A stretch of 64,000 nucleotides of DNA. Source: Candidatus Woesearchaeota archaeon (GTDB lineage: Archaea; Nanobdellota; Nanobdellia; SCGC-AAA011-G17; PNOQ01). A model generated the notes under the pieces. That model was given only the letters and a program-made list of their open reading frames with translations. It was not told where the DNA came from and ran no database searches. The DNA lies in assembly GCA_964481835.1 (NCBI GenBank), contig CAYZTT010000001.1, forward strand, positions 9,964-73,963, in the 5' to 3' direction. Positions 1 through 64,000 of the stretch are shown in pieces. Numbering within the stretch: the first letter of the stretch is position 1; every line of letters begins with the position of its first letter. The translations under genes and the position numbers were made by a program.

Positions 1-219
1 CCATACATCAAGCCCCCTCATTCTTTTGAATCTGAGTACTGCATCCTTCATCGAATTGTTCCATGCTTGGCCAATATGGATTCTCCCAGAGGTATAGGGA
101 GGCCCCTGCAGAAAATAGAATGGCTTTTTCCCCTTGCCTTTTTCTTTGTTCTTAGAGTAAATATTATTCTTTTCCCAGAATTCTACTATTTCTTTCTCTA
201 TCTTTCTGTGGTCAAACAT
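1..219 (-). CDS. ileS: Isoleucyl-tRNA synthetase, N-terminal fragment (gene continues past window start)
   Basis: The reverse-complement translation from the ATG at 217-219 gives MFDHRKIEKEIVEFWEKNNIYS...PFYFLQGPPYTSGRIHIGQAWNNSMKD, a class I aaRS HIGH-type motif in the archaeal IleRS context. It is truncated at the window edge. Confidence 0.7.
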   Translation of the reverse strand, partial: MFDHRKIEKEIVEFWEKNNIYSKNKEKGKGKKPFYFLQGPPYTSGRIHIGQAWNNSMKDAVLRFKRMRGLDVW

Positions 220-527
220 CCTTAATTCCTTGAGTTTTATTTTTGTTTAAATAATTTGCCATTGAAGAACCTCCCTTGCCTAGAGGCAGTACTAGATAAT
301 GATAGAAGTAATCTTAGTTATGGTGTTGATCATAATGGGTTTTTTGAGGGAGGGGGCCTATTTAAATGTTCCTTATTCCTTAAAAAACGAAAGATATTTA
401 TAATGGCTTCATCTCCCTTGTTTGTATGGAAGAGAATAATAAAGAAATAAACCTAAAAGAGAAGAATTGGAAGTTAAGCATGAAGGAAGTTATTAAATCT
501 GGTTGCTTAATCAACTCTAACTAATTT

Positions 528-1574
528 TTGGGTTTAAAGATGGAGATTGAACTGGGCGGAGAAGAATTTAAGAAAAAGTTATATGTTAGCCCGTTATATG
601 TTCAACTTGATTTGACCAATAAATGTAATTTGAATTGTGCGTATTGTTATAATCGAAATGTAAAATATTCTTCCGAATTGAGTGATATGCAACTTTTAGA
701 CATTGTTAATCAGATAAAAGAGGAAGTTAAACCTCTATTTGTGACTTTTTCTGGAGGAGAACCATTTGTTAGGAAAGAAATTATGTTTAGATTAATTAAA
801 ATATTGAAAGAATCGGATATTGAGATTTTTGTTAATACCAATGGGACTTTAATTGATGAATCTGTGGCTAAAAAAATTGGTGAATTAGATATAGATAAAA
901 TAAATATAAACTTGGATGGTATTGATAAAGAGAAACATGATAACCTAAGGGGATTACCTGGATGCTTCGATAGAGCATTAAAGGCCATTGAATTATTAAA
1001 AAAGCATGCCCCCACCGCCCTAGTTTCTATTCGTACTGTTATTACTAAAGAAAACTACGGAGAGATAGAGCACATTGCAAAGTTCGTTAAGGAAGTGGGG
1101 TTGAAAGAATATATGTTAATTGATTTCATACCCAAATATGATGATCATCATCTCATGATGAAGAAGGAGGAGTGGTTAGAATTTTATGAGATTTATAAAA
1201 AAATAAAGGAGCTTGGATTAAGAATTATTCCAAATCATGCCATTTTATTTTTGGAACGTAAAAGAGATGTGGGAATTCCATTTTGCATGGCCGGTAGAAT
1301 AAAGCTATCTATCGGGGCAAATGGAGATGTCTTTGCTTGCGATCATTTGAAAGAGAGAAAATTTGTTGCGGGCAATGTATTAACTGAGAAAATTTTAGAT
1401 ATCTGGCAGAATTCAGAAATCATAAATAAATTTAGAGGTTTAGAACCCAGTGAATGCAAGGGTTGTGATTTTGTAAAGCAATGCGAAGGAGGATGCCATG
1501 CAATGGCGTATTATATTCATAAAAATGTTGAAGGAATGGATCCATATTGTAAAATGGGATTAGAAAATGGGTAA
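528..1574 (+). CDS. Radical SAM enzyme with C-terminal SPASM domain
   Basis: It has a CNLNCAYC (CX3CX2C) radical-SAM cluster motif and GGEP. The C-terminus carries the Cys pattern of a SPASM/twitch auxiliary-cluster domain (C...C...CKGC...C...C...C). Confidence 0.8.
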   Translation: MGLKMEIELGGEEFKKKLYVSPLYVQLDLTNKCNLNCAYCYNRNVKYSSELSDMQLLDIVNQIKEEVKPLFVTFSGGEPFVRKEIMFRLIKILKESDIEIFVNTNGTLIDESVAKKIGELDIDKININLDGIDKEKHDNLRGLPGCFDRALKAIELLKKHAPTALVSIRTVITKENYGEIEHIAKFVKEVGLKEYMLIDFIPKYDDHHLMMKKEEWLEFYEIYKKIKELGLRIIPNHAILFLERKRDVGIPFCMAGRIKLSIGANGDVFACDHLKERKFVAGNVLTEKILDIWQNSEIINKFRGLEPSECKGCDFVKQCEGGCHAMAYYIHKNVEGMDPYCKMGLENG

Positions 1575-2556
1575 TGAATCTGGGTTACAAATATTAGAGA
1601 TAGAGATAACTACACGATGTAATTTAGATTGTAAACATTGTTATGTAGACAAATCTACCCCTTCCGACATGAAGGATGATTTATTGAAAAAGGTTATTGA
1701 TGAAGGGAGTATTTTAGCCCCCCATGACTTGATTTTTACTGGGGGTGAACCCCTTTTGTGCAGGGACCTCTTATTAAAATTTGCAAATTATGCTAAGAAG
1801 AAGAATTTTGAAAGAGTAGGCCTATTAACCAATGGCCTTTTGATTAATAGTGAAATTGCTAGGGAGTTAAGGGCATTCGATTTCGTACAATTAAGTCTTG
1901 ATGATGTAACCCATAACCGAGAAGGATATAGGATAGATTACTTGGATAGATTAAAACAGGTTGCCTCTCTTTTGAAAGAGGAAGGAATCCATGTGGTATT
2001 TATGTGCACAGTAAATAAACAAAATATAAAAAACATTGGTGCGATTGTTGATTTTGCCAAGAAACTAGGGGTACAAATAGGTTTTAATAGGACTTGCCCA
2101 GTGGGATCCGCCTGTGGATTGAATAAAAATGTTATTTTGGCGGAAGAAGGGCTGAGAGATGCCTTGGTATCAATCTCAAAATTTGTTGATGGAGCGCGGG
2201 TTCGCTGTTCTGACCCCTTGACTATTCTAGTAAATGAGGCTAAAAAGAAAAATGCCTTAGAGAGTGAGAAATCAATTGTTGGAGGATGCACTGCAGGAAT
2301 TGCAGGGTGTTACGTTGCAGTAAATTGTGATGTATACCCTTGCCCATTACTAAGGAAAGCAGTGGACAATGTTTCTGAAAAATCTTTGGTGGAAGTTTGG
2401 GAAACTAATGATATATTTACAAAATTTAGAGATAGAGATAACTTAAAGGGAAAATGCGGAAAGTGTGAATTGAGAAGTGGGTGTGGAGGGTGTAGGGCCA
2501 CGGCACTTTCAATCAAAAAAGATATCTTAGAATCAGACCCCTTCTGCTGGATTTAG
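1567..2556 (+). CDS. Second radical SAM/SPASM enzyme, overlapping upstream gene by 8 nt
   Basis: It has CNLDCKHC (CX3CX2C), GGEP, and a C-terminal Cys-rich SPASM-like segment (GGCTAGIAGCYVAVNCDVYPC...GKCGKCELRSGCGGC). It is translationally coupled to the 528-1574 gene. Confidence 0.8.
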   Translation: MGNESGLQILEIEITTRCNLDCKHCYVDKSTPSDMKDDLLKKVIDEGSILAPHDLIFTGGEPLLCRDLLLKFANYAKKKNFERVGLLTNGLLINSEIARELRAFDFVQLSLDDVTHNREGYRIDYLDRLKQVASLLKEEGIHVVFMCTVNKQNIKNIGAIVDFAKKLGVQIGFNRTCPVGSACGLNKNVILAEEGLRDALVSISKFVDGARVRCSDPLTILVNEAKKKNALESEKSIVGGCTAGIAGCYVAVNCDVYPCPLLRKAVDNVSEKSLVEVWETNDIFTKFRDRDNLKGKCGKCELRSGCGGCRATALSIKKDILESDPFCWI

Positions 2557-2590
2557 TTAGTTTTTTAAATTGTTTTAGATTTCTAGTTTT
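2557..2590 (+). terminator. T-rich tract downstream of the rSAM pair, possible archaeal oligo-T terminator
   Basis: A run of T-stretches (tagttttttaaattgttttagatttctagtttt) lies immediately after the stop codon. Confidence 0.25.
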
Positions 2591-3554
2591 ATGTCAATCC
2601 ATAAGGGAATCTCTGCCCGTAGTGGTTGGAAATTAGGTATCAGCCTATTTCTGTTGCTTATTGCAGGACAATCTCCGCAGGTAAATCGGCATTGGCAAAC
2701 ATTCATTGATCAGAGATTTGATATTGATAGTGACGGTATGCTGGAGCAAATAGCTTTGCAATGGAAAGTAAGTGAATTTAGGGGGATTGATTATCGGCTT
2801 GTGGTGAAAGATTTTGGTTATGGTGGAAGTCCGGAAAGGAGGGTAGAGTTCGATCTTGAGGGCAAACCCGATGTATTTGAAATCTCTGATGGCAATGATG
2901 ATGGAAACTATGAGTTGTTCTTGGAAACAGTAGATGGGAAAACTCGAGATAGATATAGGTTTCGGGGAAATGTCCGAGATGGGTTTGAGCTGCCAGTATT
3001 GGCAGGCACTAGGTATTCTAGATAATTTTATAAGCAGTTTATATTTCCCTTTTTTTATGTTTCTATACAGAATAAATCATCCGGATAATAAAGTTAGGGA
3101 AGAACCTCTGCCCTTTAGAGGATATGTTATCGATTATGGATTTGATGAATCGTATGGGGGCGATGTTGAGAGGGCTACAGAATTATTGCAGAGAGTTATG
3201 CAAAGATCTGGACCCACATGGTTTGCTACCAATATTGATTTTATGTTGGGCGTTTTCTGGGGAGACCCAGAGGGGCACCTGGGCGGGCCTGCACAGGTAA
3301 TGGACTTGTATGGATATATTTTGAATTAGGAATCTGCCCCTATTTCAGATGGCCCTGGCAACCCAGACGCAAAACCATATGTTTTGAAGAATGGAGTATG
3401 GCAATGTGCTAGGCCCACATTTTGTGAGGATAGTTTTATTATGCTGGGTAGAGAAGGGGAGCATCGGAGGCGGTGTGATAATCTTGAAACGGCGATGAGA
3501 ACGTGGCCAAATTTGGAGGATATTGAGCCTTCAGAGACGGTTGAGCTAAGTTAA
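2591..3554 (+). pseudogene. Disrupted gene for a signal-peptide-bearing secreted protein (frameshift plus in-frame TAG)
   Basis: Two overlapping ORFs in different frames (2591-3025 and 2934-3329). The frame of the second stays open after an in-frame TAG at 3327-3329, through to the TAA at 3552-3554. The N-terminus is signal-peptide-like (LGISLFLLLIAG). G+C is visibly higher than the flanks. Confidence 0.35.
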
Positions 3555-3561
3555 TTTTGAA

Positions 3562-3819
3562 ATGGAATTAAGCGAAAAATTGTATAGTTGGCTTATTGAA
3601 GAAGAATCTATTTCTGGAAGATTTGACCTATATCTGCTCTTTAGAGGAAAAGGGCTTGACCCTCGGGGGGCAATTTTGGGGGCTAGAGTATGTGAAGAAA
3701 CCTATATGCCTGAATTGAGAGAAAGAGGATATAACTTAGAAAGTATTCCTGACAAATTTGAACGTTTAGAAAAAAGTTTGGGTGCGTTGAATAGTTTATT
3801 TGATTTTGGAGAGAATTAA
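3562..3819 (+). CDS. Hypothetical small protein
   Basis: An 85-aa ORF with non-low-complexity composition and no recognisable motif. Confidence 0.25.
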   Translation: MELSEKLYSWLIEEESISGRFDLYLLFRGKGLDPRGAILGARVCEETYMPELRERGYNLESIPDKFERLEKSLGALNSLFDFGEN

Positions 3820-4442
3820 AGTGTGCATCTTATGTCATCTGAATCAAAGCTTTCATCGCTCCGGGTAAGTTGATCTGTACAGTCCCTCTTTATGTTGCAA
3901 CCATATCCTATCTCTTCCCAGGTGTTTTCATGGACATATGCATCTGCTGCCTCATTGTATACTCTTTCTGAGCCTGTTTTTTCCTCACATATTCCCTCGT
4001 AATTGTTTTCTTCCTGTGTTGTATCTTCTTCAATATCAGTTGTGTTGGTTTCTGTTGTCGTGTTAATTGTATCATTAATTGTATCTTCTTCAGTATTTGC
4101 AGTAGAATGCCCCTCAAGTTCGAATGGGGACAGGCCAGCCAGGAAAACTACTGAGATTACGATTAAGACAAATAATAGTACAGAAGGGATTACGATTAAT
4201 TTTGTGGATACCTTTTCTGGCATATGTTTTGGATCTTTGTGCCTGGTAAGTGTTAACTCTATAATTAATCCAATTATAAATCCAATTATTAACCAGATGG
4301 CAGTATTTAGGTAAATATTAGAAACAAATAAAGGAGCTACCTCAATTGCTGCCTTTTGATTTATTTGGTTGACTAGGTAAGTAATTACTCCAAAAACTAC
4401 GGCGAAATTCACTGCATTGAAAATGGGTACCTTGAGTCTCAT
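3816..4442 (-). CDS. Membrane protein with Thr-rich stalk and Cys-containing extracytoplasmic C-terminal region
   Basis: It has three predicted TM helices, a T/N/E-rich low-complexity segment (TINTTTETNTTDIEEDTT), and C-terminal cysteines. Confidence 0.4.
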   Translation of the reverse strand: MRLKVPIFNAVNFAVVFGVITYLVNQINQKAAIEVAPLFVSNIYLNTAIWLIIGFIIGLIIELTLTRHKDPKHMPEKVSTKLIVIPSVLLFVLIVISVVFLAGLSPFELEGHSTANTEEDTINDTINTTTETNTTDIEEDTTQEENNYEGICEEKTGSERVYNEAADAYVHENTWEEIGYGCNIKRDCTDQLTRSDESFDSDDIRCTL

Positions 4443-4467
4443 AGTATTCTTTATTTGTTTTTTGTTT

Positions 4468-6615
4468 TTAAAGTTTTTTGTTTCTCAATAGATTGGCATT
4501 TGTGACTACAGTGATACTTGAGAGGGCCATTGCTAGCTCTGCGATCACTGGACTAAGAATCCCGGTCATTGCAAGAGGGATAGCTATGACATTATAGAAG
4601 AATGCCCAAAATAGATTTTGTTTAATTTTTGAGAAGGTTGATTTAGATAAATTGATCGCTTGTACTACGCCTATGAGAGATCCTTTCGCCAAAACTATAT
4701 CTCCTGATTCTATTGCAATATCTGTCCCTGTACCCATAGCAATTCCAACATTTGCTTGTTTTAGTGCAGGAGCATCATTAATTCCATCCCCTACAAAAGC
4801 TACAAATCCTTTCTTTTGAAGTTCCTTGATTTTTTTAGATTTATCTTCTGGCAAAACTTTTGCGATTGCTTCTTTGATCCCTACTTGCTTTGCAATGGCG
4901 TTAGCCGTAATTTCATTGTCCCCCGTTAGCATAACTGTCCTGTATCCTTGCCGGTTTAGTGCCCTGATAGATTTTATCGAGTCATTTTTTAGGGCATCTG
5001 CAACCCCAATAACCCCAATAACCTTCTTATTCTCTGAGACTATCATTGTTGTTTGGCCCTGTTCTTCAAATTCCTTTATTTTTTCGGAGAGTCCTCTTAG
5101 ATTAACTTTATTTTCCTGCATTAGGGATTCATTGCCTATTAAAATCTTTTTAGTGCCTATTGTACCTTGAATTCCTTTCCCCCGAATGTTTTTGAAATTT
5201 TTTACTGGCCTATATCTTTTTAGGTTAGCTTTCTTTACGATGGCTTTTGCTATTGGATGTTCAGATAATTTTTCAAGGCTCCCTGCGATTTCTAATAATT
5301 GTTTTTTGTTTTTTGCGTGGATGTTAATTACTTCTGGTTGGCCTTTTGTTATTGTTCCAGTTTTATCAAATACAATTGTTTTTATTTCTTTCATGGTTTG
5401 GATTGCTTCTCCTTTTCGGATTAGAATTCCTTTTTTGGCCCCCATCCCGGAACCCACCATTAGAGATATTGGTACTGCTAGCCCTAATGAACATGGGCAA
5501 GCAATAACTAATACTGCTATGGCCACCCCAATCGCTCTGCTCATTTCTGCAGGCAGGATAAATACCCAAAATAAAAATGTTAACACAGAGAGTACTAAAA
5601 TAACGGGAACGAATATATTTGTTATTTTGTCAGCTATTTTTTGAATTGGAACTTGCGTTCCTTGTGCTTCTTCCACCAGCTTAATTATGTGGGACAAGAA
5701 AGTATCTTTTCCTATTTTTGTGGCCTTTACATATAAAATTCCATCCTGGTTTATTGTTGCGCCAATTACGTGACCCCTTAATTTCTTTTCTACTGGTAGA
5801 CTTTCTCCAGTTACCATAGATTCATCAACACTACTGGCCCCCCTTGTTATTATTCCGTCTGTGGGAATTTTTTCTCCAGGCTTTACTATAAAAATATCGC
5901 CAAGCTTAACCTCCGAAATTGGGAGTTCTATTTCTTCTTTTCCTCTTAAAACTCTTGCTTTCTTTGCCCCCAGTTCTAATAGCTTTTTTATTTCTGATGT
6001 TGCTTTTCCTCTTGCTCGATCTTCAATATACTTTCCAGTTATGAAGATTGTCATAATCATCCCAGAAACTCCGGAGAAATCTTGGATAGGCATGAAAAAA
6101 CTTAATATCCCTGTTGAAAATGCAATCACAGTACCTAATGCTATTAGGGAATCCATAGTAAAATATAATTTGTAAAATCCTCGTAGGCCTGCTTTTATTG
6201 TTGAAAATCCGAATATGAAGATAATTGGGAATGATAAAATTAACATTATTGGGGTCATTATATCCATCGAAACAATGGCTGTGCCAATTAATTTCTCAGA
6301 ATACATAATAAACATTATTGGGATTGTAAGTAACCAAACTCCGATTAGTTTGGTTAGCCAAAATTTAGTTTTTTTAGAAGGAGAAGCTGAAGAAGATGAT
6401 TCTTCAAATTCAACTTCTTTTGGATTGAAACCAGCATCTTTTATTGCAGCTTTTAGTTTATCTTTGCTTACCTTCTTATCTACTTCAAGAAAGGCTTTTC
6501 CCGCAATAGGATTTACGTTTATGTTATTTGTTCCTTTTATTTTTGAAAGACTCCTCTTTACGTTACTAGCACAGCTGGCACAATGCATTCCTTCTATGTT
6601 TATCTTGGCCTTCAT
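4468..6615 (-). CDS. copA: Copper/heavy-metal translocating P1B-type ATPase
   Basis: The N-terminal HMA domain has GMHCASC. It has the CPC transmembrane metal site (ACPCSLGLA), DKTGTIT phosphorylation motif and GDGINDAP hinge. Length is 715 aa. Confidence 0.9.
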
Positions 6616-6652
6616 TTTTTAACTCCCAATTTTATAAAGAAAAAAAGAATAT

Positions 6653-7108
6653 TTAAAACCTATATTTTCCTGCTTCAATGTCAGAGTGTTTTATAACTAA
6701 TGTTCCTCCTTGAATTTCGCTGGGTAGGTAGCCTGGCCAACACCCTCCTCCGGCCCTATTTTCAGTTCCTAAGCCACTTATTGGATATTTATTTCCACAG
6801 TTATTGCAGATCATTTGAGCTCCTTCTTGCCTATAGCCTTTCTTGCTTCCGTAGCAAACATCGCAGGCGTCAAACGCAGTCTTTATGGATCCATCAGATG
6901 ATTTTACGGCAAAGAATTTTACCTTTTTTCCATCTGCATCGTACTCATACCATTTTGCTTCTTCAGTTATCTCTGTTAAAGGAATCTCAGTTATACCTGT
7001 TGTTAGAGGTATAGTTTGTGTGGCATTGCCTGTTGTAGTTCCCTTGCTAATAAAGAAAATTGCTGCAAGGAGTACTAGCATTGTTATTATTATTGTTTTC
7101 TTCTTCAT
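6653..7108 (-). CDS. Signal-anchored Cys-rich protein with zinc-ribbon-like CxxC-x15-CxxC module (start trimmed to internal ATG at 7106-7108)
   Basis: It begins MKKKTIIITMLVLLAAIFF (signal/anchor) and contains CDVCYGSKKGYRQEGAQMICNNCG and GGGCWPG. It lies immediately downstream of a second Cys-rich membrane protein and next to copA. Confidence 0.4.
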   Translation of the reverse strand: MKKKTIIITMLVLLAAIFFISKGTTTGNATQTIPLTTGITEIPLTEITEEAKWYEYDADGKKVKFFAVKSSDGSIKTAFDACDVCYGSKKGYRQEGAQMICNNCGNKYPISGLGTENRAGGGCWPGYLPSEIQGGTLVIKHSDIEAGKYRF

Positions 7109-7109
7109 T

Positions 7110-7859
7110 TTATTTATTGTAGTTGCATGTTGGGCTTCCGCAACTTCCTCCACATGTTCCTGCGCCCCCACACCCTCCAGAACAAGATCCCCCTGGAGAG
7201 TTTGATGCCGTATTTGGTTGTACTTGCTGAACTCCCGTATTTTCCCCTAGTACCGTGGCAGGATATTCTTCAAATACATCTAGAGAAAGGATTTCTTCTT
7301 TGGATGTTACCGAAGAATCATAGTAAACCTCGAAATCATTTGGGAAAGTATATTCTGATCCCTTAACCCCTTCAATAGTACTTAGTTCATTAGTTATTAA
7401 TGGTGCATGGCCGGGACAAGGAATGTCTACAGATATCTTTAGTATATCAGAACCCAGTGCATCCGTTTCGGTTACTCCGCCTGTTGCAGATGCCAAGAAA
7501 GGGAATACTAAGAATATTAACAAAATATTAATTCCCACGGTTGACCCATACATTGTTGTTAGGTATTTCTTCTTTTTCTTTATCCCTGCTTTTGAGAGGA
7601 GTTTATTTTTTCTCAGGTATATGTATGCGGAAATAGTTGCAAATACAACCGATATCAATATTAAATAATAAAAAATATTTCTATTTAGTAATAATGGTTT
7701 GAAGAACTGCATTAGTACTGTTGTTCCTAAGACTGCTGCAATAATGAAGAGTATACACCCTATGTGAGGAACTAGGCCATAAATTATGCCCATAAACGGA
7801 TTATCGCCTTTGTATTCTTTCTTTGGCTTGCAACAATCTGGTAGATTATCTTTTTCCAT
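7110..7859 (-). CDS. Putative metal-binding membrane protein (N-terminal CC motif, 3 TM, HMA-like domain, C-terminal Cys/Gly-rich tail)
   Basis: DCCKPKK at the N-terminus. The segment VDIPCPGHAPLITNELSTIEGVKGSEY resembles a ferredoxin-like metal-binding fold. The tail is GGSCSGGCGGAGTCGGSCGSPTC. Confidence 0.35.
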   Translation of the reverse strand: MEKDNLPDCCKPKKEYKGDNPFMGIIYGLVPHIGCILFIIAAVLGTTVLMQFFKPLLLNRNIFYYLILISVVFATISAYIYLRKNKLLSKAGIKKKKKYLTTMYGSTVGINILLIFLVFPFLASATGGVTETDALGSDILKISVDIPCPGHAPLITNELSTIEGVKGSEYTFPNDFEVYYDSSVTSKEEILSLDVFEEYPATVLGENTGVQQVQPNTASNSPGGSCSGGCGGAGTCGGSCGSPTCNYNK

Positions 7860-7908
7860 GAGAACTTTATTATTATCCTTTTATATAACCGCTTTGGTGA
7901 AACTAGTT

Positions 7909-8376
7909 TCACTCCTTTAGAACTATGATATTATTCATTCCTCTTCGTTTTCTTTCAATAATTTGTTTGGATTCTAATTTGTCTAGAAGCCTTGTTGTCT
8001 TAACTTTCCCTATTTCGAGCTTTTCCATTAGATCTCTTTGGAACATTGCTTTGTTCTCTTTTCTGAGTAATTTTACTACGTTTAGCTCTTCCTCGTTTAA
8101 CCCAGTTGTGTTTACTTTCTTTGCTTTTTCTTTTTTTATGATAGTTTTTGTTTCGGGTTTTGAGAACATTATGAATAACCCAATGAATAAAATAAATCCT
8201 GTAACTACCAGGCTAATATTTGTTTGTGTGGCGATAGTATCATACATCGTACATTCTGGCCCATGGCTACAACTTTGTGATACTATACTTTTCATTGAAA
8301 TATTGAATGTGAAGATAATAATGGCTAGAATTATTGCTATTGCCACGATTAATATCCCTACATTTTTGTTTTTCAT
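7909..8376 (-). CDS. Membrane-anchored winged-helix transcriptional regulator
   Basis: The start is trimmed to MKNKNVGILIVAIAIIL (TM helix). The C-terminus reads LNEEELNVVKLLRKENKAMFQRDLMEKLEIGKVKTTRLLDKLESKQIIERKRRG, which is typical of MarR/TrmB-like wHTH. Confidence 0.5.
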   Translation of the reverse strand: MKNKNVGILIVAIAIILAIIIFTFNISMKSIVSQSCSHGPECTMYDTIATQTNISLVVTGFILFIGLFIMFSKPETKTIIKKEKAKKVNTTGLNEEELNVVKLLRKENKAMFQRDLMEKLEIGKVKTTRLLDKLESKQIIERKRRGMNNIIVLKE

Positions 8377-8411
8377 AGAAAAAGAAGAAAATGGGTGTTT
8401 ATAATGTTTAT

Positions 8412-8645
8412 CTATTGCTGTTCTTTTATTGCTGGTTGCGCTTTTGCCACTTGTTGTTCTTTTTTGAACATTAATGCAAATGGCCTTATTGCAGCCAGTA
8501 TTCCTATTGCTAGGTACCAGTACCACTCTAATGCTAGAAGTCCTGACCACAACTTTGCAACCATTAATATTATTGCTGCGGTGCTTAACTTAATTAGAGA
8601 TATGTCAAACCATTTAAGATTCTTTAACATAGTTTTTATGCACAT
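8412..8645 (-). CDS. Small membrane protein
   Basis: 77 aa with two predicted TM helices, directly upstream of the membrane-anchored regulator. Confidence 0.3.
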   Translation of the reverse strand: MCIKTMLKNLKWFDISLIKLSTAAIILMVAKLWSGLLALEWYWYLAIGILAAIRPFALMFKKEQQVAKAQPAIKEQQ

Positions 8646-8679
8646 CGAATATCACCTCTATTATTCCCTTTATTTGAGG

Positions 8680-9243
8680 TTATTTAAGTTTTACTCTTCT
8701 TCTATAAAAGTCTGCTATAAACATATTCTCCGTAAAAGCTAGTGCAGGTAGGCCGATTAGGACAATACACATAACTACAAAGATTATTGCTAACAGGATG
8801 CTTTTTAAGATGGCAACTATATAATCCCCTAGATCTGTGAACACTGGTTTTAATGCTTTAAATTCGAAATAGGAACTTACTGTCCCTTTTACGAAGAAAT
8901 TTATGGTCAGTATTGGTACTATGAATAATTCCAATAGAACAGTAACAAAGTCTTCTGCACCTTTACCAAAGAGACCAAACCCTTCTGTGATTAAGAAATA
9001 TACTAGTATGAAGGGTATTGCTTTCAGAAACATAAAAAATCCTAGTTTAAAATCAGATTTGAATTGGAAAGTTGGTAATTTTTTGAATTTTCCGTTGGTA
9101 AACTCTTTAATAATTCTAATCCCATAACCACCTAACGGGAACCAACCAATGATCGGTAAAAGTATCCATAGAATATTCCACATTCCTTTTGCTCTGTTAA
9201 AGGGATAGCTGAAAGCTGTCTTGAATCTTAATGTTTTCATCAT
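8680..9243 (-). CDS. Polytopic membrane protein (DUF4013-like)
   Basis: 187 aa with 4-5 hydrophobic helices and a GWFPLGGYG motif. Confidence 0.4.
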   Translation of the reverse strand: MMKTLRFKTAFSYPFNRAKGMWNILWILLPIIGWFPLGGYGIRIIKEFTNGKFKKLPTFQFKSDFKLGFFMFLKAIPFILVYFLITEGFGLFGKGAEDFVTVLLELFIVPILTINFFVKGTVSSYFEFKALKPVFTDLGDYIVAILKSILLAIIFVVMCIVLIGLPALAFTENMFIADFYRRRVKLK

Positions 9244-9303
9244 ATTGAAAGGTTTATTGTGTATTTAAGGTTTTTTAATTTCTTGTCAATCACACCCAAA
9301 ATA

Positions 9304-9313
9304 CTTATAAATT
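9304..9313 (+). promoter_or_regulatory. TATA-box-like element upstream of rfcS, consistent with a leaderless transcript
   Basis: The sequence cttataaatt lies about 20 nt upstream of the ATG at 9333. Confidence 0.3.
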
Positions 9314-9332
9314 AAATGACTTTCTCCCAAGT

Positions 9333-10265
9333 ATGTTCGTAGAAAAATATAGACCTAAAGATTTTAATGAGATGAAGGGTCAAGAAAAGATAGTTGAAAG
9401 GGTTAAAGCTTTAGTTGAAACCGATAATATGCCTCATTTACTTTTCAGTGGTCCGGCAGGCATAGGAAAAACTACTCTATCATTAATTATTGGTAATAAA
9501 TTATTTGGAGATGAAAGAAATAACTTATTCTTAGAATTGAATGCATCAGACGAGAGAGGCATTGATGTAGTAAGAAATAAAGTCAAAGATTTTGCTAGAA
9601 CTAGAGCAATAAAAGATGTTCCTTTCAAAGTAATTTACCTAGATGAATGCGACTCTTTGACAAAAGACGCTCAGCAGGCATTGAGAAGGACCATGGAAAC
9701 ATATTCTAATACTTGTAGATTCATTTTAAGTTGTAACTATTCGAGCAAAATCATTGATCCCATACAATCTAGGTGTACAGTGTTTAGATTCAAACCTTTA
9801 ACTTTTGAAAATATGAAAGAGATTATCCATAACATCTCAGAAAAAGAAGGTTTGAAGGTAACTGAAGAAGCAGGAGAGGCCCTATATGAAATAAGTAATG
9901 GAGATGTTAGAAAATTAGAAAATACCTTACAATCGTGTTCTGTCATGGGTAAGGAGATAACTAAAGACCTAGTTTATGAAGTAGCTAGTGCCGCAAGACC
10001 AAAAGAGATTAAAGAAGTTTTGAATCTAGCAACAAAAGGTTTTTTTGCTGATGCCCGTACGTTACTATTAAAGACAATGTTGAACCATGGTTTGTCTGGA
10101 GTTGATATTATTAAACAGATTCAAAGAGAAATTTTAGCCTTAGATGTAGAGGATAAGAAAAAGATGGAAATGATTGAGAAATGTGGAGAAGCAGAATTTC
10201 GTTTAGTTGAAGGTTCAGATGAGTATATTCAGTTAGAAGCTTTGATTGCTAATTTTTGTCGATAG
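9333..10265 (+). CDS. rfcS: Replication factor C small subunit
   Basis: KYRPKDFNEMKGQEKIVERVKALV, Walker A GPAGIGKTT, DEC(D) box, SRC motif, 310 aa. Confidence 0.9.
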   Translation: MFVEKYRPKDFNEMKGQEKIVERVKALVETDNMPHLLFSGPAGIGKTTLSLIIGNKLFGDERNNLFLELNASDERGIDVVRNKVKDFARTRAIKDVPFKVIYLDECDSLTKDAQQALRRTMETYSNTCRFILSCNYSSKIIDPIQSRCTVFRFKPLTFENMKEIIHNISEKEGLKVTEEAGEALYEISNGDVRKLENTLQSCSVMGKEITKDLVYEVASAARPKEIKEVLNLATKGFFADARTLLLKTMLNHGLSGVDIIKQIQREILALDVEDKKKMEMIEKCGEAEFRLVEGSDEYIQLEALIANFCR

Positions 10266-10296
10266 GTTTTTAAATAAACTCCGGCCTACTTTTTTT

Positions 10297-10608
10297 ATGG
10301 TTGTTAATGCTAAAGAGATCGCGACGTCAATGGCCGAAATTAGAGAACGGCTATATGGAGATCGATCTCCGATTGGCCATCCCCCAATTATGGTGGCAAA
10401 AAATGAAAAGGGGAAATTCTGTAGGGGGGAGAATCCTGCAGACAGCTTACCCATAATATTGGCTGAAGATGCAAGAGGGTTCCTTGAAATCCAGGTTGGA
10501 GAAGATAGAACTTATAGATCTATTGAAGTAGGAATTGGCAACTATCTTAGAAAAAAGGGCCCTGTTTTTGAAGAGCAGTATGAGATATTGGCTAAAAAAA
10601 GTGCTTAG
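10297..10608 (+). CDS. Hypothetical protein in GC-elevated insert between rfcS and rfcL
   Basis: ORF trimmed to internal ATG (MVVNAKEIATSMAEIRERLYG...). No recognisable motif. Base composition differs from flanking genes. Confidence 0.3.
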   Translation: MVVNAKEIATSMAEIRERLYGDRSPIGHPPIMVAKNEKGKFCRGENPADSLPIILAEDARGFLEIQVGEDRTYRSIEVGIGNYLRKKGPVFEEQYEILAKKSA

Positions 10609-10824
10609 ATTTTTAGAAGAAAATTTATAAATGCCAAATAAAATTGATTATTATGTTTGGATTCATAAAGAGATATTGGAGATTTTTTATAATTTTTATA
10701 ACAGTGGTTTTGATATTTTTAGCCATCTTCAGCCAATATTATAATTATTGGAATTAATTTCTCAGATAAATCTTCTTGATTAATATTTCAGAAATTTTAT
10801 AAGTTTAAATTTGCTTAGAGGATT

Positions 10825-11091
10825 ATGGTTGACTCCGATCGTGCGTATTCCCATCAAGAATTTTTAGAAAAACACCCCCTCTTGCAAGACCCTGATATGG
10901 CAAGTCGTTTCCCAAACCTAGTGGATGCGGCCAGGGTCTGTGAGAGCTCCCTAAAATGCCGTAACTGTCCTTTGGCCGTGGCAGGAATAGTGAGTGTGGA
11001 CCAATATCTTGAAGGGCTAAGGGAAGATGTTCCAGAAGCAATAGAACACTATAGGGGGATTTTTAGGTGCATTGTTACTGAAACCCATTAG
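10825..11091 (+). CDS. Hypothetical small Cys-containing protein in GC-elevated insert
   Basis: 88 aa with CESSLKCRNCPLA and no recognisable family. Confidence 0.3.
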   Translation: MVDSDRAYSHQEFLEKHPLLQDPDMASRFPNLVDAARVCESSLKCRNCPLAVAGIVSVDQYLEGLREDVPEAIEHYRGIFRCIVTETH

Positions 11092-11150
11092 GTATTTTTC
11101 TTGTCAATTACGTAGAAAAGTATTATAAATTATCTTAGTATCCCTGAATT

Positions 11151-12332
11151 ATGATATGGGCCGATAAGCATTCTCCCAAATTATTGAAAGATATAAAAGG
11201 AAACTCTATGTCTATTGAATTATTAGTGGATTTTATTCAAAATTTTGAAAAACACCCTAAGAAATCTGTTGTTTTAGTTGGTCCTACGGGTAGTGGGAAG
11301 ACTAGTTTTGTATACGCGTTTGCAGAGGAAAATAATTATGAGGTATTGGAATTAAATGCCTCTGATTTTAGAAATAAGGCGAGCATTGAAGGATTTATGA
11401 ATTCTGCCATGAACCAAATGAGTTTGTTTATGAAACCAAAAATTATCTTAATTGATGAGATTGATGGTTTATCGGGTATGAAAGATCGCGGAGGTGCACA
11501 GGCCCTGGCTAAATTAATGGAAAAGAGTTCTTTCCCAGTTATCATGACTGCTAATGATGTAGAGATAGATAAGCTATCCACATTAGTAAAAAAATCTAAA
11601 GTTTTAGAGTTTAATCAATTAACAAGCTCTGAAGTTGGAGAGCGACTTGGAGAAATACTGAAACTAGAAAATTTGGAAGGAGATGACTTTATCGTAAAGA
11701 GTATTTCTTCCAGAAGCGGGGGAGATATGAGGGCGGCCATAAATGATTTACAAACTTTATTTTCTGGAAAATTAAACAAAGAAAACTTAGAGTTAATTGG
11801 AGATAGGAAACAGGAAGAAGAAATTGAAAATGTATTGAGGTTAATCTTTAAATCTAAGGACATAAATCTTATTGAAAATTCTTTGGATGACATAAAATTA
11901 GATGATTTGCAGGCGTGGGTTGACAGAAACGTTGTTCTCGAATACGATAGGGAAAGTATTCCAGGAGCAATTGACTCTATAAGTAAGGCGGATCTTTTCA
12001 AAGGGAGAATTATGAGATGGCAATACTGGAGATTTTTAGTGTATCAAAAATTCTTTATGTCTAGTGGTGTTGCGCTTTCAAAAAATAAGAAATCTCCTAA
12101 AATTATAAAATATAAAAGGCCCAACATCGGCTTGATGGTTTGGCAATCTAGAATGAAGACTGCTAAAAGAAAATCTATTTCGAATAAATTGGCTGATTAT
12201 TACAATATTTCCCAAAAAAGAGCTTTTCAGATGTTTCCAGACATAGTCCAGTTATTGAAATCTCCTGGCCCTCAAGAAGAATTGGCTTTAGAGGAAGAAG
12301 AAGTCGACTGGATAAGAGAAAAATTATTGTGA
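11151..12332 (+). CDS. rfcL: Replication factor C large subunit
   Basis: MIWADKHSPKLLKDIKGN, Walker A GPTGSGKTS, DEID box, and the RFC-large C-terminal region. Confidence 0.85.
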   Translation: MIWADKHSPKLLKDIKGNSMSIELLVDFIQNFEKHPKKSVVLVGPTGSGKTSFVYAFAEENNYEVLELNASDFRNKASIEGFMNSAMNQMSLFMKPKIILIDEIDGLSGMKDRGGAQALAKLMEKSSFPVIMTANDVEIDKLSTLVKKSKVLEFNQLTSSEVGERLGEILKLENLEGDDFIVKSISSRSGGDMRAAINDLQTLFSGKLNKENLELIGDRKQEEEIENVLRLIFKSKDINLIENSLDDIKLDDLQAWVDRNVVLEYDRESIPGAIDSISKADLFKGRIMRWQYWRFLVYQKFFMSSGVALSKNKKSPKIIKYKRPNIGLMVWQSRMKTAKRKSISNKLADYYNISQKRAFQMFPDIVQLLKSPGPQEELALEEEEVDWIREKLL

Positions 12333-13157
12333 GAATGCCATCTTTCTTAATCGCTTTAACCTGGACTGCAATGTAGGGTGAGTACTCATTAAATTGATTA
12401 AGATTGAACTCCGATATGGATTTGTGATAAATAAATTTGCTAACGCAGGATTTCCAAATTCTATTTTCCTATTTGTTGAATGAATTTTTATCAATGCCTC
12501 CCCAATTATCTTTGGGTTTTTGATCATTTCTGCACCTTTTTTATCGGCAGAGAATTCCCTCATCCGGGGAATTGTTAGATTTATCAGTGTGGCAGATATT
12601 GGTGCCAAAATAGAAAACACAGTAGTTTCAATTATGTTTGTTTCTTTATTTTTGAAAAATATATTGAATGGCCTAGAAACATTGGTTAGGTATAAAACCA
12701 TTGCTGCCAAAAAAGAGGATACAGTGGTTAATAAAATGTCTTTGCTTGATAGGTGTGCGATCTCATGTGCCAGTGCCCCCCTCAATTCTTGATCCTCCAA
12801 TTCAGATAACAATCCGTTTGTAATTGCCAGGTACGGTTTTCTTGGCCTCCCGGTTGCAAAAGCATTTGGAGAATTGCTTGGGATTATGTAAACCTGGGGG
12901 GCCTTTATTTTTGCCCTAGTGGATAGTTCTCTAATTAATTCATGCAATTCTGGTTTTTCAGAGTAGCTTGATTTTCTGGCTTTAAAAATTCTTAAGATTA
13001 GTTTGTCAGAATAGAAAAATGCTGTAATGTTTAGGGCGATCACCAGCAATAAGGCAATAGTCAATCCTGGTGCCCCTGCTAACGCAAAGAAAAAAATCAA
13101 CACGAAGAAGGTTAGAGTTAGTAACAAAACCCACGTTTTTAAGTAATCCACCCACAT
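12324..13157 (-). CDS. htpX: HtpX-like M48 zinc metalloprotease (membrane)
   Basis: HEIAHL zinc-binding motif (GALAHEIAHLSSKD) and N-terminal TM helices. Start trimmed to the ATG at 13155-13157. Confidence 0.8.
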   Translation of the reverse strand: MWVDYLKTWVLLLTLTFFVLIFFFALAGAPGLTIALLLVIALNITAFFYSDKLILRIFKARKSSYSEKPELHELIRELSTRAKIKAPQVYIIPSNSPNAFATGRPRKPYLAITNGLLSELEDQELRGALAHEIAHLSSKDILLTTVSSFLAAMVLYLTNVSRPFNIFFKNKETNIIETTVFSILAPISATLINLTIPRMREFSADKKGAEMIKNPKIIGEALIKIHSTNRKIEFGNPALANLFITNPYRSSILINLMSTHPTLQSRLKRLRKMAFSQ

Positions 13158-13253
13158 TTTTGTAGGATTTAGAATTTTAAGGGATATATAAATGTTATTA
13201 TGCGATTTTTGGAGAATAAAAAGCCTTTTAAGAATAATCCTTGTCCCCCATTT

Positions 13254-14369
13254 ATGGCAAACATGAAGCAAAATGTTCAAAATATTTTGGATTTGGCAGA
13301 CATCAAGCTAAATGGTGATCGGCCTTGGGACATAAAAGTTAGAAATCCCGGATTCTATTCAGGGGTTCTGGCAGGAGGGTCCCTTGCCCTTGGAGAATCT
13401 TACATGGATGGATGGTGGGAATGTGATAATCTTGATCAATTCTTCCATAGAATACTAAAGGCCAATTTAGATAAAAAAGTTGTAAACTTAAGACAACTTA
13501 TTTGGGCAGTTTTAAAGGCTAAATTAATTAATCGCCAGAGTAGATCTAGGGCGCATGTTGTTGGAGAAAAGCATTACGATGCAGGAAATGACCTTTACAG
13601 TTTGATGTTAGATAAGAGACTTACATATAGTTGCGGCTATTGGAAAAGTGCGAAAAACCTTAATAGTGCCCAAGAAGCCAAATTAGATTTGATTTGTAAA
13701 AAACTTGGGCTAAAAAAAGGAATGAGTGTTCTAGACATTGGCTGTGGCTGGGGGAGCTTTGCTAAATTTGCCGCGGAAAAATACAAGGTTAAGGTCGTGG
13801 GCATTACAGTTTCTAAAGAGCAAGTAAAACTTGGAAGAGAAATATGTAAGGGTTTGCCTGTTGAAATAAAGTTGCAAGATTATCGGAGTTTAAGAGGCAA
13901 ATATGATAGGATAGTTTCTGTGGGCATGATTGAACATGTCGGTTGCAAGAATTATAGAAAATACATGAAGGTTGCAAACCGATGTTTAAAGAAAGATGGT
14001 TTATTCTTATTGCATACCATTGGAGGAAACGTGTCTGTAAATGGTGTGGACCCCTGGATAGATAAATATATTTTCCCGAATGGGATGTTGCCTTCTGTAA
14101 AACAACTTTCAAAGGCAAGTGAGGGTCTGTTTGTCATGGAAGATTGGCATAATTTTGGGACGGATTACGATAAAACCTTGATGGCATGGCATAAGAACTT
14201 TATAGAAGATTGGGATAAAATAAAGGATAAATATAATGCAAGATTTTTTAGAATGTGGGAATATTATCTTTTATGCTGTGCAGGCTCATTTAGGGCTAGA
14301 AAAAATCAATTGTGGCAGATTGTATTCTCCAAAGATGGTTTAAAAGAGGGTTATCGGAGCATACGGTAG
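13254..14369 (+). CDS. cfa: Cyclopropane-fatty-acyl-phospholipid synthase family SAM-dependent methyltransferase (bacterial type)
   Basis: Long collinear similarity to E. coli Cfa as I recall it: DIKVRNPGFY...GESYMDGWWECDNLD, VLDIGCGWG SAM motif, RIVSVGMIEHVG, LLHTIG, VDPWIDKYIFPNGMLPS, FVMEDWHNFGTDYDKTLMAW, YYLLCCAGSFRAR, LWQIVFS. Confidence 0.85.
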   Translation: MANMKQNVQNILDLADIKLNGDRPWDIKVRNPGFYSGVLAGGSLALGESYMDGWWECDNLDQFFHRILKANLDKKVVNLRQLIWAVLKAKLINRQSRSRAHVVGEKHYDAGNDLYSLMLDKRLTYSCGYWKSAKNLNSAQEAKLDLICKKLGLKKGMSVLDIGCGWGSFAKFAAEKYKVKVVGITVSKEQVKLGREICKGLPVEIKLQDYRSLRGKYDRIVSVGMIEHVGCKNYRKYMKVANRCLKKDGLFLLHTIGGNVSVNGVDPWIDKYIFPNGMLPSVKQLSKASEGLFVMEDWHNFGTDYDKTLMAWHKNFIEDWDKIKDKYNARFFRMWEYYLLCCAGSFRARKNQLWQIVFSKDGLKEGYRSIR

Positions 14370-14410
14370 CTTTTAGAAAGTTTTAATAAAGAACCTTCTT
14401 ATTTAGGAAT

Positions 14411-15757
14411 ATGGCTTATGATATTGTCATAGGTAGGACTGATTCAGACAGAAAAAAGCTTGGTGATGCAGGAACTATTTTCTTAGGTAGGCACTATGTA
14501 AAAATGGGACAGACCGTTTCATTAAGCTCCAATATTCGGATGGATGTAGCAAGAGCACATGTTGTTTTAGTTTCTGGAAAGCGGGGAAGTGGGAAGTCAT
14601 ATACCTTGGGGGTTATGGCCGAAGAAATGTCTTCTCTGCCCGAAGAAGTAGCTGAAAATCTTGGGATTCTGATATTTGATACGATGGGTATTTTTTGGAC
14701 TATGAAATATGCTAATCAGAAAGAAGAAGACCTTTTAGCTGGATGGAAATTGGCCCCCAAAAAACTAGGCACTATTGATGTATATACTCCCCATGGTTTT
14801 TCTGAAGAATATAAAAGAAAAAAGATCCCGGTAGACTTTCCATTCTCTATTCGAACTTCAGAGTTGAATGCGGGAGATTGGGCTAACGTATTTAATCTGG
14901 ATCCTATGCAACCCATAGGAATATTGATTGAGAGAGTTATTTCTGAATTTCAGGATTCGGGAAAGGCATATTCAATAGAGGATGTTATTGAGAGAATAAA
15001 AAAAGAGAGTAAAATCGAAAATAATGTGAAGGATGCAGCCATTAACTTATTCGAAGCAACAAAGAGTTGGGGTTTATTTTCGGAAAGGGGAACCGAAATA
15101 AAAGATTTGATTAAACCTGGAAGGGTATCTGTTTTGGACGTAAGTTGTTATTCTAACCTTGCGGGGAATTGGGGCATAAAAAATCTTGTTGTTGGTTTGA
15201 TTTGTAAGAAATTATTAATTGAGCGTATGGCAGCGAGGAAATTTGAGGAAATTCATACTATTGAAAGTGGAGAGAGTTATTTTGGTTTTGGATCAAGGAA
15301 AAGAGATAAAGATGATATGCCCTTGGTTTGGTTAATGCTGGATGAGGCCCATGAGTTCTTGCCGAAGGATGGAAAAACTGCAGCCAGCGATTCCCTGATC
15401 CAACTTCTTAGAGAGGGAAGGCAGCCTGGAATTTCAATGATATTAGCGACCCAACAACCTGGAGAAATCCATAAAGATGTCATAACCCAATCGGATATTG
15501 TACTCAGCCATAGGGTTACTGCAAGAAAGGATATTACTGCGTTGAATGATATGATGCAAACTTATCTATTGAGTGATATTCAAACATATATCAATAATTT
15601 GCCTAGACTTAAAGGATCTGCAATTATCTTGGATGATAATTCTGAGCGAATATTCCCGATGAATGTTCGCCCAAGATTTACATGGCATGGCGGAGAGGCA
15701 CCAACTGCGGTTAAAGGAGAAGGAAAGCTTGTTGAAGAATTAAACTTTGAGATCTAA
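14411..15757 (+). CDS. HerA/FtsK-superfamily P-loop ATPase (DUF87-like), standalone
   Basis: Walker A VSGKRGSGKSYTLG, Walker B/DEAH-like LMLDEAHEFLP, ILATQQP arginine-finger region. Only a short N-terminal region precedes the ATPase core. Confidence 0.6.
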   Translation: MAYDIVIGRTDSDRKKLGDAGTIFLGRHYVKMGQTVSLSSNIRMDVARAHVVLVSGKRGSGKSYTLGVMAEEMSSLPEEVAENLGILIFDTMGIFWTMKYANQKEEDLLAGWKLAPKKLGTIDVYTPHGFSEEYKRKKIPVDFPFSIRTSELNAGDWANVFNLDPMQPIGILIERVISEFQDSGKAYSIEDVIERIKKESKIENNVKDAAINLFEATKSWGLFSERGTEIKDLIKPGRVSVLDVSCYSNLAGNWGIKNLVVGLICKKLLIERMAARKFEEIHTIESGESYFGFGSRKRDKDDMPLVWLMLDEAHEFLPKDGKTAASDSLIQLLREGRQPGISMILATQQPGEIHKDVITQSDIVLSHRVTARKDITALNDMMQTYLLSDIQTYINNLPRLKGSAIILDDNSERIFPMNVRPRFTWHGGEAPTAVKGEGKLVEELNFEI

Positions 15758-16507
15758 ACATAATCTATATTTGCCTGGAGCAGGATTTCCGGCCTTGACA
15801 AGTTTTGGTTTGAATTTTTTGTATTTCTCTTTTATTTTTTTGAAATCCTTTTCATGAACAAACATGTAAATATGTATTTTTCCGTTTTTCTTAAGATATC
15901 TTAGTGCTAAATCTAAATAATCTTCTGAATTTTTTGGGAGAGGCATTATGATTCTATCAAATTTTTTATTTATTTTTGGCAAAACTTTCTTTACATTTCC
16001 CTTGAGTGCGTGGACATTGTGAAGTTTGTTGATTTTAATGTTTTTTTTGGCATATTTATGGGCATGCTTGTTTATCTCTATCCCGTAAACCTTCTTAGCA
16101 TTGGTATTCTTCCCTATCACCAAACCAAACGGCATAACTCCTGAGAACATGACTAAAACCTCTTCTCCTTTTTTTACTAGCTTTGATACCCTAAGTCGTT
16201 CATTACTTGATCTTGGAGAGAAATATGCCTTTTCTGGATTTATTTTTATTAGAACTCCTGATTCCTTATGGATTGTTTCTTTTCTTTTTTCTCCAGCCAA
16301 GATTTTTAACTTGGGGGTCCTGTATTTTCCGGAATAGAATTTAGATTTTTTTGCTACTACTTTTATGTTTTTTATTTTCTTAAGTAAATAATTTCCAACC
16401 TCTTTTTCTTTTTTCTTTAGCTCTTTTGGGAATTCTGAGAAAATCAATATATCTCCAACTATGTCAAATGACTTTGGTATTTTCTTGATTTCTGTACTAG
16501 TGAGCAT
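15740..16507 (-). CDS. Trm5/TYW2-family class I SAM-dependent tRNA methyltransferase (COG2520-like), Lys-rich
   Basis: It has the Met-10+ like architecture: DIVGDILIF, SAM-binding VLVMFSGVMPFGL, and RIIMPLP (an NLP-like catalytic motif). Confidence 0.5.
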   Translation of the reverse strand: MLTSTEIKKIPKSFDIVGDILIFSEFPKELKKKEKEVGNYLLKKIKNIKVVAKKSKFYSGKYRTPKLKILAGEKRKETIHKESGVLIKINPEKAYFSPRSSNERLRVSKLVKKGEEVLVMFSGVMPFGLVIGKNTNAKKVYGIEINKHAHKYAKKNIKINKLHNVHALKGNVKKVLPKINKKFDRIIMPLPKNSEDYLDLALRYLKKNGKIHIYMFVHEKDFKKIKEKYKKFKPKLVKAGNPAPGKYRLCLDLKV

Positions 16508-16572
16508 AATCTCTATTAAATTAAATAGTTTATAATAATTTCCGATAGTTTTAAATATAAATTTTCTTTGAA

Positions 16573-16968
16573 TTGATTATGGATAAAAAGGGTGCATTTG
16601 TCTGGCCGAGAAGTTTTATATGGGTACTAATTGGTGCCATTTTCCTCTATTTGGGGTTAATGCCCTTTTTCGATGTATTCCCATATAACTTTGAAATCGG
16701 AGAGGAACTTTTGCGGTTAATTATTGTCATAGTAGGTATTTTAATTTTAATTGAATCTTTTAAGAGGGAAAGGGGATTCAGGAATTTTATGTGGATTATT
16801 GTAGGAATCGTTATTGCTGCTTTTGGGATTTATATCTTTTTGATGGGGATAAATGTCACCTTGCCATTTGAATTTGATATAAGTGATGTTGTGTTACAAG
16901 TTATATTGATCTTATTTTCACTCTACCTTGTCTGGGGATCATTTGGGCAAGTAAAAATAGTCGAATAA
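16573..16968 (+). CDS. Small polytopic membrane protein
   Basis: 131 aa with 4 hydrophobic helices, immediately upstream of the CorC-family gene. Confidence 0.35.
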   Translation: MIMDKKGAFVWPRSFIWVLIGAIFLYLGLMPFFDVFPYNFEIGEELLRLIIVIVGILILIESFKRERGFRNFMWIIVGIVIAAFGIYIFLMGINVTLPFEFDISDVVLQVILILFSLYLVWGSFGQVKIVE

Positions 16969-16969
16969 A

Positions 16970-18199
16970 ATGCTATTAACTCAAATAATAATACTGATTG
17001 TACTCATCTTTCTGTCTGCATTCTTTTCTGGAATTGAAACTGCCTTGGTTTCCTTGAATATGGTTAAAGTTAGGGCACTGGTTAAGCAGAAGAAACGAGG
17101 ATCAAAGGCGCTGTTTAGATTAAAACAAGACCCCCATAAGATGATAATTACAATTCTAATTGGAAATAATCTTGTTAATATTGGTGCGGCATCATTTGCA
17201 ACGGTAGTTTTTACTCAGCTTTTTGGCTCTAGCGGTGTTGGAATAGCTACTGGAGTTATGACTTTCCTTATCTTGGTATTTGGAGAAATTACTCCAAAAA
17301 CACTTGCTTCCCAGAATGCAGAAAAAGTATCACTAGCAGTTGCGAAACCTGTAGAGGTTCTCTCTTATGCTTTATCCCCCTTGGTCTATATTTTTGGTTT
17401 GATTGCAAAATTGGCTACCAAGCTGTTTGGAGGGGATAAAGAAAAACTTTCTGAAGAAGAATTAAGGACTATTGTGACAATGGGCCGGAGGGAGGGGATA
17501 TTGAGTAGAGAATCCGCGGATATGATGCATAATGTTTTGAAATTTGAAGGTACAAGGGCCACCCAAATTATGACACCTCGGTTGGAAATTGAGATGTTAA
17601 ATGCAGAAGATACCCTGGGGAAGGTAATTGATTTTGTTGCAAAGAGCCCTTATTCGAGATTCCCCGTTTATCATAAGAATAAAGATAACATTATTGGCAT
17701 TGTGGATGTTGATGATATCCTTACTTATGTCAAAGATAATAGAATGGGGGTAAGGGTGAGAAGATTGAAGAAACATGTCCACTTAGTTCCGGAGAGTGAA
17801 GAAATTGATGATATTTTGGAGCATTTTGAGGGAAGGCATGTTCCGATGGCCATTGTTAAAAATAAAAATAAAAAGGTTGTAGGATTAGTGACCGTAGAAG
17901 ATATTTTAGAGGAAATTGTAGGGGACATTTTTGATAAAAGTGAAAGGAAGAAAGCGAGGGTAAAAAGAATCAATAGGAAATTAATACGGGCAGATGCAAA
18001 GGCTTCTGTTGAAGAAATTAACAATCTCCTACATTTAGGAGTAAGAGTTAGGCACTTTGATACACTTGCAGGCTATCTCGAGAGGAAACTGGGAAGAGTT
18101 CCAAGAAAAGGGGAAAAAATTAAATTAAAGAAGGCTATTATTACTGTGCATAAAATTAGAGACCATAGGATAGAGAGCTTTAATATAAGGAAAGTTTAG
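16970..18199 (+). CDS. CNNM/CorC-HlyC family transporter (DUF21 membrane domain, CBS pair, CorC_HlyC C-terminal domain)
   Basis: The N-terminal DUF21 region has FFSGIETALVSLN and ILIGNNLVNI. It is followed by a CBS pair and a C-terminal transporter-associated domain. Confidence 0.8.
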   Translation: MLLTQIIILIVLIFLSAFFSGIETALVSLNMVKVRALVKQKKRGSKALFRLKQDPHKMIITILIGNNLVNIGAASFATVVFTQLFGSSGVGIATGVMTFLILVFGEITPKTLASQNAEKVSLAVAKPVEVLSYALSPLVYIFGLIAKLATKLFGGDKEKLSEEELRTIVTMGRREGILSRESADMMHNVLKFEGTRATQIMTPRLEIEMLNAEDTLGKVIDFVAKSPYSRFPVYHKNKDNIIGIVDVDDILTYVKDNRMGVRVRRLKKHVHLVPESEEIDDILEHFEGRHVPMAIVKNKNKKVVGLVTVEDILEEIVGDIFDKSERKKARVKRINRKLIRADAKASVEEINNLLHLGVRVRHFDTLAGYLERKLGRVPRKGEKIKLKKAIITVHKIRDHRIESFNIRKV

Positions 18200-19194
18200 A
18201 ACCAATTGTCTAATTCTTTTTGCTGTTTTGGCTGTAATCTTTCTAATAACTTATCGACCCTTTCTTCCGAAAAATCACGTTTTAGAAGTATCTTTTTTAT
18301 TTTATCTAAATCTGGTTCTTTCCATTTTAGTTGGTAATTCTTCATGATTGGCATACTCTTGAAAGTTGCATAAACTTTTTTCCAATCAAATTCGGCTTCT
18401 ACGTTGGCGAAGATCTTTTCAAATGATTTGTGCTCTTGGACAAGTTTTAGGGCCGTTTTGGGGCCTATTCTTTTTACTCCGCCTGGATTATAATCAGTGC
18501 CAACTAATATTGATAGTGCCAATAGTTGGTCTTGGTTTATTTTCATATTTTTCAGAACATCTCTCAGTTCTATCATTTCTGGGTGAACGGATACGTACAT
18601 TCCTTTTATCTTCCTTTTTGGGGACACTGTAATGTTTTTTATCATTCTTGGTGCGTTGTATAATAGAGAATCATGATCTTGGGAAACTATTGCGTAAACA
18701 TCTCCCTTTTCGGCCATAAATGCGGCCTGTGCTTCAGCTTCAGAGGGGGCCCGGATTGTTGGCAAGCCTAATGCCTTGACAAACTCTTCGGATTCCTTTA
18801 CGATATCTTTTGTAATCCTTATTGATTGTTTTTTGTATTTTGCAATTGATTCTGTGTCTTCTTCTTCGATTGCCTCTTTAAGTTTTTCTTCAGCTTTCTT
18901 TTTTCTTTTTTCCCTAATCTGGGATTCCCCAAATTTGGCTTCTGGAGGCTTTCCGTCAAAAACAAATGCTAACTTGATTCCTTGTTCCATTAGTTTTGGA
19001 ATTCTGGTAGAAATTCCCATGATGTGAGATGTAACGTTCTTATTGCTATCCATTAAGGGGGTTCCATCTGGCTGCCTTATTGAAGATAAAAATTGGTAGA
19101 TTACCGGAGAGGCATCTATTGCTAGTTTTTTTCCTTTTAATTCTTGTAGAGAAATTTCTTTTTTTGGAATTAATTCAGAGATTGCTATTCCCAT
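18196..19194 (-). CDS. fen: Flap endonuclease 1
   Basis: The XPG N and I domains are present (LAIDASPVIYQF and the LVGTDYNPGGVKRIGPKTALKL H3TH motif). The C-terminal PIP box reads QKELDNWF. Confidence 0.9.
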   Translation of the reverse strand: MGIAISELIPKKEISLQELKGKKLAIDASPVIYQFLSSIRQPDGTPLMDSNKNVTSHIMGISTRIPKLMEQGIKLAFVFDGKPPEAKFGESQIREKRKKKAEEKLKEAIEEEDTESIAKYKKQSIRITKDIVKESEEFVKALGLPTIRAPSEAEAQAAFMAEKGDVYAIVSQDHDSLLYNAPRMIKNITVSPKRKIKGMYVSVHPEMIELRDVLKNMKINQDQLLALSILVGTDYNPGGVKRIGPKTALKLVQEHKSFEKIFANVEAEFDWKKVYATFKSMPIMKNYQLKWKEPDLDKIKKILLKRDFSEERVDKLLERLQPKQQKELDNWF

Positions 19195-19225
19195 AGAAAA
19201 GAAAAGCGCGAGATTTATTTAAAGG

Positions 19226-21538
19226 TTATGAATAGCCAAATAAGGTAGATTGTGTTGATCCTTTAATTAGGTCCTCAAAAGCTATGTTAAAGAAGGAGAG
19301 TACTGTATCTGCAATTGGTTTTATTTGTTTTTCTATGTAATGATCATAATCTATATCATGTTTTAACAGCTGTATTGGCTCCGGACCCGAAGTAGTCATA
19401 TAATATTCTATTGTGCTTGATTCTAATTTTTTTAGTTTTCTGGCTGCCTTCACATGGGGAGGGGTTGTTTTAGTATATTCTTCTAGGTCCTTCCTGATTG
19501 ATTTTCGATATACTAAATCTTCGTCATACTTGCCCTTTTGTATATCTTCTACGAATTTTTTAATGAATTTAGTAACTTCTTCCTTATGAAATATTTTGTC
19601 CAATAGCTCTTGTTGGAATTTCTTGGCTGCGTTTGTCCAGTCAGATCTTACTGTCTCAAGACCCACTATGTCTAATTTTTCCTTTCCATCTTTTTTAAGC
19701 AGGCCAGCATATCTCTTTTTAGCTCCAGCCTCTCCGCCCCTTATCTTTGGCATTAGGAATCTTAAGTATAATTTCTCATATTCTAATTCTAAATTGGATT
19801 CTCGGCGGTATTCTTCCTTTATGTGTTTTTTATAGAACTCATTTATTTCCTTCTCTAGCTTTTTACCTATTTGATCTGCTTTTGTTTCGGATTTCTCTTT
19901 TGTATCTACAAATACTGAATCTGTATCGGAGTATATCACATTATATCCAAGCTCTTCTACCTTCTGTGCGGTTTGTTTGATTATGTGTCTCCCAAACCCG
20001 GTTAGGCCATTTGCCATTTTTAAGTTGTAGAATCTACAAGTGGGATTGGCTAAGACTCCCCAGAATGAAAGCATAATTATTTTTATTGCTTGTATTGCCA
20101 ACTTATTTTTCTTTTTCTTGGCTTTATCTCTCTCGCCCCATATCTTCTCCAATATGCCGGGCAATATGCCTTCTTTTGAGATATCAAAGTATGTTTTATT
20201 TGGTGCCCCTATAAATCCTTTTTTCTTTTTTTCTGAAAATGTATATGGATCTATGTTGAATGTTCTAATCATTGAGGGGTATAGGGACTTAAAATCTAAA
20301 ACAATTAAATTGTCATAAATTCCCGGGGCAGAACTCATTACGTATCCTCCCTTTATTCTGGCCTCTCGTTCTGGGTTTATTGTTGTTGGAGCAACCAGTT
20401 TCCTTTCTTTTGTTTTTTGTAGATACAAGAAATCCAGGGAAGATATGGAGGCATTTACCCTATCTAAAGACATCCCGGTCAATAGAGACCGTTGTATTGC
20501 CAAATCAATAAGATTTGCCTCTGTTACTATTCGGTAGGCTAATTCTGAATCTAGTATATTATATTCAATTAACTTTTTTTGGTCCTCTTTAAACAATCTA
20601 TCAATTTCATTATATTTTTGTTTCCCGGTATCTTTGATTAATTTTCCTACCCCTAATAGACTCTCTGCAGCAGTATCTAATTTATAATTCTCGAGTTTTA
20701 TGAATGAAGATTTTGTTAGGTCAATTCCATCCAATACTACGCGCCCAGGCATATCTGCTTTGCTTGTTCTGAAGAAGTTAGTTTCTAACCTTAGTTTTGT
20801 TGGAGTGTTTTCTCTCCCGAGATCGAAAGGTATTTTATGTTTCTTGAATTTATCTCTTAAATATTGTAAATCAAAATCGATTACGTTCCAACCGGTGACT
20901 ATATCCGGATCCAAGTCTAAAACTGCTTCCCTGAATTTTTCTAATAATTCTGCCTCATTTTTGCAGGATACGGCCCGTGGAACTTTGTCTTTTGAGATAA
21001 TAAATGCTTTCTCATAATTTTTAGAGTATAGCGAGATACAATATATTTTTTTCCCGGCTTTATCCGATTCAATATCAAAGGAAAGTATCTTCAAGTTTTT
21101 TGGAACATAATCTGTTGATTTTAAATCCGGATCCTTGTATATCCTATCAATTGTTTCATTCCCTTCATAGTCGCCATCAATTTCTAGGGAACCTTGTATA
21201 TTGTTATCTATCAGGAATCTGATTGGAAATCTTATATCTGATTCATATGTCTTAATCTTTGCATCCTCTAATTCCCTTCGTATATCTGAAACATCTTTTG
21301 GAAATCCAATTACTAGTTTTGCCATAGGCTCTTCTTGAAAATTTGTAAAATCGGTTTTTTCTGATTTGAATTCGGCTAGTTTTTTTGCTTTGCTTAAATC
21401 ACTTGACTTTATGTAGAAGTATGGTTTGAATTTGTTTATAGTCAAGAAAGATTGGTTGTTTTCTAATCTGCCATAGAGTAAGACATACGGTTCTCCGTTT
21501 ATTATACGGTAGGTGGGATAAATAATAAAACCTTTCAT
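19226..21538 (-). CDS. polB: Family B DNA polymerase
   Basis: YSDTDSVFV (PolC motif), SLYPSMI (motif A region), exonuclease domain FDIE, 770 aa with no intein. Confidence 0.9.
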   Translation of the reverse strand: MKGFIIYPTYRIINGEPYVLLYGRLENNQSFLTINKFKPYFYIKSSDLSKAKKLAEFKSEKTDFTNFQEEPMAKLVIGFPKDVSDIRRELEDAKIKTYESDIRFPIRFLIDNNIQGSLEIDGDYEGNETIDRIYKDPDLKSTDYVPKNLKILSFDIESDKAGKKIYCISLYSKNYEKAFIISKDKVPRAVSCKNEAELLEKFREAVLDLDPDIVTGWNVIDFDLQYLRDKFKKHKIPFDLGRENTPTKLRLETNFFRTSKADMPGRVVLDGIDLTKSSFIKLENYKLDTAAESLLGVGKLIKDTGKQKYNEIDRLFKEDQKKLIEYNILDSELAYRIVTEANLIDLAIQRSLLTGMSLDRVNASISSLDFLYLQKTKERKLVAPTTINPEREARIKGGYVMSSAPGIYDNLIVLDFKSLYPSMIRTFNIDPYTFSEKKKKGFIGAPNKTYFDISKEGILPGILEKIWGERDKAKKKKNKLAIQAIKIIMLSFWGVLANPTCRFYNLKMANGLTGFGRHIIKQTAQKVEELGYNVIYSDTDSVFVDTKEKSETKADQIGKKLEKEINEFYKKHIKEEYRRESNLELEYEKLYLRFLMPKIRGGEAGAKKRYAGLLKKDGKEKLDIVGLETVRSDWTNAAKKFQQELLDKIFHKEEVTKFIKKFVEDIQKGKYDEDLVYRKSIRKDLEEYTKTTPPHVKAARKLKKLESSTIEYYMTTSGPEPIQLLKHDIDYDHYIEKQIKPIADTVLSFFNIAFEDLIKGSTQSTLFGYS

Positions 21539-21588
21539 GTTTTGATGTATTTGGTTAGGTTTTTAAATGTTTTATTATTACAGATAGT

Positions 21589-22461
21589 ATGAAAGATTGG
21601 ATCAAAGCGGGGGAGATCGCTGCAGAGGCTAGAGAGTATGGCAAGAAATTAATAAAGCCGGGGAAATCTCATTTGGATGTAACAGAGAAGATTGAAGCCA
21701 AAATTCTAGAGCTTGGGGGAAGAATTGCGTTTCCTACTCAAATGTCCTTAAATCATGTTGCTGCACATTATACTGCCCTCCTCAATAAAGATATTGAATT
21801 TAAGGAAGGGGATTTAATTAAATTAGATCTTGGAGTCCATATAGATGGGGCCATAGGAGATACAGCTGTTAGTGTTGATTTGGGAGATAATAAGAAACTA
21901 GTGAAGGCAAGTGAAAATGCCTTAAGTGCTGCATTAGAAATCATCAAGCCAGGATTAGAGATAAGAGAGATTGGAAAGGCAATACATTCTGAAATAACTC
22001 AACTGGGGTTTGCCCCTGTGAAAAATCTCGGTGGCCATGGGCTAGATAAATACCAGATACATACTAGTCCAACAATTCCAAACTATGATAATGGAGATTC
22101 AAGCAAATTGGAGAACGGTCAAATAATTGCAATAGAACCATTTGCTAGCAGTGGAAGTGGGTTGGTAGGTGAAGGAAACCCCTCCGAGATATTTCAATTG
22201 ATGAACCCTAAAAATATTAGAAATCAAAATGCTAGATTAATATTGAGATATATTTCAGAAGAATATAAAACATTGCCATTTGCAAAGCGGCAATTATTAA
22301 ATAAGTTTAATAAATTGCAGATTGCTACCGGCCTTGTTGCTTTGAAAAGAGAGGGGATATTACATGAATATGGAACTTTACCTGAAAGGGTCAAGGATTC
22401 AATGGTTAGTCAGACGGAACACACCGTAATTGTTGGGGAAAAAATAACAACAAAAATATGA
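21589..22461 (+). CDS. map: Methionine aminopeptidase, type 2 (archaeal)
   Basis: AAHYT and DLGVHIDG, GHG, EPF metal-binding residues, and the type-2 helical insert. 290 aa. Confidence 0.85.
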   Translation: MKDWIKAGEIAAEAREYGKKLIKPGKSHLDVTEKIEAKILELGGRIAFPTQMSLNHVAAHYTALLNKDIEFKEGDLIKLDLGVHIDGAIGDTAVSVDLGDNKKLVKASENALSAALEIIKPGLEIREIGKAIHSEITQLGFAPVKNLGGHGLDKYQIHTSPTIPNYDNGDSSKLENGQIIAIEPFASSGSGLVGEGNPSEIFQLMNPKNIRNQNARLILRYISEEYKTLPFAKRQLLNKFNKLQIATGLVALKREGILHEYGTLPERVKDSMVSQTEHTVIVGEKITTKI

Positions 22462-23378
22462 AATTTAAATCTAAAGTTTTTTTAGCACCAATGGTGGATG
22501 TGACTGATGTTTCATTTAGGCTTATATGTAAAAAATATGGTGCAGGGCTAACTTTTACGGAAATGTTGTCTTCGATTGCATTAGCTAGAAAGAATAGTTC
22601 TACTTTGAAATTATTTGATGTGGTTAAGGGGGAAAGCCCTATTGGGGTGCAATTAATGGGGCAGAATATCGACGAAATAAAAAAAGCTATTAAGATTGTT
22701 GAGAAAAAAGTGGATTTAATTGATTTTAATTTTGGGTGTCCTGTTCAAAAAATTGTTAACCAGGGATGTGGGGCTGCATTATTGAAAAGGCCTGAGAAGA
22801 TTAGAGAAATTTTAAGAGAAGCCGTAAACTCTACTAAGAAACCCATTAGTTGTAAGATCCGTGCAGGGTGGGATAGGCGCAGCATTAATGCTATTGAGAT
22901 TGCTAAAATAGCGGAAGAAGAGGGGTGTTCCTTTATTACGGTCCATGGAAAGACAAAATCCCAGGATCGCGGGAGTAAAGCAGATTGGAAGATAATTAAA
23001 GAAGTCAAAGAAAGTGTTAAAATTCCTGTAATTGGTAATGGGGGAATTAATTCCCCAGAAGATGCAAAAAGAATGTTTGAAGAGACTGGATGCGATTATG
23101 TTATGATTGGAAGGGAGGCCTCTAGAAACCCTTTCATTTTCAAGCAAGTAAATGATTATTTAGAGAGGGGAGATTACAAGGAAATAACTAGAAAGGATAA
23201 AATTAGAGTTTTTAAGGAATATCTTGAACTGGCAGAAAAACATAAACCTAGATTTAGATACATTAAAGATCATGCCCTCTATCTGAGCAGAGGATTTAAG
23301 GGGAGTAAAGATATTAGAAGAGAAATAAGTCAGGCTAAAACTGTTTCTGAAATCAAAAAAGTATTACAAATAAAATAA
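22458..23378 (+). CDS. dus: tRNA-dihydrouridine synthase
   Basis: LAPMVDVTDVSFRL, FTEMLSS, FNFGCP and HGKT TIM-barrel Dus motifs. The start overlaps the map stop. Confidence 0.85.
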   Translation: MKFKSKVFLAPMVDVTDVSFRLICKKYGAGLTFTEMLSSIALARKNSSTLKLFDVVKGESPIGVQLMGQNIDEIKKAIKIVEKKVDLIDFNFGCPVQKIVNQGCGAALLKRPEKIREILREAVNSTKKPISCKIRAGWDRRSINAIEIAKIAEEEGCSFITVHGKTKSQDRGSKADWKIIKEVKESVKIPVIGNGGINSPEDAKRMFEETGCDYVMIGREASRNPFIFKQVNDYLERGDYKEITRKDKIRVFKEYLELAEKHKPRFRYIKDHALYLSRGFKGSKDIRREISQAKTVSEIKKVLQIK

Positions 23379-23388
23379 AAAAGAAAAA

Positions 23389-23817
23389 TTATTTGCCCCA
23401 TGCAAATACCCCTAGCATAATTAAATTAACTATGGGGATTACCATGAGAATTCCTTGCCATCCTTCTCTCTTGATGCTTTCTGCTACTTTCCACCACCAA
23501 AATGCTGAAACCACTAGGAATGCTAGTCCGCCTACTGCTGGGATAAAGTATAGCAATAATGCGAAGATATGCCACCAGGGTTGTTTAGCAATCTGGATTA
23601 TTAGAAAAATATTGGCGATTGGGATCCATGCAAGCCAGCCATTTGGAGTCTTTGTTTTCTTTGCGATAGCCATTAGTGCCAATGCACTATAAATATAAAC
23701 GGCTAAGAAAATCAATAAGAAAACAAGTGCCATTGCGGTTAGTGCAGCCAGTATAGCTGCCATGTCTCCTGTTGAGAGCGCCATGACGAAATCGTTAATT
23801 GCGAATTCTTCGGCCAA
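23389..23817 (-). CDS. Polytopic membrane protein (hypothetical)
   Basis: 142 aa with 4 TM helices and a Trp-rich region. Confidence 0.35.
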   Translation of the reverse strand: MAEEFAINDFVMALSTGDMAAILAALTAMALVFLLIFLAVYIYSALALMAIAKKTKTPNGWLAWIPIANIFLIIQIAKQPWWHIFALLLYFIPAVGGLAFLVVSAFWWWKVAESIKREGWQGILMVIPIVNLIMLGVFAWGK

Positions 23818-23863
23818 TGTTTCACCTCCTTAAATAAAATATAAAGAAAAATAGTTTTTAAAA

Positions 23864-26152
23864 CTATCCCATGTAGCTTTTTTCTTGAATTGCGGCACCC
23901 CTTGCAGTTCTTAGATATTGGGCCTCGATTTCTTGGTATTTCTTAATATCTTGTTCCCTTATAGAGGGTTGAACTTTTTTTAGTGCCTCTTCAAAGTATT
24001 TCATTGTTATTTCTTTTGCATTAAGATTTTCCCTTAATGTAAGCATGGCTGCTTCCCTGCAAACTGCCTCTATATCTGATCCGACATATTGTTTTGTTCT
24101 TTCTGCTAACTCCAGGAGCTTTACATCTTTAGCCAGGGGCATATCTTGAGTATGTACCTTGAATATTTCCTCTCTTGCCTTTTTTTCTGGAACATTGACT
24201 AAAAGTATTCTATCAAACCTTCCTGGTCTGAGCAATGCAGGATCCAATATGTCTGGTCTATTTGTTGCTGCCATTACAACTACGTCGTTTAGTTCTTCTA
24301 AACCATCCATTTCTGTCAAAATTTGGTTGACCATCCTTTCTGTGGTCCGTGTTCCTTGTGTTTCCATCCCTCTTCTGGAGGCTATGGAATCCACTTCATC
24401 AAAGAAAATTATTGAGGGTGCTGCTTGTCTTGCTTTCTCAAATATCTTTCTAACTCCTTTCTCGGATTCTCCCATCCACATAGACAATAACTCTGGACCC
24501 TTAACTAATATGAAGTTTGCATTTGTCTCATTGGCTACTGCTTTTGCTAATAGTGTCTTTCCTGTTCCAGGTGGGCCATAAAGTAGAACCCCTTTTGGAG
24601 CCTTAATTCCCATCCTATTAAATGAATCCGAATATTTCATTGGCCATTCCACGACCTCTTTCAATTCTTGCTTCATGTTTTCTAATCCGCCAATATCTGT
24701 CCATTTAACGTTCGGTCTCTCTACTAGAACTTCTCTCATTGCAGAAGGCCTAACTATCCTTAGTGCTTCTTTGAAATCCTTGTCATAGATAATTAGCTTA
24801 TTTAGTAGTTCATCAGAAAGATTTACTTTCTCCCTTAAATTCAATTCGGGGATCATTCTCCTTAATACATTCATTGCTGCTTCTTTAGCTAATGAAGAGA
24901 GATCTGCGCCCACAAATCCATGTGTAATCTCAGCTAGTGCATCTATGTCCACATCTTTTGCTAAGGGCATATTCCTTGTGTGAATTTTTAGAATCTCTAA
25001 TCTTCCTTTCTTATTTGGAACTCCGAATGTGATTTCTCTATCGAATCTTCCAGGCCGTCTAAGAGCTTCGTCTATAGCGTTTGGCCTATTTGTTGCACCT
25101 ATAACTGTAACTTTCCCTCTTGTGTTTAGGCCGTCCATCATAGTTAGTAATTGGGCCACGACTCTTCTTTCGACCTCTCCACGAGTTTCCTCTCTTTTTG
25201 GAGCGATCGCATCGATTTCATCTATGAAGATTATCGAGGGTGCTTTTTCTGCGGCGTCTTCGAAGATCTGCCTTATTTTCTTTTCAGATTCACCATAGAA
25301 CTTATTCATTATTTCTGGTCCATTGACTAGTACAAAATTTGAATCTGTTTCGTTGGCTACTGCTTTCGCTAGTAGTGTCTTCCCCGTTCCTGGGGGGCCA
25401 TGTAATAAAACTCCTGCAGGAGGTTCAACCCCAAGTCTATTAAATAATTCGGGGTGCTTCATTGGAAGCTCTACCATTTCCCTAATTTTTCTTATTTCTT
25501 CACTTAATCCCCCAATGTCCTCATATGTTACATCTGGGATTATTTCTTCCTTGATTTCTACTGTTTTTGAGCTAACTTGTACTTGTGTATTTTCTGTGAT
25601 AATAACTGCATCATTTGGAGATGAATCTGCTACAATGAATCTTATACTCCCCAATCCTCCAAGAAATCCCCCGGATTGTAGGCCTTCAAATATGTCTGAG
25701 AAAATATCCCCAAATGGACTATCAGATAGTGTAGATTTTCTTCTTGTTGTTCCACCCAAAGCAATAATGTCTCCCTTAAGTACAACCCTCCCTAGTAAAC
25801 TCCTTTGGAATACTGAAGGGTCTGCTTGGATTGTCATTCCTTTTTGTGCAGGTGCGATTGTGATTTTTTTTGCTTCTTTGACTTGGATTTTTCTTATCTT
25901 TACTTGTTCCCCTATGCTTGTTTTGGCATTTCTCCTTAAGATTCCGTCCATTCTAATGACGGCCTCGCCTACATCGGTTGGATATGCCCTATCTATGATA
26001 CCGACTGTTTTTCTTCCGCCTTCGATTTCTACTATGTCCCCGGCACGAACTCCAATTTCTTTCATGTCTTGAGAATCAACCCTAACTATTCCTTTGTATG
26101 CCTCTTCTTGCATTGCTTCTTGTACCCTTAGTTCCACTTCTTTCTTAGCCAT
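23864..26152 (-). CDS. cdc48: Cdc48/VCP-like AAA+ ATPase (two AAA domains)
   Basis: An N-terminal double-psi barrel region followed by two GPPGTGKT Walker A and DE(I/V)D Walker B modules. 762 aa. Confidence 0.9.
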
Positions 26153-26513
26153 TTTGTTTCTCCAATAGTTTTCTAAAATGTAGACTTAATCTTCCTGGTT
26201 CTTCGAGAGTGAGCCTCATAATATTGTCCATTTCTTTTTCCATCTGTGCAAATTTTTCTTCGAACTCGATTATTTCTTTTGGTATCGTAACCGAAAATGA
26301 GTTTCCAACCATCCTTAATTTAACTTGGAAATTTCTTTCTCTTAATTTATTAAATTCTTTATATTCTCTTAAATCTAATGGGTGATAAATTTTTTCGGGG
26401 CATTTTTTGCATTTTAAAAATCTTAATCTGAAGCCTTCTCTGGCTTCTTGGACCTTTAACATTAGGCTGCCACATTCGGGGCAAGAGATTTTTGCATCAA
26501 ATATATCTTTCAT
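26145..26513 (-). CDS. Zinc-ribbon plus SpoVT/AbrB-like swapped-hairpin domain protein, translationally coupled to cdc48
   Basis: CPECGS...CKKCPEK four-Cys ribbon. VKLRMVGNSFSVTIPKEII matches the AbrB/MazE-type fold. Its stop overlaps the cdc48 start by 8 nt. Confidence 0.45.
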   Translation of the reverse strand: MKDIFDAKISCPECGSLMLKVQEAREGFRLRFLKCKKCPEKIYHPLDLREYKEFNKLRERNFQVKLRMVGNSFSVTIPKEIIEFEEKFAQMEKEMDNIMRLTLEEPGRLSLHFRKLLEKQNG

Positions 26514-26637
26514 TTTGTGTATACGGGGGGTATATACGGTTTATATATAAAGATTTCTATAATTAAACAAAACCTTTAAAAAAGTTAAAATAAAGGGATA
26601 ATTATATGTTTTTTAAAAAATTAAAGGGGGTGAAAAC

Positions 26638-26958
26638 TTGGCAAATAGTATTGGCGGTTGGGCATTTCTGATTGGTGTTCTTCTTGCAATAATCTTAGCA
26701 TTCTTTTCTGATATGGCTTCTTTTGCATGGATCATAGTGGTTCTAGGTCTTATTATTGGATTGTTAAATATTAGTGAGGGCGAAACACAGAAATTCTTGA
26801 TGGCAGGAGTAATACTTGTTATTGTGGGTGCGCTTGCAGGAAACATGTTTGCATCAATAATGTACCTGACTGACATCTTTAACAATTTGGTAGCCCTATT
26901 TGCTCCAGCAGTTGTTGTTGTAGCACTTAAGTCTGTTTTTGAAATGGCTAAGAAATAA
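26638..26958 (+). CDS. Small membrane protein (3 TM)
   Basis: 106 aa, hydrophobic, with no motif. Confidence 0.3.
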   Translation: MANSIGGWAFLIGVLLAIILAFFSDMASFAWIIVVLGLIIGLLNISEGETQKFLMAGVILVIVGALAGNMFASIMYLTDIFNNLVALFAPAVVVVALKSVFEMAKK

Positions 26959-27087
26959 AAAACTTAGTCTTTTTTTCTTATTTTTTAGTAACTATCTATC
27001 AGTAGCAAAAATAGTAAGATTTATAAACAGTTAGATTGTCCTATATTCTACATAATATATATTATAACACGGGGGTTATATTCAAAA

Positions 27088-28524
27088 ATGAAAAAATCAA
27101 CCATTGGAAAAGGACTTTTAGTTTTAGGAGGTGTAGCTTACGGTGCAGGCGCTTCTGCAGATGATGCTACAGTTACTTCAGTTTCAGAAGATTTAGACAC
27201 AAGGGGCGGGGTTGTTTCCACTGATCCTTTGCCGGATGGTGCAGCTTTGCCGGATGGCGTTGTATTAAATGATGATAATATTGGTTCAAATTCAGAGGGA
27301 GATTCTCCTCATGCGCCTATTTGTGGACCCACTGGAGAGCCAATTCCTCTGGGCCCAGTATATGATATCGGCGACGGATGTTGCACCGCTGCAGAATCTC
27401 AAGATCCTGCTTCTGGCGGAGATCAAACTTCTCCAGTAAAATGGAGTCCTTTATTCTCACAGCCTGATTCTATGGTTTGGTATTTCCAAACTAAAGGTGG
27501 AGAAAAATTCCCAATACCTACTGATGGCTTGGGAGGAAATCCCGCTGGAGATGGGATGTCTGGTCAAGAACTAATAAACCATTTGTATCAATCCTCAGCA
27601 GATAGCTTGGGCATTAGTGGCCCTTGGACAAGTTTGGATGATTCTACACAGGCATTAATTGCAGGATGTGCATATGAGATTGGAAAGGATATGGGTATAT
27701 GTGTTGATAATACATATGCAACAAATGATTCTACTAGACAACAAATTGTTGCTAGACGGCCAACCTCAGATTCATTGGAGGCGGAACTTAGAAGGAATGC
27801 TAGATTAGAGGGTCTTGCTGCTGCAGCAGACTCTACTGAAGGTAGAGAACCTGAAGATGAAGGCAAGGACAAGCCAGATTCTGGAAATGGATCTGATGAT
27901 GTACCTGGTCCAGGAGATTCAACAGAAGGCAAAGAATCGGAAGCAATGAGATATTTCAGAGCAACATCCCTTATATACAAAAATACTGGGGCTGCAGTTG
28001 ATGCATTCATTGGAAATGCTGCCGCAAAATTTGGTATTGGCGGGGGTGTTTCATACAATGGAGTGAGAAATGCTTCAACTACAACTGATTCTAGCTCAGT
28101 TAGGTATAATAATCCTCTTGGTTTCTCCGAGGAAGGGAGTGTTATAGATACTGAGACTGGATTAGGGAACTTGGTTCTGACATTCCCAAGATTAAGTCTT
28201 AATGTTGGGAGAGTTACACTTACAGGAATGCTGGACCACTATCAGATAGAAGAATCTAAATCTGGATTAGCTTTCGTGAGAAATGTTGTTGATGGTATTC
28301 AAGAAGACTATGATGATGAAAGGATACCTGAAACAAGCAAATCTGCTTGGAAATCAAGTTGGGGTGCCGGAGCAGATGTTAGAATAAAGGGTAACTGGGG
28401 AATCGCTGGAAAATACAGTGGTTTCAACAAGAAAGGTTCCCTCGGTGTTTCATATACTTGGGGACAAAGTAGAAATGGAAACCTAAAAGCTGCAGAAGCA
28501 AAAAGAGCAGCGAGGGGGAATTAA
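27088..28524 (+). CDS. Secreted G/D/S/T-rich protein with C-terminal amphipathic beta-strand-rich (porin/beta-barrel-like) domain
   Basis: Signal peptide MKKSTIGKGLLVLGGVAYGAGASA. Acidic/Gly-rich N-terminal half with CGPTGEP and DGCC motifs. The C-terminal ~200 aa has alternating hydrophobic patterns (GNLVLTFPRLSLNVGRVTLTG, GADVRIKGNWGIAGKYSGF, GSLGVSYTWGQ). G+C and amino-acid usage are unlike the flanks. Confidence 0.45.
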   Translation: MKKSTIGKGLLVLGGVAYGAGASADDATVTSVSEDLDTRGGVVSTDPLPDGAALPDGVVLNDDNIGSNSEGDSPHAPICGPTGEPIPLGPVYDIGDGCCTAAESQDPASGGDQTSPVKWSPLFSQPDSMVWYFQTKGGEKFPIPTDGLGGNPAGDGMSGQELINHLYQSSADSLGISGPWTSLDDSTQALIAGCAYEIGKDMGICVDNTYATNDSTRQQIVARRPTSDSLEAELRRNARLEGLAAAADSTEGREPEDEGKDKPDSGNGSDDVPGPGDSTEGKESEAMRYFRATSLIYKNTGAAVDAFIGNAAAKFGIGGGVSYNGVRNASTTTDSSSVRYNNPLGFSEEGSVIDTETGLGNLVLTFPRLSLNVGRVTLTGMLDHYQIEESKSGLAFVRNVVDGIQEDYDDERIPETSKSAWKSSWGAGADVRIKGNWGIAGKYSGFNKKGSLGVSYTWGQSRNGNLKAAEAKRAARGN

Positions 28525-28525
28525 A

Positions 28526-29836
28526 ATGAATAAACTAATACCATTTGTATTAATCTTTTTATTTTCTGCATTTATGGCAGCTGGACTTCCAGATTTAATT
28601 GCTTTAGATTCAGAATGGGTAGACGAATATGGACAACCCATTGGAAATAGTGTTAGTGTGTATCAAGGAGAGCCTGTTGAATATTACATGATGATTGTAA
28701 CGGATAGTGACGTTATTGGATATAAGGTATGGCTAACTCAAAATGGACATGCAATAGATACTATAACTCCGCATACTAATATTAATGATAATCATTATTT
28801 TGCATATGAGGCAATCGATACTTCAAGTTATGCTCCCGGAGACTATACTGTAAAGGTTGGGGCAAATAATGATGGTGTCGAAAATGCTTATGATGAGACC
28901 AGATATTTATATCTAGAAATTTTACCTATAGAGGAAGTTAACGAACCTCCATATACTCCGAGTAATCCTAGCCCAGTGGACGGGCAGACAGCAGTAGGTA
29001 CAGAAGGTGTCATGTTGGTTTGGACAGGTGGAGATCCTGATGGAGATGAGGTTACTTATGATGTCTTATTTGGGGAAGATGGAGAACTTATGACCCTAAT
29101 AGCGGAAGATATAAGTGAAACCTTTTTCTGGAATGACGAGAACTTAGATTTCGAAACTTCATATAACTGGATGATTGTTTCCAAAGATTCTGAGTTTGAC
29201 ATTGCAGGTTATGTCTGGAGTTTCACAACCAGGGCAGAGGATGTTGAAGAAAATCATGACCCTGTGATTGAGAATATTGAGAATCAACGAGCTAAATGTA
29301 ACCGAAACTTTAGGTTATGGGTTGATGTAGATGATGAGGATAACGATGACTTAACATTCTACGACAATACAGACTTATTTAATATTGATTCGGAAACAGG
29401 AGAGATTTCATTTAAACCAGATTGTAGTGATAGGGGAACTTACCACATCACAATCACAGTAGTTGATGAACATGGTGGAGAGGATAGTGAAACATTTAGA
29501 CTAAGGATTTATAGGGAGGGCTCAGGTGACGATGATGACGATGATGATGGAGACAACATTGAAAGTGTTATTGAATACGGAGAATGTATTGAGGACAATG
29601 ATGGAGATAATCTGGGCATAAGGCAAGTAATCTACACCTTGTTAGATAGCAACAGTGGAGGATTCATATCTGTTCAATCTTCACAAGAGATTTGTCAATT
29701 GGTAGTTGACGAGATTCCTGTTTATGAATTCAGGGGATTTTTAGAAGATGAGCTGGTTACAGTGATCCTGGTTATCATTATTTTCTTGATGATAACGATT
29801 CCATTGGCATTATATGTATTTAATAAACTATCTTAG
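28526..29836 (+). CDS. Cell-surface acidic adhesin-like protein with cadherin-like/Ig-like repeats and C-terminal TM anchor
   Basis: It has a signal peptide. The segment TFYDNTDLFNIDSETGEISFKPDCSDRGTYHITITVVDEHGGEDSETFRLRI is cadherin-like. It has a DDDDDDDGDN acidic run and the C-terminal TM VTVILVIIIFLMITIPLALYVF. It starts 2 nt after the upstream stop. Confidence 0.5.
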   Translation: MNKLIPFVLIFLFSAFMAAGLPDLIALDSEWVDEYGQPIGNSVSVYQGEPVEYYMMIVTDSDVIGYKVWLTQNGHAIDTITPHTNINDNHYFAYEAIDTSSYAPGDYTVKVGANNDGVENAYDETRYLYLEILPIEEVNEPPYTPSNPSPVDGQTAVGTEGVMLVWTGGDPDGDEVTYDVLFGEDGELMTLIAEDISETFFWNDENLDFETSYNWMIVSKDSEFDIAGYVWSFTTRAEDVEENHDPVIENIENQRAKCNRNFRLWVDVDDEDNDDLTFYDNTDLFNIDSETGEISFKPDCSDRGTYHITITVVDEHGGEDSETFRLRIYREGSGDDDDDDDGDNIESVIEYGECIEDNDGDNLGIRQVIYTLLDSNSGGFISVQSSQEICQLVVDEIPVYEFRGFLEDELVTVILVIIIFLMITIPLALYVFNKLS

Positions 29837-29868
29837 TTTATTTAAACCTCTAATTCTTTCTTTTTGTT

Positions 29869-30486
29869 ATGTATTTCGGAAATGATTTAGATAATTGCTT
29901 AAAAGGCCCAGCCGGGCTGATTTTGATGTATGGCCCTTCGGCTAGTGGGAAGAGCACATTTGCTATGCAAAGCTCTTTAGAATTTGCTAAGAAAGGCCGG
30001 GTTTTATTTTTGGATACTGAAAAAAGTTTTGCCATAGATCGAATTAAACTTATGAATCCCAAATATGAAAGGCTATTAGAAAATATTATGGTTGTAAATA
30101 TAAAGAATTTCGAAGATCAGATCATAAAATTAAGGGATATTGAGAATTTGGTGGAGAAAGGAAATTTTAGTTACGTGGTGGTGGATAGTTTTGGAAATTT
30201 CTATAGGCACGCCTTGCATAACCAAGAATATTCAGATGTTAATGAGAAAGTAGTTTTAATGTTGAGAAACCTTAAACATGTTGTTGAAAGAGGGGTGCCC
30301 GTTTTGATAACGAACCAAGTTTATGAGACTAAAGAAGGCGGAATAAAGGCTATTGGCGGAACAATGATCCGTAATTTCTCAAATACCATAATTGAATTGG
30401 GTTTGGAGCCAAGGCAGATATTGGTTCATAAGCCTAATGAAGAAAAATTAGATTTTAAGATTGATAATTCAGGTCTTCTTCCCTGA
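29869..30486 (+). CDS. radB: RadB-like RecA-superfamily ATPase
   Basis: Walker A GPSASGKST, LFLDTE, Walker B-like YVVVDS, ~205 aa typical of RadB. Confidence 0.65.
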   Translation: MYFGNDLDNCLKGPAGLILMYGPSASGKSTFAMQSSLEFAKKGRVLFLDTEKSFAIDRIKLMNPKYERLLENIMVVNIKNFEDQIIKLRDIENLVEKGNFSYVVVDSFGNFYRHALHNQEYSDVNEKVVLMLRNLKHVVERGVPVLITNQVYETKEGGIKAIGGTMIRNFSNTIIELGLEPRQILVHKPNEEKLDFKIDNSGLLP

Positions 30487-32709
30487 TTTTTTAGTTGATT
30501 TCTTAGGAGATTCTGTTTTCTCTGTAAATCTGCATTTTGGATATTGATCGCATGCAATAAAAGAACCATATACCGATCTCCTCACTTTTAACGTTCCTTT
30601 CTCACATTTAGGGCACTTTTTTATTATTTTTCCAGATTCTATGCCCTCCATTTCTTTTATTTCTTTAGCAGAATAGTCTTCTAGTTTTGAAGGACATTTT
30701 GGATTAATACACACTGTTTGTGGCCCTCCTCTTTTTTTTATGATTTGGACCTTGGGCAGAGAACAAGAATCGCAGATTTCTTTTGTAGGTTTTACTAAAG
30801 TTTGGGGAATTGTAAATGTTGTTTTACAATCCGGATATTTGTTACAGGCTATGAATTGTCCAAATTTTCCTTTCCGTATTGATAAAATTCCTTCTTTACA
30901 ATTTGGGCATTTTCCTATTTCTGTTGCCTTTCTTTGTGTTTCTTTAGATGCCTCTACTAAATCTTCCCCTATCTTGCTTTCGTTTTGTTTGAATCCTTTA
31001 AGAATTTTTATTAAAGATTTTTTTGCTTTTTCAATTACCTTTTCTTTACTGTTTTTACCTTCTCTAATTTCTTCCATATCTTCTTCAAAAGTCCTGGTTA
31101 ATTTCTCGTCTATAATTTCTGGAGAATATTTTTTTAAAGTTTTGATAAGTTTTAGTCCTAAGTTTGTTGCTTCCAGGGGCTGATTTTGTATATAGTGTCT
31201 ATCGTAAAGGGTTTCAACTATTATTGCCCTTGTAGATTTCGTTCCTAAATTTCTCTTCTCTAGCTCTTTTAATATAGATGCCTGATTATACCTTTTTGAG
31301 GGTTGAGTTTCTTTTTCTTCTTCGTATATTTTATTGACTTTGATTTCTTCCCCTTCTTTCATTTCTGGAAGCTCCTCTTCCTTGAATTTTGCATATTTCC
31401 CGTAAAGGGTGTGCCAGCCAGGGTCTATTGTAGTAGTTCCGGTTAATCCAAATATTTCTTTATTTACACCGATATCGACTGAGATTGTTTGTCTTTTTGC
31501 TGGTTCTCCAAAAACGGCCAAGAATCTACGAACTATTAAATCATATAATCTCTCTTGCCTCCCTGATAATTTGGCAGGTTCTCCGGTTGGATAAATTGCC
31601 GGGTGTGCAGGATCACTCTTTTTTCCTTCATTTGGTTTTAATTTTTTATCTAATAATAATTTGCAAGAGGGAGAATATTCTTTTTGTTTTTGCAGCCCTT
31701 TCAATATCTTACCATAATTTATGGAGGGGGGTAATTTTTGAGATGATGTTCTTGGGTAAGAGATTAAACCTGCAATATATAACTCTTGAGCTATAGATGC
31801 TGTGTCTTTTGGAGTAAATTTTAGATGCCGGAAGGATTCTGTTTGTAATGTTGTTAAATCAAAGGGTGTTGGGGGGCTCTGATTTGAGGTTTTCTTTCTT
31901 ATTTGCTCTATTATTGCTTTTTTTCCTTTTGTATTTTTTAAAATATCAGAAACCTTTTTCTTATCAAAAATTTTATCTGCTTTGTGTTGTGCTAAAATAT
32001 TATTTTTCTTATACGTTCCATCTAAATATATTTCCCAGAAAGTTTCAGGTTTAAACCTTTGGATTTCTTCTTCTCGTTCCGCTATGATTTTAAGGGCTGG
32101 CCCCTGGACACGGCCAGTGGATAAAACTTGAAAATATCCTTGTGAACTTTTTATTGCCATAGTTAGTGCCTTTGTTAAATTAATACCATAGAACCAGTCG
32201 AGGTAATGTCTTACTACCCCTGCATTTACCATCCCCATTTCGAGAGTTTTGTCTGCATCCTTGTAAGATTTTTGAAGTTCATCTTTTGTAAGTGTAGAGA
32301 ACTTCATCCGTCTAGCGTTATCTTTACCTAGGCCATATTTTACTGTTGTGTACCCTATAACTGCCCCCTCGGTATCATAATCCGTTGCTACCGTCAATGT
32401 ATCTACTTTTTTTCCTAGTTGTTTAAGTGTTGTTAGATAAGATTTTGTGTATGCAGAGGCTTTGTTGATATCAGATTTGGGGATCCAATCAATATCAAAA
32501 GAAGGATAATCTGCCCATTTTGTTTTAATTTTTTCTGCTAAACCAAATAAATGGCCTACCGCACACCCTATAAATATATGATTGTCTCCGTGTTTAATCT
32601 CATAATAAACTGTTTTTCCTTTTTTGTGAGATATTGGTTTTGTGTCTGCTAGTGCTGTAGCTATCTTTAAAGCCGCTTGTGGTTTCTCTGTTATGATTAA
32701 TTCTGTCAT
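30469..32709 (-). CDS. topA: Type IA DNA topoisomerase (topoisomerase I/III) with C-terminal zinc ribbons
   Basis: Toprim domain MTELIITEKP, the catalytic Tyr region (LISYPRTSS), and three or four C4 zinc-ribbon repeats (CPNCKEG...CNKYPDC; CPKCEKG...CDQYPKC). Confidence 0.85.
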   Translation of the reverse strand: MTELIITEKPQAALKIATALADTKPISHKKGKTVYYEIKHGDNHIFIGCAVGHLFGLAEKIKTKWADYPSFDIDWIPKSDINKASAYTKSYLTTLKQLGKKVDTLTVATDYDTEGAVIGYTTVKYGLGKDNARRMKFSTLTKDELQKSYKDADKTLEMGMVNAGVVRHYLDWFYGINLTKALTMAIKSSQGYFQVLSTGRVQGPALKIIAEREEEIQRFKPETFWEIYLDGTYKKNNILAQHKADKIFDKKKVSDILKNTKGKKAIIEQIRKKTSNQSPPTPFDLTTLQTESFRHLKFTPKDTASIAQELYIAGLISYPRTSSQKLPPSINYGKILKGLQKQKEYSPSCKLLLDKKLKPNEGKKSDPAHPAIYPTGEPAKLSGRQERLYDLIVRRFLAVFGEPAKRQTISVDIGVNKEIFGLTGTTTIDPGWHTLYGKYAKFKEEELPEMKEGEEIKVNKIYEEEKETQPSKRYNQASILKELEKRNLGTKSTRAIIVETLYDRHYIQNQPLEATNLGLKLIKTLKKYSPEIIDEKLTRTFEEDMEEIREGKNSKEKVIEKAKKSLIKILKGFKQNESKIGEDLVEASKETQRKATEIGKCPNCKEGILSIRKGKFGQFIACNKYPDCKTTFTIPQTLVKPTKEICDSCSLPKVQIIKKRGGPQTVCINPKCPSKLEDYSAKEIKEMEGIESGKIIKKCPKCEKGTLKVRRSVYGSFIACDQYPKCRFTEKTESPKKSTKKSGKKT

Positions 32710-32791
32710 TGGAGAATGACTAAAGAGAGGTTTATTTAAAGGTTTTGATAAATTTAGGTAGAAATATCTACAAAAAAGAAATTAATTTTAT

Positions 32792-33043
32792 TTATACGTG
32801 GTTTTTTTGTCTTTCAAACTTTTCGGCATGCTCTTCACAGCAAAACCTGTATCGCTCGTCATCTATTTCCCTTTCCACTATATCTTCTCCTAGGACTTTG
32901 TCGCAATATGCACATACTGCAGGATTCGAATCGTCATCATAGCCTTGCATGAATCCTTCTTCATCTGCACTTATCTCATCTGCGTCTCTTAGTTCTTCTC
33001 GGTAATCTTCTTTATAGACGTTAGCTTCTTTATCTCCTTCCAT
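32792..33043 (-). CDS. Acidic TRASH/YHS-like zinc-ribbon domain protein, overlapping serS stop
   Basis: CAYCDK-x19-CCEEHAEKF resembles the TRASH C-x2-C-x19-22-C-x3-(C/H) metal-binding module. The protein is highly acidic. Confidence 0.35.
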   Translation of the reverse strand: MEGDKEANVYKEDYREELRDADEISADEEGFMQGYDDDSNPAVCAYCDKVLGEDIVEREIDDERYRFCCEEHAEKFERQKNHV

Positions 33044-34337
33044 TCTTCAATCCCCCGATTTTCTTTTTGTTGTTCATATACTTTCTTAAAGGTTTTGGAA
33101 TTGTAATCGTACCATCTTCGTTTTGAAAATTCTCTAGAATTGCGACCATTGCCCTGGATGTTGCGACCATTGTGTTGTTTAACATATGGCAAAATTTCTT
33201 TTCGTCTCCGTCGATATATTTCACATTTAAGGTTGCAGATTGATATTCCCCAGTATTACTTGCGGATGTAAGTTCTTGATATTCATTCTGCCTTGGAAAC
33301 CACCCTTCAATATCATATTGTTTGGTTTGTTTTCCCCCCATATCCCCGGAGCATATCTCGACGACGCGGAATGGAATTCCTAATTTTTTGAAAAATGCCT
33401 CTGTTATCGATTCCATCTCTTCAAGTAATCCATACGAGGATTCATGATCGGATATAACTACTTGTTCCACTTTGTTAAACTGGTGCATCCGGAATAGTCC
33501 TTTTGTGTCTACCCCTCTGGAGCCAATTTCTTTTCTAAAGCAAGGCGTTACAGTGCATATCTTGATAGGCAGATCTTTTTTGTTTAAAGTTTTATTAATG
33601 TACATAGAGACTAGGGGATGTTCCCCTGTGCCAATTAAATATAGGTCTTCTTTTTCTAATTTGTAGATAGTATCCTCGAAATCTTGGAGTGTTACCGTCC
33701 CTCCAAGTGTTTTACGGTTTAATGCCAATGGGGGTGAAACTAATTTGAACCCTTTGTCCAATAAGAAATCCACTCCAAATCGTTGTAATGCAAGGTCTAG
33801 TTCAGCCATTTCCCCTATAAGAAAATTGAATCCTTGCCCTGTGGATATTCTAGCAGCTTCAAAATTGGCTAATCCTGCTTTCTCGATTAGCTCGCTGTGG
33901 GATTTTAATTCAAATTTGAACTCTGGTTTTTTCCCTGAAAACCGGAAAGGTATATTGTCTTTTGCATCTTTTCCAGTCGGAACTTTTTCATGCAATACAT
34001 TTGGAATTCTTTCTAAATAGGATTCAATTTGCCCCATTAGTTCGGTCATCTCATTCTCGAGTAGACTTATTTTTTGGGGAACTTCCTTGGCTTGTTTTAA
34101 GATATTTTCATATGGTTTTTTCTCAGTTTTTAATTTCCTGATTTGTTCTGTAAGTTCATTCCTTTTGTGTCTAAGTTTATCCGTTTTTTGCTTTAATAGA
34201 CGCCATTTCTTATCTCTTTCAAGAATTAAATCCAACCACTCTATCTTCTCAGATTGATTCCTCTGGGTAAAAGACTCCTTTAATTTATCATAATTTTCTT
34301 TTATAAACCGGAGGTATAACATACTATAAAATTCCAA
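33030..34337 (-). CDS. serS: Seryl-tRNA synthetase
   Basis: An N-terminal coiled-coil arm and the class II motifs (FRKE region CFRKEIGS and GSRGVD), 435 aa. Confidence 0.9.
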   Translation of the reverse strand: MEFYSMLYLRFIKENYDKLKESFTQRNQSEKIEWLDLILERDKKWRLLKQKTDKLRHKRNELTEQIRKLKTEKKPYENILKQAKEVPQKISLLENEMTELMGQIESYLERIPNVLHEKVPTGKDAKDNIPFRFSGKKPEFKFELKSHSELIEKAGLANFEAARISTGQGFNFLIGEMAELDLALQRFGVDFLLDKGFKLVSPPLALNRKTLGGTVTLQDFEDTIYKLEKEDLYLIGTGEHPLVSMYINKTLNKKDLPIKICTVTPCFRKEIGSRGVDTKGLFRMHQFNKVEQVVISDHESSYGLLEEMESITEAFFKKLGIPFRVVEICSGDMGGKQTKQYDIEGWFPRQNEYQELTSASNTGEYQSATLNVKYIDGDEKKFCHMLNNTMVATSRAMVAILENFQNEDGTITIPKPLRKYMNNKKKIGGLKNGRR

Positions 34338-34455
34338 AAAAATAGTTATATAAATGTTTTGTTACCCCTAGATTACATGACTCATTTTGAAATAGATACT
34401 AAAAAACATAAACATTTAAAAATAGATAATAAGTTATACATTTGAGGGGTTAATC

Positions 34456-34725
34456 GTGAATAAGAAAGATATGTTCGAAGTTTTTTTCAGGCGAAAACCA
34501 GCCATGATACTTGTGGCCTTGAGGAATAGTTCTAAAAATCGTTATGGATCTGTTTTGGCAAAAGAAGTAGATTGTACTTATTCTCACGCTGTTAAAATAC
34601 TCCAAGAGATGGAAAAAAATAAGCTTGTTTTATTCGAGAAGAAAGGAAGAATAAAGACTATTCAGCTAACTGAATCTGGTGAACAGGTTGCAGACCATAT
34701 AGAAAGAATAAGAAATATTTTATAA
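34456..34725 (+). CDS. Small winged-helix transcriptional regulator
   Basis: 89 aa. RYGSVLAKEVDCTYSHAVKILQEMEKNKLV is HTH-like. Confidence 0.45.
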   Translation: MNKKDMFEVFFRRKPAMILVALRNSSKNRYGSVLAKEVDCTYSHAVKILQEMEKNKLVLFEKKGRIKTIQLTESGEQVADHIERIRNIL

Positions 34726-35030
34726 TGACTTTTTCTAAAAGTTTCCCACGGACAACGGAAAAAAGTACTTACCCTGTTTGGGAAGAGATTTATTTGAGTG
34801 AAGAAGAGGAAAAAGATGCAGATTTAGAAACTAAAACTGATTCTATATCTTTGATGAGAGAATGCATTGAAGACGCTAAGAAAATAATTTTAGACAAAGG
34901 CTTGAAAGATTATCAGAGTGATGTTATTTCTATGGCCATTTCTTTGTTTGAGAAAAGAGCTAGCCATTCTGTATATAGGAAAGAGCAGAAAGCTAAAGAA
35001 AAGTTTGATGAGAAATTTGGACTTAACTAA
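34725..35030 (+). CDS. Hypothetical protein
   Basis: 101 aa, charged, no motif. Its start overlaps the upstream stop. Confidence 0.3.
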   Translation: MTFSKSFPRTTEKSTYPVWEEIYLSEEEEKDADLETKTDSISLMRECIEDAKKIILDKGLKDYQSDVISMAISLFEKRASHSVYRKEQKAKEKFDEKFGLN

Positions 35031-35250
35031 TTTTTTTCTTACTATCTATAATAAAATGTAATATTAAGGGCATCACTAACACGGGCATTATTGCCAAAGC
35101 GATTGAAAAGTAACCAACAATCCACCCCCCGGATACATTAAAGACTTCTTTAAGTATTATTGGGAGCAATGTTACGGCAATCCCTCCTGCAACTATGAGT
35201 ATTACTGTTGTGATCGCAATTTTTAACCCGTATCGTGTTGTTTCTTTCAT
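35023..35250 (-). CDS. Small membrane protein (2 TM)
   Basis: 75 aa, hydrophobic. Confidence 0.3.
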   Translation of the reverse strand: MKETTRYGLKIAITTVILIVAGGIAVTLLPIILKEVFNVSGGWIVGYFSIALAIMPVLVMPLILHFIIDSKKKIS

Positions 35251-35262
35251 TTAAAATAAATA

Positions 35263-35337
35263 TGGGCCCGATGGGATTTGAACCCACGACCCCCTGGTTA
35301 AGAGCCAGGTGCTACCACCAAACTGAGCTACGGACCC
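35263..35337 (-). tRNA. tRNA-Lys (anticodon CTT)
   Basis: The reverse complement is GGGTCCGTAGCTCAGTTTGGTGGTAGCACCTGGCTCTTAACCAGGGGGTCGTGGGTTCAAATCCCATCGGGCCCA. It folds into a cloverleaf with a 7-bp acceptor stem, a 5-bp anticodon stem with loop CTCTTAA, and a GTTCAAATC T-loop. There is no intron and no encoded CCA. Confidence 0.85.
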
Positions 35338-35377
35338 AATAAGAAAAAGAGCTAAAACTCAATTTAAAAAACTTTTG

Positions 35378-36136
35378 TTACACATTATTTGCGACTAACC
35401 ACATAAATAACATGTAACAGATAAATAAGAAGAAAATTATATTTGCGATCCAGACTAGTTTTTCCTTCCCCGGTATGAATGCGTGCAATAATACCAAAAC
35501 TAGGGATATGGCAAGTGCAAGAGATATAATCAAAACCTGGTTGTCTCCAATATTCTGATATATGTGTTCTTTCATATCACTACAGTCTTCTTGTAAACAA
35601 TATCCTCGGAGTTCGTCCCCAGTATTTGGATCTGTGATTGTATATCCTACCATTGCCTGTATGTAGAAGAATACGCCAAGAGACAATGCCATGACTGCAG
35701 AAATTAAGATGAATACGCCAACATAGATTAATACCTTCTTGTAGTTGAAGGACATTTTTGGTTTGAATTCTGATTTGGATTTTTCTTGTTTTTTTGTTTC
35801 AGAAAAAGTTTTCTTTTCACTTGCGGGCTTGTTTGCATTCTGGAATGCGATATCAATCTTTTCCTTGGGCCAGTTTTTTGAAGCAAGGGCCTGTCTGATT
35901 TTAGATTCGGGGATTCCTTTTGCTAATGCTCCATTGATAAATGTCAATAGTGTTTTATCTGGGGCCTCACCGGTTGATTTTACTTCTTCAGCTGGTTTTT
36001 TTTCGAGGGCGCCAAATGCCTCATTGATCTCCACATTAGACCAGCCATTTTCTTTGAGAATTTTTTCAAGCTCAGGTTTTTTATAACCCTTTTTTAACCC
36101 GTCTTTAATGTAATCTGCTAAACTTTGATCTACCAT
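35378..36136 (-). CDS. Membrane protein with two N-terminal ~35-aa helical repeats and C-terminal TM helices
   Basis: The repeats are KKGYKKPELEKILKENGWSNVEINEAF and AKGIPESKIRQALASKNWPKEKIDIAF. The C-terminal half has 3 TM helices. Confidence 0.35.
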   Translation of the reverse strand: MVDQSLADYIKDGLKKGYKKPELEKILKENGWSNVEINEAFGALEKKPAEEVKSTGEAPDKTLLTFINGALAKGIPESKIRQALASKNWPKEKIDIAFQNANKPASEKKTFSETKKQEKSKSEFKPKMSFNYKKVLIYVGVFILISAVMALSLGVFFYIQAMVGYTITDPNTGDELRGYCLQEDCSDMKEHIYQNIGDNQVLIISLALAISLVLVLLHAFIPGKEKLVWIANIIFFLFICYMLFMWLVANNV

Positions 36137-36243
36137 TAAATCATTTTCTAGATTTTAGATTTATATAGTTTACTATTCACTAAAGAATCATAACTTAGAA
36201 AAAATAGAAAGTTATTTAAAGAATTTTAAAGGGGAAGAAGTAT

Positions 36244-36948
36244 ATGAAGATAGATTTGAAAAAGAAACCACAGAACGTTACAATTGTTGGGGGATTTCCT
36301 GGCTTTGGTTTGGTTGGAACGATTTCTTCTGAGTATTTGATAGACCATTTACAAGCAGAAAAAATAGGCTCAATATGGTTTTCGGAGATGACTCCAATGC
36401 TAGCAATTCACGAAAGTAAAGTTGTGGAGCCTTTTGGAGTATTTTATAGTAAAAAGTACAATTTAGTTATCTTACATGCAATCACAAATGTTGCGGGAAT
36501 GGAATGGAAAATCGCAGTAGCAGTGGGAGAATTATATAAAAAATTGAAAGCCAAGGAAATAATCTGCATTGAAGGTGTAGGGAGTGTAGGCGGAAAGGGT
36601 GGAGAAGATTATTATTATTACACTAATAAAAAAATAAAAAAATGGGAAGCTACTGGAGTTAAGAAATTGAAAGAAGGAGTGGTTGTTGGGCCAACTGCTA
36701 GTTTGATGTTGAAGCTAGATAACATCCCCATTTCATGTGTGTTTGCGGAGACCGCATCTAAGTTGCCGGATAGCAGAGCTGCAGCGTTAACTATCAAGGC
36801 CTTGGATACTTATCTTGGATTAAAGGTAGATTATCAGCCACTTTTGAAGAAGGCAGAAGAATTTGAAGGAAAGCTGAAGAAGATCTTGGAAGGAACTAAG
36901 AAGGCTAAGCAGGTCAAGGATAAAAAAGACGTTACATACATGGGTTAA
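36244..36948 (+). CDS. PAC2-family (proteasome assembly chaperone-like, COG1938) protein
   Basis: IVGGFPGFGLVG N-terminal motif and ~230 aa length, as in archaeal PAC2-family proteins. Confidence 0.5.
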   Translation: MKIDLKKKPQNVTIVGGFPGFGLVGTISSEYLIDHLQAEKIGSIWFSEMTPMLAIHESKVVEPFGVFYSKKYNLVILHAITNVAGMEWKIAVAVGELYKKLKAKEIICIEGVGSVGGKGGEDYYYYTNKKIKKWEATGVKKLKEGVVVGPTASLMLKLDNIPISCVFAETASKLPDSRAAALTIKALDTYLGLKVDYQPLLKKAEEFEGKLKKILEGTKKAKQVKDKKDVTYMG

Positions 36949-36978
36949 GTTTATATATTCTTTAGGATTTACTTTTTT

Positions 36979-37389
36979 ATGTCATTTGATAATTTAGCAA
37001 AGGTAAGGATTATCCCGGGAATAAGCATATTTGTTGCCAGTTTTATAGTAATATTTATTGCATTATCTTTGCTCGATACATTGACAAATAAATACCTTTT
37101 GAGTATAATCTATTCGTTTTTAGTATTGGTCTTGATTAAGATTTTATTAATCTATAATGGATTAAATAAGATTCCTGCTAGCTTGACAGGGAGTAACATG
37201 ATCCGATATAGTATGCTTTGCCATAGCTGCAATTGGGAGTGGATGTCAAACACAACTGACAAAGAAAGTCCAACTAAATGTCCAAATTGTGGAGAAAGAT
37301 CCAAGTTAGAGTTAGTAGGCTATAGGAAAGTCCAGAAACTCCCGAAGAAGAGTGAGAAGGATCTTACTAGTTTTTTTACAGAAAAATAA
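36979..37389 (+). CDS. Membrane protein with C-terminal zinc ribbon
   Basis: Two TM helices followed by CHSCNWEW...CPNCGE. Confidence 0.35.
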   Translation: MSFDNLAKVRIIPGISIFVASFIVIFIALSLLDTLTNKYLLSIIYSFLVLVLIKILLIYNGLNKIPASLTGSNMIRYSMLCHSCNWEWMSNTTDKESPTKCPNCGERSKLELVGYRKVQKLPKKSEKDLTSFFTEK

Positions 37390-37408
37390 AAAATAAAAGA
37401 ATAAAGGT

Positions 37409-37621
37409 TTACTTTTTTTTCTTTTTGACAGCTTTTTTCTTAGTTGTTTTTTTCTTTACAGCCTTCTTTTTGGCTGCTGGCTTTTTCTTAGCGGCTTTTT
37501 TCTTTTTTCCGCCTCTAGCCATTTTAGCCTCACAAACATTACCTTTTCCATCTACATAATAAAGGTAACCTGGCTTTCTTGTAACAACATTTTTAGCAAC
37601 GACCTTCCCCAATAAATTCAC
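37409..37621 (-). CDS. Small basic protein with histone-H1-like Lys/Ala-rich tail (candidate nucleoid-associated protein)
   Basis: 70 aa. The N-terminal 35 aa is beta-rich (VVTRKPGYLYYVDGKGNVCEA). The C-terminus is GGKKKKAAKKKPAAKKKAVKKKTTKKKAVKKKKK. Confidence 0.4.
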   Translation of the reverse strand: MNLLGKVVAKNVVTRKPGYLYYVDGKGNVCEAKMARGGKKKKAAKKKPAAKKKAVKKKTTKKKAVKKKKK

Positions 37622-37689
37622 CTCCTTGAAACATGATATCTAAATTTTGATTATATAGTATTTAAATATTTCCATTTGTCGACGACGAA

Positions 37690-38283
37690 TCAAGTATTTT
37701 CGTCTCTAGCGGATAGTGCTCGAGTCATAGAGTAAACTACTCTCAGAATTAATTCTAAAGCAAAGACGAAGACAAAATAGTAGATTAGGATGTCCAACAG
37801 CGAGGGTACTTGCATAATTAATGACCATGACTGCGTCCAATCAAATGCGGTTATCCCGTCTGTAAGGAAAACTGCCAATAAAGCAAAGGGGACTAGTTTG
37901 GCTATATCTTTGGCTAAATCCTGGTGGTAATATGAAGCAATTCTGATGGCAGCGATCATTGCCATGGAAATCAGCAGTATATTGGAGACTATTGCATCCG
38001 GACTTTGCGCCATGAATATCGCTGCGAATGCTACGAACCATACCATCAAAAATAATGGAAAAAATAGTAAATATTCTAATATATATAGGAGAAGTGCAAA
38101 AAATTTGAATAGGAATGCGTGCTCAACATGGTTATATTGACCCAGGTTTAAATTGAATATATCTCTCGTAGCTACAAATTTATAGAGATTGTATACTATT
38201 ATTGCATATACTGCTAAACCCACTATAAATAAAATTAGGGGCCTTAGAATCTCATATGCTCCCCCTGGAGATAGTTGTATCAT
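37690..38283 (-). CDS. Polytopic membrane protein (hypothetical)
   Basis: 197 aa with 5-6 TM helices. Confidence 0.35.
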   Translation of the reverse strand: MIQLSPGGAYEILRPLILFIVGLAVYAIIVYNLYKFVATRDIFNLNLGQYNHVEHAFLFKFFALLLYILEYLLFFPLFLMVWFVAFAAIFMAQSPDAIVSNILLISMAMIAAIRIASYYHQDLAKDIAKLVPFALLAVFLTDGITAFDWTQSWSLIMQVPSLLDILIYYFVFVFALELILRVVYSMTRALSARDENT

Positions 38284-38420
38284 ATTTTTATATTCTTGTT
38301 AGTAAGTTTATAAAATTTTTGTTGAACTACTTTTAGTCTTTGATAGAATTATTTTATAATAAATATTATTGTATATTCTTAGAACTTTTAGGGACAGTAT
38401 ATTTTGTTATTGCTTAAAGG

Positions 38421-38972
38421 TTATAAACTCAAATAAACTCGTTTTTCATCAAATGGGCCTTTCTCATCTGGACCAATATCCTCATATATTCTTTTTAATT
38501 GATATGCTATCCTATCCGCCAAATTTACTAAGGGATATAGTCTATCTCCGTCCTTTTCTTGTCTGAATCTCCGTCGGGAAAGCTCTGTATGGAACATTTC
38601 CCCCACTAAAGGAACAAGATCTTCTAGAAGGGGGGATCTTTGGTCGCGCCCGTCTATAATTATGGAAGTTCGGGCGATGTCTATCTGGCCAGATAATCCT
38701 TCTATAAGCTGGGCAATAGTTGGCACCCTTCCGCTCATTCGGCCTATCTTTCTAAAATGCTCTTCGCCCAGAACCATGAACCTAAAATCCTGTGGCCCAG
38801 AAAGGGTTGTGGCGATATCTACTTGTTTTCTTTGTTTTCCAAGCATTTCTTGTGCTTTTCTTACATCTCTTGGGTTTGTAGAAAGTGTGGCAACATATAT
38901 CTCTGGGATTGCCCCATGGTTCGATTCATCTATCCCTATCCAATACCCTATATTTGTTGCTATGGAAGTCAC
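38421..38972 (-). CDS. Hypothetical protein with RNase-H-like N-terminal signature (GIDESNHG), GC-elevated
   Basis: WIGIDESNHGAIPEIYV resembles the RNase HII GIDEAGRG start. A second acidic cluster IIIDGRDQ is present. It sits directly downstream of the tyrosine recombinase. Confidence 0.3.
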   Translation of the reverse strand: MTSIATNIGYWIGIDESNHGAIPEIYVATLSTNPRDVRKAQEMLGKQRKQVDIATTLSGPQDFRFMVLGEEHFRKIGRMSGRVPTIAQLIEGLSGQIDIARTSIIIDGRDQRSPLLEDLVPLVGEMFHTELSRRRFRQEKDGDRLYPLVNLADRIAYQLKRIYEDIGPDEKGPFDEKRVYLSL

Positions 38973-39027
38973 CCCTTCAAGTAATTGGTGTTAGGAGAAA
39001 TTTATAAGCATTTATTGATTAGAACTG

Positions 39028-39873
39028 TTATTCTTCAATATCGTCAAGGACATTTCTCACTTTTTTTAGTTGCTCTTTTGATACATGCGTGTAAATTTGA
39101 GTAGTAGACAGATCCGAATGGCCAAGTAACTCCTGAATTATTCGTATATCTACTCCTGCATCTAGATTGTGGGTGGCAAAGGAGTGCCTTAGTTTGTGTG
39201 CAGTCACCTTTTTGCTTATTTTTGCCAATTTTGCGGTATTTGATATTATTTTTTGAACATTTCTTGCCGAAAGGTGATCTTTTTTCCCAGGAAAGAGATA
39301 TTGTTCTCTTTCGTCTATTGTTTGTATATATTTCTTAATTTCATGTGTTAGTTTCTCTGATAAGAAAAATGCCCTATCTTTTCCGCCTTTTCCAGATCTG
39401 ACCCACCCCATGCCATTTTCTAATTCAATATCCATGATCTTTAGGTTTACACATTCACTCACCCTCAACCCAGTGGAGTATAGTAGTCTCATAATCAATA
39501 GGGATTTTTTTGAAGGAGCTCTTTCAAACAATCTCCTTACTTCTTCTTTTGTTAGGAATATCGGTATTGACTTGGGGATTTTTGGAGTTTTTAGATTTAC
39601 TATACTCATCCCCATAACTTCATGGAAAAAGAACTTTAATGCCGCCTTCTTTACTGCGATGGATCTGGGAGCATGATCTGAGTCGGAAACTAAATATGCA
39701 AAATATTCTTTGATATCTTCTTCAAGAATTTGGGGAGGATGCCTATCTTCAGGAAGATTCTTATTTACATGATTTAGAAAAAGTTTGACATTTTGGACAT
39801 ATGATTCTCTTGTTCTTTGAGAGAACCCCCTTAATTTCATTTCAGTAACTAGCCTTTTTAGACAAATCCCCAT
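39028..39873 (-). CDS. Tyrosine site-specific recombinase (XerA/XerC/D-like integrase)
   Basis: N-terminal SAM-like core-binding domain. The catalytic residues are R (GLRVSE), K, HxxR (HKLRHSFAT), R and Y (LGHSDLSTTQIYTHV). 281 aa. Confidence 0.85.
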   Translation of the reverse strand: MGICLKRLVTEMKLRGFSQRTRESYVQNVKLFLNHVNKNLPEDRHPPQILEEDIKEYFAYLVSDSDHAPRSIAVKKAALKFFFHEVMGMSIVNLKTPKIPKSIPIFLTKEEVRRLFERAPSKKSLLIMRLLYSTGLRVSECVNLKIMDIELENGMGWVRSGKGGKDRAFFLSEKLTHEIKKYIQTIDEREQYLFPGKKDHLSARNVQKIISNTAKLAKISKKVTAHKLRHSFATHNLDAGVDIRIIQELLGHSDLSTTQIYTHVSKEQLKKVRNVLDDIEE

Positions 39874-40015
39874 GAAAATCCCTCTTTTTAGAGTATTTTT
39901 AGGATAAATGGTATATAAAAGTTCGCATAAGGTATGTTAGGCGAATTAGTGTTCTATTTTGCCTTCTTGAGGAGTAAATAATACTCTATTCAGAGAAATT
40001 TAAAAATCTACCGAA

Positions 40016-40396
40016 TTATGCAAGCTCTTCCAAAAGTGCTTGATATTCCCGGGACCTTCTTAAGGCATCTTTCTTTTTGCCTTTCCGTGTAAGAATGTAA
40101 ATTGCTCCTTCGCCTTCTTCCATCCTTCTTTCTACTGCGAAGGAAGTTGCACTAAACCCAGTTATATCTGTCAAATTCTCTGGGAGTTCATATCCTGAAT
40201 GGGACCTGAATGGACCTGAACGGCAAGTTAAATCTATTATCCTAAGTTCTCTGTCAAAGTACAATTCATACCCTTTGCTAGTATTAACTACATGAATCAC
40301 ATCTCCATCTCTCTCAGGAACGCTTGCAAATAAGGACTCTATAGTCCTTACTAGATTAGAGGAAAAATCGTGTGGGATGAATATTGGGGCTTTCAT
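40016..40396 (-). CDS. Hypothetical protein (GC-elevated block)
   Basis: 126 aa with no motif. Same strand and compositional block as the recombinase. Confidence 0.3.
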   Translation of the reverse strand: MKAPIFIPHDFSSNLVRTIESLFASVPERDGDVIHVVNTSKGYELYFDRELRIIDLTCRSGPFRSHSGYELPENLTDITGFSATSFAVERRMEEGEGAIYILTRKGKKKDALRRSREYQALLEELA

Positions 40397-40433
40397 TTTG
40401 AATTATTTATCTTTTAATTTTTGCTAAAAGGTT

Positions 40434-40769
40434 TTAAACATGCAAATAGAGTCCCTGATGCCTTCCTTCTTGACGCTTCTCTACGAGAAAATAGTCTGGA
40501 TCTGGGCCTATAAATTCATAAAATCTCCGGGGCATTTCGCTCCCAGATAATGAAGTGAAGGGACCTAGTTCCTTTAAATCTCCGAGTTCCTTTAACTCTT
40601 GTACCTTTGAAGGTTTTCTTCCGAGAGGATATAGTAAAAATTCTCCGTCTTTTGTTTGGGCTACACCCACTGCAATCGCGTTCTCAAAGGTTGCCAGAGT
40701 TAGCTCTATTGATCTCCTTAGCCTTTGCCATCTTGGCACTCTCACTGATGTAGGTTGTTTTTGTTTCAT
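40434..40769 (-). CDS. Hypothetical protein (GC-elevated block)
   Basis: 111 aa, basic N-terminus, no motif. Confidence 0.3.
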   Translation of the reverse strand: MKQKQPTSVRVPRWQRLRRSIELTLATFENAIAVGVAQTKDGEFLLYPLGRKPSKVQELKELGDLKELGPFTSLSGSEMPRRFYEFIGPDPDYFLVEKRQEGRHQGLYLHV

Positions 40770-40812
40770 TTTTTAATTGCGGAGGTTTGTAGAAAATTAG
40801 CTATTTATAAAA

Positions 40813-41115
40813 CTATCTCTCTTTTCTCTCTGGCCTTTTCAGGGGTTCTGCCTTTACGGCTTTGGGGTTTAATCCTAAAATTATATCCACTAGTTCTGCT
40901 ACTTTTCCTGTTTCTTGGGGATCTTGTGTAGCTACAACCCCTACTTTTCTTTTTAATATACCTTCTGCTGCGAGATAGCTCTCGACCCACTTCGTAAGTC
41001 CTTCTTCCCCGTCTTTGAAGGTTGAAAGATTTGCATGGTTGAATCCCCCGTATGCATCTAGAGACAATAAATATTGGCCATTTACCATATTGTATCCTGC
41101 GGATAATAGTTTCAT
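40813..41115 (-). CDS. Hypothetical protein (GC-elevated block)
   Basis: 100 aa, no motif. Confidence 0.3.
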   Translation of the reverse strand: MKLLSAGYNMVNGQYLLSLDAYGGFNHANLSTFKDGEEGLTKWVESYLAAEGILKRKVGVVATQDPQETGKVAELVDIILGLNPKAVKAEPLKRPERKER

Positions 41116-41212
41116 TTTTCTTAATATCTCCTATAAAATAAGGACCGCCAGGCCCTTTTTAAATGTATCTATTTGTAGCTATTGTATAGTGACAAAAGAT
41201 TTAAAGAAAATA

Positions 41213-41440
41213 TTACATATGTTTTTTCATATATTCATACCAAATGGCAACTAGGAATGGTACAAATGCAATTAGAATCCAATTTATTTTATGATACCAA
41301 GCCCCAAATACAACTAAAACAAATGTTATTAAGAATAATGCCAATGTTAAAGAATCAAAGCTTTTGTTCACTGTTTGGGCAGGCTTTTTAATTTTCCTTT
41401 TAGTTGACTTCTTTTTTGTAACCTTCTTTTTCTTGGGCAT
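41213..41440 (-). CDS. Small membrane protein with Lys-rich N-terminus
   Basis: MPKKKKVTKKKSTKRKIKKP followed by two TM helices. Confidence 0.35.
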   Translation of the reverse strand: MPKKKKVTKKKSTKRKIKKPAQTVNKSFDSLTLALFLITFVLVVFGAWYHKINWILIAFVPFLVAIWYEYMKKHM

Positions 41441-41540
41441 TAAATATCACCTATTAATTAATTTTTGAAATTTTAAGTATATAAATCTTATGTTTGAAAA
41501 GCAAAAAGTTTAATAACTAGTTTAGTTAAAAAGTTAAATA

Positions 41541-42185
41541 ATGGTTTTTAGATTGTTCAAAAAAAGACGCGATGTGGAAGAGAAACTGTCTGGTTTGCAC
41601 GATAGTCTGAATGATTCTTTTTCTAAAATTAAGGATGATATGGGGAGTGTTGGGGAGTGGATTAAACACTTCGATCAAACTAAAGAAACTCACCATAGTA
41701 AAATAGAGAATTTAGATACCCGATTGAGATCTGTTGAAGAATTCGTTATGAACCTTATAGAACAGTCTCCCGTCGAGGAAATGTCCAAACAGCTGTCCAA
41801 ACAAGGACAAACAGCTGTCCGTCCGAATCAAACGGATAGTGTGTCCAAACAGATGTTTGAACAGCCGTCCAAACAGCAAAAAGTTGTCCAAACGGATCTA
41901 GAGAGGGCATTAATTAGTTTGACAGCAATGGAAAGGGCATTAGTGTGGAGCCTTTTGAATACAGACATTCTATTAAGTTATGAGGATATGGGTAGGATTT
42001 TAGGCAAAGACCAATCTACAGTGAGAGGACAAATAAATAATATAAAAAGGAAGATTCCTGGGCTAATAGAGGAGAAAAGTGAGGACACAGGAAAGAAGAG
42101 ATACTATGTAAATGAGGGAAAGAAGAGGGATATATGGGTAAAATATACGGGTAAACGGGCAAAAAAGGTCGAAAGTGAGAGCTAA
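41541..42185 (+). CDS. Coiled-coil protein with internal SKQ repeats and C-terminal sigma-70-region-4/HTH_10-like DNA-binding domain
   Basis: N-terminal heptad-like region, (x-S-K-Q) x4 encoded by gtccaaacag repeats, then LTAMERALVWSLLN...LSYEDMGRILGKDQSTVRGQINNIKRKI. Confidence 0.45.
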   Translation: MVFRLFKKRRDVEEKLSGLHDSLNDSFSKIKDDMGSVGEWIKHFDQTKETHHSKIENLDTRLRSVEEFVMNLIEQSPVEEMSKQLSKQGQTAVRPNQTDSVSKQMFEQPSKQQKVVQTDLERALISLTAMERALVWSLLNTDILLSYEDMGRILGKDQSTVRGQINNIKRKIPGLIEEKSEDTGKKRYYVNEGKKRDIWVKYTGKRAKKVESES

Positions 42186-42260
42186 TTTTGAGTAATATTG
42201 ATTAATTTGGGGTATTTTAAGGAATAAATCAGGGCATTTATGTTAAAAGTGAGAGTAGAA

Positions 42261-43058
42261 TCAGATATAATGACGCAAATGGCCAGTTAACCGTGTTTGT
42301 GAGTGATCCTTCTCTCTGAGAGCTAGAAGATTTTCTAGCATTTTGAGCGTTCTAAACTCTTTTTTTATGGTTAAGTATACCTTTCTATTGGGAGATACAT
42401 TCTTTGTGAGAGGTATTTTCCTTAAAACAAGGTCGCTTATGTAATCTCTAACTGCACTTTGAGATATTAGGAGATCTTTTGCCAGATCAGCATATGTTAT
42501 GGGGGCCTTAAGTTCTTCTTCTAATCGATAGATGGCCATAAAAACCCTGAATTGTGCCTCTGTAAGGCTCAGAAACCTCGATTCTAGGTCCTCTTTAAGG
42601 GTTTGAACGTCATAATAATCTTTTAATCCTTCTGTCGGAGCAGTGTCTGTCTGTCGTCTTTCTGTCGGCAGGTTGTCGGCAGGTTGTCGGCGCAGGACCC
42701 CTTCATTTCCTATGGAACTTTCTTGGATTTTCGGCTTAGGAGGCTCAAAACCATTAAATTTGGGGGTTTTAGGGTTTTTGGGGGTTTTTGTCTCTGGTTC
42801 AGGCACTCTTTGCATGTGTAGAGATTGCTCTAACAAGACCTTAATCTCCTTTATTTCACTCTCAAGCCCTGAAATGCGCAAATCTAGCTCAGAAATAGAT
42901 TCTTTTACCTTTTGAAAGGACAATCTTACTTTACTTTGAAAATCCAATTTAACCCCAATGTAGAAATCTGTGTCGAATTTATAACAATTTATGTGTCGGA
43001 GCAGTGTCGTCTGTGTGTCGAAAGTGTGTCGAAGTGAGAGTATTCTTGTATTAGGCAC
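42261..43058 (-). CDS. Paralogous coiled-coil / low-complexity linker / HTH_10-like protein (non-ATG start likely)
   Basis: Same architecture as 41541-42185: coiled coil (ISELDLRISGLESEIKEIKVLLEQ), P/K/T-rich linker, and C-terminal LSLTEAQFRVFMAIY...ITYADLAKDLLISQSAVRDYISDLVLRKI. The ORF begins with GTG. It is convergent with its paralog. Confidence 0.4.
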   Translation of the reverse strand: MPNTRILSLRHTFDTQTTLLRHINCYKFDTDFYIGVKLDFQSKVRLSFQKVKESISELDLRISGLESEIKEIKVLLEQSLHMQRVPEPETKTPKNPKTPKFNGFEPPKPKIQESSIGNEGVLRRQPADNLPTERRQTDTAPTEGLKDYYDVQTLKEDLESRFLSLTEAQFRVFMAIYRLEEELKAPITYADLAKDLLISQSAVRDYISDLVLRKIPLTKNVSPNRKVYLTIKKEFRTLKMLENLLALREKDHSQTRLTGHLRHYI

Positions 43059-43100
43059 TATACGGAGTTATAGGTATTTTGTGAGAATACGCCTTGAGAA

Positions 43101-43640
43101 CTATAAATTCTGGGGTTTGACTTGGTTATTGTAGATATCGATGAATGAGGTGTGGTGGAGGTTTATCCCCGCAGATATAAAGGATTCTGCAATACCTTTT
43201 ATCAGTTCTTTTTCATTGAGATTCTCTGCATTGAATCTAAGGAGATTTGTGAGAGTGAGTGTACATAGGAACCCTTCATTTAGCTCTAGGCAAACACTTC
43301 TATTCCCTTCTTTTACCGTCGAGGATTCTAGATCGATATTAATGTTTCCCTTGGTGAGATTCCTTTCTTGTTTAGAAAATCCCCATGGCAAGAGCTCGTT
43401 AATGATGGCTTCTTCCATTGTCGAAGCCACTGTCTGTTTGTCGGCAATGCCCAAATTTATTACTTTTCCAAGGTATTTTGTAGACTTTTGTCGAGATTGT
43501 TTTTTCTTTTTGTTATATCTATTTTCTACAAGATATGCATATTCTTTTCCGTTGATAACTTTCTTCCTTATGAACATATTATTATTGTACAAACATAATT
43601 TATAAGAATTACCCATATACTGAAAACCTATCTGACTCAC
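43101..43640 (-). CDS. Hypothetical protein with basic N-terminal segment (FIRKKVINGKEYAYLVENRYNKKKKQSRQKSTKYLGKV)
   Basis: 179 aa with no assignable family. Its start overlaps the 3' end of the JAMM gene by ~30 nt. Confidence 0.3.
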   Translation of the reverse strand: MSQIGFQYMGNSYKLCLYNNNMFIRKKVINGKEYAYLVENRYNKKKKQSRQKSTKYLGKVINLGIADKQTVASTMEEAIINELLPWGFSKQERNLTKGNINIDLESSTVKEGNRSVCLELNEGFLCTLTLTNLLRFNAENLNEKELIKGIAESFISAGINLHHTSFIDIYNNQVKPQNL

Positions 43641-44130
43641 ACATTATTATCATTAGAGAATGGGGGTTTTTCTCCTTGCTAGAATTGAGTGTTATAAGAT
43701 CTTGCTGGGAGGCTATACATCTTCTAAAGGGGTGAGAATGTAATAAAATTATTGTGTCTTCTGAACAAGTCTTAAAGGTCACATGGTTAAAAGTTTGTTC
43801 AGTTATATCTGGTTGATATACTTCATTTATCGTATAGTCTCTACTTATCTCCCCTTTCAAACAAACCACCATCTCTACAGAGAGATCTTTGTTATAATAC
43901 TCTTGCAAATCATTATATGTGTCTTCTGTGAACATTATTGAGAATTCTTCAAGGACTATTGTTTTATTCTCTGCTAATTTTGATTCAGATATGCTCTCTA
44001 GTATGGGAAATATTGGATACCCCAATAATATGTACGAGGTAATCAAAAATAATAAGGCTATGGCTATAAACATTATAATAATTTTCCTCCATATGGAATC
44101 CCTTTCTTCTATTTGATTTTCTTCAATCAT
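43609..44130 (-). CDS. Membrane-anchored JAMM/MPN+ (JAB) metalloprotease-domain protein
   Basis: N-terminal TM helix (IIIMFIAIALLFLITSYILLGY). The C-terminal domain has the exact JAMM signature H-x-H-x7-S-x2-D (LLHSHPFRRCIASQQDL), with an upstream conserved Glu candidate (KGEISRD). Confidence 0.55.
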   Translation of the reverse strand: MIEENQIEERDSIWRKIIIMFIAIALLFLITSYILLGYPIFPILESISESKLAENKTIVLEEFSIMFTEDTYNDLQEYYNKDLSVEMVVCLKGEISRDYTINEVYQPDITEQTFNHVTFKTCSEDTIILLHSHPFRRCIASQQDLITLNSSKEKNPHSLMIIMCESDRFSVYG

Positions 44131-45020
44131 GCATGTAGATGTAGATGTAATTGTTTTGTTATTTTTCTAATGTGTTTCTTCCGGATATAGTGTAGTACTA
44201 TCCCTGCAAGTATAAGAATTGTTCCCCCCAGTAATATTCTAAAATCCAGGGTTTCATTTATGAACATTATTGCGAAGGCTATTGATGCGATAGGGGTTAC
44301 TAAGAGACTTATTATTGAAATTGTATCTGCATGTAATCTCTTTGCGCTATATCCAATTAACAAGAATGGAAGTGCGGTGCATAATACCCCCAATACGATT
44401 AAGAGAGGTATGTGGGGCAATATATTATTTCCTAGACCAAATATGAATACAAAGGGGACATAAAATAGTGTTGCAAAGAAAAAGAACCACATGATGGACC
44501 CTATTGAGTGTGTTTTCTCTTCAGATCTAAGGAAAACTAATAATAGTGCATAAAATAATGCGTTACCAAGAGATATCATATTCCCTATAAAAAATCCACT
44601 TTTGAAATTGAATGGATTTATGACAGATAACCCAATCAATGCTACAATAATTGCTAATTTTTGGTTGAACTTTAATTTTTCCTTTAGGAAAAAGAATGCA
44701 AAGATAGTTACAAAGACTACAGAAAAGGAGGAAATTAATATTACATTTGAAACTGGTGCATATGAAAGCGCATATATGAATGACCCTAAAGCTAATGCCT
44801 TTAACATTCCAATTGATATATAATTTGGCAGATCTTTTCTTTTTACTCTATATGCTTTTTTATCTAACATGGGCATTAAAATTGCTAGAAAGATAGATGC
44901 AAATAATAACCTAAAGAAAGTGATTGCCACAGGGTTTATGTCTGGCACAAGAACTTTAGTTATTACACCTACAAATCCTACCAGGATCCCTGCAAGGATT
45001 ATATTGAACTTGGATTTCAT
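44127..45020 (-). CDS. EamA/DMT-superfamily transporter (10 TM)
   Basis: Two EamA-like repeats. Start trimmed to MKSKFNIILAGILVGF to avoid overlap with the divergent nth-like gene. Confidence 0.65.
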   Translation of the reverse strand: MKSKFNIILAGILVGFVGVITKVLVPDINPVAITFFRLLFASIFLAILMPMLDKKAYRVKRKDLPNYISIGMLKALALGSFIYALSYAPVSNVILISSFSVVFVTIFAFFFLKEKLKFNQKLAIIVALIGLSVINPFNFKSGFFIGNMISLGNALFYALLLVFLRSEEKTHSIGSIMWFFFFATLFYVPFVFIFGLGNNILPHIPLLIVLGVLCTALPFLLIGYSAKRLHADTISIISLLVTPIASIAFAIMFINETLDFRILLGGTILILAGIVLHYIRKKHIRKITKQLHLHLHA

Positions 45021-45069
45021 TATTAGCTTTAGGGTTAAGTTTTTAAAAATGTTTGCCCAAACTAATTGT

Positions 45070-45678
45070 ATGAATAAAAAGAAAGCTGTGCAGCAATTGG
45101 GTGAATTGAGAAAGAATACTAAAAATATGCGATTGACTGCAGAAAAATGGGATAGGCCATGGAAAACTCTGATTGCCATATTGTTGTCTGCTAGGACCCG
45201 TGATGAAATGACTATCCCTGTAGCTAGAGAGTTGTTTAAGAGATATTCTAGTTTGAATAAACTCAGTAATGCAAAATTAAGGGATGTTGAGAAAATAATC
45301 AGACCGATAAATTTTTACAAAAATAAATCCAAAAATGTTTTAGGTTGCTCAAAAATGTTATTGGAGACCCATGGGGGAAAGGTCCCTAAGAATTTTGAGG
45401 AGTTGTTACATTTGCCTGGTGTTGGTAGGAAGACTGCCAATGTATTTTTGTCTGAATATGGAGGTGCAGCAATCGGTGTGGACACACACGTGTTTTACAT
45501 TTCCAAGAAACTGAGTTGGAGTAATGGAAAAACCCCTGAGAAGGTAGAGGGCGACCTTAAGAGATTGTTTCCTAAGAACTACTGGACCAAGGTAAACCCA
45601 GTATTGGTAAGATTCGGAAAAACGTATACAAGTAGAAAGGTGAAAGATAAATTGCTTCTTAAGATTAAAAATTTATGA
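45070..45678 (+). CDS. nth: HhH-GPD DNA glycosylase, endonuclease III-like, lacking the C-terminal Fe-S loop
   Basis: Helix-hairpin-helix LPGVGRKTANVFL with the catalytic Lys, and VDTHV with the catalytic Asp. There is no C-terminal Cys cluster. The start is uncertain (45049 or 45070). Confidence 0.7.
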   Translation: MNKKKAVQQLGELRKNTKNMRLTAEKWDRPWKTLIAILLSARTRDEMTIPVARELFKRYSSLNKLSNAKLRDVEKIIRPINFYKNKSKNVLGCSKMLLETHGGKVPKNFEELLHLPGVGRKTANVFLSEYGGAAIGVDTHVFYISKKLSWSNGKTPEKVEGDLKRLFPKNYWTKVNPVLVRFGKTYTSRKVKDKLLLKIKNL

Positions 45679-45897
45679 GTTTAGAGTGTAATGACTATTA
45701 CTTTTAGAGTGGTATCGGCTTCTAATATATAGGTGAAAATTGTTATAATGAAATTGGAGAATATATATAAATGAAAGTTGGGATAGTCAAGATATGAATA
45801 AAGAAATTAAGATCTTGAAGATAATGAAAGAAGAGAGATGTGATTGGGAAGAGGCACAGAAACGCGAAGAAGAAAGAAAAGATCTAAAAGAATTCTT

Positions 45898-46302
45898 TTA
45901 GTTTGCTTTTAATGTTGGAAGCCTTACATGTGGTGGCAAATTTACATCTTGGCTTAACACTAGCGCCTTAATGTTGCATCTTGCTAGAATCGAGTTTATT
46001 ATTAGTGGAGAAATGTCCTTTTGCAGACTTTTGCTTTTGTTCCACTCCTTTGTGATTCCATCAATTTTTTTTGGATCATCCATATATAGAACATGCCCAT
46101 TCAGTTGAATTGCGCCCACTTCTGGATCGTACGTAGATTTAAACTCAAAGCTAATCTTGAGTATATCATCTGAACTAGAAACAGAGAGCTTCTCCTGCTC
46201 AACATTCTTTATATCAATATTATTTTTTATTTGGACTTTCCCAACTATCTTGTTATCTTTCTTCGCACCGATTTTATCAAAGTTTAATCCTACTATAGGC
46301 AT
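45898..46302 (-). CDS. Hypothetical protein
   Basis: 134 aa with no motif recognised. Confidence 0.3.
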   Translation of the reverse strand: MPIVGLNFDKIGAKKDNKIVGKVQIKNNIDIKNVEQEKLSVSSSDDILKISFEFKSTYDPEVGAIQLNGHVLYMDDPKKIDGITKEWNKSKSLQKDISPLIINSILARCNIKALVLSQDVNLPPHVRLPTLKAN

Positions 46303-46348
46303 TTAACATCACCAGAATAAAGAATTTCTAGTTCATTTATAAGTGTTT

Positions 46349-48028
46349 CTACATTTCCTTGGGCAGGGGGATATTTAGTATTGTGAATGTATTTCTAAAT
46401 ACTTGTTGTGTTGCCTTTATCATCTCTATCCTGGCCCCTTTTAGGCCCTTCTCGGATTGATTTATATGGCATGAATGGTAGAACTCATTAAAAATCCTAG
46501 CTAGTTCTAGGATGTAGTTAGTTAGTGTGTGTGGAGAGTTTTTTTCTTTAGATTTTTTTATAATCTCTGGAAATGAGGAAAGTTTCTTAATTAGTTTAAA
46601 TTCTACTTTGTTCTTTACTAATTTGTAGTTAGGAGTATCTGCTTTTACTTTTTTAAGTATTGAGTTTATTCTGGCATTAGAATATTGTAAATATGGGCAA
46701 GTATCTCCTTCAAAACTCAATGCTTTCTCCATATCAAAAATTATGTCTTTATTTGAATCTTGATTTAGCATTGTAAATTTAATTGCCCCCAGAACTATCT
46801 CTGTTGCGATTCTTTCCGTTTTTGTTTTTGTCCAGGATTTATATCTCGATTTTAGATCTTTGATTGTTTTTTGTAAAACTTTATCGTAAAAATCTTCATA
46901 TAGTTCTACTCTCCCTGTTCTTGAAGATATACTGCCCCCTTTTAGTTTTACTTGTCCGTGTGGGACATGTATCATTGATTTTTTAAATCCAATTATATCT
47001 AATGTTCTGAATAGTTGTTGAAAATAGAACTTTTGTTCGTCCCCGGTAACGTATATAGATTCATTTATTCTGTATTCATTAAATTTTATCTTGGCCAATG
47101 CAAGATCTTTAGTAGAATAAAGTGAAGTTCCATCTGATTTTCTTAATAAAAACTTTTTAAGATTATATTTCTCTAAATCTATTAGTATTGCTCCTTCATC
47201 CTCATATGCTATTTTTTTCTTTATTAGATCATCAACTATCTTTTGTCCTGGTTTTTCAACTTCTGACTCTAAAAAATATCTTTCAATTTTTATGTTTAGT
47301 TGTTTTGCTATCTCTTTGAATTCATCTAGACTCCACTTTCTAGTTTCTCTCCATATTTTGGTTAAGTGAGGATCTCCACTTTCTAGTTTTTTTAATATTT
47401 CAGAGACCTCCTCTTTGTATTTTTTGTTTTTTTCTAATTCTCGATTTGCCTTAACATAAATCTCCCCCATATATTTTCCTTTATTTTTTGGTAGTTTGTC
47501 TCCCTTATGGAATTTCTCCAATGCCCAGATACTTTTGGCTACGTGGGTACCTATGTCTCCTAGGTAAGATACAGGTATTGTCTTATAGTTTGTAAAATTA
47601 TATAGGTTAACAAGAAAATTTCCAATCACAGTATTTCTTAAATGTCCAACATGTATTACTTTATGCGTATTTTGGTTATAGAATTCCACCATAACTTTTT
47701 TGTTTTTCCCGATGTTTGAGTATCCGTATTCTTTTGTCTCTTTTAAAATATTTTTTATTGTGTTCTCTATGAATTCTGCCTTATTTAAGAAGATATTTAG
47801 ATATGGGCCATTGGATTCTAATTTGTTTATGAAATTGGGTAATTTTATTTTTTCTAGGTTTTTTGATATGTCCTCTGGAGATTTTTTTAGTTTTTTAGAT
47901 AATATAAAACATGGAAAGGTGTAATCTCCTAAATCTAATGAAGGGGGAACTTTTAATGTATTTTCATTTAAAGTTTCCTTTAGCTCCTTGTTAAGAAATT
48001 GAATGGTCTTTTTCTTGTAATCGATCAT
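46349..48028 (-). CDS. argS: Arginyl-tRNA synthetase
   Basis: Class I HVGH motif (HVGHLRNTVIGN), a C-terminal DALR anticodon-binding region, 559 aa. Confidence 0.9.
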   Translation of the reverse strand: MIDYKKKTIQFLNKELKETLNENTLKVPPSLDLGDYTFPCFILSKKLKKSPEDISKNLEKIKLPNFINKLESNGPYLNIFLNKAEFIENTIKNILKETKEYGYSNIGKNKKVMVEFYNQNTHKVIHVGHLRNTVIGNFLVNLYNFTNYKTIPVSYLGDIGTHVAKSIWALEKFHKGDKLPKNKGKYMGEIYVKANRELEKNKKYKEEVSEILKKLESGDPHLTKIWRETRKWSLDEFKEIAKQLNIKIERYFLESEVEKPGQKIVDDLIKKKIAYEDEGAILIDLEKYNLKKFLLRKSDGTSLYSTKDLALAKIKFNEYRINESIYVTGDEQKFYFQQLFRTLDIIGFKKSMIHVPHGQVKLKGGSISSRTGRVELYEDFYDKVLQKTIKDLKSRYKSWTKTKTERIATEIVLGAIKFTMLNQDSNKDIIFDMEKALSFEGDTCPYLQYSNARINSILKKVKADTPNYKLVKNKVEFKLIKKLSSFPEIIKKSKEKNSPHTLTNYILELARIFNEFYHSCHINQSEKGLKGARIEMIKATQQVFRNTFTILNIPLPKEM

Positions 48029-48036
48029 ATAGAGAA

Positions 48037-49887
48037 TTATTTGAACTTCCTTAAGAAAGTTTTGTTTTTTCTTAGATCTAGTGCATGCTCTAAAACCTGT
48101 TTTATATTGTTTACAGGGATTATTTTTATTTTAGCTAATTTGTCTTTTGGCAAAACTATATCTTTTTCATTAGATTTAGGAACAATTACTTGTTTAAGCC
48201 CGGCTTCTACTGCTGCCTCTACCTTTGCATTGACTCCTCCAACTGCCAATACATCCCCTCTAACTGAAAGTGAGCCTGTCATTGCAGTATCCTGTCTTAT
48301 AGGTATCTTCTTTAGTGCAGAAAAGATGGCTGTTGCAACAGCTATTGATGCTGAATCTCCTTCTACCCCCTCATGGGTTTGTAGAAATTGTACATAAATA
48401 TCATATTTCTCTTTGATATCTTCACCAAAATATTTCATAATAATTGCAGATACATTTTTTATCGCTTCTTTGGCTATATTTCCTAAAGACCCGGTTGCAA
48501 TGAATTCTGCTTTTTTCCCTCCAGGAGTGATCTCTGATTCTATTGGGAGTATCATTCCTGAAAAATTAGGTGAAGACCCTAAAACCGCCAGTCCGTTTAC
48601 TCTGCCAATTACGGAATCTTCAGTTTTTATGATATCATATTCTTTTTTTGTTTCTATATATTTATCTGCAATCTGTTTTTCTAATGACCTGGCCATCCTT
48701 TTTGCTTTCTTTATGTGGATTGGTTCTACTAACTTAGCTCCCTCTTCTTGGGCTACATCCCCCGATGCCCTAATTAGTCCTCCAAGATCCCTAAGGTGAA
48801 GTGTTAATTTGTTTGACTTCCCAGATTTTATTTTTGACTCCTGTACAATATCTTTTATTGCTGCAGTTGAAAAATGAGGTATTTTTTTATCTTTTTTTAC
48901 TTCTTGTGCTATGAACCTTGCGATCTTCTTTCTGTTTTTCTCGTTATCATCCATTTCATTATCCATATATATTTCATAACCATACCCGCGTATTCTAGAC
49001 CTTAATGCGGGGTGCATAGTTTTTACAGTCTCTAGGTTTCCAGCAGCTATTAAAACAAAATCACATGGAACTGGTTCTGTCCTTACCATTGCACCAGCAG
49101 ATCTTTCTGATTGTCCAGTTATAGAATATTTTTTCTCTTGGAGTGCTGTTAAAAGCTCTTGTTGGGTCTCAGATCTAAGTGTAGCTATTTCATCAATAAA
49201 TAAAACCCCCCTGTTAGCCCTATGAATCATCCCAGGAACTACTCTCTCGTGTGCAGGGGTTCCAAGCCCGCCAGATTGAAATGGGTCGTGGAGAACATCA
49301 CCAAGTAGTGCGCCTGCATGTGAACCTGTAGCTTCTATGAATGGTGCCTGTTGTGTAGTTTTATGATTAATTATTAATTTGGGTATTCCTTTTTCCCCAG
49401 TTTTCATTTTTTTATTAAGATTGAAAAATATTACAAACATGGCTAAAATTACCATAGACCCTATAAGGGATGCTGCCCCCATAATATCTCCATATTCACT
49501 TCTGATCCACCAAGGGGTAAACATTGTTAATAAAAAAACTATTATTAATAGTATATTTTTACCCTTCATAGAATTCCGATCTTCAAGCTTGAGTGTAGTA
49601 ATTAGTTCTTTCCCCTTCCCAGGTAAAAAGGTTTGAATCTTGGGTACATTTTCATCTTCAGAATTAACTAATGATACCACATCTTGTAAATTTTCTTTAG
49701 GTAATAATTCTGCTAATGCCTGGCCTAACATTGATTTTCCAGTTCCTGGATCCCCAATGAGGAGAACGTGCCTTCTTTGTTTTGCTGCTTTTTTTATAAT
49801 CTCTAAGGCGTGCTCTTGTCCAATAACTTGATCATGTGTTTTTTCAGGAACTGCAATATCCTTTGTAGTTTTAATAATTTTAGGCAT
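48037..49887 (-). CDS. lonB: Archaeal membrane-bound Lon protease (LonB)
   Basis: Walker A GDPGTGKS, a TM insertion inside the AAA module ([15 protein letters not shown]...[10 protein letters not shown]), and a C-terminal S16 domain with catalytic Ser in EGDSASIA plus the Lys dyad. Confidence 0.85.
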
Positions 49888-49914
49888 TTTGTGAATATAG
49901 AAAGTTGAAAAGAA

Positions 49915-50178
49915 TTAGATTATGTCTTCTTCGGCAACAACTATAAAATCACCGATTGCGATTACTGCGCTAAAAGGAATTAATAATCGTCCTTCGTCTG
50001 TTCTTTCCAAATCTAAATTAGAAGCAAGTGATGTTGGACTTTTCAGTTCAAGCTGCAATAGTTCTCCTGTTTTTGTTTCAAAATGAATATTTCCTAAATC
50101 TCCAAATTTCTTTCCAGTCTTACTAACTATTGTTTTTCCAAGAAGATGTTTTGAATATCTTTTATCATTATTTGACAT
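49915..50178 (-). CDS. PRC-barrel domain protein
   Basis: 87 aa. LLGKTIVSKTGKKFGDLGNIHFETKTGELLQL is the typical PRC-barrel core. Confidence 0.45.
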   Translation of the reverse strand: MSNNDKRYSKHLLGKTIVSKTGKKFGDLGNIHFETKTGELLQLELKSPTSLASNLDLERTDEGRLLIPFSAVIAIGDFIVVAEEDII

Positions 50179-50228
50179 TTTAGGGGCCTCCTTAAATAAG
50201 GGAGTATTATCTGCTTTATAAAATTTTC

Positions 50229-50540
50229 TTAATCTACTTCTAGGGCATTAGCCAATGTTTCTCTTAATTCTTCAAATGAAGACTTTATACTGTTCTTTAT
50301 TTCTACTATAAGTGGTTCATCATTAACTGATTGGGCAATAGATGCTCCCGTTTGGATATATTCATTATCTGATTGTATTGCTTGATCAACAGACAGACTG
50401 CCCATTATTGTAAAAAATAAAATCATTACTATAATAGCAATTACAATTAATTTTAATGCAGTTCTTGTGAATAAATGTTTAGATATTTCTAAGACTATTA
50501 CCCCTACTACTATTATAATAATAATTGATATTATATCCAT
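50229..50540 (-). CDS. Small membrane protein
   Basis: 103 aa with two TM helices. Confidence 0.3.
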   Translation of the reverse strand: MDIISIIIIIVVGVIVLEISKHLFTRTALKLIVIAIIVMILFFTIMGSLSVDQAIQSDNEYIQTGASIAQSVNDEPLIVEIKNSIKSSFEELRETLANALEVD

Positions 50541-51003
50541 ATCAATATAATAAGAGTTTTTATTTATAAGGTTTTTTATGGCTGAATAAATCGGGGACTC
50601 CCACCCCTATTTCTATTGGAATTATTGTATTTATGGATGTGATGGGTATTTCATATGGAATTATTTTTTAAGGTATTTTTTGTATGGGGTTTTACGTGTG
50701 TTTAAGTGTATTTTTATTGATTTTTAGTAAAAATTTTTATGTTTCAAATTTATGGTTTAGAAGTCTTGAAAGTGAAGAATTTGATTATATATTATATATT
50801 ATATTTATAAGTTTTATTATTATATATATATTATATTATTATATATATATTTTATAGTGTTACTATTGAAAAGTTTCTATAGGAAGAAGGGGTGTACCCA
50901 TCTGCAAACATGAATCAAGAAAGTTCCATTGGAAATATAGGTCCGTGTCTCTATTTTTTAGTATAGCAATATTTATAATCATAATTTATCAGTCGTTTTT
51001 AAG
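50541..51003. other. Predicted chromosomal replication origin (oriC) with ORB-like repeats and AT-rich unwinding element
   Basis: A 460-bp non-coding region sits immediately upstream of orc1/cdc6. It holds three copies of a (t)tcyatTGGAAt core: 50611-50624 tttctattggaatt, 50651-50663 ttcatatggaatt, and the palindromic 50923-50936 gttccattggaaat. A (ta)n-type AT tract lies at ~50784-50858, and a G-string ggggactcccacccc at 50594-50608. Confidence 0.6.
50971..50978 (+). promoter_or_regulatory. TATA-box-like element for orc1/cdc6 (leaderless spacing)
   Basis: atttataa lies ~26 nt upstream of the ATG at 51004. Confidence 0.3.
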
Positions 51004-52221
51004 ATGACTAAATCAGATATTAATGAATTTTTTGAAGATTATTTGAGTAAGGACGGGTTATTTAGGGATAAGAAAGTATTGCAATCTAGTTACACTCCAG
51101 ATAACATACCTCACAGGGATGCAGAGATAAAAGAAATTGCGAGTATGATGGCGCCTGCACTTAGGGGAGAAAAACCTTCTAATTTATTTTTATATGGGAA
51201 AACTGGGACTGGGAAGACTCTTTCTGTATTGCATGTTGTTGAAAAGTTAAGGAAAATTGCTAAGCAAAAGAATATTAATATGATTATACACACTTTAAAT
51301 TGTAAATTAAAAAAAGTTGCAGATACTGAATATAGGTTGATTTCTAACTTGGCTAGACATTTTGGAGAAGATGTACCTGTTACGGGGTTGGCAACTGATG
51401 AAATCTATAAAAGATTTATAGATAGTATAGATAGTATAGATAATAAAAACCAAAATATAATTTTAGTATTGGATGAAATAGATCAATTAGTTAAAAAAGC
51501 AGGAGATGAGATATTATATAATTTAACAAGGTTAAATTCTGAGCTGAAAAATACACAAATTACATTTGTAGGAATTTCTAATGATTTAAGATTTGCAAAT
51601 GATTTGGATCCAAGGGTAAAATCTTCATTAACTGAAGAAGATATTAATTTCCCATCTTACAATGCACTCCAGTTACAAGACATTTTGAATGAACGAGCAA
51701 AAAATGCATTCAAAGAAGGAAGAATAGAACAAGGCGCAATAGAAAAGTGTGCTGCATTAGCGGCTAGGGAGCATGGAGATGCTAGGAGGGCATTAGATTT
51801 ACTTAGGGTTGCTGGAGAACTCTCTGAGAGGAAAGGATCGGACAAATTATTGATAAATCATATTGATGAAGCAGAAGATAAAATCGAGAGAGACTTAGTT
51901 TCAGATGTAGTGAGTACCTTACCAAAACAATCGCAATTAGTTCTTTTAGCGGCTTTTAGATTATATGGGAAGGATAATTCTAAAATATTTACTGGAGATG
52001 TATATGATTTGTATAAAACTTTATCTTCAAATGTAGGCTTAAAACCATTAACACAGAGAAGGATGTCTGATTTGATTGCAGAATTGGATATGTTGGGAAT
52101 AATAAATGCCAAAGTAATTAGCAAAGGCAGGTATGGTAGGACAAGAGAAATTAGTATGTCCATCCCAGATACAGAGGTTCCAGAATTGATGGGTGCATTA
52201 ACAAAATGGCTGAATCTGTAA
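51004..52221 (+). CDS. cdc6: Orc1/Cdc6 replication initiator
   Basis: AAA+ Walker A YGKTGTGKT, Walker B VLDEID, a C-terminal winged-helix domain, 405 aa. Confidence 0.9.
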   Translation: MTKSDINEFFEDYLSKDGLFRDKKVLQSSYTPDNIPHRDAEIKEIASMMAPALRGEKPSNLFLYGKTGTGKTLSVLHVVEKLRKIAKQKNINMIIHTLNCKLKKVADTEYRLISNLARHFGEDVPVTGLATDEIYKRFIDSIDSIDNKNQNIILVLDEIDQLVKKAGDEILYNLTRLNSELKNTQITFVGISNDLRFANDLDPRVKSSLTEEDINFPSYNALQLQDILNERAKNAFKEGRIEQGAIEKCAALAAREHGDARRALDLLRVAGELSERKGSDKLLINHIDEAEDKIERDLVSDVVSTLPKQSQLVLLAAFRLYGKDNSKIFTGDVYDLYKTLSSNVGLKPLTQRRMSDLIAELDMLGIINAKVISKGRYGRTREISMSIPDTEVPELMGALTKWLNL

Positions 52222-53699
52222 AAGGTATCATTAAGATATTTTTAGATAGGGGATATTTGATCGATCCTGGGTTAATAGATGGGATTGATCTAGATAGCGA
52301 ATTTATTGATAAAAATTTAGAATCAAATGACAGTGGCGAATTATTAATGTTTAATAAAACAATGATGGCTAAACTTCTTGCAAAAAATACCAGTGTCGAA
52401 TTAGAAAAACCATTAATGGAAAAAGATAATGGTCTAAGGCCGTTTAAGATAGTAAAATCTTTTGATAAGAAACCTAGGAAGGTCCAAGTTCAAGATTTTG
52501 TAACACATTATGTAAATCGTTACAACACCTTAAGAACAATACTTCAAAATAGGAATGCATTAATTGCTCCCCTATCTATAAGCAGGATTTTAACAAAGAG
52601 GGAGAGGGATAATGTATCTACTATAGGATTAGTTTATGGAAAGAGGTATACAAAAAATAATAATTTAATTTTAAGATTAGAGGATAATACCGGAACAATA
52701 AATGTGTTAATTAATAGTAATAAACAAGAACTTTTTGAGAAATGCAAAGACATAGTGTTGGATGAGGCAATTGGAGTAAAAGGATCCAATGGAGAAAAAA
52801 TAATTTTTGCTGATGAAGTTTTCTTCCCTGATGTGGTTTTAGGGGGAAAAGAGATGAAAAAATCTGAGAAGGAAGAATATGCCGCCTTCATATCTGATTT
52901 GCATGTTGGTTCTAAGATGTTCTTAGAGGATCAATTTTTAGATTTTATAAAATGGATAAATGGCGAGACTGGTTCTTCTGAACAAAAGGAGATATCTAAA
53001 TCTGTAAAATATCTTTTTGTTATTGGGGATATTGTGGATGGAATTGGCATATATCCCAATCAAGAAGGGGAGTTAAATGTTTTCGATTTGGAGGAACAAT
53101 ACAAATTATGTGCAGAGTTATTGGGAAAGATTCGTAAGGACGTTCAAATTTTTATTTGCCCTGGAAATCATGATGCAATTCGGTTGGCAGAACCTCAACC
53201 TATATTTGATAAGAATATGGCTGAAAGTTTATATAACTTGCAGAATGCAACATTGGTATCTAATCCGGCTACAATAAATATAGGGTCCTATGAAGGATTT
53301 TCTGGGTTTGATGTATTGTTGTATCATGGATATTCATTTGACTATTATATTGACCAAATAGAAAGTATTAGGTTTGGAGGGGGGTATGATAGGGGAGATC
53401 TAGTGATGAAATTTTTACTCCAGAAGAGGCATTTGGCTCCTTCCCATGGATCTACACCCATAATTATTGATACCGATGAAGATAATTTGATTATAGATAA
53501 AGTGCCTGATTTTTTTGCTTCAGGGCATATCCATAAAACTAGTATAAGCAATTATGGAAAAACGACTATGATATCTGGGAGTTGTTGGCAGAGTAGAACA
53601 ACATTTCAGGATAAAGTAGGACACCATCCTGAACCGGGAAGGGTCCCAATTATTAATCTTAAGACTAGGGATGTAAAACTGATGAAATTTTGTGACTAA
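52206..53699 (+). CDS. DNA polymerase II (PolD) small subunit DP1, calcineurin-like phosphoesterase/exonuclease
   Basis: N-terminal OB region, then phosphoesterase motifs GDIVDG, GNHD and GH.H. Its start overlaps the cdc6 stop. Confidence 0.85.
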   Translation: MAESVKGIIKIFLDRGYLIDPGLIDGIDLDSEFIDKNLESNDSGELLMFNKTMMAKLLAKNTSVELEKPLMEKDNGLRPFKIVKSFDKKPRKVQVQDFVTHYVNRYNTLRTILQNRNALIAPLSISRILTKRERDNVSTIGLVYGKRYTKNNNLILRLEDNTGTINVLINSNKQELFEKCKDIVLDEAIGVKGSNGEKIIFADEVFFPDVVLGGKEMKKSEKEEYAAFISDLHVGSKMFLEDQFLDFIKWINGETGSSEQKEISKSVKYLFVIGDIVDGIGIYPNQEGELNVFDLEEQYKLCAELLGKIRKDVQIFICPGNHDAIRLAEPQPIFDKNMAESLYNLQNATLVSNPATINIGSYEGFSGFDVLLYHGYSFDYYIDQIESIRFGGGYDRGDLVMKFLLQKRHLAPSHGSTPIIIDTDEDNLIIDKVPDFFASGHIHKTSISNYGKTTMISGSCWQSRTTFQDKVGHHPEPGRVPIINLKTRDVKLMKFCD

Positions 53700-56600
53700 A
53701 ATGGAAGATAAATCAATGGAGAGATACTTTAAGAGTTTTGACAAATATATTGAGAAATCTTATTCCTTGGCCGACCAAGCTAGAGCCAGGGGATTGGACC
53801 CTGTCAATCAGGTTGAAATTCCACTTGCAAAGAATATGGCAGAGAGGGTCGAAGGACTAATTAGTGTTGCTGCCCCTCAGTTAGGCGGCTCAGGTGTTAG
53901 TGAGAGGATACTTGAATTGGAGAAGGAACATGGGACCCAACATCCGATTATAGCCTTTTTCTTGGCAGAAGAGGTGGCAAAACAAAAATTCTGCAAGTTT
54001 GATAATGAAAAAGATGCCATAGAAATTGGCTTGAGAGTGGGGTTGGCTTACATTACTAATGGGGTTGTGGCTTCTCCTCTGGAAGGATTTGTTAGACTAG
54101 AGCTAAAAGATACGATGGATGGAAAAGGAAAATATTTTGCTCTTTATTTTGGGGGGCCGATACGTAGTGCAGGTACTACTGCCACCTGTTTTTTCGTTGC
54201 GTGTGCAGATTATGTGCGGAGAAAAATGGGATATCTTCCTTACGACCCTACTGAAGATGAAATTAGTAGAACTTTTTCTGAATTAGATTTTTTTCATGAT
54301 AGAATTACAAATTTACAATATATGCCATCCCAAGAAGAGGCAACATATATTACAAAAAATCTCCCCCTTCAAATTGATGGAGATGGTAGTGAGAGATTGG
54401 AGGTTCCAAATTATAAGGATCTCCCTAGAGTAAAATCAAATATACTTAGGAATGGTTTTTGTCTGGTTTATGGAGAATCTTTAGCTTTGAAATGGAAAAA
54501 ATTTTGGGGGAAATTTTCTAAGTGGTGTGATCGTGTAGACATGGAAGACTGGAAATTTGTAGAAGGTTTTGTAAAGCTTCAAGAAAAGATTCGAGCTAAG
54601 AGCACAATAAAAAAGGACTCGGGAGAGGATAAGGTTTTGCCAGATTTTGGATTTATTAAAGATCTTGTTGCAGGGAGACCCGTGTTTGGACACCCATTAA
54701 AACCTGGAGGATTTAGATTGAGGTATGGTAGGTCTAGGATGTCGGGGTTTTCTGTTGATGGATTGCATCCTGCTACGATGGTTGTACTGGACGGGTATGT
54801 GGCTTCTGGAACCCAATTAAAACCTGAGAGGCCTAAGAAGGGGAATACCGTAATTTCTTGTGATTCTATTGAGGGACCAATTGTGCGGTTGAAAAATGGA
54901 AACGTAATTCGTTTAGAGGATGAGGAAACTGCGAAAAAACATAATTTGGATGTTGAAGAGGTCTTGTATCTTGGAGATATATTGGTAGATTATGGGGATT
55001 TTTTAGATAGGGGATCTATGCTTTACCCTCCAGGATATTGTGAAGAATGGTGGTTTAAAGAGTTAGAATCTAAGAATAAATCCCCGGAGGAGATTAATAA
55101 ATTAACTGGGATATCCTTGCCCAACCTGAAGGAAACATTTAGTAACCCAATGCAAACTAAATTATCTGCTGAAGATTGCTTTAAACTTTCTAAAGAATTG
55201 AAGATACCTTTACATCCAAAATATACTTTTCACTGGAAGGGGATCAAGGTTAAAGAATTTTTAGTTCTAGTTCACTGGTTATCCCGGTCTGTTTTGAAAA
55301 AAGAGGAGAAAAAAGTAATTTTGCCATTAGATTATGAGGTGGAAGGATATGAATCTCCAAAAAGAGTTCTTGAACTATTGGGGGTGCCTCATTCTATTGT
55401 GCACCGAGAACATATATTGGTTGAAGGAGAGTGGTCTATTGCCCTTATGGCAAATTTAGGATTATTTGATAAGGAGTCTAAATTTAAGGAAATGGTATCC
55501 TATACCTCAGATAAGAAAAATGTTTTGGGGATTGTGAATAAATTTTCGGATATAGCCATCAAAGATAAATCAGGGATATTTATTGGAGCTAGAATGGGAA
55601 GACCAGAGAAAGCAAAGATGAGGAAATTAACTGGAAGCCCACATTCTTTATTTCCTGTTGGTGAAGAAGGGGGGAGACTTAGATCTTTTCAATCTGCAAA
55701 AGAAATGGGGAGAATAATATCGGATTTCCCTACATATATTTGTAATGGGTGTGGTAAACAGGGGGCCTATAATGTCTGCCCATATTGTGGATCTTTAGAT
55801 ATGAAGAAGATGTTTTATTGTCCGAGATGTGATAAATCAACTGAAGAAGAGAAATGCTCTAAACATCCTCTTGAAAATGGACAAACCGAACATCTAGATA
55901 ACCAGGTGTATAGTCGTAAGGAGATTGACATAAGAGAATATCTAGATTTTGCCATGAAAAAACTAGAGCTTGGGGAACTCCCCCCTTTAGTGAAGGGAGT
56001 TAGGGGAACCTCCAATAAAGAGCACATACCTGAAAATTTAGTTAAGGGGATACTAAGATCGATACACGATATTTATGTTAATAAGGATGGGACGACTAGG
56101 TATGATATGACTGAGATGGCGTTAACACATTTTAGACCATCTGAGATAAGAACCCCTGTAGAAAAACTTAAGGAGTTGGGATATGAACATGATATATATG
56201 GGGAGGAATTGACAAGAGATGATCAAATATTAGAATTAAAGGCACAGGATATTGTTTTGCCTGCATCTCCAGATTCTCCGGATGAGGGGGCAGATGTAAT
56301 TTTATTTAAAGTAACTAAGTTTATTGATGATCTACTTGAGAAATTTTATGGTGTTGAAAAATTCTACAATTTGAAAACTAGATTGGATTTAGTGGGGCAT
56401 ATGGCTATAGGTCTGAGCCCCCATACTTGTGCAGGAATTGTGTGTAGAATTATTGGGTTTTCTAAAATGCAAGGATTAGTTGCACACCCTTATCTACATT
56501 CTATTATGCGTAGAGATTGCGATGGGGATGAAGCAGGCGTTATGATGATGATGGATGCACTCCTTAATTTTTCTAGGAAACTGCTTGGGGGACATAGGGG

Positions 56601-57267
56601 GGCAACACAAGATGAACCACTAGTTTTAACATCTCATCTATTGCCTACTGAGGTTGACGATCAAGTGTATAGTATGGGTATTGCTTGGGAATACCCCCTA
56701 GAATTTTATGAGGCATGTGAAAAATATAAATATCCCTGGGATGTAAAAATAGATACTGTCCAAACAAATATAGATAAAGGAAAACCTTACTCTGGGTTTG
56801 GGTTTACACATAATACTAGTGATATTAATTCTGGGGTGTTATGTAGTTCGTATAAATTATTGCCAACAATGAAAGAGAAGGTAGATGGCCAGATGTATCT
56901 GGCCACCAAACTAAGATCTGCGGACAGAGACGACGTTGCAAGGTTAGTTATCGAGAGACATTTTATTAGGGATTTGAAGGGAAACCTGCGTAAATTTAGT
57001 ATGCAACAATTTAGGTGTGTTGATTGTAATGAGAAGTTTAGAAGACCTCCTTTAGTTGGCAAATGTACTAAATGTGGGGGGAGATTGTTATTTACCATTT
57101 CAGAAGGATCTGTAACTAAATACTTATTGCATATTCTTTTTTTAGCTAAACAATATAATTTGCCCCATTACTCGCAACAATCCATTGAGATATTGAATCA
57201 GAGAGTGGAAAGTGTTTTTGGGAAAGACCCAGAAAAACAAGAAGACTTGGGAAAATGGTTTAGCTAG
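53692..57267 (+). CDS. DNA polymerase II (PolD) large subunit DP2
   Basis: 1191 aa with the conserved DP2 zinc fingers (CNGCGKQGAYNVCPYCG; CVDCNEKFRRPPLVGKCTKCGG) and a catalytic double-psi barrel region. No intein is present. Its start overlaps the DP1 stop. Confidence 0.9.
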   Translation: MTKMEDKSMERYFKSFDKYIEKSYSLADQARARGLDPVNQVEIPLAKNMAERVEGLISVAAPQLGGSGVSERILELEKEHGTQHPIIAFFLAEEVAKQKFCKFDNEKDAIEIGLRVGLAYITNGVVASPLEGFVRLELKDTMDGKGKYFALYFGGPIRSAGTTATCFFVACADYVRRKMGYLPYDPTEDEISRTFSELDFFHDRITNLQYMPSQEEATYITKNLPLQIDGDGSERLEVPNYKDLPRVKSNILRNGFCLVYGESLALKWKKFWGKFSKWCDRVDMEDWKFVEGFVKLQEKIRAKSTIKKDSGEDKVLPDFGFIKDLVAGRPVFGHPLKPGGFRLRYGRSRMSGFSVDGLHPATMVVLDGYVASGTQLKPERPKKGNTVISCDSIEGPIVRLKNGNVIRLEDEETAKKHNLDVEEVLYLGDILVDYGDFLDRGSMLYPPGYCEEWWFKELESKNKSPEEINKLTGISLPNLKETFSNPMQTKLSAEDCFKLSKELKIPLHPKYTFHWKGIKVKEFLVLVHWLSRSVLKKEEKKVILPLDYEVEGYESPKRVLELLGVPHSIVHREHILVEGEWSIALMANLGLFDKESKFKEMVSYTSDKKNVLGIVNKFSDIAIKDKSGIFIGARMGRPEKAKMRKLTGSPHSLFPVGEEGGRLRSFQSAKEMGRIISDFPTYICNGCGKQGAYNVCPYCGSLDMKKMFYCPRCDKSTEEEKCSKHPLENGQTEHLDNQVYSRKEIDIREYLDFAMKKLELGELPPLVKGVRGTSNKEHIPENLVKGILRSIHDIYVNKDGTTRYDMTEMALTHFRPSEIRTPVEKLKELGYEHDIYGEELTRDDQILELKAQDIVLPASPDSPDEGADVILFKVTKFIDDLLEKFYGVEKFYNLKTRLDLVGHMAIGLSPHTCAGIVCRIIGFSKMQGLVAHPYLHSIMRRDCDGDEAGVMMMMDALLNFSRKLLGGHRGATQDEPLVLTSHLLPTEVDDQVYSMGIAWEYPLEFYEACEKYKYPWDVKIDTVQTNIDKGKPYSGFGFTHNTSDINSGVLCSSYKLLPTMKEKVDGQMYLATKLRSADRDDVARLVIERHFIRDLKGNLRKFSMQQFRCVDCNEKFRRPPLVGKCTKCGGRLLFTISEGSVTKYLLHILFLAKQYNLPHYSQQSIEILNQRVESVFGKDPEKQEDLGKWFS

Positions 57268-57318
57268 ATAATTTTAGTTATTGGTGCCGCTGTTATGACC
57301 ATGGGATTTGATAAGTAA

Positions 57319-58527
57319 TTAGAGTAAAAAATAAAGTATTACTGGGAATAGAAGACATCCCATTAGGTGGTTTCTTCCAATTCCTAATTTTACTGGAACG
57401 ATCCCTAGAAATGTAGCAGTTGTTAGTATTAATAGTCCGATGAAATTGCTTGAGAGAATAAATACCATAACAAATATGAGAAATATTATTGATACTAATA
57501 ATTTCCTATAGTTTACTTTTTCTAAAATCTTTGAAAATATTTTCGTTATTCTTATTGTTATGAACACTGCAATTCCTCCAGCGGCCATGGAGGAGGCAAA
57601 GAAGATTAGGAGTTCCATTGGGCCTACATTTTCCATTATTTTAGAGATTATAACTACTGCACCATTTCTTGCTTTATCTAGGAGGTATAATGCAATAAAA
57701 CTTAGTATCATGTTTATTGTGTTTAGGCCCCCTACAAGGACTAAAAAATATTCATTTGTTATCTTTTTATAAAATTCTGAACCAATTATTGCGGCTTGTG
57801 CAGGACCTAGCCCTGGAAGAAAACTACAGAGGGATCCGGCTATTAGTGAAGCCCCCATTGTTTTATTTAATTTAGTTTTGTCTATTCTAGGAAAAGTTAT
57901 TTTCTGTTTTGGTATTCTTGTTTTATCAGAGAGACTAACTATTAAGGTGCTTGTTCCAAATAGTCCTGAGAGAAGGGGAAATAAGGGATTTTTTAGATTT
58001 ACCAACCCTAATGTTGACAAGCCCAATACCCCGGAAAGAAGAAAAATTATCAGAGCCCACATGCGAGATTTTCTTTCTCTTATTATTAGAAATCCAGATG
58101 CGAATATCAAGATATATCCCATTATTTTTTGAAGATAGGGATAAATTGATCCAACTAATATCCCTACTGGATATGAAATCACAATTGCTAATATTAATGC
58201 GAAGAAACTGCCTATTAAAGTTAACATTACTGCTTCGTATCCTCTGCCTTCTAGAAGCATTTTGTGCCCAGGAAGAACTGAGAGGGCATTATCCCCTCCC
58301 TCGGGGGCACCCAAAAAGATGGAAGGAATTGAATCTAAAAATGTGTGGGTTATTGCCATAGATATTATGAATACAGAAATTGTCAATGGAGAGGTTATGT
58401 TTAATAAATATGCAGACATACTGAGCACTAATAAGGATATTAAATTTATGTGGATCCCGGGGATTAGTCCGGTAAAAATTCCAAATAAACAACCCAATGT
58501 AATTGCAATAATTATTTCTAAAAACAT
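57319..58527 (-). CDS. TctA-like (DUF112/COG1784) polytopic membrane protein
   Basis: 402 aa with ~10 TM helices, Gly-rich loops GLIPGIH and PGLGPAQAAI. Confidence 0.4.
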   Translation of the reverse strand: MFLEIIIAITLGCLFGIFTGLIPGIHINLISLLVLSMSAYLLNITSPLTISVFIISMAITHTFLDSIPSIFLGAPEGGDNALSVLPGHKMLLEGRGYEAVMLTLIGSFFALILAIVISYPVGILVGSIYPYLQKIMGYILIFASGFLIIRERKSRMWALIIFLLSGVLGLSTLGLVNLKNPLFPLLSGLFGTSTLIVSLSDKTRIPKQKITFPRIDKTKLNKTMGASLIAGSLCSFLPGLGPAQAAIIGSEFYKKITNEYFLVLVGGLNTINMILSFIALYLLDKARNGAVVIISKIMENVGPMELLIFFASSMAAGGIAVFITIRITKIFSKILEKVNYRKLLVSIIFLIFVMVFILSSNFIGLLILTTATFLGIVPVKLGIGRNHLMGCLLFPVILYFLL

Positions 58528-58532
58528 TTGTG

Positions 58533-58880
58533 TTATCCTGTAACTTGGTCTGCAATTATTTCTAGTTCCCCTTTATATTCGGCCAGTATTCCAATTATAT
58601 CTATTACTTGATTCCTTTCTAAATTGATTGTTGAATTATCTTTGAATAGGATTGCAACCATAATTCCTGTGGAATCTTTTACATTGACTATCATTAATCC
58701 TGGAGTGTCCCCGATGGAGATTATTTCCCCTTCAATTCTTACTATTTTATCTAAATCATCTTTTGATAAATATGAAATCTTGGAGAGATCTACAGAAGTG
58801 GTTTCTGAAATGTAAAAGATTGTTAAAATTCCTATGAGGGACAATATGAGCGATATTTTAAGTAGCGAATTTTCGTTCAT
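58533..58880 (-). CDS. Signal-anchored OB-fold (tRNA_anti/BOF-like) domain protein
   Basis: An N-terminal TM helix, then VRIEGEIISIGDTPGLMIVNVKDSTGIMVAILFKD, typical of an OB-fold. Confidence 0.35.
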   Translation of the reverse strand: MNENSLLKISLILSLIGILTIFYISETTSVDLSKISYLSKDDLDKIVRIEGEIISIGDTPGLMIVNVKDSTGIMVAILFKDNSTINLERNQVIDIIGILAEYKGELEIIADQVTG

Positions 58881-58968
58881 AAAAAGAGGAATTTAGTAGG
58901 ATTATTAATTATTTCTTTTCTAAAAGAGCAATATTTATATATAAAGTCCATTTTTCTCTTTTAATTCC

Positions 58969-60084
58969 ATGATATCATTAGGAAAAAAAGGAGGGGAGGT
59001 GTCTAGTTATCTTTCCGAGGAGAATCGGAAATTAAGGGATACTGTTTCTAAATTAAAGCGGGAGCTGGATATACTAAAAGAGCCCCCATTACTTGTCTGT
59101 GATGTTCTAAAAATAGTCGATAAAAAAGCAATAGTTAGATTGCCTAATGGGAGCCATTTTTTTGTAAATGTATCCCCTTTGTTGATTGGAAAGATTGGTA
59201 CTGGAGATAGAGTGTTGGCGGAGCAGAAATCTTTAGTTTTAGTTGATAGAATGGATAAGTCTAAAACGCATGAAGTGGAGGATTTTTTGATTATTGATAA
59301 ACCTGCAATGAACTGGGAAGAGATTGGTGGTTTGAAAGATCAGATCCGAGAAATACAAGAGGTCATTGAATTACCTTTGAAAAATCCTGAGTTGTTTAAG
59401 AAAATAGGAATTTGCCCTCCTAAGGGGATATTATTGCATGGGCCTCCTGGAACTGGGAAGACTTTATTAGGGAGGGCAGTCGCAGCGAGTACAAATTCTA
59501 CATTTATTGAGATTGTTGGCTCTGAGTTAGTTCAGAAATTTATTGGAGAGGGGGCAAAATTGGTTAAGGATATTTTTAAGCTTGCTAGAGAAAAAGCACC
59601 TTCAATTATATTCATTGATGAGATCGATGCGATTGCAGCAGAAAGAGTCGATATCGGAACTTCTGGGGAGCGGGAAGTGCAGAGGACATTTATGCAATTA
59701 TTGAGTGAGGTAGATGGGTTTAACCACCTGGACAATGTTAAGATTATTGGGGCCACGAATCGAGCAGACATATTAGATCCTGCAGTTGTACGGCCAGGAA
59801 GATTGGATAGGCTTATTGAGATCCCAATACCCCAATTTGAGGAGCGAGCAGAAATCTTTAGGATACACAGTAAAAATATGAACTTGCATAATATTGACCT
59901 TAAGTTTTTGTCTTCTCAGACGGATAAATTTTCGGGGGCAGAGATAAGATCCGCATGCACTGAGGCAGGATATTTTGCAATTAGGGATAAAAGGACTAAA
60001 ATAGTTAAATCGGACTTTTTAAAAGCCATAAAGAAGATAAAACAGGGAGAGGAGGACAAGAGTCACAAAAGTATGTTTGGATAA
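58969..60084 (+). CDS. pan: Proteasome-activating nucleotidase (PAN, Rpt-like AAA ATPase)
   Basis: N-terminal coiled coil ([19 protein letters not shown]), OB region, single AAA module GPPGTGKT with DEID, and a C-terminal hydrophobic HbYX-like end. Confidence 0.85.
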
Positions 60085-60186
60085 AATGGCAGATCTATTA
60101 GTTTTCATATTGTCTTTGTTGTCTTTTTTTGTTTTATACTGGATATTCTTTGGAGAGAAATTAATGAAGAAAAAGATGGAAGGAAA

Positions 60187-60723
60187 ATGAGATTATTTGT
60201 GGGCATTGAGTTGTCTAAAAAAGTTAGAGATGATTTATTTAGAGTTCAAAAAATTATTTCTGGTGATGTTGCAAAAATAAATTGGGTTGCAAAAAAAAAT
60301 CTACATATAACCTTAAAATTTATTGGAGAAGTGGATGAATCTAAATTGGAGAATATTGTTTTAAGGCTTAAGAAAATAAATTTCAGGAAATTTGATTTAT
60401 CTTTTAACGAACTAGGATTTTATCTTTATAGGCAAGAACCTAAAGTAATAAGGCTGGGGTTCGGAGATGATTCCAAGCTGAAGGAATTACAGAAAGCTAT
60501 TGATGAGGAACTTTTAGACATGGTTAGCTCAGATCAGAAGTTTACTGCACATTTAACTTTAGGGAGGATAAAGTTAGTTAAAAAGAAAGATCAGTTTTTT
60601 GATAAGATTGGGGGCTTTGAATTCTCGAGAGAACCATTTAAGGTAGATTCTTTTTGCTTGATAAAGAGTAGTTTAACAAAAGATGGCCCAAAATATGAGT
60701 GTATTGAGACATTCAAATCATAA
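60187..60723 (+). CDS. RNA 2',3'-cyclic phosphodiesterase (2H phosphoesterase, LigT/ThpR-like)
   Basis: Two H-x-T-x motifs (LHITLKFIGE and AHLTLGRIK) about 85 aa apart in a ~178-aa protein. Confidence 0.7.
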   Translation: MRLFVGIELSKKVRDDLFRVQKIISGDVAKINWVAKKNLHITLKFIGEVDESKLENIVLRLKKINFRKFDLSFNELGFYLYRQEPKVIRLGFGDDSKLKELQKAIDEELLDMVSSDQKFTAHLTLGRIKLVKKKDQFFDKIGGFEFSREPFKVDSFCLIKSSLTKDGPKYECIETFKS

Positions 60724-60755
60724 ATTTTATTAATGACACCTTTAATTATTAATAG

Positions 60756-61979
60756 ATGGAAGAATATACCTATGAAGAGGAACATCATACAAGATGGTGG
60801 CCTTTTGCATTGTTTTCTGTGTTAATTATTACAGGAGTTTTAGTATTTATATTCACTGGAGATGATAATCTACGTTCTCCTGGGTCTCCTGGAACGGGGT
60901 GCGTAGTCATGCAGGATAGTGGAGATTACGAGGATAGCATTAATATTGTATTTCTTGGAACTGAGTATGAGAGTGTTGAAGAATTTAGGGCAGACACAGA
61001 CGGATTTATGGAAAGTTTTCTAAGGGTGGTCCCACATAATAATTATAGAGATAGATTTAATTTTTTTAGGATAGAGGATTTTGGGAGTTATGGATGTAAA
61101 TATGAAGATGCAGTTATATGTAACCCTCAAACTGTTCAACGAGAAGCTACAAAATGCCCTGGGCAAGATATGAATGTAGTATTGGTCAGTAGGAGCAAGG
61201 TAAATAACTTTTTCAAACATCTAAGATCCTCTGCGTGGTTAACTTTAGTTTCTCTTAACTCTGCGGATGATCCCTTGGTGTTGTCTCATGAGGCTGCGCA
61301 TGTCTTGTATGATTTTGCTGATGAGTATGTCTATGGCGGAGTTATAACCTGGGATGCACCTAACTGTGATTCTGATAAAAACACTTGTCCAAAGTTTTCT
61401 GCTGTTGAAGGGGCAGAATGTCTTATTGGATGTGTTAATGAAGAGAACTCAAGACCTGCAGAATATGATATTATGAGTAATTATTGGAAGAGCGATAGGT
61501 ATGAAATATATAATGAGTGGTGGATAGGGAACTATCTAGAAGAAAATACAGTGGGAGGATCTTCTGATGCAATAACTGAGGGAGACCCGGTTGAAAGTCC
61601 ACAGGATGTCTATATTGTAGATGGGGAATGTACTTCTGATGGAGATTGTACTATAACTCAAGTTGATTATAGCCCCGCAGCATACCCAACTAAATCCAAG
61701 ATCCCTACATACGGAAGTCCGAATGTTTACATAAAACATGGGGGGAAGTCAGTTAATGTGCCAACAGATAACATTTTGTTTAAAGATTTTGGTCCGGAGG
61801 GAAATATTGAGAAGAGGCCTTACGCTTTTTCATTAGCTATTCCTGTAAATGATAAAGATCCTAATGTGGAATTACATGAAGAAGGGGAAGTAAAAGAAGT
61901 TTATGTAGTAAAAAGAACTGAATCTTCTGACCGATCTGGGGCAGGCTCTAAGGTTTTGAATATCCCTGAAGTCAGTTAA
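60756..61979 (+). CDS. Membrane-anchored zinc metalloprotease, peptidase M64-like (HExxHx6DEY)
   Basis: N-terminal TM anchor (WWPFALFSVLIITGVLVFIF). The extracytoplasmic domain carries VLSHEAAHVLYDFADEYVYGG, matching the HEXXH...DEY arrangement of IgA-peptidase-type M64 zincins. Confidence 0.4.
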   Translation: MEEYTYEEEHHTRWWPFALFSVLIITGVLVFIFTGDDNLRSPGSPGTGCVVMQDSGDYEDSINIVFLGTEYESVEEFRADTDGFMESFLRVVPHNNYRDRFNFFRIEDFGSYGCKYEDAVICNPQTVQREATKCPGQDMNVVLVSRSKVNNFFKHLRSSAWLTLVSLNSADDPLVLSHEAAHVLYDFADEYVYGGVITWDAPNCDSDKNTCPKFSAVEGAECLIGCVNEENSRPAEYDIMSNYWKSDRYEIYNEWWIGNYLEENTVGGSSDAITEGDPVESPQDVYIVDGECTSDGDCTITQVDYSPAAYPTKSKIPTYGSPNVYIKHGGKSVNVPTDNILFKDFGPEGNIEKRPYAFSLAIPVNDKDPNVELHEEGEVKEVYVVKRTESSDRSGAGSKVLNIPEVS

Positions 61980-64000
61980 TCTTCTGGATAAATTTCCTCT
62001 AAAATATTTTTTATATCTTGTGCTTTTTTAGATCCTATTTTTTCTACTTTTTCTAGCCTTTTTATACTTGCATTACTAAGCTTCTTTATTGTTTTAAATT
62101 CTTTTAAGAGGGATTTAGCTAATGAAGGGCCTATCCCCGGAAATGATTCAACAATGAATTCTTGTTGCTCCATTGTCGTCATTGGCATTTTATTTGTTCG
62201 TATAGAAATCTCCTTCTCAGAATGATTTTGCTCCCTTTGTGCGATTGATTTCACTAATTCTGCAGTATCCTGTGAGTCTTTAGTTCTTATTATTGGAATT
62301 TGGAAGGATGTAACGATTGTGGCAAGCATACCTCTAATTGCGTTTGGATGTACATTTCTTACAGAATAAAGGTCTTCTTCCCCCTCCAGGATTATTATTG
62401 GATTTTCAAAGTTATTTTTTAAATCTTTTAATTGTGTGAATATCCTCCTATCTATTATGGAGTTGACGAAATCAGGAACGGTCTTTCTTTCTATCCCTAT
62501 TTTGTCTGAGAGGATTATATCTGCGGTTGCTAAGGTTTGTATTTTTACGTCCATTCCAGTTTCTAAGAGTCTTTTTGATAGGTTCGAACCTTTTTCTCTA
62601 GTATCAACAAGTACTTTCAATTTGGTTTCTTTTTTTATGTAATCCTTAAGTGTTGGTTCTTTCTTTTCTAATTTTATTCCATCTTTAAGGGTCGTTAGAA
62701 TTCTATGCATTCTTTTTTCTTTATTTATAGCGACCCAATGATATGCTTCATCACGAGTATTTTTAGTCATTAGCACGATGGCCCTTCCTTCTTTATGCCT
62801 TGCTGTCCTCCCTCTCCTTTGAATAGATCTTATGGCCGAGGGGATAGGTTCGTAGAAGATCACTAATTCCACATTAGGTATATCCAAACCTTCTTCTCCA
62901 ATAGAAGTAGAGATTAAACAATTATATATTCCTGATTCGAATTGGCTAAGAATCTCTATTTGCTCTTTTTGGGTTAATCCTGTTCCTGATTTTTTGGCCT
63001 GTCCTACAAATAGTTTAGCGTTTATATTTTCCATAGAGTTTAATTCTTTCTCAATTTCTTTAGCAGAATCTCGATATTGATTAAAAATTATAATTTTTGA
63101 ATGAGGGCATTTACTTATCTCTTGCTTTACTATTTTTTTTAGCTCCAACAGTTTTGGGTGTTTTACCTTTTTTTCTTCTAGTATTTTTGCTTTTACGAAA
63201 GCAGACTTTATGTTTAAGTCTGAAGCTAAGTTTTTTACTGCTTTAGTTTTAGTATCCTTATAGAGTGTATCTAGATATTTTTTTAATGCGGAAACTCCTT
63301 GAGTCTCTAGCATTTCTATGGAGTGGTTTATTTTTATTGCCTCTGCAGATGTGGATATAGATCTAAATACCTGGAAATCTTTTTCCCCTCGTGCGATTCT
63401 TCCCTGTAATGAGGATTGAATTATCAATAGTTCTTTTTTTGAAGTACTATTATTGTTCCTTACGAATCCCATTTGGGAAAGGGATTGCAATCTTTGTTTT
63501 AAAGCAGCATCAAGAAAATCCTTTATATCTTTCAATTCTTTTGGAAAATCTAATTTTATCCAATTAATATTGAGATCTTGTATGTATTGCTTTACATCTG
63601 GGTCCTCATCAGTTCTTACTTCTATTTTCTTTACGTAGAGGTTCTTTATTATCTCTGAGATCGTATCCTTATCTGATCCAGGGGATGCAGTAAGTCCAAT
63701 TATCCTTTCAACTTTAGAATTCTTATGGTATTGTTTTGCAATCCAGGAATAAGCGTAATCTTTTACTGCCCGATGGGCTTCATCAATTACAAGTAATGAG
63801 ACGGTTGAATAATCTATTGAGCTATTTATTATATCATTCTCTATTGTTTGGGGCGTACTTATTATTATCTTGGAACCTTTCCATAGTTCTGCTCTCTTTT
63901 TTGGGGAGACCGTTCCTGTAAAGAGGTTTATTTCATTAATATTGGTCTCTACCTTAAATTCATTGAATATTTGGTTTGCTAGTGGCTTCGTGGGGGTTAA
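61976..64000 (-). CDS. hef: Hef helicase/nuclease (SF2 helicase plus ERCC4 nuclease plus HhH2), 5' end beyond window
   Basis: Reverse translation of 63536-64000 continues in frame upstream of the annotated ORF and contains the DEAH box LVIDEAHRAV and motif III GLTASPG. The downstream region has helicase C-terminal motifs (QRRGRTAR), an ERCC4 nuclease domain (VDTREKGS...ERKTVPD) and a C-terminal HhH2. Confidence 0.8.
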   Translation of the reverse strand, partial: LTPTKPLANQIFNEFKVETNINEINLFTGTVSPKKRAELWKGSKIIISTPQTIENDIINSSIDYSTVSLLVIDEAHRAVKDYAYSWIAKQYHKNSKVERIIGLTASPGSDKDTISEIIKNLYVKKIEVRTDEDPDVKQYIQDLNINWIKLDFPKELKDIKDFLDAALKQRLQSLSQMGFVRNNNSTSKKELLIIQSSLQGRIARGEKDFQVFRSISTSAEAIKINHSIEMLETQGVSALKKYLDTLYKDTKTKAVKNLASDLNIKSAFVKAKILEEKKVKHPKLLELKKIVKQEISKCPHSKIIIFNQYRDSAKEIEKELNSMENINAKLFVGQAKKSGTGLTQKEQIEILSQFESGIYNCLISTSIGEEGLDIPNVELVIFYEPIPSAIRSIQRRGRTARHKEGRAIVLMTKNTRDEAYHWVAINKEKRMHRILTTLKDGIKLEKKEPTLKDYIKKETKLKVLVDTREKGSNLSKRLLETGMDVKIQTLATADIILSDKIGIERKTVPDFVNSIIDRRIFTQLKDLKNNFENPIIILEGEEDLYSVRNVHPNAIRGMLATIVTSFQIPIIRTKDSQDTAELVKSIAQREQNHSEKEISIRTNKMPMTTMEQQEFIVESFPGIGPSLAKSLLKEFKTIKKLSNASIKRLEKVEKIGSKKAQDIKNILEEIYPED

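What the first reader, a model, noticed from the sequence alone, without database searches (positions are those of the whole stretch)
404..2556. Tandem, translationally coupled radical SAM/SPASM enzymes with no obvious partner
Two paralogous ~330-350 aa radical SAM proteins sit head-to-tail with an 8-nt overlap, each with a CX3CX2C motif and a seven-Cys SPASM auxiliary domain. Such pairs usually act on a peptide or cofactor, as in RiPP maturases, anaerobic-sulfatase-type maturases, or the AhbC/AhbD (NirJ-like) alternative-haem enzymes. None of the expected partners is visible: there is no ahbA/B and no sulfatase. The only candidate substrates are an upstream micro-ORF (404-451, MASSPLFVWKRIIKK) embedded in a TATA-like promoter region, and the decayed secreted gene immediately downstream. 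The function is therefore unresolved and potentially novel for this lineage.
Basis: partly seen in the sequence, partly recalled or inferred. Interest (0 to 1): 0.55.

Follow-up and report, generated by a model that had tools for sequence, protein, structure and literature searches.

The report
Overlooked peptide gene feeding twin radical-SAM enzymes
Together they form an uncharacterised three-gene peptide-modification cassette shared by small-genome archaea and several groups of uncultured bacteria.

Summary
Genes A (540-1574, 344 aa) and B (1567-2556, 329 aa) overlap by 8 nt. Both have CX3CX2C, a Pfam SPASM domain and seven invariant C-terminal cysteines.

The claim of "no partner" is wrong.
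- Its 18-residue block, W-[KR]-x10-C-x-x-N-x-[DN], is found upstream of A in 40 of 40 related loci that include upstream DNA.
- It has no hit in 748 kb of control loci.
- Against the closest relative, 12 of its 18 codons differ and all 12 changes are synonymous.
- A profile search found 46 such peptide clusters among 1.84 billion proteins. None is named.

Neither enzyme reaches any NCBIfam family cut-off (AhbC/D, NirJ, MftC, PqqE, anSME, PapB, ScmE/F). Both AlphaFold models best match peptide-modifying SPASM enzymes (SuiB, anSME, CteB, SkfB, PqqE) and lack a leader-recognition domain.

Best reading: a new RiPP-type cassette of precursor plus two co-translated maturases, probably cross-linking the invariant Cys to the downstream Asn or Asp. 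The chemistry and the product's role are inferred, not shown.

The parts
394..404 (+). TATA-box-like promoter element (ATATTTATAAT) with a purine-rich stretch just upstream. It lies about 25 nt before the peptide ATG, which implies a leaderless or near-leaderless transcript.
   Evidence: Read from the sequence. An A/T-rich TATA-like element sits at the same aligned position in L006 and L002. Promoter function is inferred from general knowledge of archaeal promoters and was not tested.
426..524 (+). Precursor-peptide gene, 32 aa: MEENNKEINLKEKNWKLSMKEVIKSGCLINSN. It has a variable Lys/Glu/Asn-rich N-terminal part. The conserved block is codons 15-32 (nt 468-521), with W15, C27 and N30 invariant.
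   Evidence: ORF. (orthologous ORFs upstream of A in all related loci). (ungapped 18-residue block; W, C and N invariant). (40/40 loci versus 0 hits in 748 kb of controls). (12 synonymous, 0 non-synonymous codon changes versus L006). (22 and 47 database clusters, unnamed).
540..1574 (+). Radical SAM/SPASM enzyme A (344 aa; alternative TTG start at 528). CX3CX2C at C29/C33/C36 and seven SPASM cysteines. No N-terminal leader-recognition (RRE) domain.
   Evidence: The orthologue group is tight: 251-722 bits, then a drop to 166 bits. AlphaFold pLDDT 92.7. Best PDB folds are SuiB, anSME, SkfB, CteB, TigE and PqqE.
1567..2556 (+). Radical SAM/SPASM enzyme B (329 aa), overlapping A by 8 nt. CX3CX2C at C18/C22/C25 and seven SPASM cysteines. 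No RRE domain.
   Evidence: AlphaFold pLDDT 91.6. Best PDB folds are SuiB, CteB, PqqE, SkfB and anSME. B follows A in all complete related loci except L010.
2561..2566 (+). T6 run five nt after B's stop codon: a candidate archaeal oligo-T terminator closing the three-gene unit.
   Evidence: Read from the sequence only. Inferred, not tested. The bacterial-type terminator scan found nothing here.

Best explanation
Window 394-2566 is one transcription unit encoding a ribosomal precursor peptide (426-524) and two co-translated radical SAM/SPASM maturases, A and B, that modify it.

Proposed mechanism:
- The variable N-terminal part of the peptide acts as a spacer or leader.
- The conserved amphipathic stretch W-K-L-S-M-K-E-V-I-K-S-G docks the peptide directly on the enzymes, because neither enzyme has an RRE domain.
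- The invariant Cys27 and Asn30, plus the Asp/Asn at position 32, form the reactive core.
- Each enzyme cleaves SAM at its CX3CX2C cluster to make a 5'-deoxyadenosyl radical and abstracts a hydrogen atom from the peptide. The two auxiliary SPASM clusters handle the electron.
- The most likely product is a ranthipeptide- or sactipeptide-type thioether from the Cys27 sulfur to a carbon of Asn30 or residue 32.
- The second enzyme either installs a second modification (the invariant Trp15-Lys/Arg16 pair is the obvious second site) or works as the obligate partner in an A-B complex.

Shown here: gene organisation, conservation, purifying selection on the peptide, intact cluster-binding motifs in both enzymes, and peptide-maturase folds.

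Inferred: that the peptide is the substrate, the chemistry, complex formation, and the biological role of the product.
For: 1. Linkage. The peptide ORF, A and B occur in that order in all related loci with enough sequence. These come from archaeal, Patescibacteria, Firmicutes and Alphaproteobacteria MAGs.
2. The motif is upstream of A in 40/40 loci. It has 0 hits in 73 control loci (748 kb, six frames) around more distant rSAM/SPASM genes.
3. Coding selection. Against L006, 12 of 18 codons in the block differ and all are synonymous, while enzyme A is only 76% identical.
4. Features typical of RiPP precursors:
   - variable N-terminus and conserved C-terminal block;
   - two tandem precursor genes in L090;
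   - two helix-plus-core repeats within one ORF in P0245 and P0268.
5. Both enzymes keep all ten cluster cysteines across their orthologues.
6. Both AlphaFold models (pLDDT 92.7 and 91.6) best match peptide-modifying SPASM enzymes: SuiB, anSME, CteB, SkfB, TigE, PqqE.
7. The A/B overlap or close spacing is conserved: 8-26 nt overlaps in L001, L003, L006, L114, L122 and L123.
8. Precedents:
   - TrnC and TrnD are two rSAM enzymes that work only as a tight complex (PMC12093266).
[quoted passage not shown] This matches the C-x-x-N-x-[DN] layout.
Against: - There is no biochemical evidence at all.
- The peptide has only one Cys, so two thioether-forming enzymes are not obviously needed.
- Neither enzyme reaches the cut-off of any curated sactipeptide or ranthipeptide maturase model. 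PapB scores 105 and 62 bits against a cut-off of 340.
- No RRE domain, protease or exporter is adjacent in the window.
- The core is unusually conserved across domains of life. This fits a cofactor or signal better than an antibiotic.
- Many relatives carry extra genes that the window lacks: a PP-loop ATPase, a methyltransferase, a GNAT (sometimes fused to B) and a third rSAM. The full pathway may therefore be more complex than the window's trio, or incomplete here.
- Gene callers did not call the ORF in the window's own source contig.
Confidence: 0.7

Rival explanations
1. The cassette makes a peptide-derived redox cofactor or small metabolite, in the manner of mycofactocin (MftA/MftC) or PQQ (PqqA/PqqE). 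The conserved core would be excised and used inside the cell rather than released as a bioactive peptide.
For: - The core is almost invariant across archaea and bacteria, as are the PqqA and MftA cores (own knowledge).
- A's best NCBIfam hit is the mycofactocin maturase (157 bits).
- PqqE is among the best fold matches for both enzymes.
- The cassette sits among housekeeping genes (IleRS, MCM, TBP, RFC) in reduced archaeal genomes.
- Hydrolases accompany it in some bacteria: M20, Amidohydro_2, AstE/AspA-like.
Against: - MftC scores 157 bits against a cut-off of 265, and PqqE 105 and 93 bits against 381.
- No MftB- or PqqD-like chaperone is present.
- The peptide has no C-terminal Gly-Val-Tyr or Glu-x3-Tyr motif.
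- Some precursors carry two repeats of helix plus core, which is unusual for cofactor precursors.
- No dependent oxidoreductase is linked to the cassette.
Confidence: 0.15
2. The small ORF is not the substrate. It would be a small regulatory or scaffolding protein, and A and B would modify something else: a protein elsewhere in the genome (as anSME does), a lipid, or tRNA or a nucleoside. The tRNA idea comes from the PP-loop ATPase, GNAT and methyltransferase found with the pair in other genomes.
For: - PP-loop ATPases, GNATs, methyltransferases and rSAM enzymes are the usual toolkit of tRNA modification (own knowledge).
- The PP-loop protein's weak hits are to TilS and argininosuccinate synthase N-terminal domains.
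- B-GNAT fusions recall the rSAM+GNAT layout of Elp3 (own knowledge).
- A also gives a PDB sequence hit to the archaeal lipid synthase GDGT-MAS, 7tol.
Against: - The invariant Cys, Asn and Trp in a short peptide, the multi-repeat and multi-copy forms, and the strict adjacency to A all fit a substrate.
- The best full-length fold matches are peptide-modifying enzymes, not MiaB, Tyw1 or Elp3.
- The window has none of the tRNA-type accessory genes next to the pair.
Confidence: 0.1
3. A and B are the alternative haem pathway enzymes AhbC and AhbD (NirJ1/NirJ2-like). They would act on a tetrapyrrole, with the rest of the pathway encoded elsewhere.
For: B's best NCBIfam hit is AhbD (156 bits) and A's second best is NirJ2 (153 bits). 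AhbC/AhbD and NirJ1/NirJ2 are also pairs of rSAM/SPASM paralogues (own knowledge). One public source labels two B relatives "AdoMet-dependent heme synthase".
Against: - Scores are less than a third of the curated cut-offs: AhbD 500, AhbC 650, NirJ1 650, NirJ2 500.
- A and B each form their own orthologue groups, well separated from NirJ2-annotated proteins at about 31% identity.
- A conserved peptide gene is always attached.
- Nothing assignable to haem synthesis was found among the roughly 36 window ORFs scanned.
- The hosts include Patescibacteria and small-genome archaea, which generally lack tetrapyrrole synthesis (own knowledge).
Confidence: 0.03

Closest known systems
Ranthipeptide maturases of the PapB type (and NxxcB, QhpD)
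   Same: A SPASM radical SAM enzyme acts on a ribosomal peptide in which a Cys is followed a few residues later by an Asp, Glu or Asn acceptor. [quoted passage not shown] Here the invariant layout is C-x-x-N-x-[DN].
   Different: PapB-model scores are 105 (A) and 62 (B) bits against a cut-off of 340. The precursor usually has one Cys, not six. There are two enzymes rather than one. No RRE domain is present. Thioether formation has not been shown.
Thuricin CD sactisynthases TrnC/TrnD (also RumMC1/RumMC2 of ruminococcin C)
   Same: Two adjacent paralogous rSAM/SPASM enzymes sit in one peptide cluster. TrnC and TrnD work only as a tight complex (PMC12093266). The conserved translational coupling of A and B would suit such a complex.
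   Different: Thuricin CD has two precursors with several Cys each, and its enzymes carry N-terminal RRE domains (own knowledge). Here there is one precursor type with one Cys and no RRE. No sequence-level membership was found.
Anaerobic sulfatase-maturating enzyme (anSME)
   Same: It has the same size and overall architecture: about 340-370 aa, rSAM core plus SPASM, no RRE. It binds its Cys-containing peptide substrate directly. The fold match covers nearly the whole of anSME (TM-score normalised to the target 0.71-0.73 for A).
   Different: The TIGR03942 scores are 91 and 62 bits against a cut-off of 349. The peptide has no C/S-x-P/A-x-R motif. No sulfatase was found in the window.
Streptide-type Lys-Trp cross-linking enzymes (SuiB/StrB) and WgkB/WprB
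   Same: SuiB is the best structural match for both A and B. WgkB is among A's top NCBIfam hits (150 bits). The peptide has an invariant Trp followed by Lys or Arg. WprB cross-links Trp to Arg (PMC11851443).
   Different: WgkB scores 150 and 110 bits against a cut-off of 650. SuiB has an N-terminal RRE, and A and B do not. The Trp may only be part of the docking helix.
Mycofactocin (MftA/B/C) and PQQ (PqqA/D/E) peptide-derived cofactor systems
   Same: A short precursor with a highly conserved core sits next to a SPASM rSAM enzyme. MftC is A's best NCBIfam hit.
   Different: Scores are below cut-off (157 against 265; PqqE 105 against 381). There is no MftB or PqqD partner. The core motif is different. 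There are two rSAM enzymes.
AhbC/AhbD and NirJ1/NirJ2 (sirohaem-dependent haem synthesis)
   Same: They are tandem paralogous rSAM/SPASM enzymes of similar length, and they are the top or near-top NCBIfam hits.
   Different: Scores are 100-156 bits against cut-offs of 500-650. A peptide gene is always attached. There is no tetrapyrrole context.

Membership tests
Radical SAM / SPASM subfamily (generic) | CX3CX2C cluster motif and Pfam Radical_SAM (PF04055) above the gathering score | tested here: met
   A scores 108.5 bits and B 73.8 bits against a cut-off of 29.5. The three Cys are invariant in 25 A and 37 B orthologues.
Radical SAM / SPASM subfamily (generic) | C-terminal SPASM domain (PF13186) with seven Cys for two auxiliary 4Fe-4S clusters | tested here: met
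   A scores 43.1 bits and B 31.1 bits against a cut-off of 21.5. Seven C-terminal Cys are invariant in each alignment. Cluster binding itself was not tested.
AhbD haem synthase (TIGR04545) / AhbC (TIGR04546) | Whole-protein score at or above the curated equivalog cut-off (500 / 650 bits) | tested here: not met
   AhbD: A 142.9, B 156. AhbC: A 99.7, B 98.6.
AhbD/AhbC pathway | Genomic association with other tetrapyrrole genes such as ahbA/ahbB | tested here: not met
   Nothing assignable to tetrapyrrole synthesis was found among about 36 window ORFs scanned with Pfam, nor in neighbourhoods of relatives. The rest of the genome was not available.
NirJ1/NirJ2 (TIGR04054/TIGR04055) | Score at or above the cut-off (650 / 500 bits) | tested here: not met
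   NirJ2: A 153.2, B 147.6. NirJ1: A 119.9, B 104.6.
Mycofactocin maturase MftC (TIGR03962) | Score at or above 265 bits; MftA (C-terminal Gly-Val-Tyr) and MftB partners | tested here: not met
   A scores 157.4 and B 82.3. The peptide ends ...GCLINSN. No PqqD/MftB-like gene is adjacent.
PqqE (TIGR02109) | Score at or above 381 bits; PqqA and PqqD partners | tested here: not met
   A scores 105.4 and B 93.3. No pqq genes were found in the window.
Anaerobic sulfatase maturase (TIGR03942) | Score at or above 349 bits; sulfatase substrate with a C/S-x-P/A-x-R motif | tested here: not met
   A scores 91.3 and B 62.2. No sulfatase was found among the scanned ORFs. The peptide lacks the motif.
PapB-type ranthipeptide maturase (NF047865) | Score at or above 340 bits | tested here: not met
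   A scores 105.5 and B 61.8.
Ranthipeptide / sactipeptide systems (functional class) | Precursor with a donor Cys and a conserved acceptor residue downstream | tested here: met
   Cys and Asn(+3) are invariant in the 25 locus-derived peptides. They are retained in essentially all other family peptides, except L122, whose core is C-Y-R-D. The +5 position is mostly Asp or Asn.
Ranthipeptide / sactipeptide systems (functional class) | A thioether cross-link is actually formed | not testable with these tools
   Requires co-expression or in-vitro assay with mass spectrometry.
Ranthipeptide / sactipeptide systems (functional class) | N-terminal RRE (PqqD-like) leader-recognition domain on the maturase or a separate RRE protein | tested here: not met
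   There is no PF05402 hit. The rSAM core starts at about residue 20 in A and residue 9 in B in the AlphaFold models. More distant homologues (P0029 and others) and L122's A-like protein do carry such an extension.
RiPP precursor peptide (generic) | Short ORF, same strand, adjacent to the maturase, conserved with it; variable leader and conserved core; coding selection | tested here: met
   40/40 loci against 0 hits in 748 kb of controls. The alignment shows a variable N-terminus and a conserved block. 12 synonymous and 0 non-synonymous codon changes against L006.
SynChlorMet cassette ScmE/ScmF (TIGR04250/TIGR04251) | Score at or above 400 bits for the paired rSAM/SPASM enzymes | tested here: not met
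   ScmE: A 120.7, B 62.9. ScmF: A 103, B 69.7.
Prokaryotic viperin (defence) | Full-length match to the pVip / NF038283 model (cut-off 180 bits) | tested here: not met
   NF038283: A 79.8, B 56.9. The PADLOC pVip hits (81 and 67 bits) cover only the rSAM core.

The most novel reading that the evidence does not exclude
The cassette makes a previously unknown peptide-derived molecule with a near-invariant core (W...GC-L-I-N-x-D). The producers would be ultra-small, host-dependent microbes from both domains: small-genome, DPANN-like archaea and Patescibacteria, plus gut Alphaproteobacteria and Firmicutes MAGs.

It would be built by an RRE-less heteromeric pair of SPASM enzymes using chemistry not yet described. 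Examples are a Cys-to-Asn link combined with a Trp-Lys/Arg link, or, where B is fused to a GNAT, a radical acyl transfer. The product would serve as a shared cofactor or as a signal between symbiont and host rather than as an antibiotic.
Probability: 0.2. Interest if true: 0.75.

Novelty: new variant of a known kind. Interest (0 to 1): 0.55.

Why it matters
Radical SAM-modified peptides are a known kind of system, but this family has no curated model, no name in any source searched and no paper found.

Three things make it worth an experiment:
- Its precursor core is conserved from archaea to several bacterial phyla. That is unusual for RiPPs and hints at a conserved cellular or inter-species role.
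- It uses two co-translated SPASM enzymes without a leader-recognition domain on a peptide with a single Cys. This raises a clear mechanistic question about what the second enzyme does.
- It is kept in very small genomes next to replication and translation genes, in organisms thought to have minimal biosynthetic capacity.

The minimal three-gene form in this window is small enough (2.2 kb) to synthesise and test directly.

Tried and rejected
1. Rejected: it is in the wrong frame, its ATG lies in the TATA element, and that ATG is AAG in L006.
2. The downstream broken gene (2591-3329) as substrate. It has no Pfam hit and is not conserved after B in L006 or L001.
3. AhbC/D, NirJ, MftC, PqqE, anSME, PapB, ScmE/F, GeoRSP, WgkB and viperin membership. 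All fall far below their cut-offs.
4. Pfam and NCBIfam models for the peptide. None at E up to 10.
5. Rfam and tRNA scans. Only one tRNA-Lys, far away.
6. Accessory genes found in relatives (PP-loop ATPase, methyltransferase, third rSAM, GNAT, M20). tblastn found none in the 64 kb window, and none lies in the 10 kb upstream.
7. Organism name. Cluster look-up returned no names. The window is archaeal by gene content, but its phylum was not determined.
8. Literature. Five full-text searches found no description of this peptide family or cassette. An archaeal RiPP survey mentions only predicted rSAM RiPP clusters in general terms (PMC12144867).
9. The bacterial promoter and terminator scan was uninformative for an archaeon.
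10. One motif hit in L018 (position 4778) and one 458-aa repeat protein (P0276) are judged to be chance matches.
Full report

Yes. The ORF listing and the raw sequence show two same-strand ORFs.
- A runs 540-1574 from its ATG (an in-frame TTG lies at 528) and is 344 aa.
- B runs 1567-2556 and is 329 aa.
- B's ATG and A's TAA share the octamer ATGGGTAA.

Pfam places Radical_SAM and SPASM domains in both, above the gathering scores. The three CX3CX2C cysteines and seven C-terminal cysteines are invariant in orthologue alignments: 25 sequences for A and 37 for B. A and B are 24% identical, so they are old paralogues and not a recent duplication.

**2.

Neighbourhoods of the closest homologues of A were fetched. 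Gene callers had marked 35-49-aa ORFs directly upstream of A in two of these lineages. Translating the same position in every locus showed one conserved peptide.

In the window it is 426-524, MEENNKEINLKEKNWKLSMKEVIKSGCLINSN. It ends 15 nt before A's ATG.

More loci came from GTDB genomes and JGI metagenomes, with further look-ups. All gave the same picture. The 25 distinct peptides align without gaps over an 18-residue block:

W-[KR]-[LIM]-x-[MIVAL]-x-x-[VALF]-[ILF]-x-x-[GA]-C-[LATM]-[LIVM]-N-x-[DN]

Trp, Cys and Asn are invariant. The N-terminal part varies in length and sequence.

**3. Is it more than chance?**

A loose regular expression for the block gave these results:
- It hits directly upstream of A in 40 of 40 family loci that contain upstream DNA. 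Six others begin inside A.
- It hits nowhere in 73 control loci (748 kb, six frames) around more distant rSAM/SPASM genes.
- It gives one evident chance hit, in L018.

Between the window and its nearest sequenced relative (L006, where A is 76% identical), 12 of the 18 codons differ and all 12 changes are synonymous. That is direct evidence of selection on this reading frame.

Two database searches with peptide profiles extended the family.
- A word-indexed search of 5.8 billion proteins found 22 clusters with E between 8e-23 and 6e-6.
- A full HMMER scan of 1.84 billion representatives found 47 hits at E up to 1e-3. Of these, 46 are 26-72-aa peptides with the motif.
- No source gives a functional name. 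Where a name exists it is "hypothetical protein", apart from one evidently unrelated automatic label on P0251.
- Pfam and NCBIfam have no model for the peptide.

**4. The enzymes**

No NCBIfam equivalog cut-off is reached.

| Model | A (bits) | B (bits) | Cut-off |
|---|---|---|---|
| MftC | 157 | 82 | 265 |
| NirJ2 | 153 | 148 | 500 |
| AhbD | 143 | 156 | 500 |
| AhbC | 100 | 99 | 650 |
| PqqE | 105 | 93 | 381 |
| anSME | 91 | 62 | 349 |
| PapB | 105 | 62 | 340 |

A's orthologues form a tight group at 251-722 bits, followed by a drop to 166 bits. B's family is broader and declines smoothly. In every locus with a complete cassette, A is followed by B, usually with overlapping stop and start codons. 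The one exception is L010, where a methyltransferase follows A.

The AlphaFold models are confident: pLDDT 92.7 and 91.6. Their best PDB matches are all peptide-modifying SPASM enzymes: SuiB, anSME, CteB, SkfB, TigE and PqqE. The rSAM barrel begins within the first 10-25 residues, so neither protein has the N-terminal RRE domain that most RiPP maturases use to hold the leader. More distant homologues do carry a PqqD-like domain, as does the A-like protein of L122.

**5. Context**

By gene content the window is archaeal. It encodes RFC small and large subunits, family B and D DNA polymerases, FEN1, Cdc6/Orc1, LonB, CDC48 and Hef. MCM, TBP and aIF genes lie just upstream on the source contig. 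The phylum was not determined.

Upstream of the cassette, on the other strand, is isoleucyl-tRNA synthetase.

A TATA-like element (394-404) aligns with similar A/T-rich elements in L006 and L002, about 25 nt before the peptide ATG. This fits a leaderless transcript starting at the peptide gene. That is an inference from general archaeal promoter geometry. A T6 run follows B (2561-2566).

Among about 36 window ORFs scanned, there is no sulfatase and nothing assignable to haem, PQQ or mycofactocin synthesis.

**6. Accessory genes elsewhere**

In other genomes the trio is often accompanied by further genes. The counts below come from 30 loci, some of them redundant.
- A PP-loop ATPase-like protein occurs in 15 of 30 loci, including the nearest relatives L006 and L002 and the Patescibacteria locus L114.
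- A class I methyltransferase occurs in 9 of 30.
- A third rSAM enzyme occurs in some archaeal loci.
- In bacterial loci, a GNAT acetyltransferase lies directly after B and an M20 peptidase follows it.
- In several proteins the GNAT is fused to B.

None of these is in the window or in the 10 kb upstream of it. The window therefore carries the minimal form: peptide, A and B.

**7. How it most likely works**

The simplest reading is a RiPP-type pathway in which the 32-aa peptide is the substrate of A and B.
- The amphipathic W-K-L-S-M-K-E-V-I-K-S-G segment has hydrophobic residues at i, i+4 and i+7/8. It is the likely docking element in place of an RRE interaction.
- The invariant Cys, with Asn at +3 and Asp/Asn at +5, is the likely reactive core.
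[quoted passage not shown] By analogy, and by analogy with other sacti- and ranthipeptide enzymes, the favoured chemistry is a thioether from Cys27 to Asn30 or residue 32.
- Because there is only one Cys, the second enzyme needs a role. Either it modifies a second site, and the invariant Trp followed by Lys/Arg resembles the sites used by StrB/SuiB, WgkB and WprB (PMC11851443). Or A and B act as an obligate complex, as TrnC and TrnD do (PMC12093266). The conserved translational coupling fits the second option.
- Multi-core precursors and tandem precursor genes support a substrate role.

All of this chemistry is inference.

**8. Rivals**

- A cofactor-type pathway like mycofactocin or PQQ is a real alternative for the product's fate, because the core is so conserved. 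It is still a peptide-maturation system, and none of its membership criteria is met.
- A non-substrate role for the small ORF, with A and B acting on tRNA, lipid or another protein, is suggested only by the accessory gene types seen in other genomes. The peptide's features argue against it.
- AhbC/AhbD is effectively excluded.

**9. Novelty and verdict**

The kind of system, rSAM/SPASM-modified ribosomal peptides, is well known. This family of precursor plus paired RRE-less maturases is not in Pfam, NCBIfam or PADLOC. It is unnamed in the sequence sources searched, and five literature searches did not find it. I rate it a new variant of a known kind, of moderate interest.

It is wrong on the key point that no partner is visible.

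Noticed in passing
L006 6864-7778 (-), L002 1859-2929 (-), L114 3614-4582 (-), L116 3150-4130 (+), L090 2352-3311 (+): An unnamed PP-loop ATPase-like family of about 305-325 aa sits next to the cassette in 15 of 30 loci. It has an N-terminal CxxC...CxxC, SGGLDS, LPCGKxCNS and CGGYDTDC. It only just reaches the Pfam ATP_bind_3 threshold. It is missing from the window and from the 10 kb upstream.
   Followed up: partly
L116 5364-6830; proteins P0168, P0218, P0222, P0223, P0240; L012 2565-3050; L114 6980-7519: A GNAT acetyltransferase lies directly downstream of B in bacterial loci and is fused to B in several proteins. An rSAM+GNAT fusion recalls the Elp3 layout (from memory, not tested).
   Followed up: partly
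P0245, P0268 (66 aa); L090 5260-5391 and 5526-5621: Some precursors contain two helix-plus-core repeats in one ORF. One locus has two tandem precursor genes.
   Followed up: partly
L122 3578-3697 and 3716-5026 (archaeal assembly GCA_002010065.2): This is a divergent member. The peptide keeps W-K...A-A-C, but the core is C-Y-R-D. The A-like enzyme has an N-terminal PqqD-like extension. The cluster adds two more rSAM genes, a methyltransferase and an AstE/AspA-like hydrolase.
   Followed up: no
window 2591-3560: GC is slightly higher here (0.40-0.43 against 0.29-0.36 nearby). Two overlapping ORFs (2591-3025 and 2934-3329) have no Pfam hit. The region is not present after B in L006 or L001.
   Followed up: partly
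window 2600-9300: A window-specific block lies between B and the RFC small subunit. It holds a heavy-metal P-type ATPase (4468-6615), an FtrD-like protein (6653-7171) and a MarR/DUF7343 regulator (7909-8550). The syntenic locus L001 has a subtilisin-like S8 peptidase at this position instead.
   Followed up: partly
window 35262-35338 (-) and 39028-39873 (-): A tRNA-Lys(CTT) gene lies 3.7 kb from a tyrosine integrase gene. This could mark an integrated element.
   Followed up: no
window 13200-14369 (+): A strong match to cyclopropane-fatty-acyl/mycolic acid cyclopropane synthase (CMAS, 306 bits) on an archaeal contig. Its substrate would not be an ordinary archaeal lipid.
   Followed up: no
L113 (Clostridium sporogenes assembly GCA_031629435.1): A B-like homologue (P0200, 33% identical) sits in a different cluster. 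That cluster has a TldD/PmbA pair, an M24 peptidase, a CN-hydrolase/amidohydrolase fusion and another rSAM/SPASM gene. No motif peptide was found there.
   Followed up: partly
L117-L120 (source contigs of the window): Gene callers did not call the 32-aa peptide ORF on the window's own source contigs. Automated annotation and cluster-mining tools would therefore miss the precursor.
   Followed up: yes

Follow-up and report, generated by a model that had tools for sequence, protein, structure and literature searches.

Evidence for horizontal acquisition of a bacterial-type cyclopropane-fatty-acyl-phospholipid synthase gene at a mapped site in a Woesearchaeota-type DPANN lineage

Background

[quoted passage not shown] The cfa gene has been reported from five Woesearchaeota MAGs of marine oxygen-deficient zones (Zhang et al. 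2024, mBio; PMC10936187), a point repeated in a commentary (PMC11481508) and in a Black Sea lipid study, which speculates on modified host-derived bacterial lipids (PMC11868695). FabG, FabI and FabZ have likewise been described in DPANN MAGs (Zhang et al. 2024; PMC10936187), and Woesearchaeota with bacterial fatty-acid genes and a bacterial G3P dehydrogenase were described by Castelle et al. 2021 (PMC8204110); as far as cyclopropane fatty acids in archaea are concerned, the papers cited here offer genomic predictions only. Given the 2024 report, and since the NCBI annotation also names Cfa in Woesearchaeota MAGs, the presence of Cfa in Woesearchaeota is already known. What is new here is incremental, namely that the copy is canonical at every conserved site, a precise insertion site, a dating of the event relative to close relatives and the selective retention of the gene in this lineage.

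The protein studied here is encoded in a 64-kb stretch of DNA, which we analysed at its full length (henceforth "the window"). It shares its length and its two-domain architecture with Cfa from E. coli (6BQC), being 12 residues shorter at the N-terminus; unlike the E. coli gene, the window gene resides in a Woesearchaeota-type chromosome and apparently has an archaeal leaderless promoter. The NCBI-annotated Cfa proteins from Woesearchaeota/Nanoarchaeota MAGs (e.g. P0078, P0114, P0076 and P0120) belong to the same family and exhibit 68-73% identity to the window protein. Compared with these other DPANN homologs, the window gene falls into a tight clade of its own with P0002-P0005, has a different genomic context and shows no supported link to them. 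Homologs from CPR/Patescibacteria (e.g. the Saccharibacteria-labelled contig L007/L086, and loci from Falkowbacteria, Nealsonbacteria and Moranbacteria) are collinear over their full length at 59-69% identity. Like the window host, their hosts are ultrasmall symbionts whose genomes are reduced, but unlike it they are bacteria with fatty-acyl membranes; in L086 (69% identity) the context is truly bacterial, with RbfA, IF-2, L19, FtsH and GyrA. The CMAS catalytic domain is also common to the Cfa structures 7qos and 5z9o and to the mycobacterial CmaA1, CmaA2, PcaA and MmaA, all of which are much further from the window protein (E = 1e-61 to 1e-27).

The host and the gene neighbourhood

Analysis of the genes around cfa reveals a distinctly archaeal set: RFC-S, RFC-L, FEN1, PolB, Cdc48, a RadA-like protein, topoisomerase IA and LonB, together with Orc1/Cdc6, both PolD subunits (DP1 and DP2) and Hef, are encoded in the window, and MCM, TBP, eIF1A and eIF2-beta just upstream of it on the same 112-kb contig. 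The archaeal replication-gene neighbourhood recognised in the preliminary description is thus found both in the window and, with MCM and TBP, in its flank. All relatives of PolD DP2 that carry a name are labelled 'Candidatus Woesearchaeota', 'Nanoarchaeia' or 'Nanoarchaeota', which indicates that the host (GC content ~35%) is a Woesearchaeota-type DPANN archaeon. Positions of the features discussed below are collected in Table 1.

Two minor observations concern other parts of the window. Upstream of orc1/cdc6 we looked for repeats that could mark a replication origin and found only weak, AT-rich ones. Positions 44869-45678 encode an endonuclease III-like HhH-GPD protein, the sole neighbour that recurs near cfa elsewhere, which we consider unrelated.

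Table 1. Features of the htpX-cfa-herA region, in window coordinates
Feature	Position	Strand	Remarks
htpX-like M48 membrane protease, 277 aa	12324..13157	-	Pfam Peptidase_M48 2.3e-31; left flank, divergent from cfa
Divergent htpX-cfa intergenic region	13158..13253	.	left border of insertion
htpX TATA-like element TTTATATAT	13184-13192	-	in htpX-cfa intergenic region
In-frame upstream extension of cfa	13200..13253	+	gene-caller start, 389-aa product; probably not translated
Putative cfa BRE/TATA AAAAAGCC-TTTTAAGAAT	13218..13235	+	centre ~24 nt upstream of ATG 13254
cfa CDS	13254..14369	+	371 aa; predicted N-terminal lipid-binding and C-terminal SAM methyltransferase domains
cfa-herA intergenic region	14370..14410	+	right border of insertion
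herA BRE/TATA-like element TAGAAAG-TTTTAATAAA	14374-14390	+	~25 nt upstream of herA; resembles cfa element
HerA/DUF87-like ATPase	14411..15757	+	Pfam DUF87; right flank

Family assignment and conserved sites

The cfa product matches the Pfam family CMAS (PF02353) with E=3e-91 and scores 627.2 bits against the NCBIfam equivalog NF008686/PRK11705, for which the cutoff is 400, covering positions 15-382 of the 383 in the profile. Its residues 9-369 can be aligned with residues 22-381 of the chain in PDB 6bqc (E. coli Cfa; E=4.8e-142), and a global alignment of the two proteins gives 210 identities in 370 positions (57%); the E. coli sequence used for the latter agrees with the 6bqc alignment and yields the expected residue numbers. 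Sequence comparison thus confirms that the window gene encodes a cyclopropane-fatty-acyl-phospholipid synthase of the E. coli type at its full length. The preliminary description, which had called the protein a bacterial-type Cfa collinear with the E. coli enzyme, was correct on this point, and all the blocks it quoted are present (VLDIGCGWG, RIVSVGM.EHVG, LLHTIG, DPWI.KYIFPNG.LPS, FVMEDWHNFG.DYD.TLMAW, CAG.FRAR and LWQ.VFS). We also considered CfaB, the Brucella-type Cfa and the mycolic acid methyltransferases; the scores against the corresponding NCBIfam models are far below their cutoffs, which places the window protein outside those subfamilies.

The functional sites are intact. The SAM motif VLDIGCGWG is identical to residues 171-179 of E. 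coli Cfa, and C127, E227, H254, I256 and Y305 of the window protein correspond to C139, E239, H266, I268 and Y317 of the E. coli enzyme, with identical residues in all five cases; we take these five to form the bicarbonate/catalytic site of E. coli Cfa. The N-terminal domain, which comprises ~100 residues before the catalytic domain and is predicted to bind the membrane, contains a conserved GESYMDGWWECD block. In an alignment of 199 homologs, a column was counted as near-invariant when its conservation among the 79 bacteria-labelled sequences was 95% or more. None of the 90 columns of this kind is altered in the query or in its four close orthologs. Comparison of cfa with the 88%-identical ortholog in L089 gives dN/dS = 0.033, with synonymous sites saturated, and the adjacent genes RFC-L and HtpX give 0.020 and 0.023, respectively, against the same locus. 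The unchanged conserved columns and a dN/dS of ~0.03 indicate that strong purifying selection keeps the canonical cfa sequence.

The lipid substrate

The best explanation of these findings, and in our opinion a probable one, is that the window encodes a functional canonical Cfa, gained horizontally and of bacterial ultimate origin, which acts on fatty-acyl phospholipids. Such an enzyme would be soluble and would bind the membrane peripherally; with SAM and a bound bicarbonate it would add a methylene group at the double bond of cis-unsaturated acyl chains in bilayer phospholipids. The substrate in vivo would be an unsaturated fatty-acyl phospholipid of the archaeon's own membrane. The cell would either take it up from a partner bacterium or produce it with bacterial-type lipid genes in another part of the genome, such as have been reported for other Woesearchaeota; cyclopropanation would stabilise the membrane against stress, a role known from bacteria.

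Neither the 64-kb window nor ~18 kb of its flanks (8-10 kb beyond each end; ~82 kb together) contains genes for fatty-acid or phospholipid synthesis, for glycerol-phosphate or for lipid uptake. Lipid genes do not accompany cfa in other DPANN loci, and a Pfam scan of the neighbours in L006, L009, L010, L025 and L019 detected none, so that the substrate is deduced from the complete conservation of the enzyme. Since the enzyme is restricted to acyl chains in bilayers, a conserved archaeal copy under selection points indirectly to the presence, or at least the handling, of bacterial-type lipids in some DPANN. It is possible, and we propose it tentatively, that the lineage keeps unsaturated fatty-acyl phospholipids in its own membrane, whether scavenged or made, remodels them by cyclopropanation and thereby spans the 'lipid divide'. 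The issue is relevant to that divide itself, to the membrane supply of ultrasmall symbionts and to the reading of cyclopropane fatty acids as biomarkers of bacteria alone.

Two other assignments of the substrate have to be weighed. According to the first, the chemistry is the same and the substrate is different, e.g. the double bond of an unsaturated archaeol/isoprenoid or of some other olefin. Such a shift would suit an archaeal host, given that canonical archaeal membranes have no fatty-acyl chains; it would also suit the lack of fatty-acid and phospholipid genes in the part of the contig covered (~82 kb), and the PDB matches remind one that the CMAS/Cfa fold family includes mycolic acid methyltransferases. 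We nevertheless regard it as unlikely, because the equivalog model for Cfa is passed by a wide margin, the identity to Cfa from ordinary and CPR bacteria with fatty-acyl membranes amounts to 60-73%, and the lineage-specific changes expected in the active site of an enzyme with a new substrate are absent from the window gene, as are changes in any of the 90 near-invariant columns. Moreover, as is textbook knowledge, the double bonds of isoprenoids are trisubstituted, whereas the olefin used by Cfa is cis-disubstituted.

According to the second, the lipids are bacterial in type and lie outside the steady-state membrane of the archaeon: an episymbiotic cell would modify the phospholipids of its bacterial host where the two cells touch, or would process scavenged lipids in transit. 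The occurrence of very similar Cfa proteins in DPANN and CPR, both of which are ultrasmall symbionts poor in lipid biosynthesis, and in particular the Cfa encoded at 69% identity on a bacterial Saccharibacteria-labelled contig, would agree with this scenario. The window protein, however, is collinear with the 382-aa E. coli Cfa from one end to the other, with no additional domain at the N-terminus or elsewhere, and E. coli Cfa modifies the membrane of its own cell, working on it from the cytoplasm (again textbook knowledge). The window's lineage, moreover, is not known to have a host, and we consider this scenario rather improbable.

Distribution and phylogeny of Cfa

A scan of GTDB with one genome per species identified at least 593 loci with relatives of the window protein, the best 80 of which were examined. 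These 80 are mostly bacterial and come from Patescibacteria/CPR, Chloroflexota, Desulfobacterota, Bacteroidota, Gammaproteobacteria, Spirochaetota and others. The archaea among them are represented by four Woesearchaeota/Nanoarchaeota and by one contig labelled Methanosarcinales, which carries an archaeal/eukaryotic NOG1 GTPase. In a large protein collection the nearest sequences exhibit 94, 88, 88, 87 and 85% identity to the window Cfa, followed by sequences at 73% or less; for other DPANN, CPR and diverse bacteria the identity is about 60-73%.

In order to place the window protein among its homologs, we calculated a neighbour-joining tree (199 sequences, 370 columns, 200 bootstraps). The query and P0002-P0005 form a clade with 100% bootstrap and without a supported sister, and the backbone of the tree is star-like, so that no donor can be named. 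Archaeal Cfa proteins are split among at least three groups that alternate with bacterial ones, including a seven-member clade of Woesearchaeota/Nanoarchaeota supported at 97.5%. When sequences from outside the query clade are ranked by raw distance, P0014 and P0029 come first, both from this seven-member clade, and are followed by a member of a clade of Atribacteria/Marinimicrobia/CPR. Judging from these distances, the proximate donor may have been another DPANN archaeon or a CPR bacterium, with an ultimate origin of cfa that would most parsimoniously be bacterial.

The proposal that the gene was acquired horizontally from bacteria, made in the preliminary description, requires a distinction. 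Its horizontal part is supported by the mainly bacterial composition of the family and by the two successive outgroups, described below, that lack cfa at the site; a direct bacterial donor is not supported, as the query clade has no supported sister and, in particular, no bacterial one. The genomic contexts of cfa in other DPANN are unrelated, which fits repeated transfers, and comparison of the ORFs of 80 related loci with the window proteins detected no synteny around cfa shared with the window. As a possible vector we considered phages. The five tblastn matches obtained, in records of Salmonella, Listeria and Enterococcus phages, are fragmentary and none is relevant.

The insertion site between htpX and herA

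The gene order RFC-L, htpX (reverse strand), cfa, herA-like gene and trm5 (reverse strand), followed further on by FEN1 and PolB, is kept in relatives with 94, 88 and 85% identity of Cfa, and htpX adjoins cfa in all relatives that possess the latter. The HerA-like neighbour was used as a marker in the search for relatives with an empty site, and three of those found were inspected (L091, L092 and L093). In L093, the HerA of which is 93% identical to that of the window, cfa occupies the same slot; P0002, P0004 and P0005 carry cfa as well. L092 (HerA 78%) has no cfa and only a gap of 85 bp between htpX and herA, and in L091 (HerA 80%) the slot is filled by a gene for a HAD hydrolase of 174 aa. 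No remnants of cfa were detected by tblastn in L091 or L092. The 85-bp spacer of L092 contains recognisable counterparts of both intergenic halves of the window, i.e. the htpX-proximal TATA region and TAGAAAG-TTTAATAAA before herA, and the htpX-proximal half of the intergenic region is recognisable in L091 as well as in the empty site of L092.

In a tree of HerA proteins, for which more distant homologs served as the root, the genomes that possess cfa are nested, with 100% support, within a 14-member clade that itself has 100% support, and the groups of L091 and L092 branch off in this clade as successive outgroups. A nested cfa-bearing clade and outgroups with an empty site are explained by a single gain at the htpX|herA junction; presence in the ancestor would require at least two losses. 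Horizontal acquisition of cfa at the mapped site is therefore well supported. In our reconstruction, the common ancestor of a small marine clade of Woesearchaeota-type DPANN received a segment of ~1.2 kb between its htpX and herA genes. The gene would afterwards have gained archaeal-style expression signals; its composition has been ameliorated, and strong purifying selection has kept it.

These results bear directly on the view that archaea have inherited cfa vertically since ancient times, its likeness to bacterial homologs being a result of slow evolution. That several Woesearchaeota and Nanoarchaeota genomes carry cfa, that its composition is the same as that of its neighbours and that the star-like backbone is compatible with archaeal monophyly would all be consistent with vertical descent. 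This view is nonetheless very hard to sustain when the nearest outgroups have an empty site in a conserved syntenic block, the contexts of cfa in other DPANN are unrelated, archaeal Cfa proteins form at least three groups with bacterial ones in between, and archaea account for about five of the best 80 among at least 593 GTDB loci.

Age of the acquisition

Atypical composition is expected for recent transfers only. The GC content of cfa is 0.375, compared with a mean of 0.357 for 40 window genes (z = 0.6), its GC3 is 0.349 (z = 1.3), and its fit to the synonymous-codon usage of the window (z = -0.5) ranks it 14th among the 40. All three values lie within the spread of the neighbours, in agreement with the statement of the preliminary description that codon usage looks host-adapted and the transfer is probably not recent. 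A composition like that of the neighbours, synteny that extends down to 85% identity and saturated synonymous sites all indicate that the acquisition by the archaeal lineage is not a recent one.

The arrangement is identical in at least five independent assemblies (JGI, ENA and Logan, from different samples), so that chimerism is no concern. Accordingly, although we deal with a metagenome assembly in which gene callers picked a doubtful start, the idea of a chimeric contig, a contamination or a decaying, functionless passenger is effectively refuted by the recurrence of the locus across assemblies, by the synteny in loci at 85-94% identity, and by an intact frame with a dN/dS of 0.03 and host-like codon usage.

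Start codon and putative promoter

The gene-caller start at ATG 13200 was rejected: the corresponding extension is absent from the N-termini of the orthologs, and the codon lies inside the htpX promoter region, a few bases from a TATA-like element. From position 13254 the window protein begins with MANMKQ; the orthologs (368-371 aa) begin with MVNMKQ or MKQ, i.e. with starts equivalent to 13254 or 13263.

The candidate promoter elements listed in Table 1 were assigned by eye in an AT-rich genome. The element upstream of cfa is conserved in L093, and the motif that precedes herA in the window is present also before herA in L092 and before both the HAD hydrolase gene and herA in L091. The distance of ~24 nt between the cfa element and the ATG, in archaeal BRE/TATA geometry, suggests that cfa is transcribed as a leaderless mRNA from a promoter of archaeal type.

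A fast-evolving allele in L093

The cfa gene of L093 is located at the same site as that of the window, and its product is 68% identical to the window protein; the corresponding values for the flanking genes are 82-93%. Tajima relative-rate tests reveal an excess of change on the L093 branch (e.g. 59 vs 15 unique substitutions, p = 3e-7). The L093 protein deviates at seven of the 90 near-invariant columns, more than any other sequence examined, and keeps all five catalytic residues. The gene looks like one under relaxed or redirected selection and, given its fast evolution, canonical Cfa function could be one that is not valued throughout the clade. If membranes of this lineage do contain fatty-acyl phospholipids, as tentatively proposed above, the strictly conserved Cfa of the window and the fast-evolving one of L093 would mark lineages that are, or are not, dependent on such lipids.

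Nucleotide identity of the L093 gene dips in its middle. We considered an origin of this allele by recombination, as a mosaic, or by replacement, and rejected it: every segment of the protein is closest to the query clade and the branch as a whole is accelerated, which argues for accelerated evolution rather than mosaicism in L093.

Cfa genes at the htpX-herA junction

In the sister lineage L093 we found a cfa gene between htpX and herA, at the same site as in the window, and this gene has evolved unusually fast: the flanking genes of the two lineages are 82-93% identical, whereas their Cfa proteins share just 68% identity. Relative-rate tests revealed a strong acceleration on the L093 Cfa branch. 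Comparison with the 90 near-invariant columns (positions conserved in at least 95% of 79 bacterial-labelled Cfa sequences) shows that 7 of them are altered in L093, with the catalytic residues retained. This divergence could reflect either relaxed constraint or a functional shift.

The adjacent htpX, encoding a membrane-protein quality-control protease, is also divergent. HtpX proteins of the clade that carries cfa at this site are only 58-59% identical to those of the cfa-less relatives L091 and L092, which are 77% identical to each other; other flanking genes in the same comparison show 65-88% identity. These values suggest that HtpX may have undergone rapid divergence or partial replacement roughly when cfa was gained. 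The junction itself looks like a small hotspot of gene insertion: in L091 the slot holds a gene for a HAD-family hydrolase, and in front of this gene stands a copy of the TTAGAAAG...TAAATAA element of the herA type.

Public automatic gene calls begin the window cfa at 13200 and predict a protein of 389 aa. We rejected this start on the basis of orthologues and promoter geometry, which indicate 13254 (or 13263) as the true start; the stretch 13200-13253 is probably not translated.

Cfa in CPR bacteria and other archaea

Among the closest relatives, the CPR and DPANN, both radiations of ultrasmall symbionts, stand out; Cfa is present in many Patescibacteria/CPR genomes, with 59-69% identity to the archaeal protein. 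Another homolog is encoded on a contig labelled Methanosarcinales (L019), next to a gene for a radical SAM protein and with an integrase-family gene nearby. Because this contig also encodes an archaeal NOG1-type GTPase, Cfa may occur in archaea beyond DPANN.

Coordinates of the features discussed
Feature	Position	Remarks
cfa of L093	L093:6843-7958	slot orthologous to window 13254-14369
htpX	window 12324-13157 (-)	counterparts: L091:6479-7315, L092:7076-7915
HAD-family hydrolase	L091:7429-7953	174 aa; htpX-herA slot
CPR cfa	L007 / L086:10001-11122; L012, L015, L017, L027, L039, L040, L045	
cfa, Methanosarcinales-labelled contig	L019:9974-11116	63% identical
Radical SAM/SPASM proteins	window 528-1574, 1567-2556	two, tandem
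Tyrosine recombinase	window 39028-39873	Phage_integrase
AT-rich intergenic region	window 49888-51003	1.1 kb, ~29% GC; directly upstream of orc1/cdc6
PolD large subunit	window 53692-57267	1188 aa

Other loci in the window

The radical SAM/SPASM pair is followed by two small ORFs without a family match (2591-3025 and 2934-3329), an arrangement reminiscent of peptide-maturase (RiPP-like) clusters. Several ORFs without a family match also follow the tyrosine recombinase (40016-43640), and the region may be an element that has integrated here; alternatively, the recombinase may be of the XerA type and its neighbors unrelated to it.

Archaeal replication origins usually lie immediately upstream of orc1/cdc6. 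In the window, the AT-rich region precedes orc1/cdc6 and then PolD DP1/DP2; the repeats detected there, direct and inverted, were all weak and AT-rich. The PolD large subunit is free of inteins; several homologs from Woesearchaeota/Nanoarchaeia are ~1620-1680 aa long and contain intein/LAGLIDADG domains (PF14890, PF14528).

Follow-up and report, generated by a model that had tools for sequence, protein, structure and literature searches.

The closest described counterparts of the locus analyzed here are the archaeal XerA/dif systems (Pyrococcus abyssi, Thermoplasma acidophilum and Sulfolobales), in which a single tyrosine recombinase of approximately 280 aa with the catalytic set R-K-H-R-H-Y is paired with a 28-bp site, two inverted arms of 11 bp each around a spacer of 6 bp. 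Modules consisting of xerA and dif have already been reported for some archaea (PMC5357621) and for Sulfolobales (PMC2958812), with the gene and the site adjacent in both cases (a prediction in the case of Sulfolobales). In Thermococcales, dif is located far from xerA, at a switch in the polarity of skewed words (PMC2958812); a position of dif at such a switch is not universal in archaea, Sulfolobales being an exception. The XerS/difSL and XerH/difH systems similarly form modules in that one recombinase gene lies directly beside its resolution site (PMC5357621). A search of the literature yielded no description of xerA/dif in DPANN archaea.

The locus described here belongs to a Woesearchaeota (DPANN) archaeon and very probably represents its native xerA/dif module for chromosome dimer resolution, as indicated by direct observations on the family assignment of the recombinase, the architecture of the site, the conservation and synteny of both, and the absence of features of mobile genetic elements (MGE). 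The recombinase and the 28-bp site share the size, the catalytic set and the geometry of the archaeal systems, and the two are adjacent as in Sulfolobales and 'some' archaea; unlike in Thermococcales, the site abuts the recombinase locus and no polarity switch occurs in 64 kb. The coordinates below are those of the window, that is, the whole stretch of 64,000 nucleotides of DNA that was analyzed.

35262-35338, minus strand: tRNA-Lys(CTT), the sole tRNA of the window
38421-38972, minus strand: p183, a 183-aa ORF that contains GIDESNHG
39028-39873, minus strand: xerA, a 281-aa ORF for a tyrosine recombinase
39871-39873, minus strand: ATG start codon of xerA
39880-39884, minus strand: SD-like GAGGG
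39874-39919, minus strand: 5' region and putative promoter of xerA, read from the sequence
39912-39919, minus strand: TATA box TTTATATA, which directly abuts the proximal dif arm
39920-39947: dif-type site AGTTCGCATAA-GGTATG-TTAGGCGAATT, an imperfect inverted repeat of 28 bp (11-6-11)
39920-39930: xerA-proximal arm of the site
39931-39936: 6-bp spacer of the site
39937-39947: distal arm of the site
39998-40017, minus strand: promoter-like motif AATTCGGTAGATTTTTAAAT of 20 nt, the outer limit of a gene slot with variable content
40016-40396, minus strand: p126, a 126-aa ORF
40434-40769, minus strand: p111, a 111-aa ORF
40813-41115, minus strand: p100, a 100-aa ORF

The recombinase and its adjoining dif-type site

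A sequence-only reading of this DNA had described the five ORFs on the minus strand, a tyrosine recombinase with its catalytic set, the GIDESNHG motif in the 183-aa protein and a single tRNA, all of which are present. The 281-aa recombinase matches both the Phage_integrase (1.3e-45) and SAM_4 families of Pfam, and a motif search combined with alignment to the P. abyssi XerA structure 4a8e located the complete set of catalytic residues (R137, K165, H226, R229, H252 and Y261). The protein scores 256 bits against the NCBIfam model NF040815 (recomb_XerA_Arch), for which the equivalog cut-off is 220, and the match is nearly full length, with residues 8-272 of the protein aligned to positions 3-262 of the 263 in the model. 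The best PDB matches are also archaeal XerA proteins, from P. abyssi (4a8e, 2e-53) and T. acidophilum (5hxy, 3e-41). Other recombinase models remain below their cut-offs: the archaeal phage integrase family of Pfam (PF16795) scores 18 bits (cut-off 27), the XerS model 92 bits (far under its cut-off of 267) and NF011946 135 bits (cut-off 435), and the match to IntI (TIGR02249; 215.5 bits, cut-off 265) is split at the expected IntI-specific insert. The recombinases of XerS/difSL and XerH/difH also differ from the present one in their size (about 356 aa) and their dependence on FtsK, and difSL, at 31 bp with an 11-bp centre, differs from the site described here.

The dif-type site lies 46 nt upstream of the xerA ATG. 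The pattern TTCGCNTAAN6TTANGCGAA has a single match in the 64 kb, compared with 0.03 expected, and even with up to 9 mismatches allowed, the window contains only one copy of a dif-like site, as does each of the ~20-kb loci of relatives. By hand count, 20 of its 28 positions are identical to E. coli dif. The site is retained with 1-6 mismatches in L006-L011, L018, L022, L086-88 and L090-96, and at least 12 related genomes of Woesearchaeota, with XerA proteins of 63-98% identity, have kept the combination of site, TATA box and spacing. The distance from dif to the start codon is 46 nt in 10 of the 12 aligned genomes (window included), with 37 nt computed for L093 and L011, and 10 related genomes show almost the same sequence over the 46-nt stretch itself. 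This fixed layout, with the proximal arm abutting the TATA box of xerA and 46 nt to the start in most of the genomes examined, distinguishes the locus from the archaeal XerA/dif systems described so far. The 28-bp site matches the full canonical architecture of dif (PMC8371274).

A single recombinase, XerA, would bind both 11-bp arms of dif, the 28-bp site just upstream of its own gene. When two copies of dif are available, as in a chromosome dimer, XerA would carry out strand exchange where the 6-bp spacer meets the arms and thereby yield monomers. The proximal arm sits just upstream of the TATA box, and XerA bound to dif probably also represses transcription of xerA, which would amount to autoregulation.

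The position of the site relative to the promoter also bears on a different reading, namely that the 28-bp site is an operator or serves some other XerA reaction, such as local inversion, and that the true dif lies elsewhere. In its favour, the site and the BRE position of the xerA promoter overlap, two relatives carry the module in inverted orientation, and there is no skew switch at the site: GC skew has the same sign on both sides within the 64 kb (+0.087 to the left of dif and +0.130 to the right), and the polarity of GTTG:CAAC is likewise unchanged (192:74 to the left and 94:37 to the right), so that a location of dif at the terminus is unsupported here. We nevertheless consider this reading very unlikely because the site shows the canonical architecture of dif (PMC8371274) and strongly resembles the dif of both bacteria and archaea, dif is typically located next to the gene in Xer systems with a single recombinase (PMC5357621), and the window contains no partner site in inverted orientation.

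The sites give a well-conserved consensus for Woesearchaeota dif, (A)NTTCGCCTAA-YATAYM-TTAKGCGAACT. Together with the fixed arrangement of dif and promoter, it can serve in the annotation of dif, as an anchor for assembling the genomes of these uncultured archaea and in tests of XerA autoregulation. When metagenomes were scanned for the proximal arm followed by the TATA box, the same clade alone was recovered, along with three unrelated half-matches. A scan of IMG/VR with the dif pattern produced 23 matches, none linked to this clade, and was uninformative: all are perfect TTCGCATAA/TTATGCGAA palindromes, or their CC/GG variant, and their spacers are unrelated. Viral contigs of ~40 kb that are derived from isolates account for several of them.

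Composition and neighbourhood of the xerA locus

The sequence-only reading had taken the five genes for a compositionally foreign block of orphans and leaned toward a small integrated plasmid or virus, or a remnant of one, with the recombinase as its integrase. Its GC contrast holds in direction and fails in magnitude. The block has 38.1% GC, slightly above a window mean of 35.4% (not ~30%, as had been stated) with an SD of 1.9, and 10% of the windows of the same size reach or exceed this value; ~29% GC is confined to the AT-rich intergenic spacers at both ends of the block, which makes the contrast appear bigger than it is. The rise is limited to the four small genes (40.5-42.6% GC; z 1.2-1.7, per gene), whereas the recombinase gene, at 35.7% (z -0.1), is at background level. 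Furthermore, GC3 is normal in all five genes (z -0.2 to 0.6) and the rise stems from the first and second codon positions in the four small genes; it therefore reflects amino acid composition and no foreign mutational bias. An Rfam search of the intergenic spacers at E values up to 1 detected no ncRNA.

Apart from the slightly raised GC of the four small genes, an integrated element might be suspected because these genes lack annotated domains and because the block is bracketed by a 20-nt inverted repeat of 85% identity (38349-38368 and 41122-41141). The 14 kb of AT-rich DNA searched contain 53 pairs of this kind, including this one, which is located in promoter regions. Direct repeats that could represent att sites were sought over 33-47 kb and only short ones, at chance level, were detected; no flanking direct repeat thus rises above chance. 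No partial copy of the tRNA-Lys gene longer than 11 nt is present in the window. Matches to PHROGs are limited to the integrase itself, scans of IMG/VR gave no relatives of the trio p126, p111 and p100, and the PADLOC search came out empty. The recombinase shares the tyrosine recombinase fold with the integrases of SSV- and pTN3-type MGE; unlike the genes of those integrases, the gene here is intact, unsplit by integration, and is accompanied neither by a tRNA target nor by att repeats.

Comparison with related genomes bears on the same question. The neighbourhood of xerA is conserved in relatives down to ~42-55% identity, and in all relatives sampled the same housekeeping genes stand on either side of xerA (SerRS, PAC2, EndoIII, ArgRS, Lon and the Topo I side; shared flanks in L006-L011, L018, L086, L090 and L093; partial in L014, L016 and L023). 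Both xerA and dif are present in every relative sampled, whereas p183 and the trio p126, p111 and p100 come and go independently of each other, so that the block does not behave as a single unit. Its presence in relatives is largely borne out: xerA-dif is universal among the relatives sampled, the trio is found in the closest of them, and the gene for the RNase-H-like protein is ancestral but patchy. A unit consisting of the 20-nt motif, dif and xerA is inverted in L007 and L011.

Taken against an integrated element, these observations (a recombinase that scores above the XerA equivalog cut-off, is syntenic in every relative and has a dif of its own, in a gene block of normal GC3 free of MGE features) leave that origin with hardly any credibility, and the lean toward an integrase is not borne out. 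A conserved dif next to the recombinase, together with presence of the block in all relatives, had been named beforehand as counter-evidence to such an element, and this is largely what was found. The alternative that had been offered alongside, an archaeal XerA, is supported by the equivalog score, the conserved neighbourhood and the adjoining dif-type site. A false mobile-element call is thereby removed: a recombinase among unannotated small genes of a DPANN archaeon turns out to be a housekeeping XerA with its dif.

The trio upstream of xerA and the variable slot beside dif

The three proteins p126, p111 and p100 had been called orphans, which is accurate insofar as none of them has a match in Pfam, NCBIfam, PHROGs or PADLOC, or in a PDB sequence search, and three scans of IMG/VR revealed no relatives of the trio; related genomes do, however, encode homologs of all three at this locus. 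For p126, these are 84% identical in L090, 77% in L093, 68% in the P0007 genome and 55% in L086, and the p126 family is lineage-restricted. The p111 protein is a shorter paralog of p126 (blastp E values of 4e-10 for p111 against L086_125 and 1.6e-5 for p111 against p126), with invariant G61, P62, F63, S65, S67 and G68 common to both in the alignment, and has orthologs of 70-72% identity in L090 and L093. Counterparts of p100 occupy the same position in L090 (95% identity) and L093 (54%), and a 95-aa protein from the corresponding region of L009 shares 28% identity with p100. The divergence of the trio (p100/p111/p126: 95/72/84% identity with L090 and 54/70/77% with L093) is similar to or slightly above that of the flanking genes. 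We conclude that the p100-p111-p126 operon is specific to the lineage, evolves fast and is inherited vertically, and that it is no cargo of a mobile element.

Between p126 and dif lies a slot whose content changes from genome to genome. Its far edge is marked by the 20-nt motif, which occurs with 0-1 mismatches in L007, L018, L086, L090, L093 and L097, always in the orientation of xerA, and which in the relatives is located ~25-30 nt before the ATG of the slot gene, whichever gene that is. The motif resembles other promoter regions of the window (2551 and 21549). Neither the window nor L007 has anything in the slot. Elsewhere it contains a gene for a 108-aa membrane protein in L090, a 123-aa lipoprotein-like protein in L093, a 131-aa protein in L018 and the P0007 genome, and a GNAT in L086, the last four codons of which coincide with the dif arm. 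The DNA flanking the slot is ~88% identical on both sides across relatives. This unusually fast gene turnover beside dif, together with the inversions, means that the site may do more than resolve dimers.

One form that such an additional role could take is XerA-dependent capture, in which small cassettes (the trio and the slot genes) are inserted or exchanged at dif. Similar arrangements exist in IMEX (CTXphi, TLCphi and GGI) and in the pdif modules of Acinetobacter, where variable genes also lie directly beside dif; there, a dif-like site stands at each end of the inserted DNA, whereas the present locus has one site and no element-borne genes. The integron (IntI, attI, Pc and cassettes) is comparable in that a tyrosine recombinase gene and an adjacent recombination site occur together with a promoter-like motif that is fixed and an ORF that can be swapped, but here the cassette and the recombinase are co-directional and the spacers between ORFs, at 37-43 nt, leave no room for attC-like repeats. 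Beyond the different content per genome between the conserved motif and dif with flanks of ~88% identity, capture would fit with the boundaries of several sequences, as two independent Logan assemblies (L003 and L004) begin inside the distal dif arm and the contig of L006 begins 3 nt before dif, and with the inversion of the motif-dif-xerA unit in L007 and L011.

Several lines of evidence speak against this scenario, which we regard as unlikely. Each locus has one dif-like site, the other edge bearing no further full site, not even a degenerate one, and matches to the half-site (up to 1 mismatch) are at or below chance, with 23 observed and 32 expected. The 20-nt motif fits the general promoter pattern of the organism, the trio is vertically inherited, and L018 and L097 share ~75% identity in the gene for the 131-aa slot protein (hand count), as would be compatible with vertical descent. 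In the clade of L008-L010, the gene adjacent to dif is kept and the variable part lies farther off. No carrier element was found among the viral contigs searched, and homologous recombination through the conserved flanks plus deletions explains the pattern. An arm-like match (9 of 11 positions) at the 3' end of p126 was considered as a second dif and rejected, being unconserved in L018 and L086 and within chance.

With similarly low likelihood, then, the native dimer resolution module could double as a gene-capture platform, in which a fixed strong promoter, AATTCGGTAGRTTTTTAAAT, and dif bracket a one-gene slot whose content is swapped or lost between close relatives. Recombination at dif catalysed by XerA could bring about the swaps. 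If true, this would be an archaeal analogue of the IMEX/integron logic, built on a housekeeping Xer system, in which the module itself can flip. The fast-turnover gene slot beside dif may outweigh the original question in importance.

An RNase HII-like protein encoded downstream of xerA, and its family

The 183-aa protein had been described as RNase-H-like, a call with which its family profile, an AF2 model and Foldseek all agree. The Pfam profile of RNase HII (PF01351) does not match p183 and gives weak matches, with a best E value of 0.0033, for 16 of 81 relatives. A profile of the p183 family retrieved RNase HII structures from the PDB, 1eke at 1.8e-6 as well as 1uax, 1i39 and 1io2. The AF2 model, built with 81 sequences, has a pLDDT of 93, and the top 17 Foldseek hits to it in the PDB are all RNase H2/HII, with E values down to 1.4e-5 and a TM score of ~0.6. 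Accordingly, p183 is a divergent RNase HII-like protein (type 2 RNase H fold) and a member of an unannotated, DPANN-restricted family; it is a putative nuclease.

The family comprises 226 representative clusters in which D15, E16, D107 and D143 are invariant, and in the alignment with 1eke these four acidic residues coincide with the active-site D-E-D-D of RNase HII/RNase H2A. The roles of the four are presumably those of D7, E8, D105 and D135 of Tk-RNase HII. In other respects p183 differs: it is only 15-19% identical to RNase HII/RNase H2A, and the GRG motif with which RNase HII recognizes the RNA-DNA junction is replaced in p183 by a nearly invariant S17-N18-(H)-G20. The protein is also ~30-45 residues shorter, so that the C-terminal helical and PCNA-binding tail is missing. 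An unannotated DPANN-wide family with the RNase HII fold and an altered substrate-recognition motif may likewise outweigh the question with which the analysis of the locus began.

A connection of the p183 family with xerA was considered and rejected: four of four distant DPANN members are located in housekeeping contexts with no recombinase nearby. Within the clade studied here, the final 21 codons of p183 are still found in L093, left over between xerA and the gene that follows, and in L006 p183 has been cleanly deleted. Judging from these sequences, the p183 gene is ancestral downstream of xerA and was later deleted in several sister lineages.

Composition of the five-gene block and identity of its recombinase

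The window was drawn from a 96.9-kb metagenomic scaffold (ENA ERZ23498660, SUTE22-1 scaffold_499), and its GTDB relatives are Candidatus Woesearchaeota/Nanoarchaeota MAGs. The five minus-strand open reading frames of the sequence-only reading, which took them for a possible integrated element of elevated GC content, were recovered with the same boundaries:

40813-41115 (-), p100
40434-40769 (-), p111
40016-40396 (-), p126
39998-40017, conserved 20-nt motif
39920-39947, dif-type site
39028-39873 (-), xerA, tyrosine recombinase of 281 aa
38421-38972 (-), p183, RNase HII-like protein

The block is mildly richer in GC than the window as a whole (38.1% versus a mean of 35.4%, SD 1.9 among equal-size windows), but the anomaly is weak, with 10% of equal-size windows at least as high, and the surroundings have about 30% GC, as had been claimed, only in the AT-rich spacers at both block ends. 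The four small genes have 40.5-42.6% GC and the recombinase gene 35.7% (z -0.1); GC3 is ordinary in all five (z -0.2 to 0.6), which places the surplus in codon positions 1 and 2 and hence in amino-acid composition. The strongest compositional outlier of the window lies elsewhere, at two small ORFs of very low GC3 (49915-50540 and 50800-50855; 0.16, z about -3) that adjoin TATATATATATTATATTATTATATATATA, a stretch made up of A and T alone and palindromic in part. The window does have a single tRNA gene, identified as a minus-strand tRNA-Lys(CTT) (35262-35338).

The recombinase matches Pfam Phage_integrase and a SAM-like N-domain, and contains the catalytic set R137, K165, H226, R229, H252 and Y261. 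Its identification as an archaeal XerA is borne out by the NCBIfam XerA equivalog NF040815, matched nearly end to end (256 bits, cut-off 220), and by its best solved relatives, XerA of P. abyssi (4a8e, 2e-53) and of T. acidophilum (5hxy); it falls below the cut-offs of the NCBIfam integron-integrase, XerC, XerD and XerS models.

A dif-type site upstream of xerA

The window was searched for dif as 11-bp inverted repeats with a 6-8-bp spacer, following Cortez et al. (PMC2958812). One candidate, AGTTCGCATAA-GGTATG-TTAGGCGAATT (39920-39947), falls within the 142-bp spacer immediately upstream of xerA; across the window the degenerate dif pattern has a single match, where 0.03 would be expected. 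By our own count the candidate agrees with the E. coli dif sequence at 20 of 28 positions. The site, which the sequence-only reading had proposed to look for, is kept in 12 related genomes (loci L006-L011, L018, L022, L086 and L090-L096), where it is followed directly by TTTATATAC and then by the Shine-Dalgarno-like AAAGAGGG. The distance from dif to the xerA start codon is 46 nt in ten of them (47 in L009; 37 in L093 and L011, as computed), and a similar site is found 0.7-3 kb from xerA in the more distant relatives L012, L015, L017 and L023. Because the proximal dif arm abuts the xerA TATA box, where the BRE would lie, this placement suggests that xerA may be autoregulated.

Archaeal dif has been defined as an 11-6-11, single-copy site (PMC8371274), far from xerA in Thermococcales and close to it in Sulfolobales (PMC2958812), and, according to a review, some archaea have an individual xerA/dif module comparable to the XerS/difSL and XerH/difH systems (PMC5357621). 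The window departs from the textbook model in that GC skew and the strongly skewed GTTG word both keep the same sign on either side of dif within the 64 kb, so that a terminus location is unsupported. Cumulative GC skew climbs monotonically over positions 1-64000 and the GTTG:CAAC ratio is ~2.6:1 to the left and to the right of dif, which would fit a window within one replichore unless the bias has another cause.

Conserved neighbourhood and inheritance of the block

Synteny was assessed by tblastn of 22 window proteins against related loci. The order ArgRS/p134/EndoIII/p173/p179/p265/p214/p75, variable small genes, dif, xerA, with or without p183, then tm197/K70/p136/PAC2/p252/.../SerRS/TopoI is kept where XerA identity is 53-98%, and partly at 42%. 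This conservation marks the recombinase as a native chromosomal gene, and the locus is best described as a native xerA/dif module. Together with the XerA model match, the adjacent dif and normal GC3, the synteny largely refutes the proposal that the recombinase is the integrase of an integrated plasmid or virus remnant.

Two of the conserved neighbours, 41541-42185 (+) and 42261-43058 (-), have no family assignment, although every relative has orthologs of them. Their N-terminal halves are coiled-coil-like, and each has a C-terminal helix-turn-helix with weak NCBIfam and PHROG matches (1e-3 to 1e-5) to sigma-70 region 4. The ~310-nt overlap between the mechanical ORFs of an EamA-type transporter (44127-45179, -) and endonuclease III (44869-45678, +) is artefactual and stems from extended ORF starts, given the shorter genes in relatives and public gene calls.

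The block is shared with relatives in part: xerA and dif are present, p100, p111 and p126 recur in L090 and L093, and p183 is patchy. The three proteins, regarded earlier as orphans, indeed have no relatives in Pfam, NCBIfam, PHROG, PADLOC, PDB or IMG/VR, but homologs occupy the same locus in related genomes. Profile search placed p126 and p111, the latter a truncated paralog of the former, in a family of 11 clusters, on whose contigs xerA is likewise preceded by p75-100-111/105-126. Identities to p100/p111/p126 are 95/72/84% in L090 and 54/70/77% in L093, against 80-95% and 71-98%, respectively, for flanking proteins, and L009 encodes a 28%-identical relative of p100 in the equivalent region. 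The trio is thus vertically inherited with somewhat faster divergence, rather than recently acquired.

The RNase-H-like nature of p183, the protein with the GIDESNHG start, is upheld by profile and structure comparison. Exhaustive profile search yielded 226 representative clusters at 50% identity (P0014-P0233; ~170-200 aa), mostly labelled 'hypothetical protein' and, where an organism is named, from Woesearchaeota, Nanoarchaeia or Pacearchaeota. Residues D15, E16, D107 and D143 are invariant, and G13, S17, N18, G20, P23, E24, G108, N150, A152 and D153 nearly so. PDB matches of the family profile are RNase HII chains only (1eke, 1.8e-6; then 1uax, 1i39, 3p83 and 1io2), and the confident AF2 model (81 sequences, pLDDT 93) has RNase H2/HII as all of its best 17 Foldseek matches in the PDB. 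Unlike canonical RNase HII, p183 falls under the Pfam threshold, carries a conserved S-N-H-G where the junction-recognition motif G-R-G would be, and has no C-terminal extension. These proteins form an unannotated, DPANN-restricted family with the RNase HII fold.

p183 is not a mobility marker: its homologs in four distant genomes have no recombinase nearby and are surrounded by tRNA synthetase, SRP54, gyrase B and ribosomal genes. It is located downstream of xerA in the window, L086 (72% identity) and L018 (35%), a position that is ancestral in the clade. It is cleanly deleted in L006; in L093 its last 21 codons persist between xerA and the next gene (9705-9780, E 2e-4), which shows loss by deletion in that lineage.

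Variable gene content beside dif

The motif AATTCGGTAGRTTTTTAAAT (39998-40017) is conserved with 0-1 mismatch in L007, L018, L086, L090, L093 and L097. It resembles other promoter regions of the window and, where a gene separates it from dif, lies ~25-30 nt before the ATG of that gene, and so is most simply read as a putative promoter. The slot between motif and dif differs in content in almost every related genome, while the DNA on either side stays ~88% identical.

Slot content between the motif and dif
Window, 39948-40017: empty
L007, 3049-3191: empty
L090, 6441-6844: 108-aa membrane protein
L093, 8380-8834: 123-aa lipoprotein-like protein
L018, 9485-9948: 131-aa protein, as in L097
L086, 8527-9072: GNAT acetyltransferase ending in the dif arm

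In L086, the last three sense codons and stop of the GNAT gene (AAC TTC GCC TAA, 9044-9055) form the distal dif arm. Such replacement between conserved sides would be compatible with an IMEX- or integron-like site at which XerA captures genes. Capture would also accommodate the inversion of the motif-dif-xerA unit relative to conserved flanks in L007 (3049-4062, with no other genes left between the flanks) and L011 (9915-10816), as well as three contigs that begin in or at dif: two independent Logan assemblies of one species share their first base, which lies within the distal arm (L003 and L004, 1-21), and a GTDB MAG contig starts 3 nt ahead of dif (L006, 1-31); strains may differ, or the assembly graph may branch, precisely there. 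Nevertheless, we consider capture improbable: the window contains no second dif copy at ≤9 mismatches, the 131-aa gene common to L018 and L097 fits vertical descent, and the L008-L010 clade keeps its dif-adjacent gene, with the variable part further off. These observations argue for ordinary gene turnover beside conserved functional elements.

No account of Xer/dif in Woesearchaeota, or of IMEX elements in archaea, turned up in the literature searched. In IMG/VR, 23 viral contigs (L102-L124), most of low GC, carry perfect palindromes TTCGCATAA-N6-TTATGCGAA (or a CC/GG variant). Several of these contigs derive from isolate genomes, as proviruses of roughly 40 kb with flanking sequence in common, and the palindromes might serve as dif-like att sites, operators or terminators.

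Follow-up and report, generated by a model that had tools for sequence, protein, structure and literature searches.

Ten consecutive genes (g1 to g10) occupy positions 38421-44130 of the window, the 64-kb stretch of a Candidatus Woesearchaeota genome analysed here. Are they an integrated element or part of the inherited chromosome? An initial annotation favoured the former. The ten open reading frames (ORFs) are where it placed them, gene calls made independently for the contig of origin agree, and most of its protein descriptions held. Its statements on housekeeping functions, composition, the g1 fold and boundary repeats did not. We consider it very probable that the locus is a vertically inherited neighbourhood of the chromosome of this DPANN archaeon, organised around a xerA/dif dimer-resolution module, and not an integrated element. 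The features at the centre of the argument are as follows.

38974..39001, no strand assigned: weak dif-like sequence between g1 and xerA (15/22 arm positions)
39028..39873, minus strand: xerA (g2), archaeal chromosome-dimer-resolution tyrosine recombinase of 281 aa, from profile and structure matches
39912..39919, minus strand: TATA-box-like TTTATATA, candidate xerA promoter, read from the sequence
39920..39947, no strand assigned: dif-like site AGTTCGCATAA-GGTATG-TTAGGCGAATT, 28 bp (11-6-11), with two 11-bp arms, 9/11 complementary, and a 6-bp spacer

The annotation had found no housekeeping gene in the block. For g2 this was wrong. The protein is a tyrosine recombinase, as described (Phage_integrase and SAM-like N-terminal domains), and scored 256 bits against the NCBIfam model NF040815 (recomb_XerA_Arch), passing the equivalog cutoff of 220. 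The best PDB matches were 4a8e (Pyrococcus abyssi XerA, E 2e-53) and 5hxy (Thermoplasma acidophilum XerA). The catalytic set R-K-H-R-H-Y is present as R137, K162 or K165, H226, R229, H252 and Y261. Orthologs in the same neighbourhood share 40-81% identity.

The dif-like site lies 46 bp upstream of the xerA start codon. It is unique within the window, where the next-best sequence matches 15/22 arm positions. It is identical at 20/28 positions to Escherichia coli dif. More than 15 related Candidatus Woesearchaeota loci (numbered L below) keep the site beside xerA, as a single copy ~50-85 bp upstream of the gene in L006-L011, L018, L022, L086, L090, L094 and L120-L127. In the more distant L012, L015, L016, L017 and L023 the best-matching site lies either downstream of xerA or at a distance of 0.7-3 kb. 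The weak sequence at 38974-39001 is probably due to chance; 8 strand-specific matches, at about 4 positions, reach 15/22 in the window, and no such sequence was found in L086 or L018, which have the same xerA-g1 arrangement.

By homology with the Pyrococcus and Thermoplasma enzymes, two XerA monomers would bind the two arms of the site, cut at the edges of the spacer via Tyr261 and so resolve chromosome dimers. The TATA-like sequence abuts the site and is 38 nt upstream of the xerA ATG. Hence, XerA binding may also autoregulate xerA. Could the palindrome be no more than an operator or promoter, serving autoregulation or another regulator, with the true chromosomal dif elsewhere? The abutting TATA-like box would suit this, as would the joint inversion of xerA and the site, relative to their flanks, in L007 and L011. 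We nevertheless regard it as improbable. The site has the exact 11-6-11 geometry, and the E. coli identity includes GCATAA/TTATG-type inner arm positions. A promoter-only role does not fit the distant or downstream best-matching sites of the five loci named above, and operator and dif roles can coexist. Though dif does not adjoin xerA in Thermococcales (PMC2958812), archaeal dif sites of the same architecture are published and xerA/dif is reported as one module in some archaea, while xerS and difSL are adjacent in streptococci (PMC2958812, PMC5357621).

If the site is a chromosomal dif, what of the genes around it? The far half of the block contains the following.

41213..41440, minus strand: g6, 75-aa Lys-rich membrane peptide, placed by synteny
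41541..42185, plus strand: g7, coiled coil and C-terminal helix-turn-helix (HTH) with an SKQ-rich repeat linker
42261..43058, minus strand: g8, predicted DNA-binding protein with an N-terminal coiled coil and a MarR-like winged helix
43101..43640, minus strand: g9, basic protein (~171-179 aa) whose gene overlaps the g10 end
43609..44130, minus strand: g10, membrane-anchored JAMM/MPN+ metalloprotease candidate, from its motif and N-terminal membrane helix
44127..44130, minus strand: 4-bp overlap (ATGA) of the EamA stop and g10 start codons

Most of the block is a conserved gene neighbourhood, and only a small dif-adjacent stretch and g1 differ among relatives. The gene order xerA, g6, g7, g8 and g10, flanked by the PAC2-side and argS/lonB-side blocks, recurs in L007, L008, L009, L011, L018, L022, L086, L094 and L120-L126. 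In closer relatives g9 joins this order. Genes g6 to g10 are clade-specific core genes. Their products are a membrane peptide (g6), two DNA-binding proteins with coiled coils and winged helices (g7 and g8), a basic protein (g9) and a JAMM protease of the membrane (g10).

The sequence of g6 confirms a Lys-rich single-pass membrane peptide. It is syntenic in L007-L011, L018, L022, L086, L090, L094 and L120-L126 and marks the conserved far edge of a variable slot. Syntenic g7 proteins are 43-95% identical and give weak sigma-70 region 4 or HTH matches. The repeats noted earlier were confirmed in g7, as five copies of a 17-nt unit at 41786-41893. The proposed paralogy of g7 and g8 held weakly and for the HTH region only (pairwise E = 4e-4). 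The real start of g8 is probably at 42947, giving 228 aa; most of its 18 homolog clusters, which are unnamed or named only in Woesearchaeota, have 221-228 aa. Its winged-helix domain was modelled by AlphaFold (AF2) with pLDDT 85-92, and the best Foldseek matches were MepR and MarR. The gene is likewise syntenic in relatives. Identity for g9 is 61-89% in L007, L018, L086, L094 and L120-L124. The description of g10 as a membrane JAMM protein is borne out by an N-terminal membrane helix and the exact motif HSHPFRRCIASQQD (HxHx7Sx2D) at residue 131. Syntenic copies are 44-82% identical, and there is a weak PADLOC JAB match (E 0.0014). Translation of both g10 and g9 is coupled to that of the EamA transporter gene upstream.

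These data bear directly on the proposal that an integrated plasmid, the remnant of a provirus or a defence island makes up the whole of 38421-44130, brought in by its own integrase (g2) and bounded at ~38300-38420 and ~44130. A tyrosine recombinase does adjoin several orphan genes, and many relatives are without g1 and g3 to g5. GC content is mildly raised in g1, g3, g4, g5 and g8; for g1, g3, g4 and g5 it is 0.405-0.426 (z +1.2 to +1.7), 4-6 points over the window mean, and xerA is average. The claim that the first half is compositionally distinct is marginal, as the GC of these four genes is within the range of other genes in the window. GC3 and synonymous codon usage are host-like in all ten genes. 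The annotation would have given up its island had all ten genes been syntenic and universal among relatives; about six or seven of them are, in relatives with XerA identity from 81% to ~63% and partly down to 42%. The product of g2 is a XerA equivalog with a conserved dif site. The EamA-g10 overlap recurs in gene calls of L086 (4619-4622) and L094 (2329-2332), so the proposed right boundary falls inside an operon. Flanking direct or att-like repeats at the proposed boundaries were not above shuffled controls. No tRNA adjoins the block; the only one is 3 kb off, past conserved genes. Searches of PHROG, PADLOC, phage and plasmid collections and IMG/VR gave no virus, plasmid or defence relatives beyond generic integrase similarity and the weak JAB match. 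Synonymous divergence (dS) from L094 is 0.28-0.98 for g3 to g5, overlapping the 0.61-1.34 of their neighbours. A single island of 5.7 kb is largely refuted by synteny, and we give it very little credence. What survives is a smaller accessory part, comprising g1 and the slot between dif and g6.

38421..38972, minus strand: g1, ORF of 183 aa
39948-41212: slot between dif and g6 holding g3 to g5, content varying by lineage
39948..39998, no strand assigned: micro-slot adjoining dif, ~50 bp and non-coding here, defined by homology breaks against sister lineages
39999..40026, minus strand: possible degenerate dif-like half-site overlapping the g3 stop codon, outer arm AGCTTGCATAA 9/11, inner arm degenerate
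40016..40396, minus strand: g3, 126-aa clade-restricted orphan, paralog of g4
40434..40769, minus strand: g4, 111-aa orphan, paralog of g3
40813..41115, minus strand: g5, 100-aa orphan

The g1 product had been called RNase-H-like because of its motifs (IDESNH, IDG and NxADxxAY, conserved in alignment). This assignment was not upheld: Pfam and PDB searches returned nothing meaningful and the AF2 model is unusable (pLDDT 37.5). Just 2 clusters were found among 5.8 billion proteins. Homologs lie next to xerA in L086 (72%), L018 (35%), L121 (36%) and L016/L143 (26%). In L011 the gene has moved and is apparently frameshifted, and it is absent from L006, L007, L120, L122 and a 377-kb relative. Among relatives, the gene for this xerA-linked DESNH-motif protein has undergone gain, loss or relocation.

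Family searches with g3, g4, g5 and g9 gave no matches, in line with their description as orphans. As a set, g3 to g5 occur only in the nearest four lineages. Orthologs of g3 are 84% identical in L094, 95% in L090, 77% in L120 and 55% in L086; no further homolog was found among 1.8 billion representatives. Its paralog g4 (pairwise E = 6e-7) is the fastest-evolving gene of the set (72% in L090 and L094, 70% in L120). For g5 the values are 95% in L094, 90% in L090, 54% in L120 and 35% in L121, and the L009 slot has a weak relative. Against L094, dN/dS is 0.04-0.17 for xerA and g3 to g10 (0.11 for g3, 0.17 for g4 and 0.11 for g5). The ancestor shared by the nearest four lineages already carried all three genes, which are under purifying selection. 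The raised GC of g1, g3, g4 and g5, and their restriction as orphans to a few lineages, fit an older foreign origin and count against the inherited-neighbourhood reading.

Turnover is sharpest beside dif. In three sister lineages the micro-slot is occupied by one ORF, which differs from lineage to lineage. Homology with L090 breaks at 39947/39996, around an insertion of 304 bp with a 90-aa ORF, and with L094 at 39973/39996, around 327 bp with a 108-aa ORF; L120 has a 123-aa ORF at this position. The default explanation would be ordinary gene gain and loss near a recombinogenic site. The sharp turnover between dif and the g3 end, together with the xerA-dif inversions in L007 and L011, is not predicted by plain gain and loss, and hints at site-specific events.

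Such events might be the integration of small DNA circles by XerA at dif, an IMEX-array- or integron-like process with the newest cassette dif-proximal and the older g3 to g5 farther away. Four sister lineages share g5-g4-g3, but each has its own state between the g3 stop and dif: no ORF in one, and a 90-, 108- or 123-aa ORF in the others. The homology breaks fall at the outer dif edge and ~3 bp from the degenerate site, whose chromosome-side arm matches at 9-10/11; bacterial IMEX typically leave one good site and a hybrid site with a degenerate arm (PMC5357621). In more distant relatives slot cargo is unrelated (GNAT, HAD, deaminase, HATPase and orphans), and most slot ORFs are oriented like xerA. 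Conversely, a free spacer bracketed by a conserved gene end and dif would yield the same breaks, and no second dif-like site of at least 16/22 was found beside any slot in about 30 loci. The significance of the half-site is uncertain. Sequences of at least 9/11 occur 25 times per 64 kb (about 1 per 2.6 kb), so chance expectation is not negligible, and its retention in L090 and L094 may reflect plain coding constraint, given the overlap with the end of the g3 coding sequence. No dif-like or attC-like repeats were found between g3, g4 and g5, where gaps are just 37-43 bp. No cassette recurred between two unrelated lineages or turned up on another replicon, and the window's dif pattern matched only unrelated palindromes in IMG/VR. 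On balance, cassette integration by XerA seems unlikely, and we retain the inherited xerA/dif neighbourhood with turnover beside dif.

Comparison with known systems places the locus further. As in integrons (IntI, attI and a cassette array), the site is immediately upstream of the recombinase gene and small ORFs, mostly orphans, line up beyond it, with the greatest variability at the site-proximal position. In sequence XerA resembles integron integrases (TIGR02249, 215 bits) but stays below the IntI cutoff of 265. Unlike in integrons, there are no attC-like repeats between the ORFs, and the slot ORFs point toward the recombinase gene rather than away. IMEX (CTX, TLC and VGJ phages; the gonococcal genetic island) also have variable DNA directly beside dif, functional there and predicted here, and the possible hybrid far-side site has one good and one degenerate arm. 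By contrast, the window has no convincing second dif-like site and no phage or conjugation genes, neither excision nor the same cassette elsewhere was seen, and cargo is one small ORF per event.

In the XerS/difSL system of streptococci and lactococci a lone Xer recombinase gene also sits directly beside its site, and the module is inherited (PMC2958812, PMC5357621). That system is bacterial, depends on FtsK and has an atypical 31-bp site at the terminus; the relationship of XerS to the protein described here is distant (NF003462, 92 bits; cutoff 267). Like the archaeal XerA/dif systems (4a8e, 5hxy), the locus encodes one tyrosine recombinase with the R-K-H-R-H-Y set and a SAM-like N-terminal domain. 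Also in common are a chromosomal location, conservation across the lineage and a bacterial-dif-like 28-bp site in which a 6-bp spacer separates two 11-bp arms that form an imperfect inverted repeat (PMC2958812). In the present case activity is predicted. Thermococcales have dif and xerA apart (PMC2958812); here they form one module, with a candidate cdc6-linked origin of replication only ~11 kb away, whereas archaea analysed have dif 122-144 degrees from oriC (PMC5357621). The xerA/dif module is an already known kind of system, and a hotspot of gene turnover adjoins its dif in this lineage.

The ten ORFs that the initial annotation grouped as a candidate mobile island are all present, and independent gene calling on the source contig, a 96.9-kb ENA metagenome scaffold, gave the same genes.

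Genes of the 38421-44130 block
38421-38972, minus strand: g1, 183 aa
39028-39873, minus strand: g2 (xerA), 281 aa
40016-40396, minus strand: g3, 126 aa
40434-40769, minus strand: g4, 111 aa
40813-41115, minus strand: g5, 100 aa
41213-41440, minus strand: g6, 75 aa
41541-42185, plus strand: g7, 214 aa
42261-43058, minus strand: g8, 265 aa
43101-43640, minus strand: g9, 179 aa
43609-44130, minus strand: g10, 173 aa

Several of the individual assignments hold. The g2 gene encodes a tyrosine recombinase, the HTH regions of g7 and g8 are weakly similar, with a short tandem-like repeat within g7, and g10 has an exact HxHx7Sx2D JAMM motif. For the orphans g3, g4, g5 and g9, searches of Pfam, NCBIfam and PHROGs gave no family.

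The g2 product scores 256 bits against NF040815, the NCBIfam archaeal XerA equivalog (cutoff 220), over residues 8-272. In the PDB, its best matches are the XerA structures from Pyrococcus abyssi and Thermoplasma acidophilum. The catalytic residues of Xer recombinases are defined as R-K-H-R-[H/W]-Y (PMC5357621). The full set is found in the g2 translation: R137, K162 or K165, H226, R229, H252 and Y261. Upstream of the gene is a site with the appearance of dif.

Elements upstream of xerA
39920-39947: dif-like site, AGTTCGCATAA-GGTATG-TTAGGCGAATT, in non-coding DNA 46 bp upstream of the xerA start codon
Abutting dif on the xerA side: TATA-like sequence TTTATATA

The site consists of two 11-bp arms, complementary at 9 of 11 positions, and a 6-bp spacer. 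It is identical to the E. coli dif sequence at 20 of 28 positions. Imperfect inverted arms of 11 bp separated by a 6-bp spacer are the published archaeal dif architecture (PMC2958812). The site occurs once in the 64-kb window, where the runner-up matches 15 of 22 arm positions, and once in every related locus compared (loci up to 21 kb). A second dif-like sequence at 38974-39001 (15/22) was considered and rejected; it is probably a chance match because it is missing from relatives with the identical gene arrangement. All close relatives have one dif-like site 50-85 bp upstream of xerA. Among distant relatives the site is recognisable at a greater distance from the gene. In over 15 loci of Woesearchaeota, xerA and the dif-like site are found in the same gene neighbourhood, a distribution taken to mark vertical inheritance. 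The sites give a conserved consensus, AGTTCGCMTAA-N6-TTAKGCGAAnT. Judged on the sequence-level defining features examined, all of which are present, the xerA-dif module is of the archaeal XerA/dif kind. Since the TATA-like sequence adjoins dif, XerA bound at dif could also repress its own promoter.

The gene order around this module was compared across relatives. XerA was used to scan one genome per GTDB species; the closest were Candidatus Woesearchaeota MAGs, with XerA identities from 78% downward. Closer metagenome contigs were located via homologs of g1, g5 and g8 and a metagenome scan. We then compared 25 window proteins with the MAG loci and these contigs using tblastn. The genes xerA, g6, g7, g8 and g10 lie in a shared order between the PAC2-side and h134/argS/lonB-side blocks (comparison loci L007, L008, L009, L011, L018, L022, L086, L094 and L120-L126). 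In closer relatives, g9 is also part of this syntenic backbone. The block does not come and go as a unit; variation is limited to g1 and g3-g5, which vary independently of each other.

At the right edge of the block, near 44130, the stop codon of the EamA gene and the start codon of g10 overlap by 4 bp (44127-44130), an arrangement that recurs in L086 and L094. Hence, the proposed right boundary is inside an operon. Direct repeats were sought at the two proposed ends. The longest word common to 38250-38450 and 44050-44250 is 10 nt, a length that 17% of shuffles reach. No direct repeats above the shuffled expectation bracket the block, the g3-g5 slot (39948-41212, between dif and g6) or g1, and no repeat family links the ends. 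No tRNA adjoins the block; the sole tRNA, Lys-CTT at 35262-35338, is separated from it by conserved genes.

Rearrangements were seen at the module itself. In L007, xerA-dif is inverted relative to the conserved flanks (L007 3164-4062 compared with window 38421-39947). In L011 (8629-10816), xerA-dif is inverted and rearranged along with g1 and the Lys-rich gene. The inversions again show that rearrangements are concentrated in the xerA-dif region.

A viral, plasmid or defence origin had also been suggested, and the searches returned nothing relevant. In PHROGs, the only matches were of g2 to integrase families and a single weak match of g7 to a sigma factor. Scans of IMG/VR with g1, g3, g4 and g5 found no relatives. 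At the DNA level (blastn), phages gave no match and plasmids a lone 115-bp xerC match. The PADLOC defence models gave sub-threshold matches only (g7, CARF-linked, E 0.002; g10, JAB, E 0.0014). The claim that the first half of the block is compositionally distinct is borderline: it stands only for the total GC of g1, g3, g4 and g5 (z +1.2 to +1.7) and not for GC3 or synonymous codon usage, which deviate from the window mean by no more than 1-2 SD. An integron was also considered and rejected. The score of g2 against TIGR02249 (IntI) is 215 bits, under the cutoff of 265, and the 37-43 bp gaps between ORFs contain no attC-like, repeated or dif-like elements. Taken together, an integrated island fails as a unit, and its g3-g5 part is without positive support for a mobile origin. 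For the most part, the island arose as an artefact when XerA was taken for the integrase of a mobile element, and core genes specific to the clade were taken for foreign ones.

The variable gene g1 is present in L086, L018, L121 and L016. It is absent from L006, L007, L120, L122 and a 377-kb contig of the nearest relative. In L011 the gene has moved and is apparently frameshifted. There, within 8629-9224, the match to g1 is divided between two reading frames (8629-8703 and 8703-9158), and the longest ORF is without the N-terminal DESNH motif. The split frames and missing motif suggest a frameshifted pseudogene. Alignment of the family identifies the conserved motifs DESNH, IDG and NxADxxAY. 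For a possible RNase H-like or DUF3800-like nuclease fold in g1, sequence searches of Pfam and the PDB gave no substantial match. An AlphaFold2 model, from a 3-sequence alignment, has a pLDDT of 37.5, and a deep homology search recovered 2 clusters.

The g3-g5 genes have a narrower distribution. The full set of three is confined to the nearest lineages (L094, L090 and L120). L086 carries g3 without g4 and g5, and there are remote g5-like ORFs in L121 and L009. Compared with L094, dN/dS is 0.11-0.17; g3-g5 are real genes. Their dS values (0.28-0.98) overlap those of neighbouring core genes (0.61-1.34). Hence, g3-g5 have diverged along with the chromosome from the time these lineages separated. 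In total GC they exceed the window mean by 4-6 points; their GC3 and synonymous codon usage resemble those of the host. The g3 and g4 genes are paralogs. Among 1.8 billion representatives there was no credible g3 homolog (the two extra matches are short stretches in proteins of more than 1000 aa), and the deep search with g5 recovered its own clusters only. Exhaustive searches found no relatives of g3-g5 beyond the clade, and none in the IMG/VR, phage or plasmid collections.

In the window, g3-g5 occupy the interval between dif and g6, the length of which varies widely between lineages. The cargo of this interval is also different, and unrelated, from lineage to lineage: orphan ORFs, small membrane proteins and assorted enzymes. 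The contrast is sharpest among the four lineages sharing g5-g4-g3, in the short stretch from the g3 stop codon to dif.

DNA between dif and g6 in the window and related loci
Length, L007: about 40 bp
Length, window: about 1.3 kb
Length, L018: about 1.6 kb
Cargo, L086: GNAT acetyltransferase
Cargo, L122: HAD-like hydrolase and deaminase
Cargo, L010: HATPase_c_2 protein
g3 stop to dif, window: no ORF, about 50 bp
g3 stop to dif, L090: 90-aa membrane ORF
g3 stop to dif, L094: 108-aa ORF, unrelated to the L090 ORF
g3 stop to dif, L120: 123-aa ORF

One explanation for this turnover is cassette capture driven by XerA. Small single-gene segments would be inserted and replaced at the outer dif edge; the newest would lie nearest dif and g3-g5 would be older. 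We consider this unlikely. At one end of the short interval between dif and the g3 end (39948-39998), homology restarts precisely at the outer edge of dif. At the other end, a degenerate dif-like sequence (39999-40026) lies about 3 bp from the point where homology stops. In the chromosome-side arm of this sequence, 9-10 of the 11 positions agree with the dif arm, and the half-site, at the g3 stop codon, bounds the interval. A homology break at the dif edge, together with a degenerate arm, is the layout expected from an Xer-integrated element (PMC5357621). However, the half-site runs into the end of the g3 coding sequence, and half-sites as good as this one occur about once per 2.6 kb. Furthermore, no second dif-like site of at least 16/22 is present in any locus compared, no slot ORF is common to non-sister lineages among the loci sampled, and matches to the dif pattern in IMG/VR are unrelated. 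In view of the half-site overlap and frequency, the missing second site and the lack of a recurring cassette, we keep cassette capture as a minority hypothesis.

The 23 IMG/VR matches to the dif pattern encode no relative of the other window or slot proteins and so were treated as unrelated. All 23 viral contigs (L097-L119) carry perfect palindromes of the form TTCGCATAA-N6-TTATGCGAA. In about a dozen of these, a tyrosine recombinase with 22-28% identity to XerA lies 0.3-5 kb from the palindrome. Such pairs probably represent recombinase/site modules from bacterial phages.

Among the backbone genes, the g8 model has a confident long N-terminal helix and a C-terminal winged-helix domain; its nearest structural matches are the MarR and MepR regulators. 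The g8 family comprises 18 clusters, for which the sole organism name given is Candidatus Woesearchaeota. The g7 protein has the same plan of coiled-coil and HTH. In g10, the JAMM motif is HSHPFRRCIASQQD (residues 131-144), with Glu residues upstream, for example in VEMVVCLKGE. The protein has no match to the Pfam JAB family, and the PADLOC JAB match is weak; hence, JAMM/MPN+ membership is assigned on the motif only. We regard g10 as a candidate membrane-anchored JAMM protein.

Small Lys-rich proteins are encoded on both sides of xerA: g6 (41213-41440) and a 70-aa protein (37409-37621) with a KKKAAKKK-type tail. The 70-aa gene is conserved beside xerA in almost every relative, the distant L014, L015 and L129-L135 among them. 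It may encode a small basic DNA-binding or ribosomal-like protein. Next to g10, the mechanically called 350-aa EamA ORF (44127-45179) overlaps the start of nth on the opposite strand (44869-45678) by about 310 bp. The EamA proteins of relatives are shorter, at 295-297 aa, so the true EamA start is probably internal, near 45020. In the source-contig calls (L001), EamA is uncalled and two 67-aa ORFs are called on the opposite strand instead.

An AT-rich region (50541-51003; GC about 0.26) is located directly upstream of an ORF for a Cdc6/Orc1-type protein (51004-52221). Genes for PolD subunits follow this cdc6-like gene. The AT-rich region contains ORB-like motifs flanking an (AT)n-rich stretch near 50780-50860.

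ORB-like motifs upstream of cdc6
50611: TTCTATTGGAAT
50650: TTCATATGGAAT
50923: GTTCCATTGGAAAT

A TTCCAnnGGAAA-type motif is also found upstream of cdc6 in L007, L008, L009, L011, L016, L022 and L023. The distance from cdc6 to dif, about 11 kb, is conserved. From these sequence features, 50541-51003 is a candidate replication origin. A word that shares the form of the ORB-like motif by cdc6, TTCCATAGGAAA, occurs within g8 (42706-42717). Similar words are within the g8 match in L007, L008, L009, L011, L016 and L022, and the peptide at this position, SSIGNEGV, is invariant. Coding constraint is the likely cause of the recurrence.

In the annotation of DPANN genomes, a tyrosine recombinase beside orphan genes should not be equated with an integrated element until XerA, dif and synteny have been checked. 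Our literature search found no paper treating XerA jointly with DPANN. Here, the check shows that the supposed "mobile island" is a core locus for chromosome maintenance, and the Woesearchaeota gain a conserved dif consensus and a xerA/dif module. Two properties merit attention: the position adjacent to dif turns over between sister lineages amid stable surroundings, and dif lies close to a probable replication origin. If XerA drives the turnover, this would be a first archaeal example of gene capture exploiting Xer. In that reading, the module also lies about 11 kb from the probable cdc6-linked origin, so the resolution of dimers would not be tied to the terminus. The xerA-dif block is not demonstrably an IMEX; cassette capture, if true, would make it the archaeal counterpart, with a single recombinase, of IMEX arrays or integrons. 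The location of dif so near an origin would be unusual compared with published archaeal cases (PMC5357621). The module also differs from the XerA/dif system of Thermococcales, where xerA and dif are not adjacent (PMC2958812). Adjacency of the two has been reported in some archaea, and XerS/difSL provides a parallel (PMC5357621).
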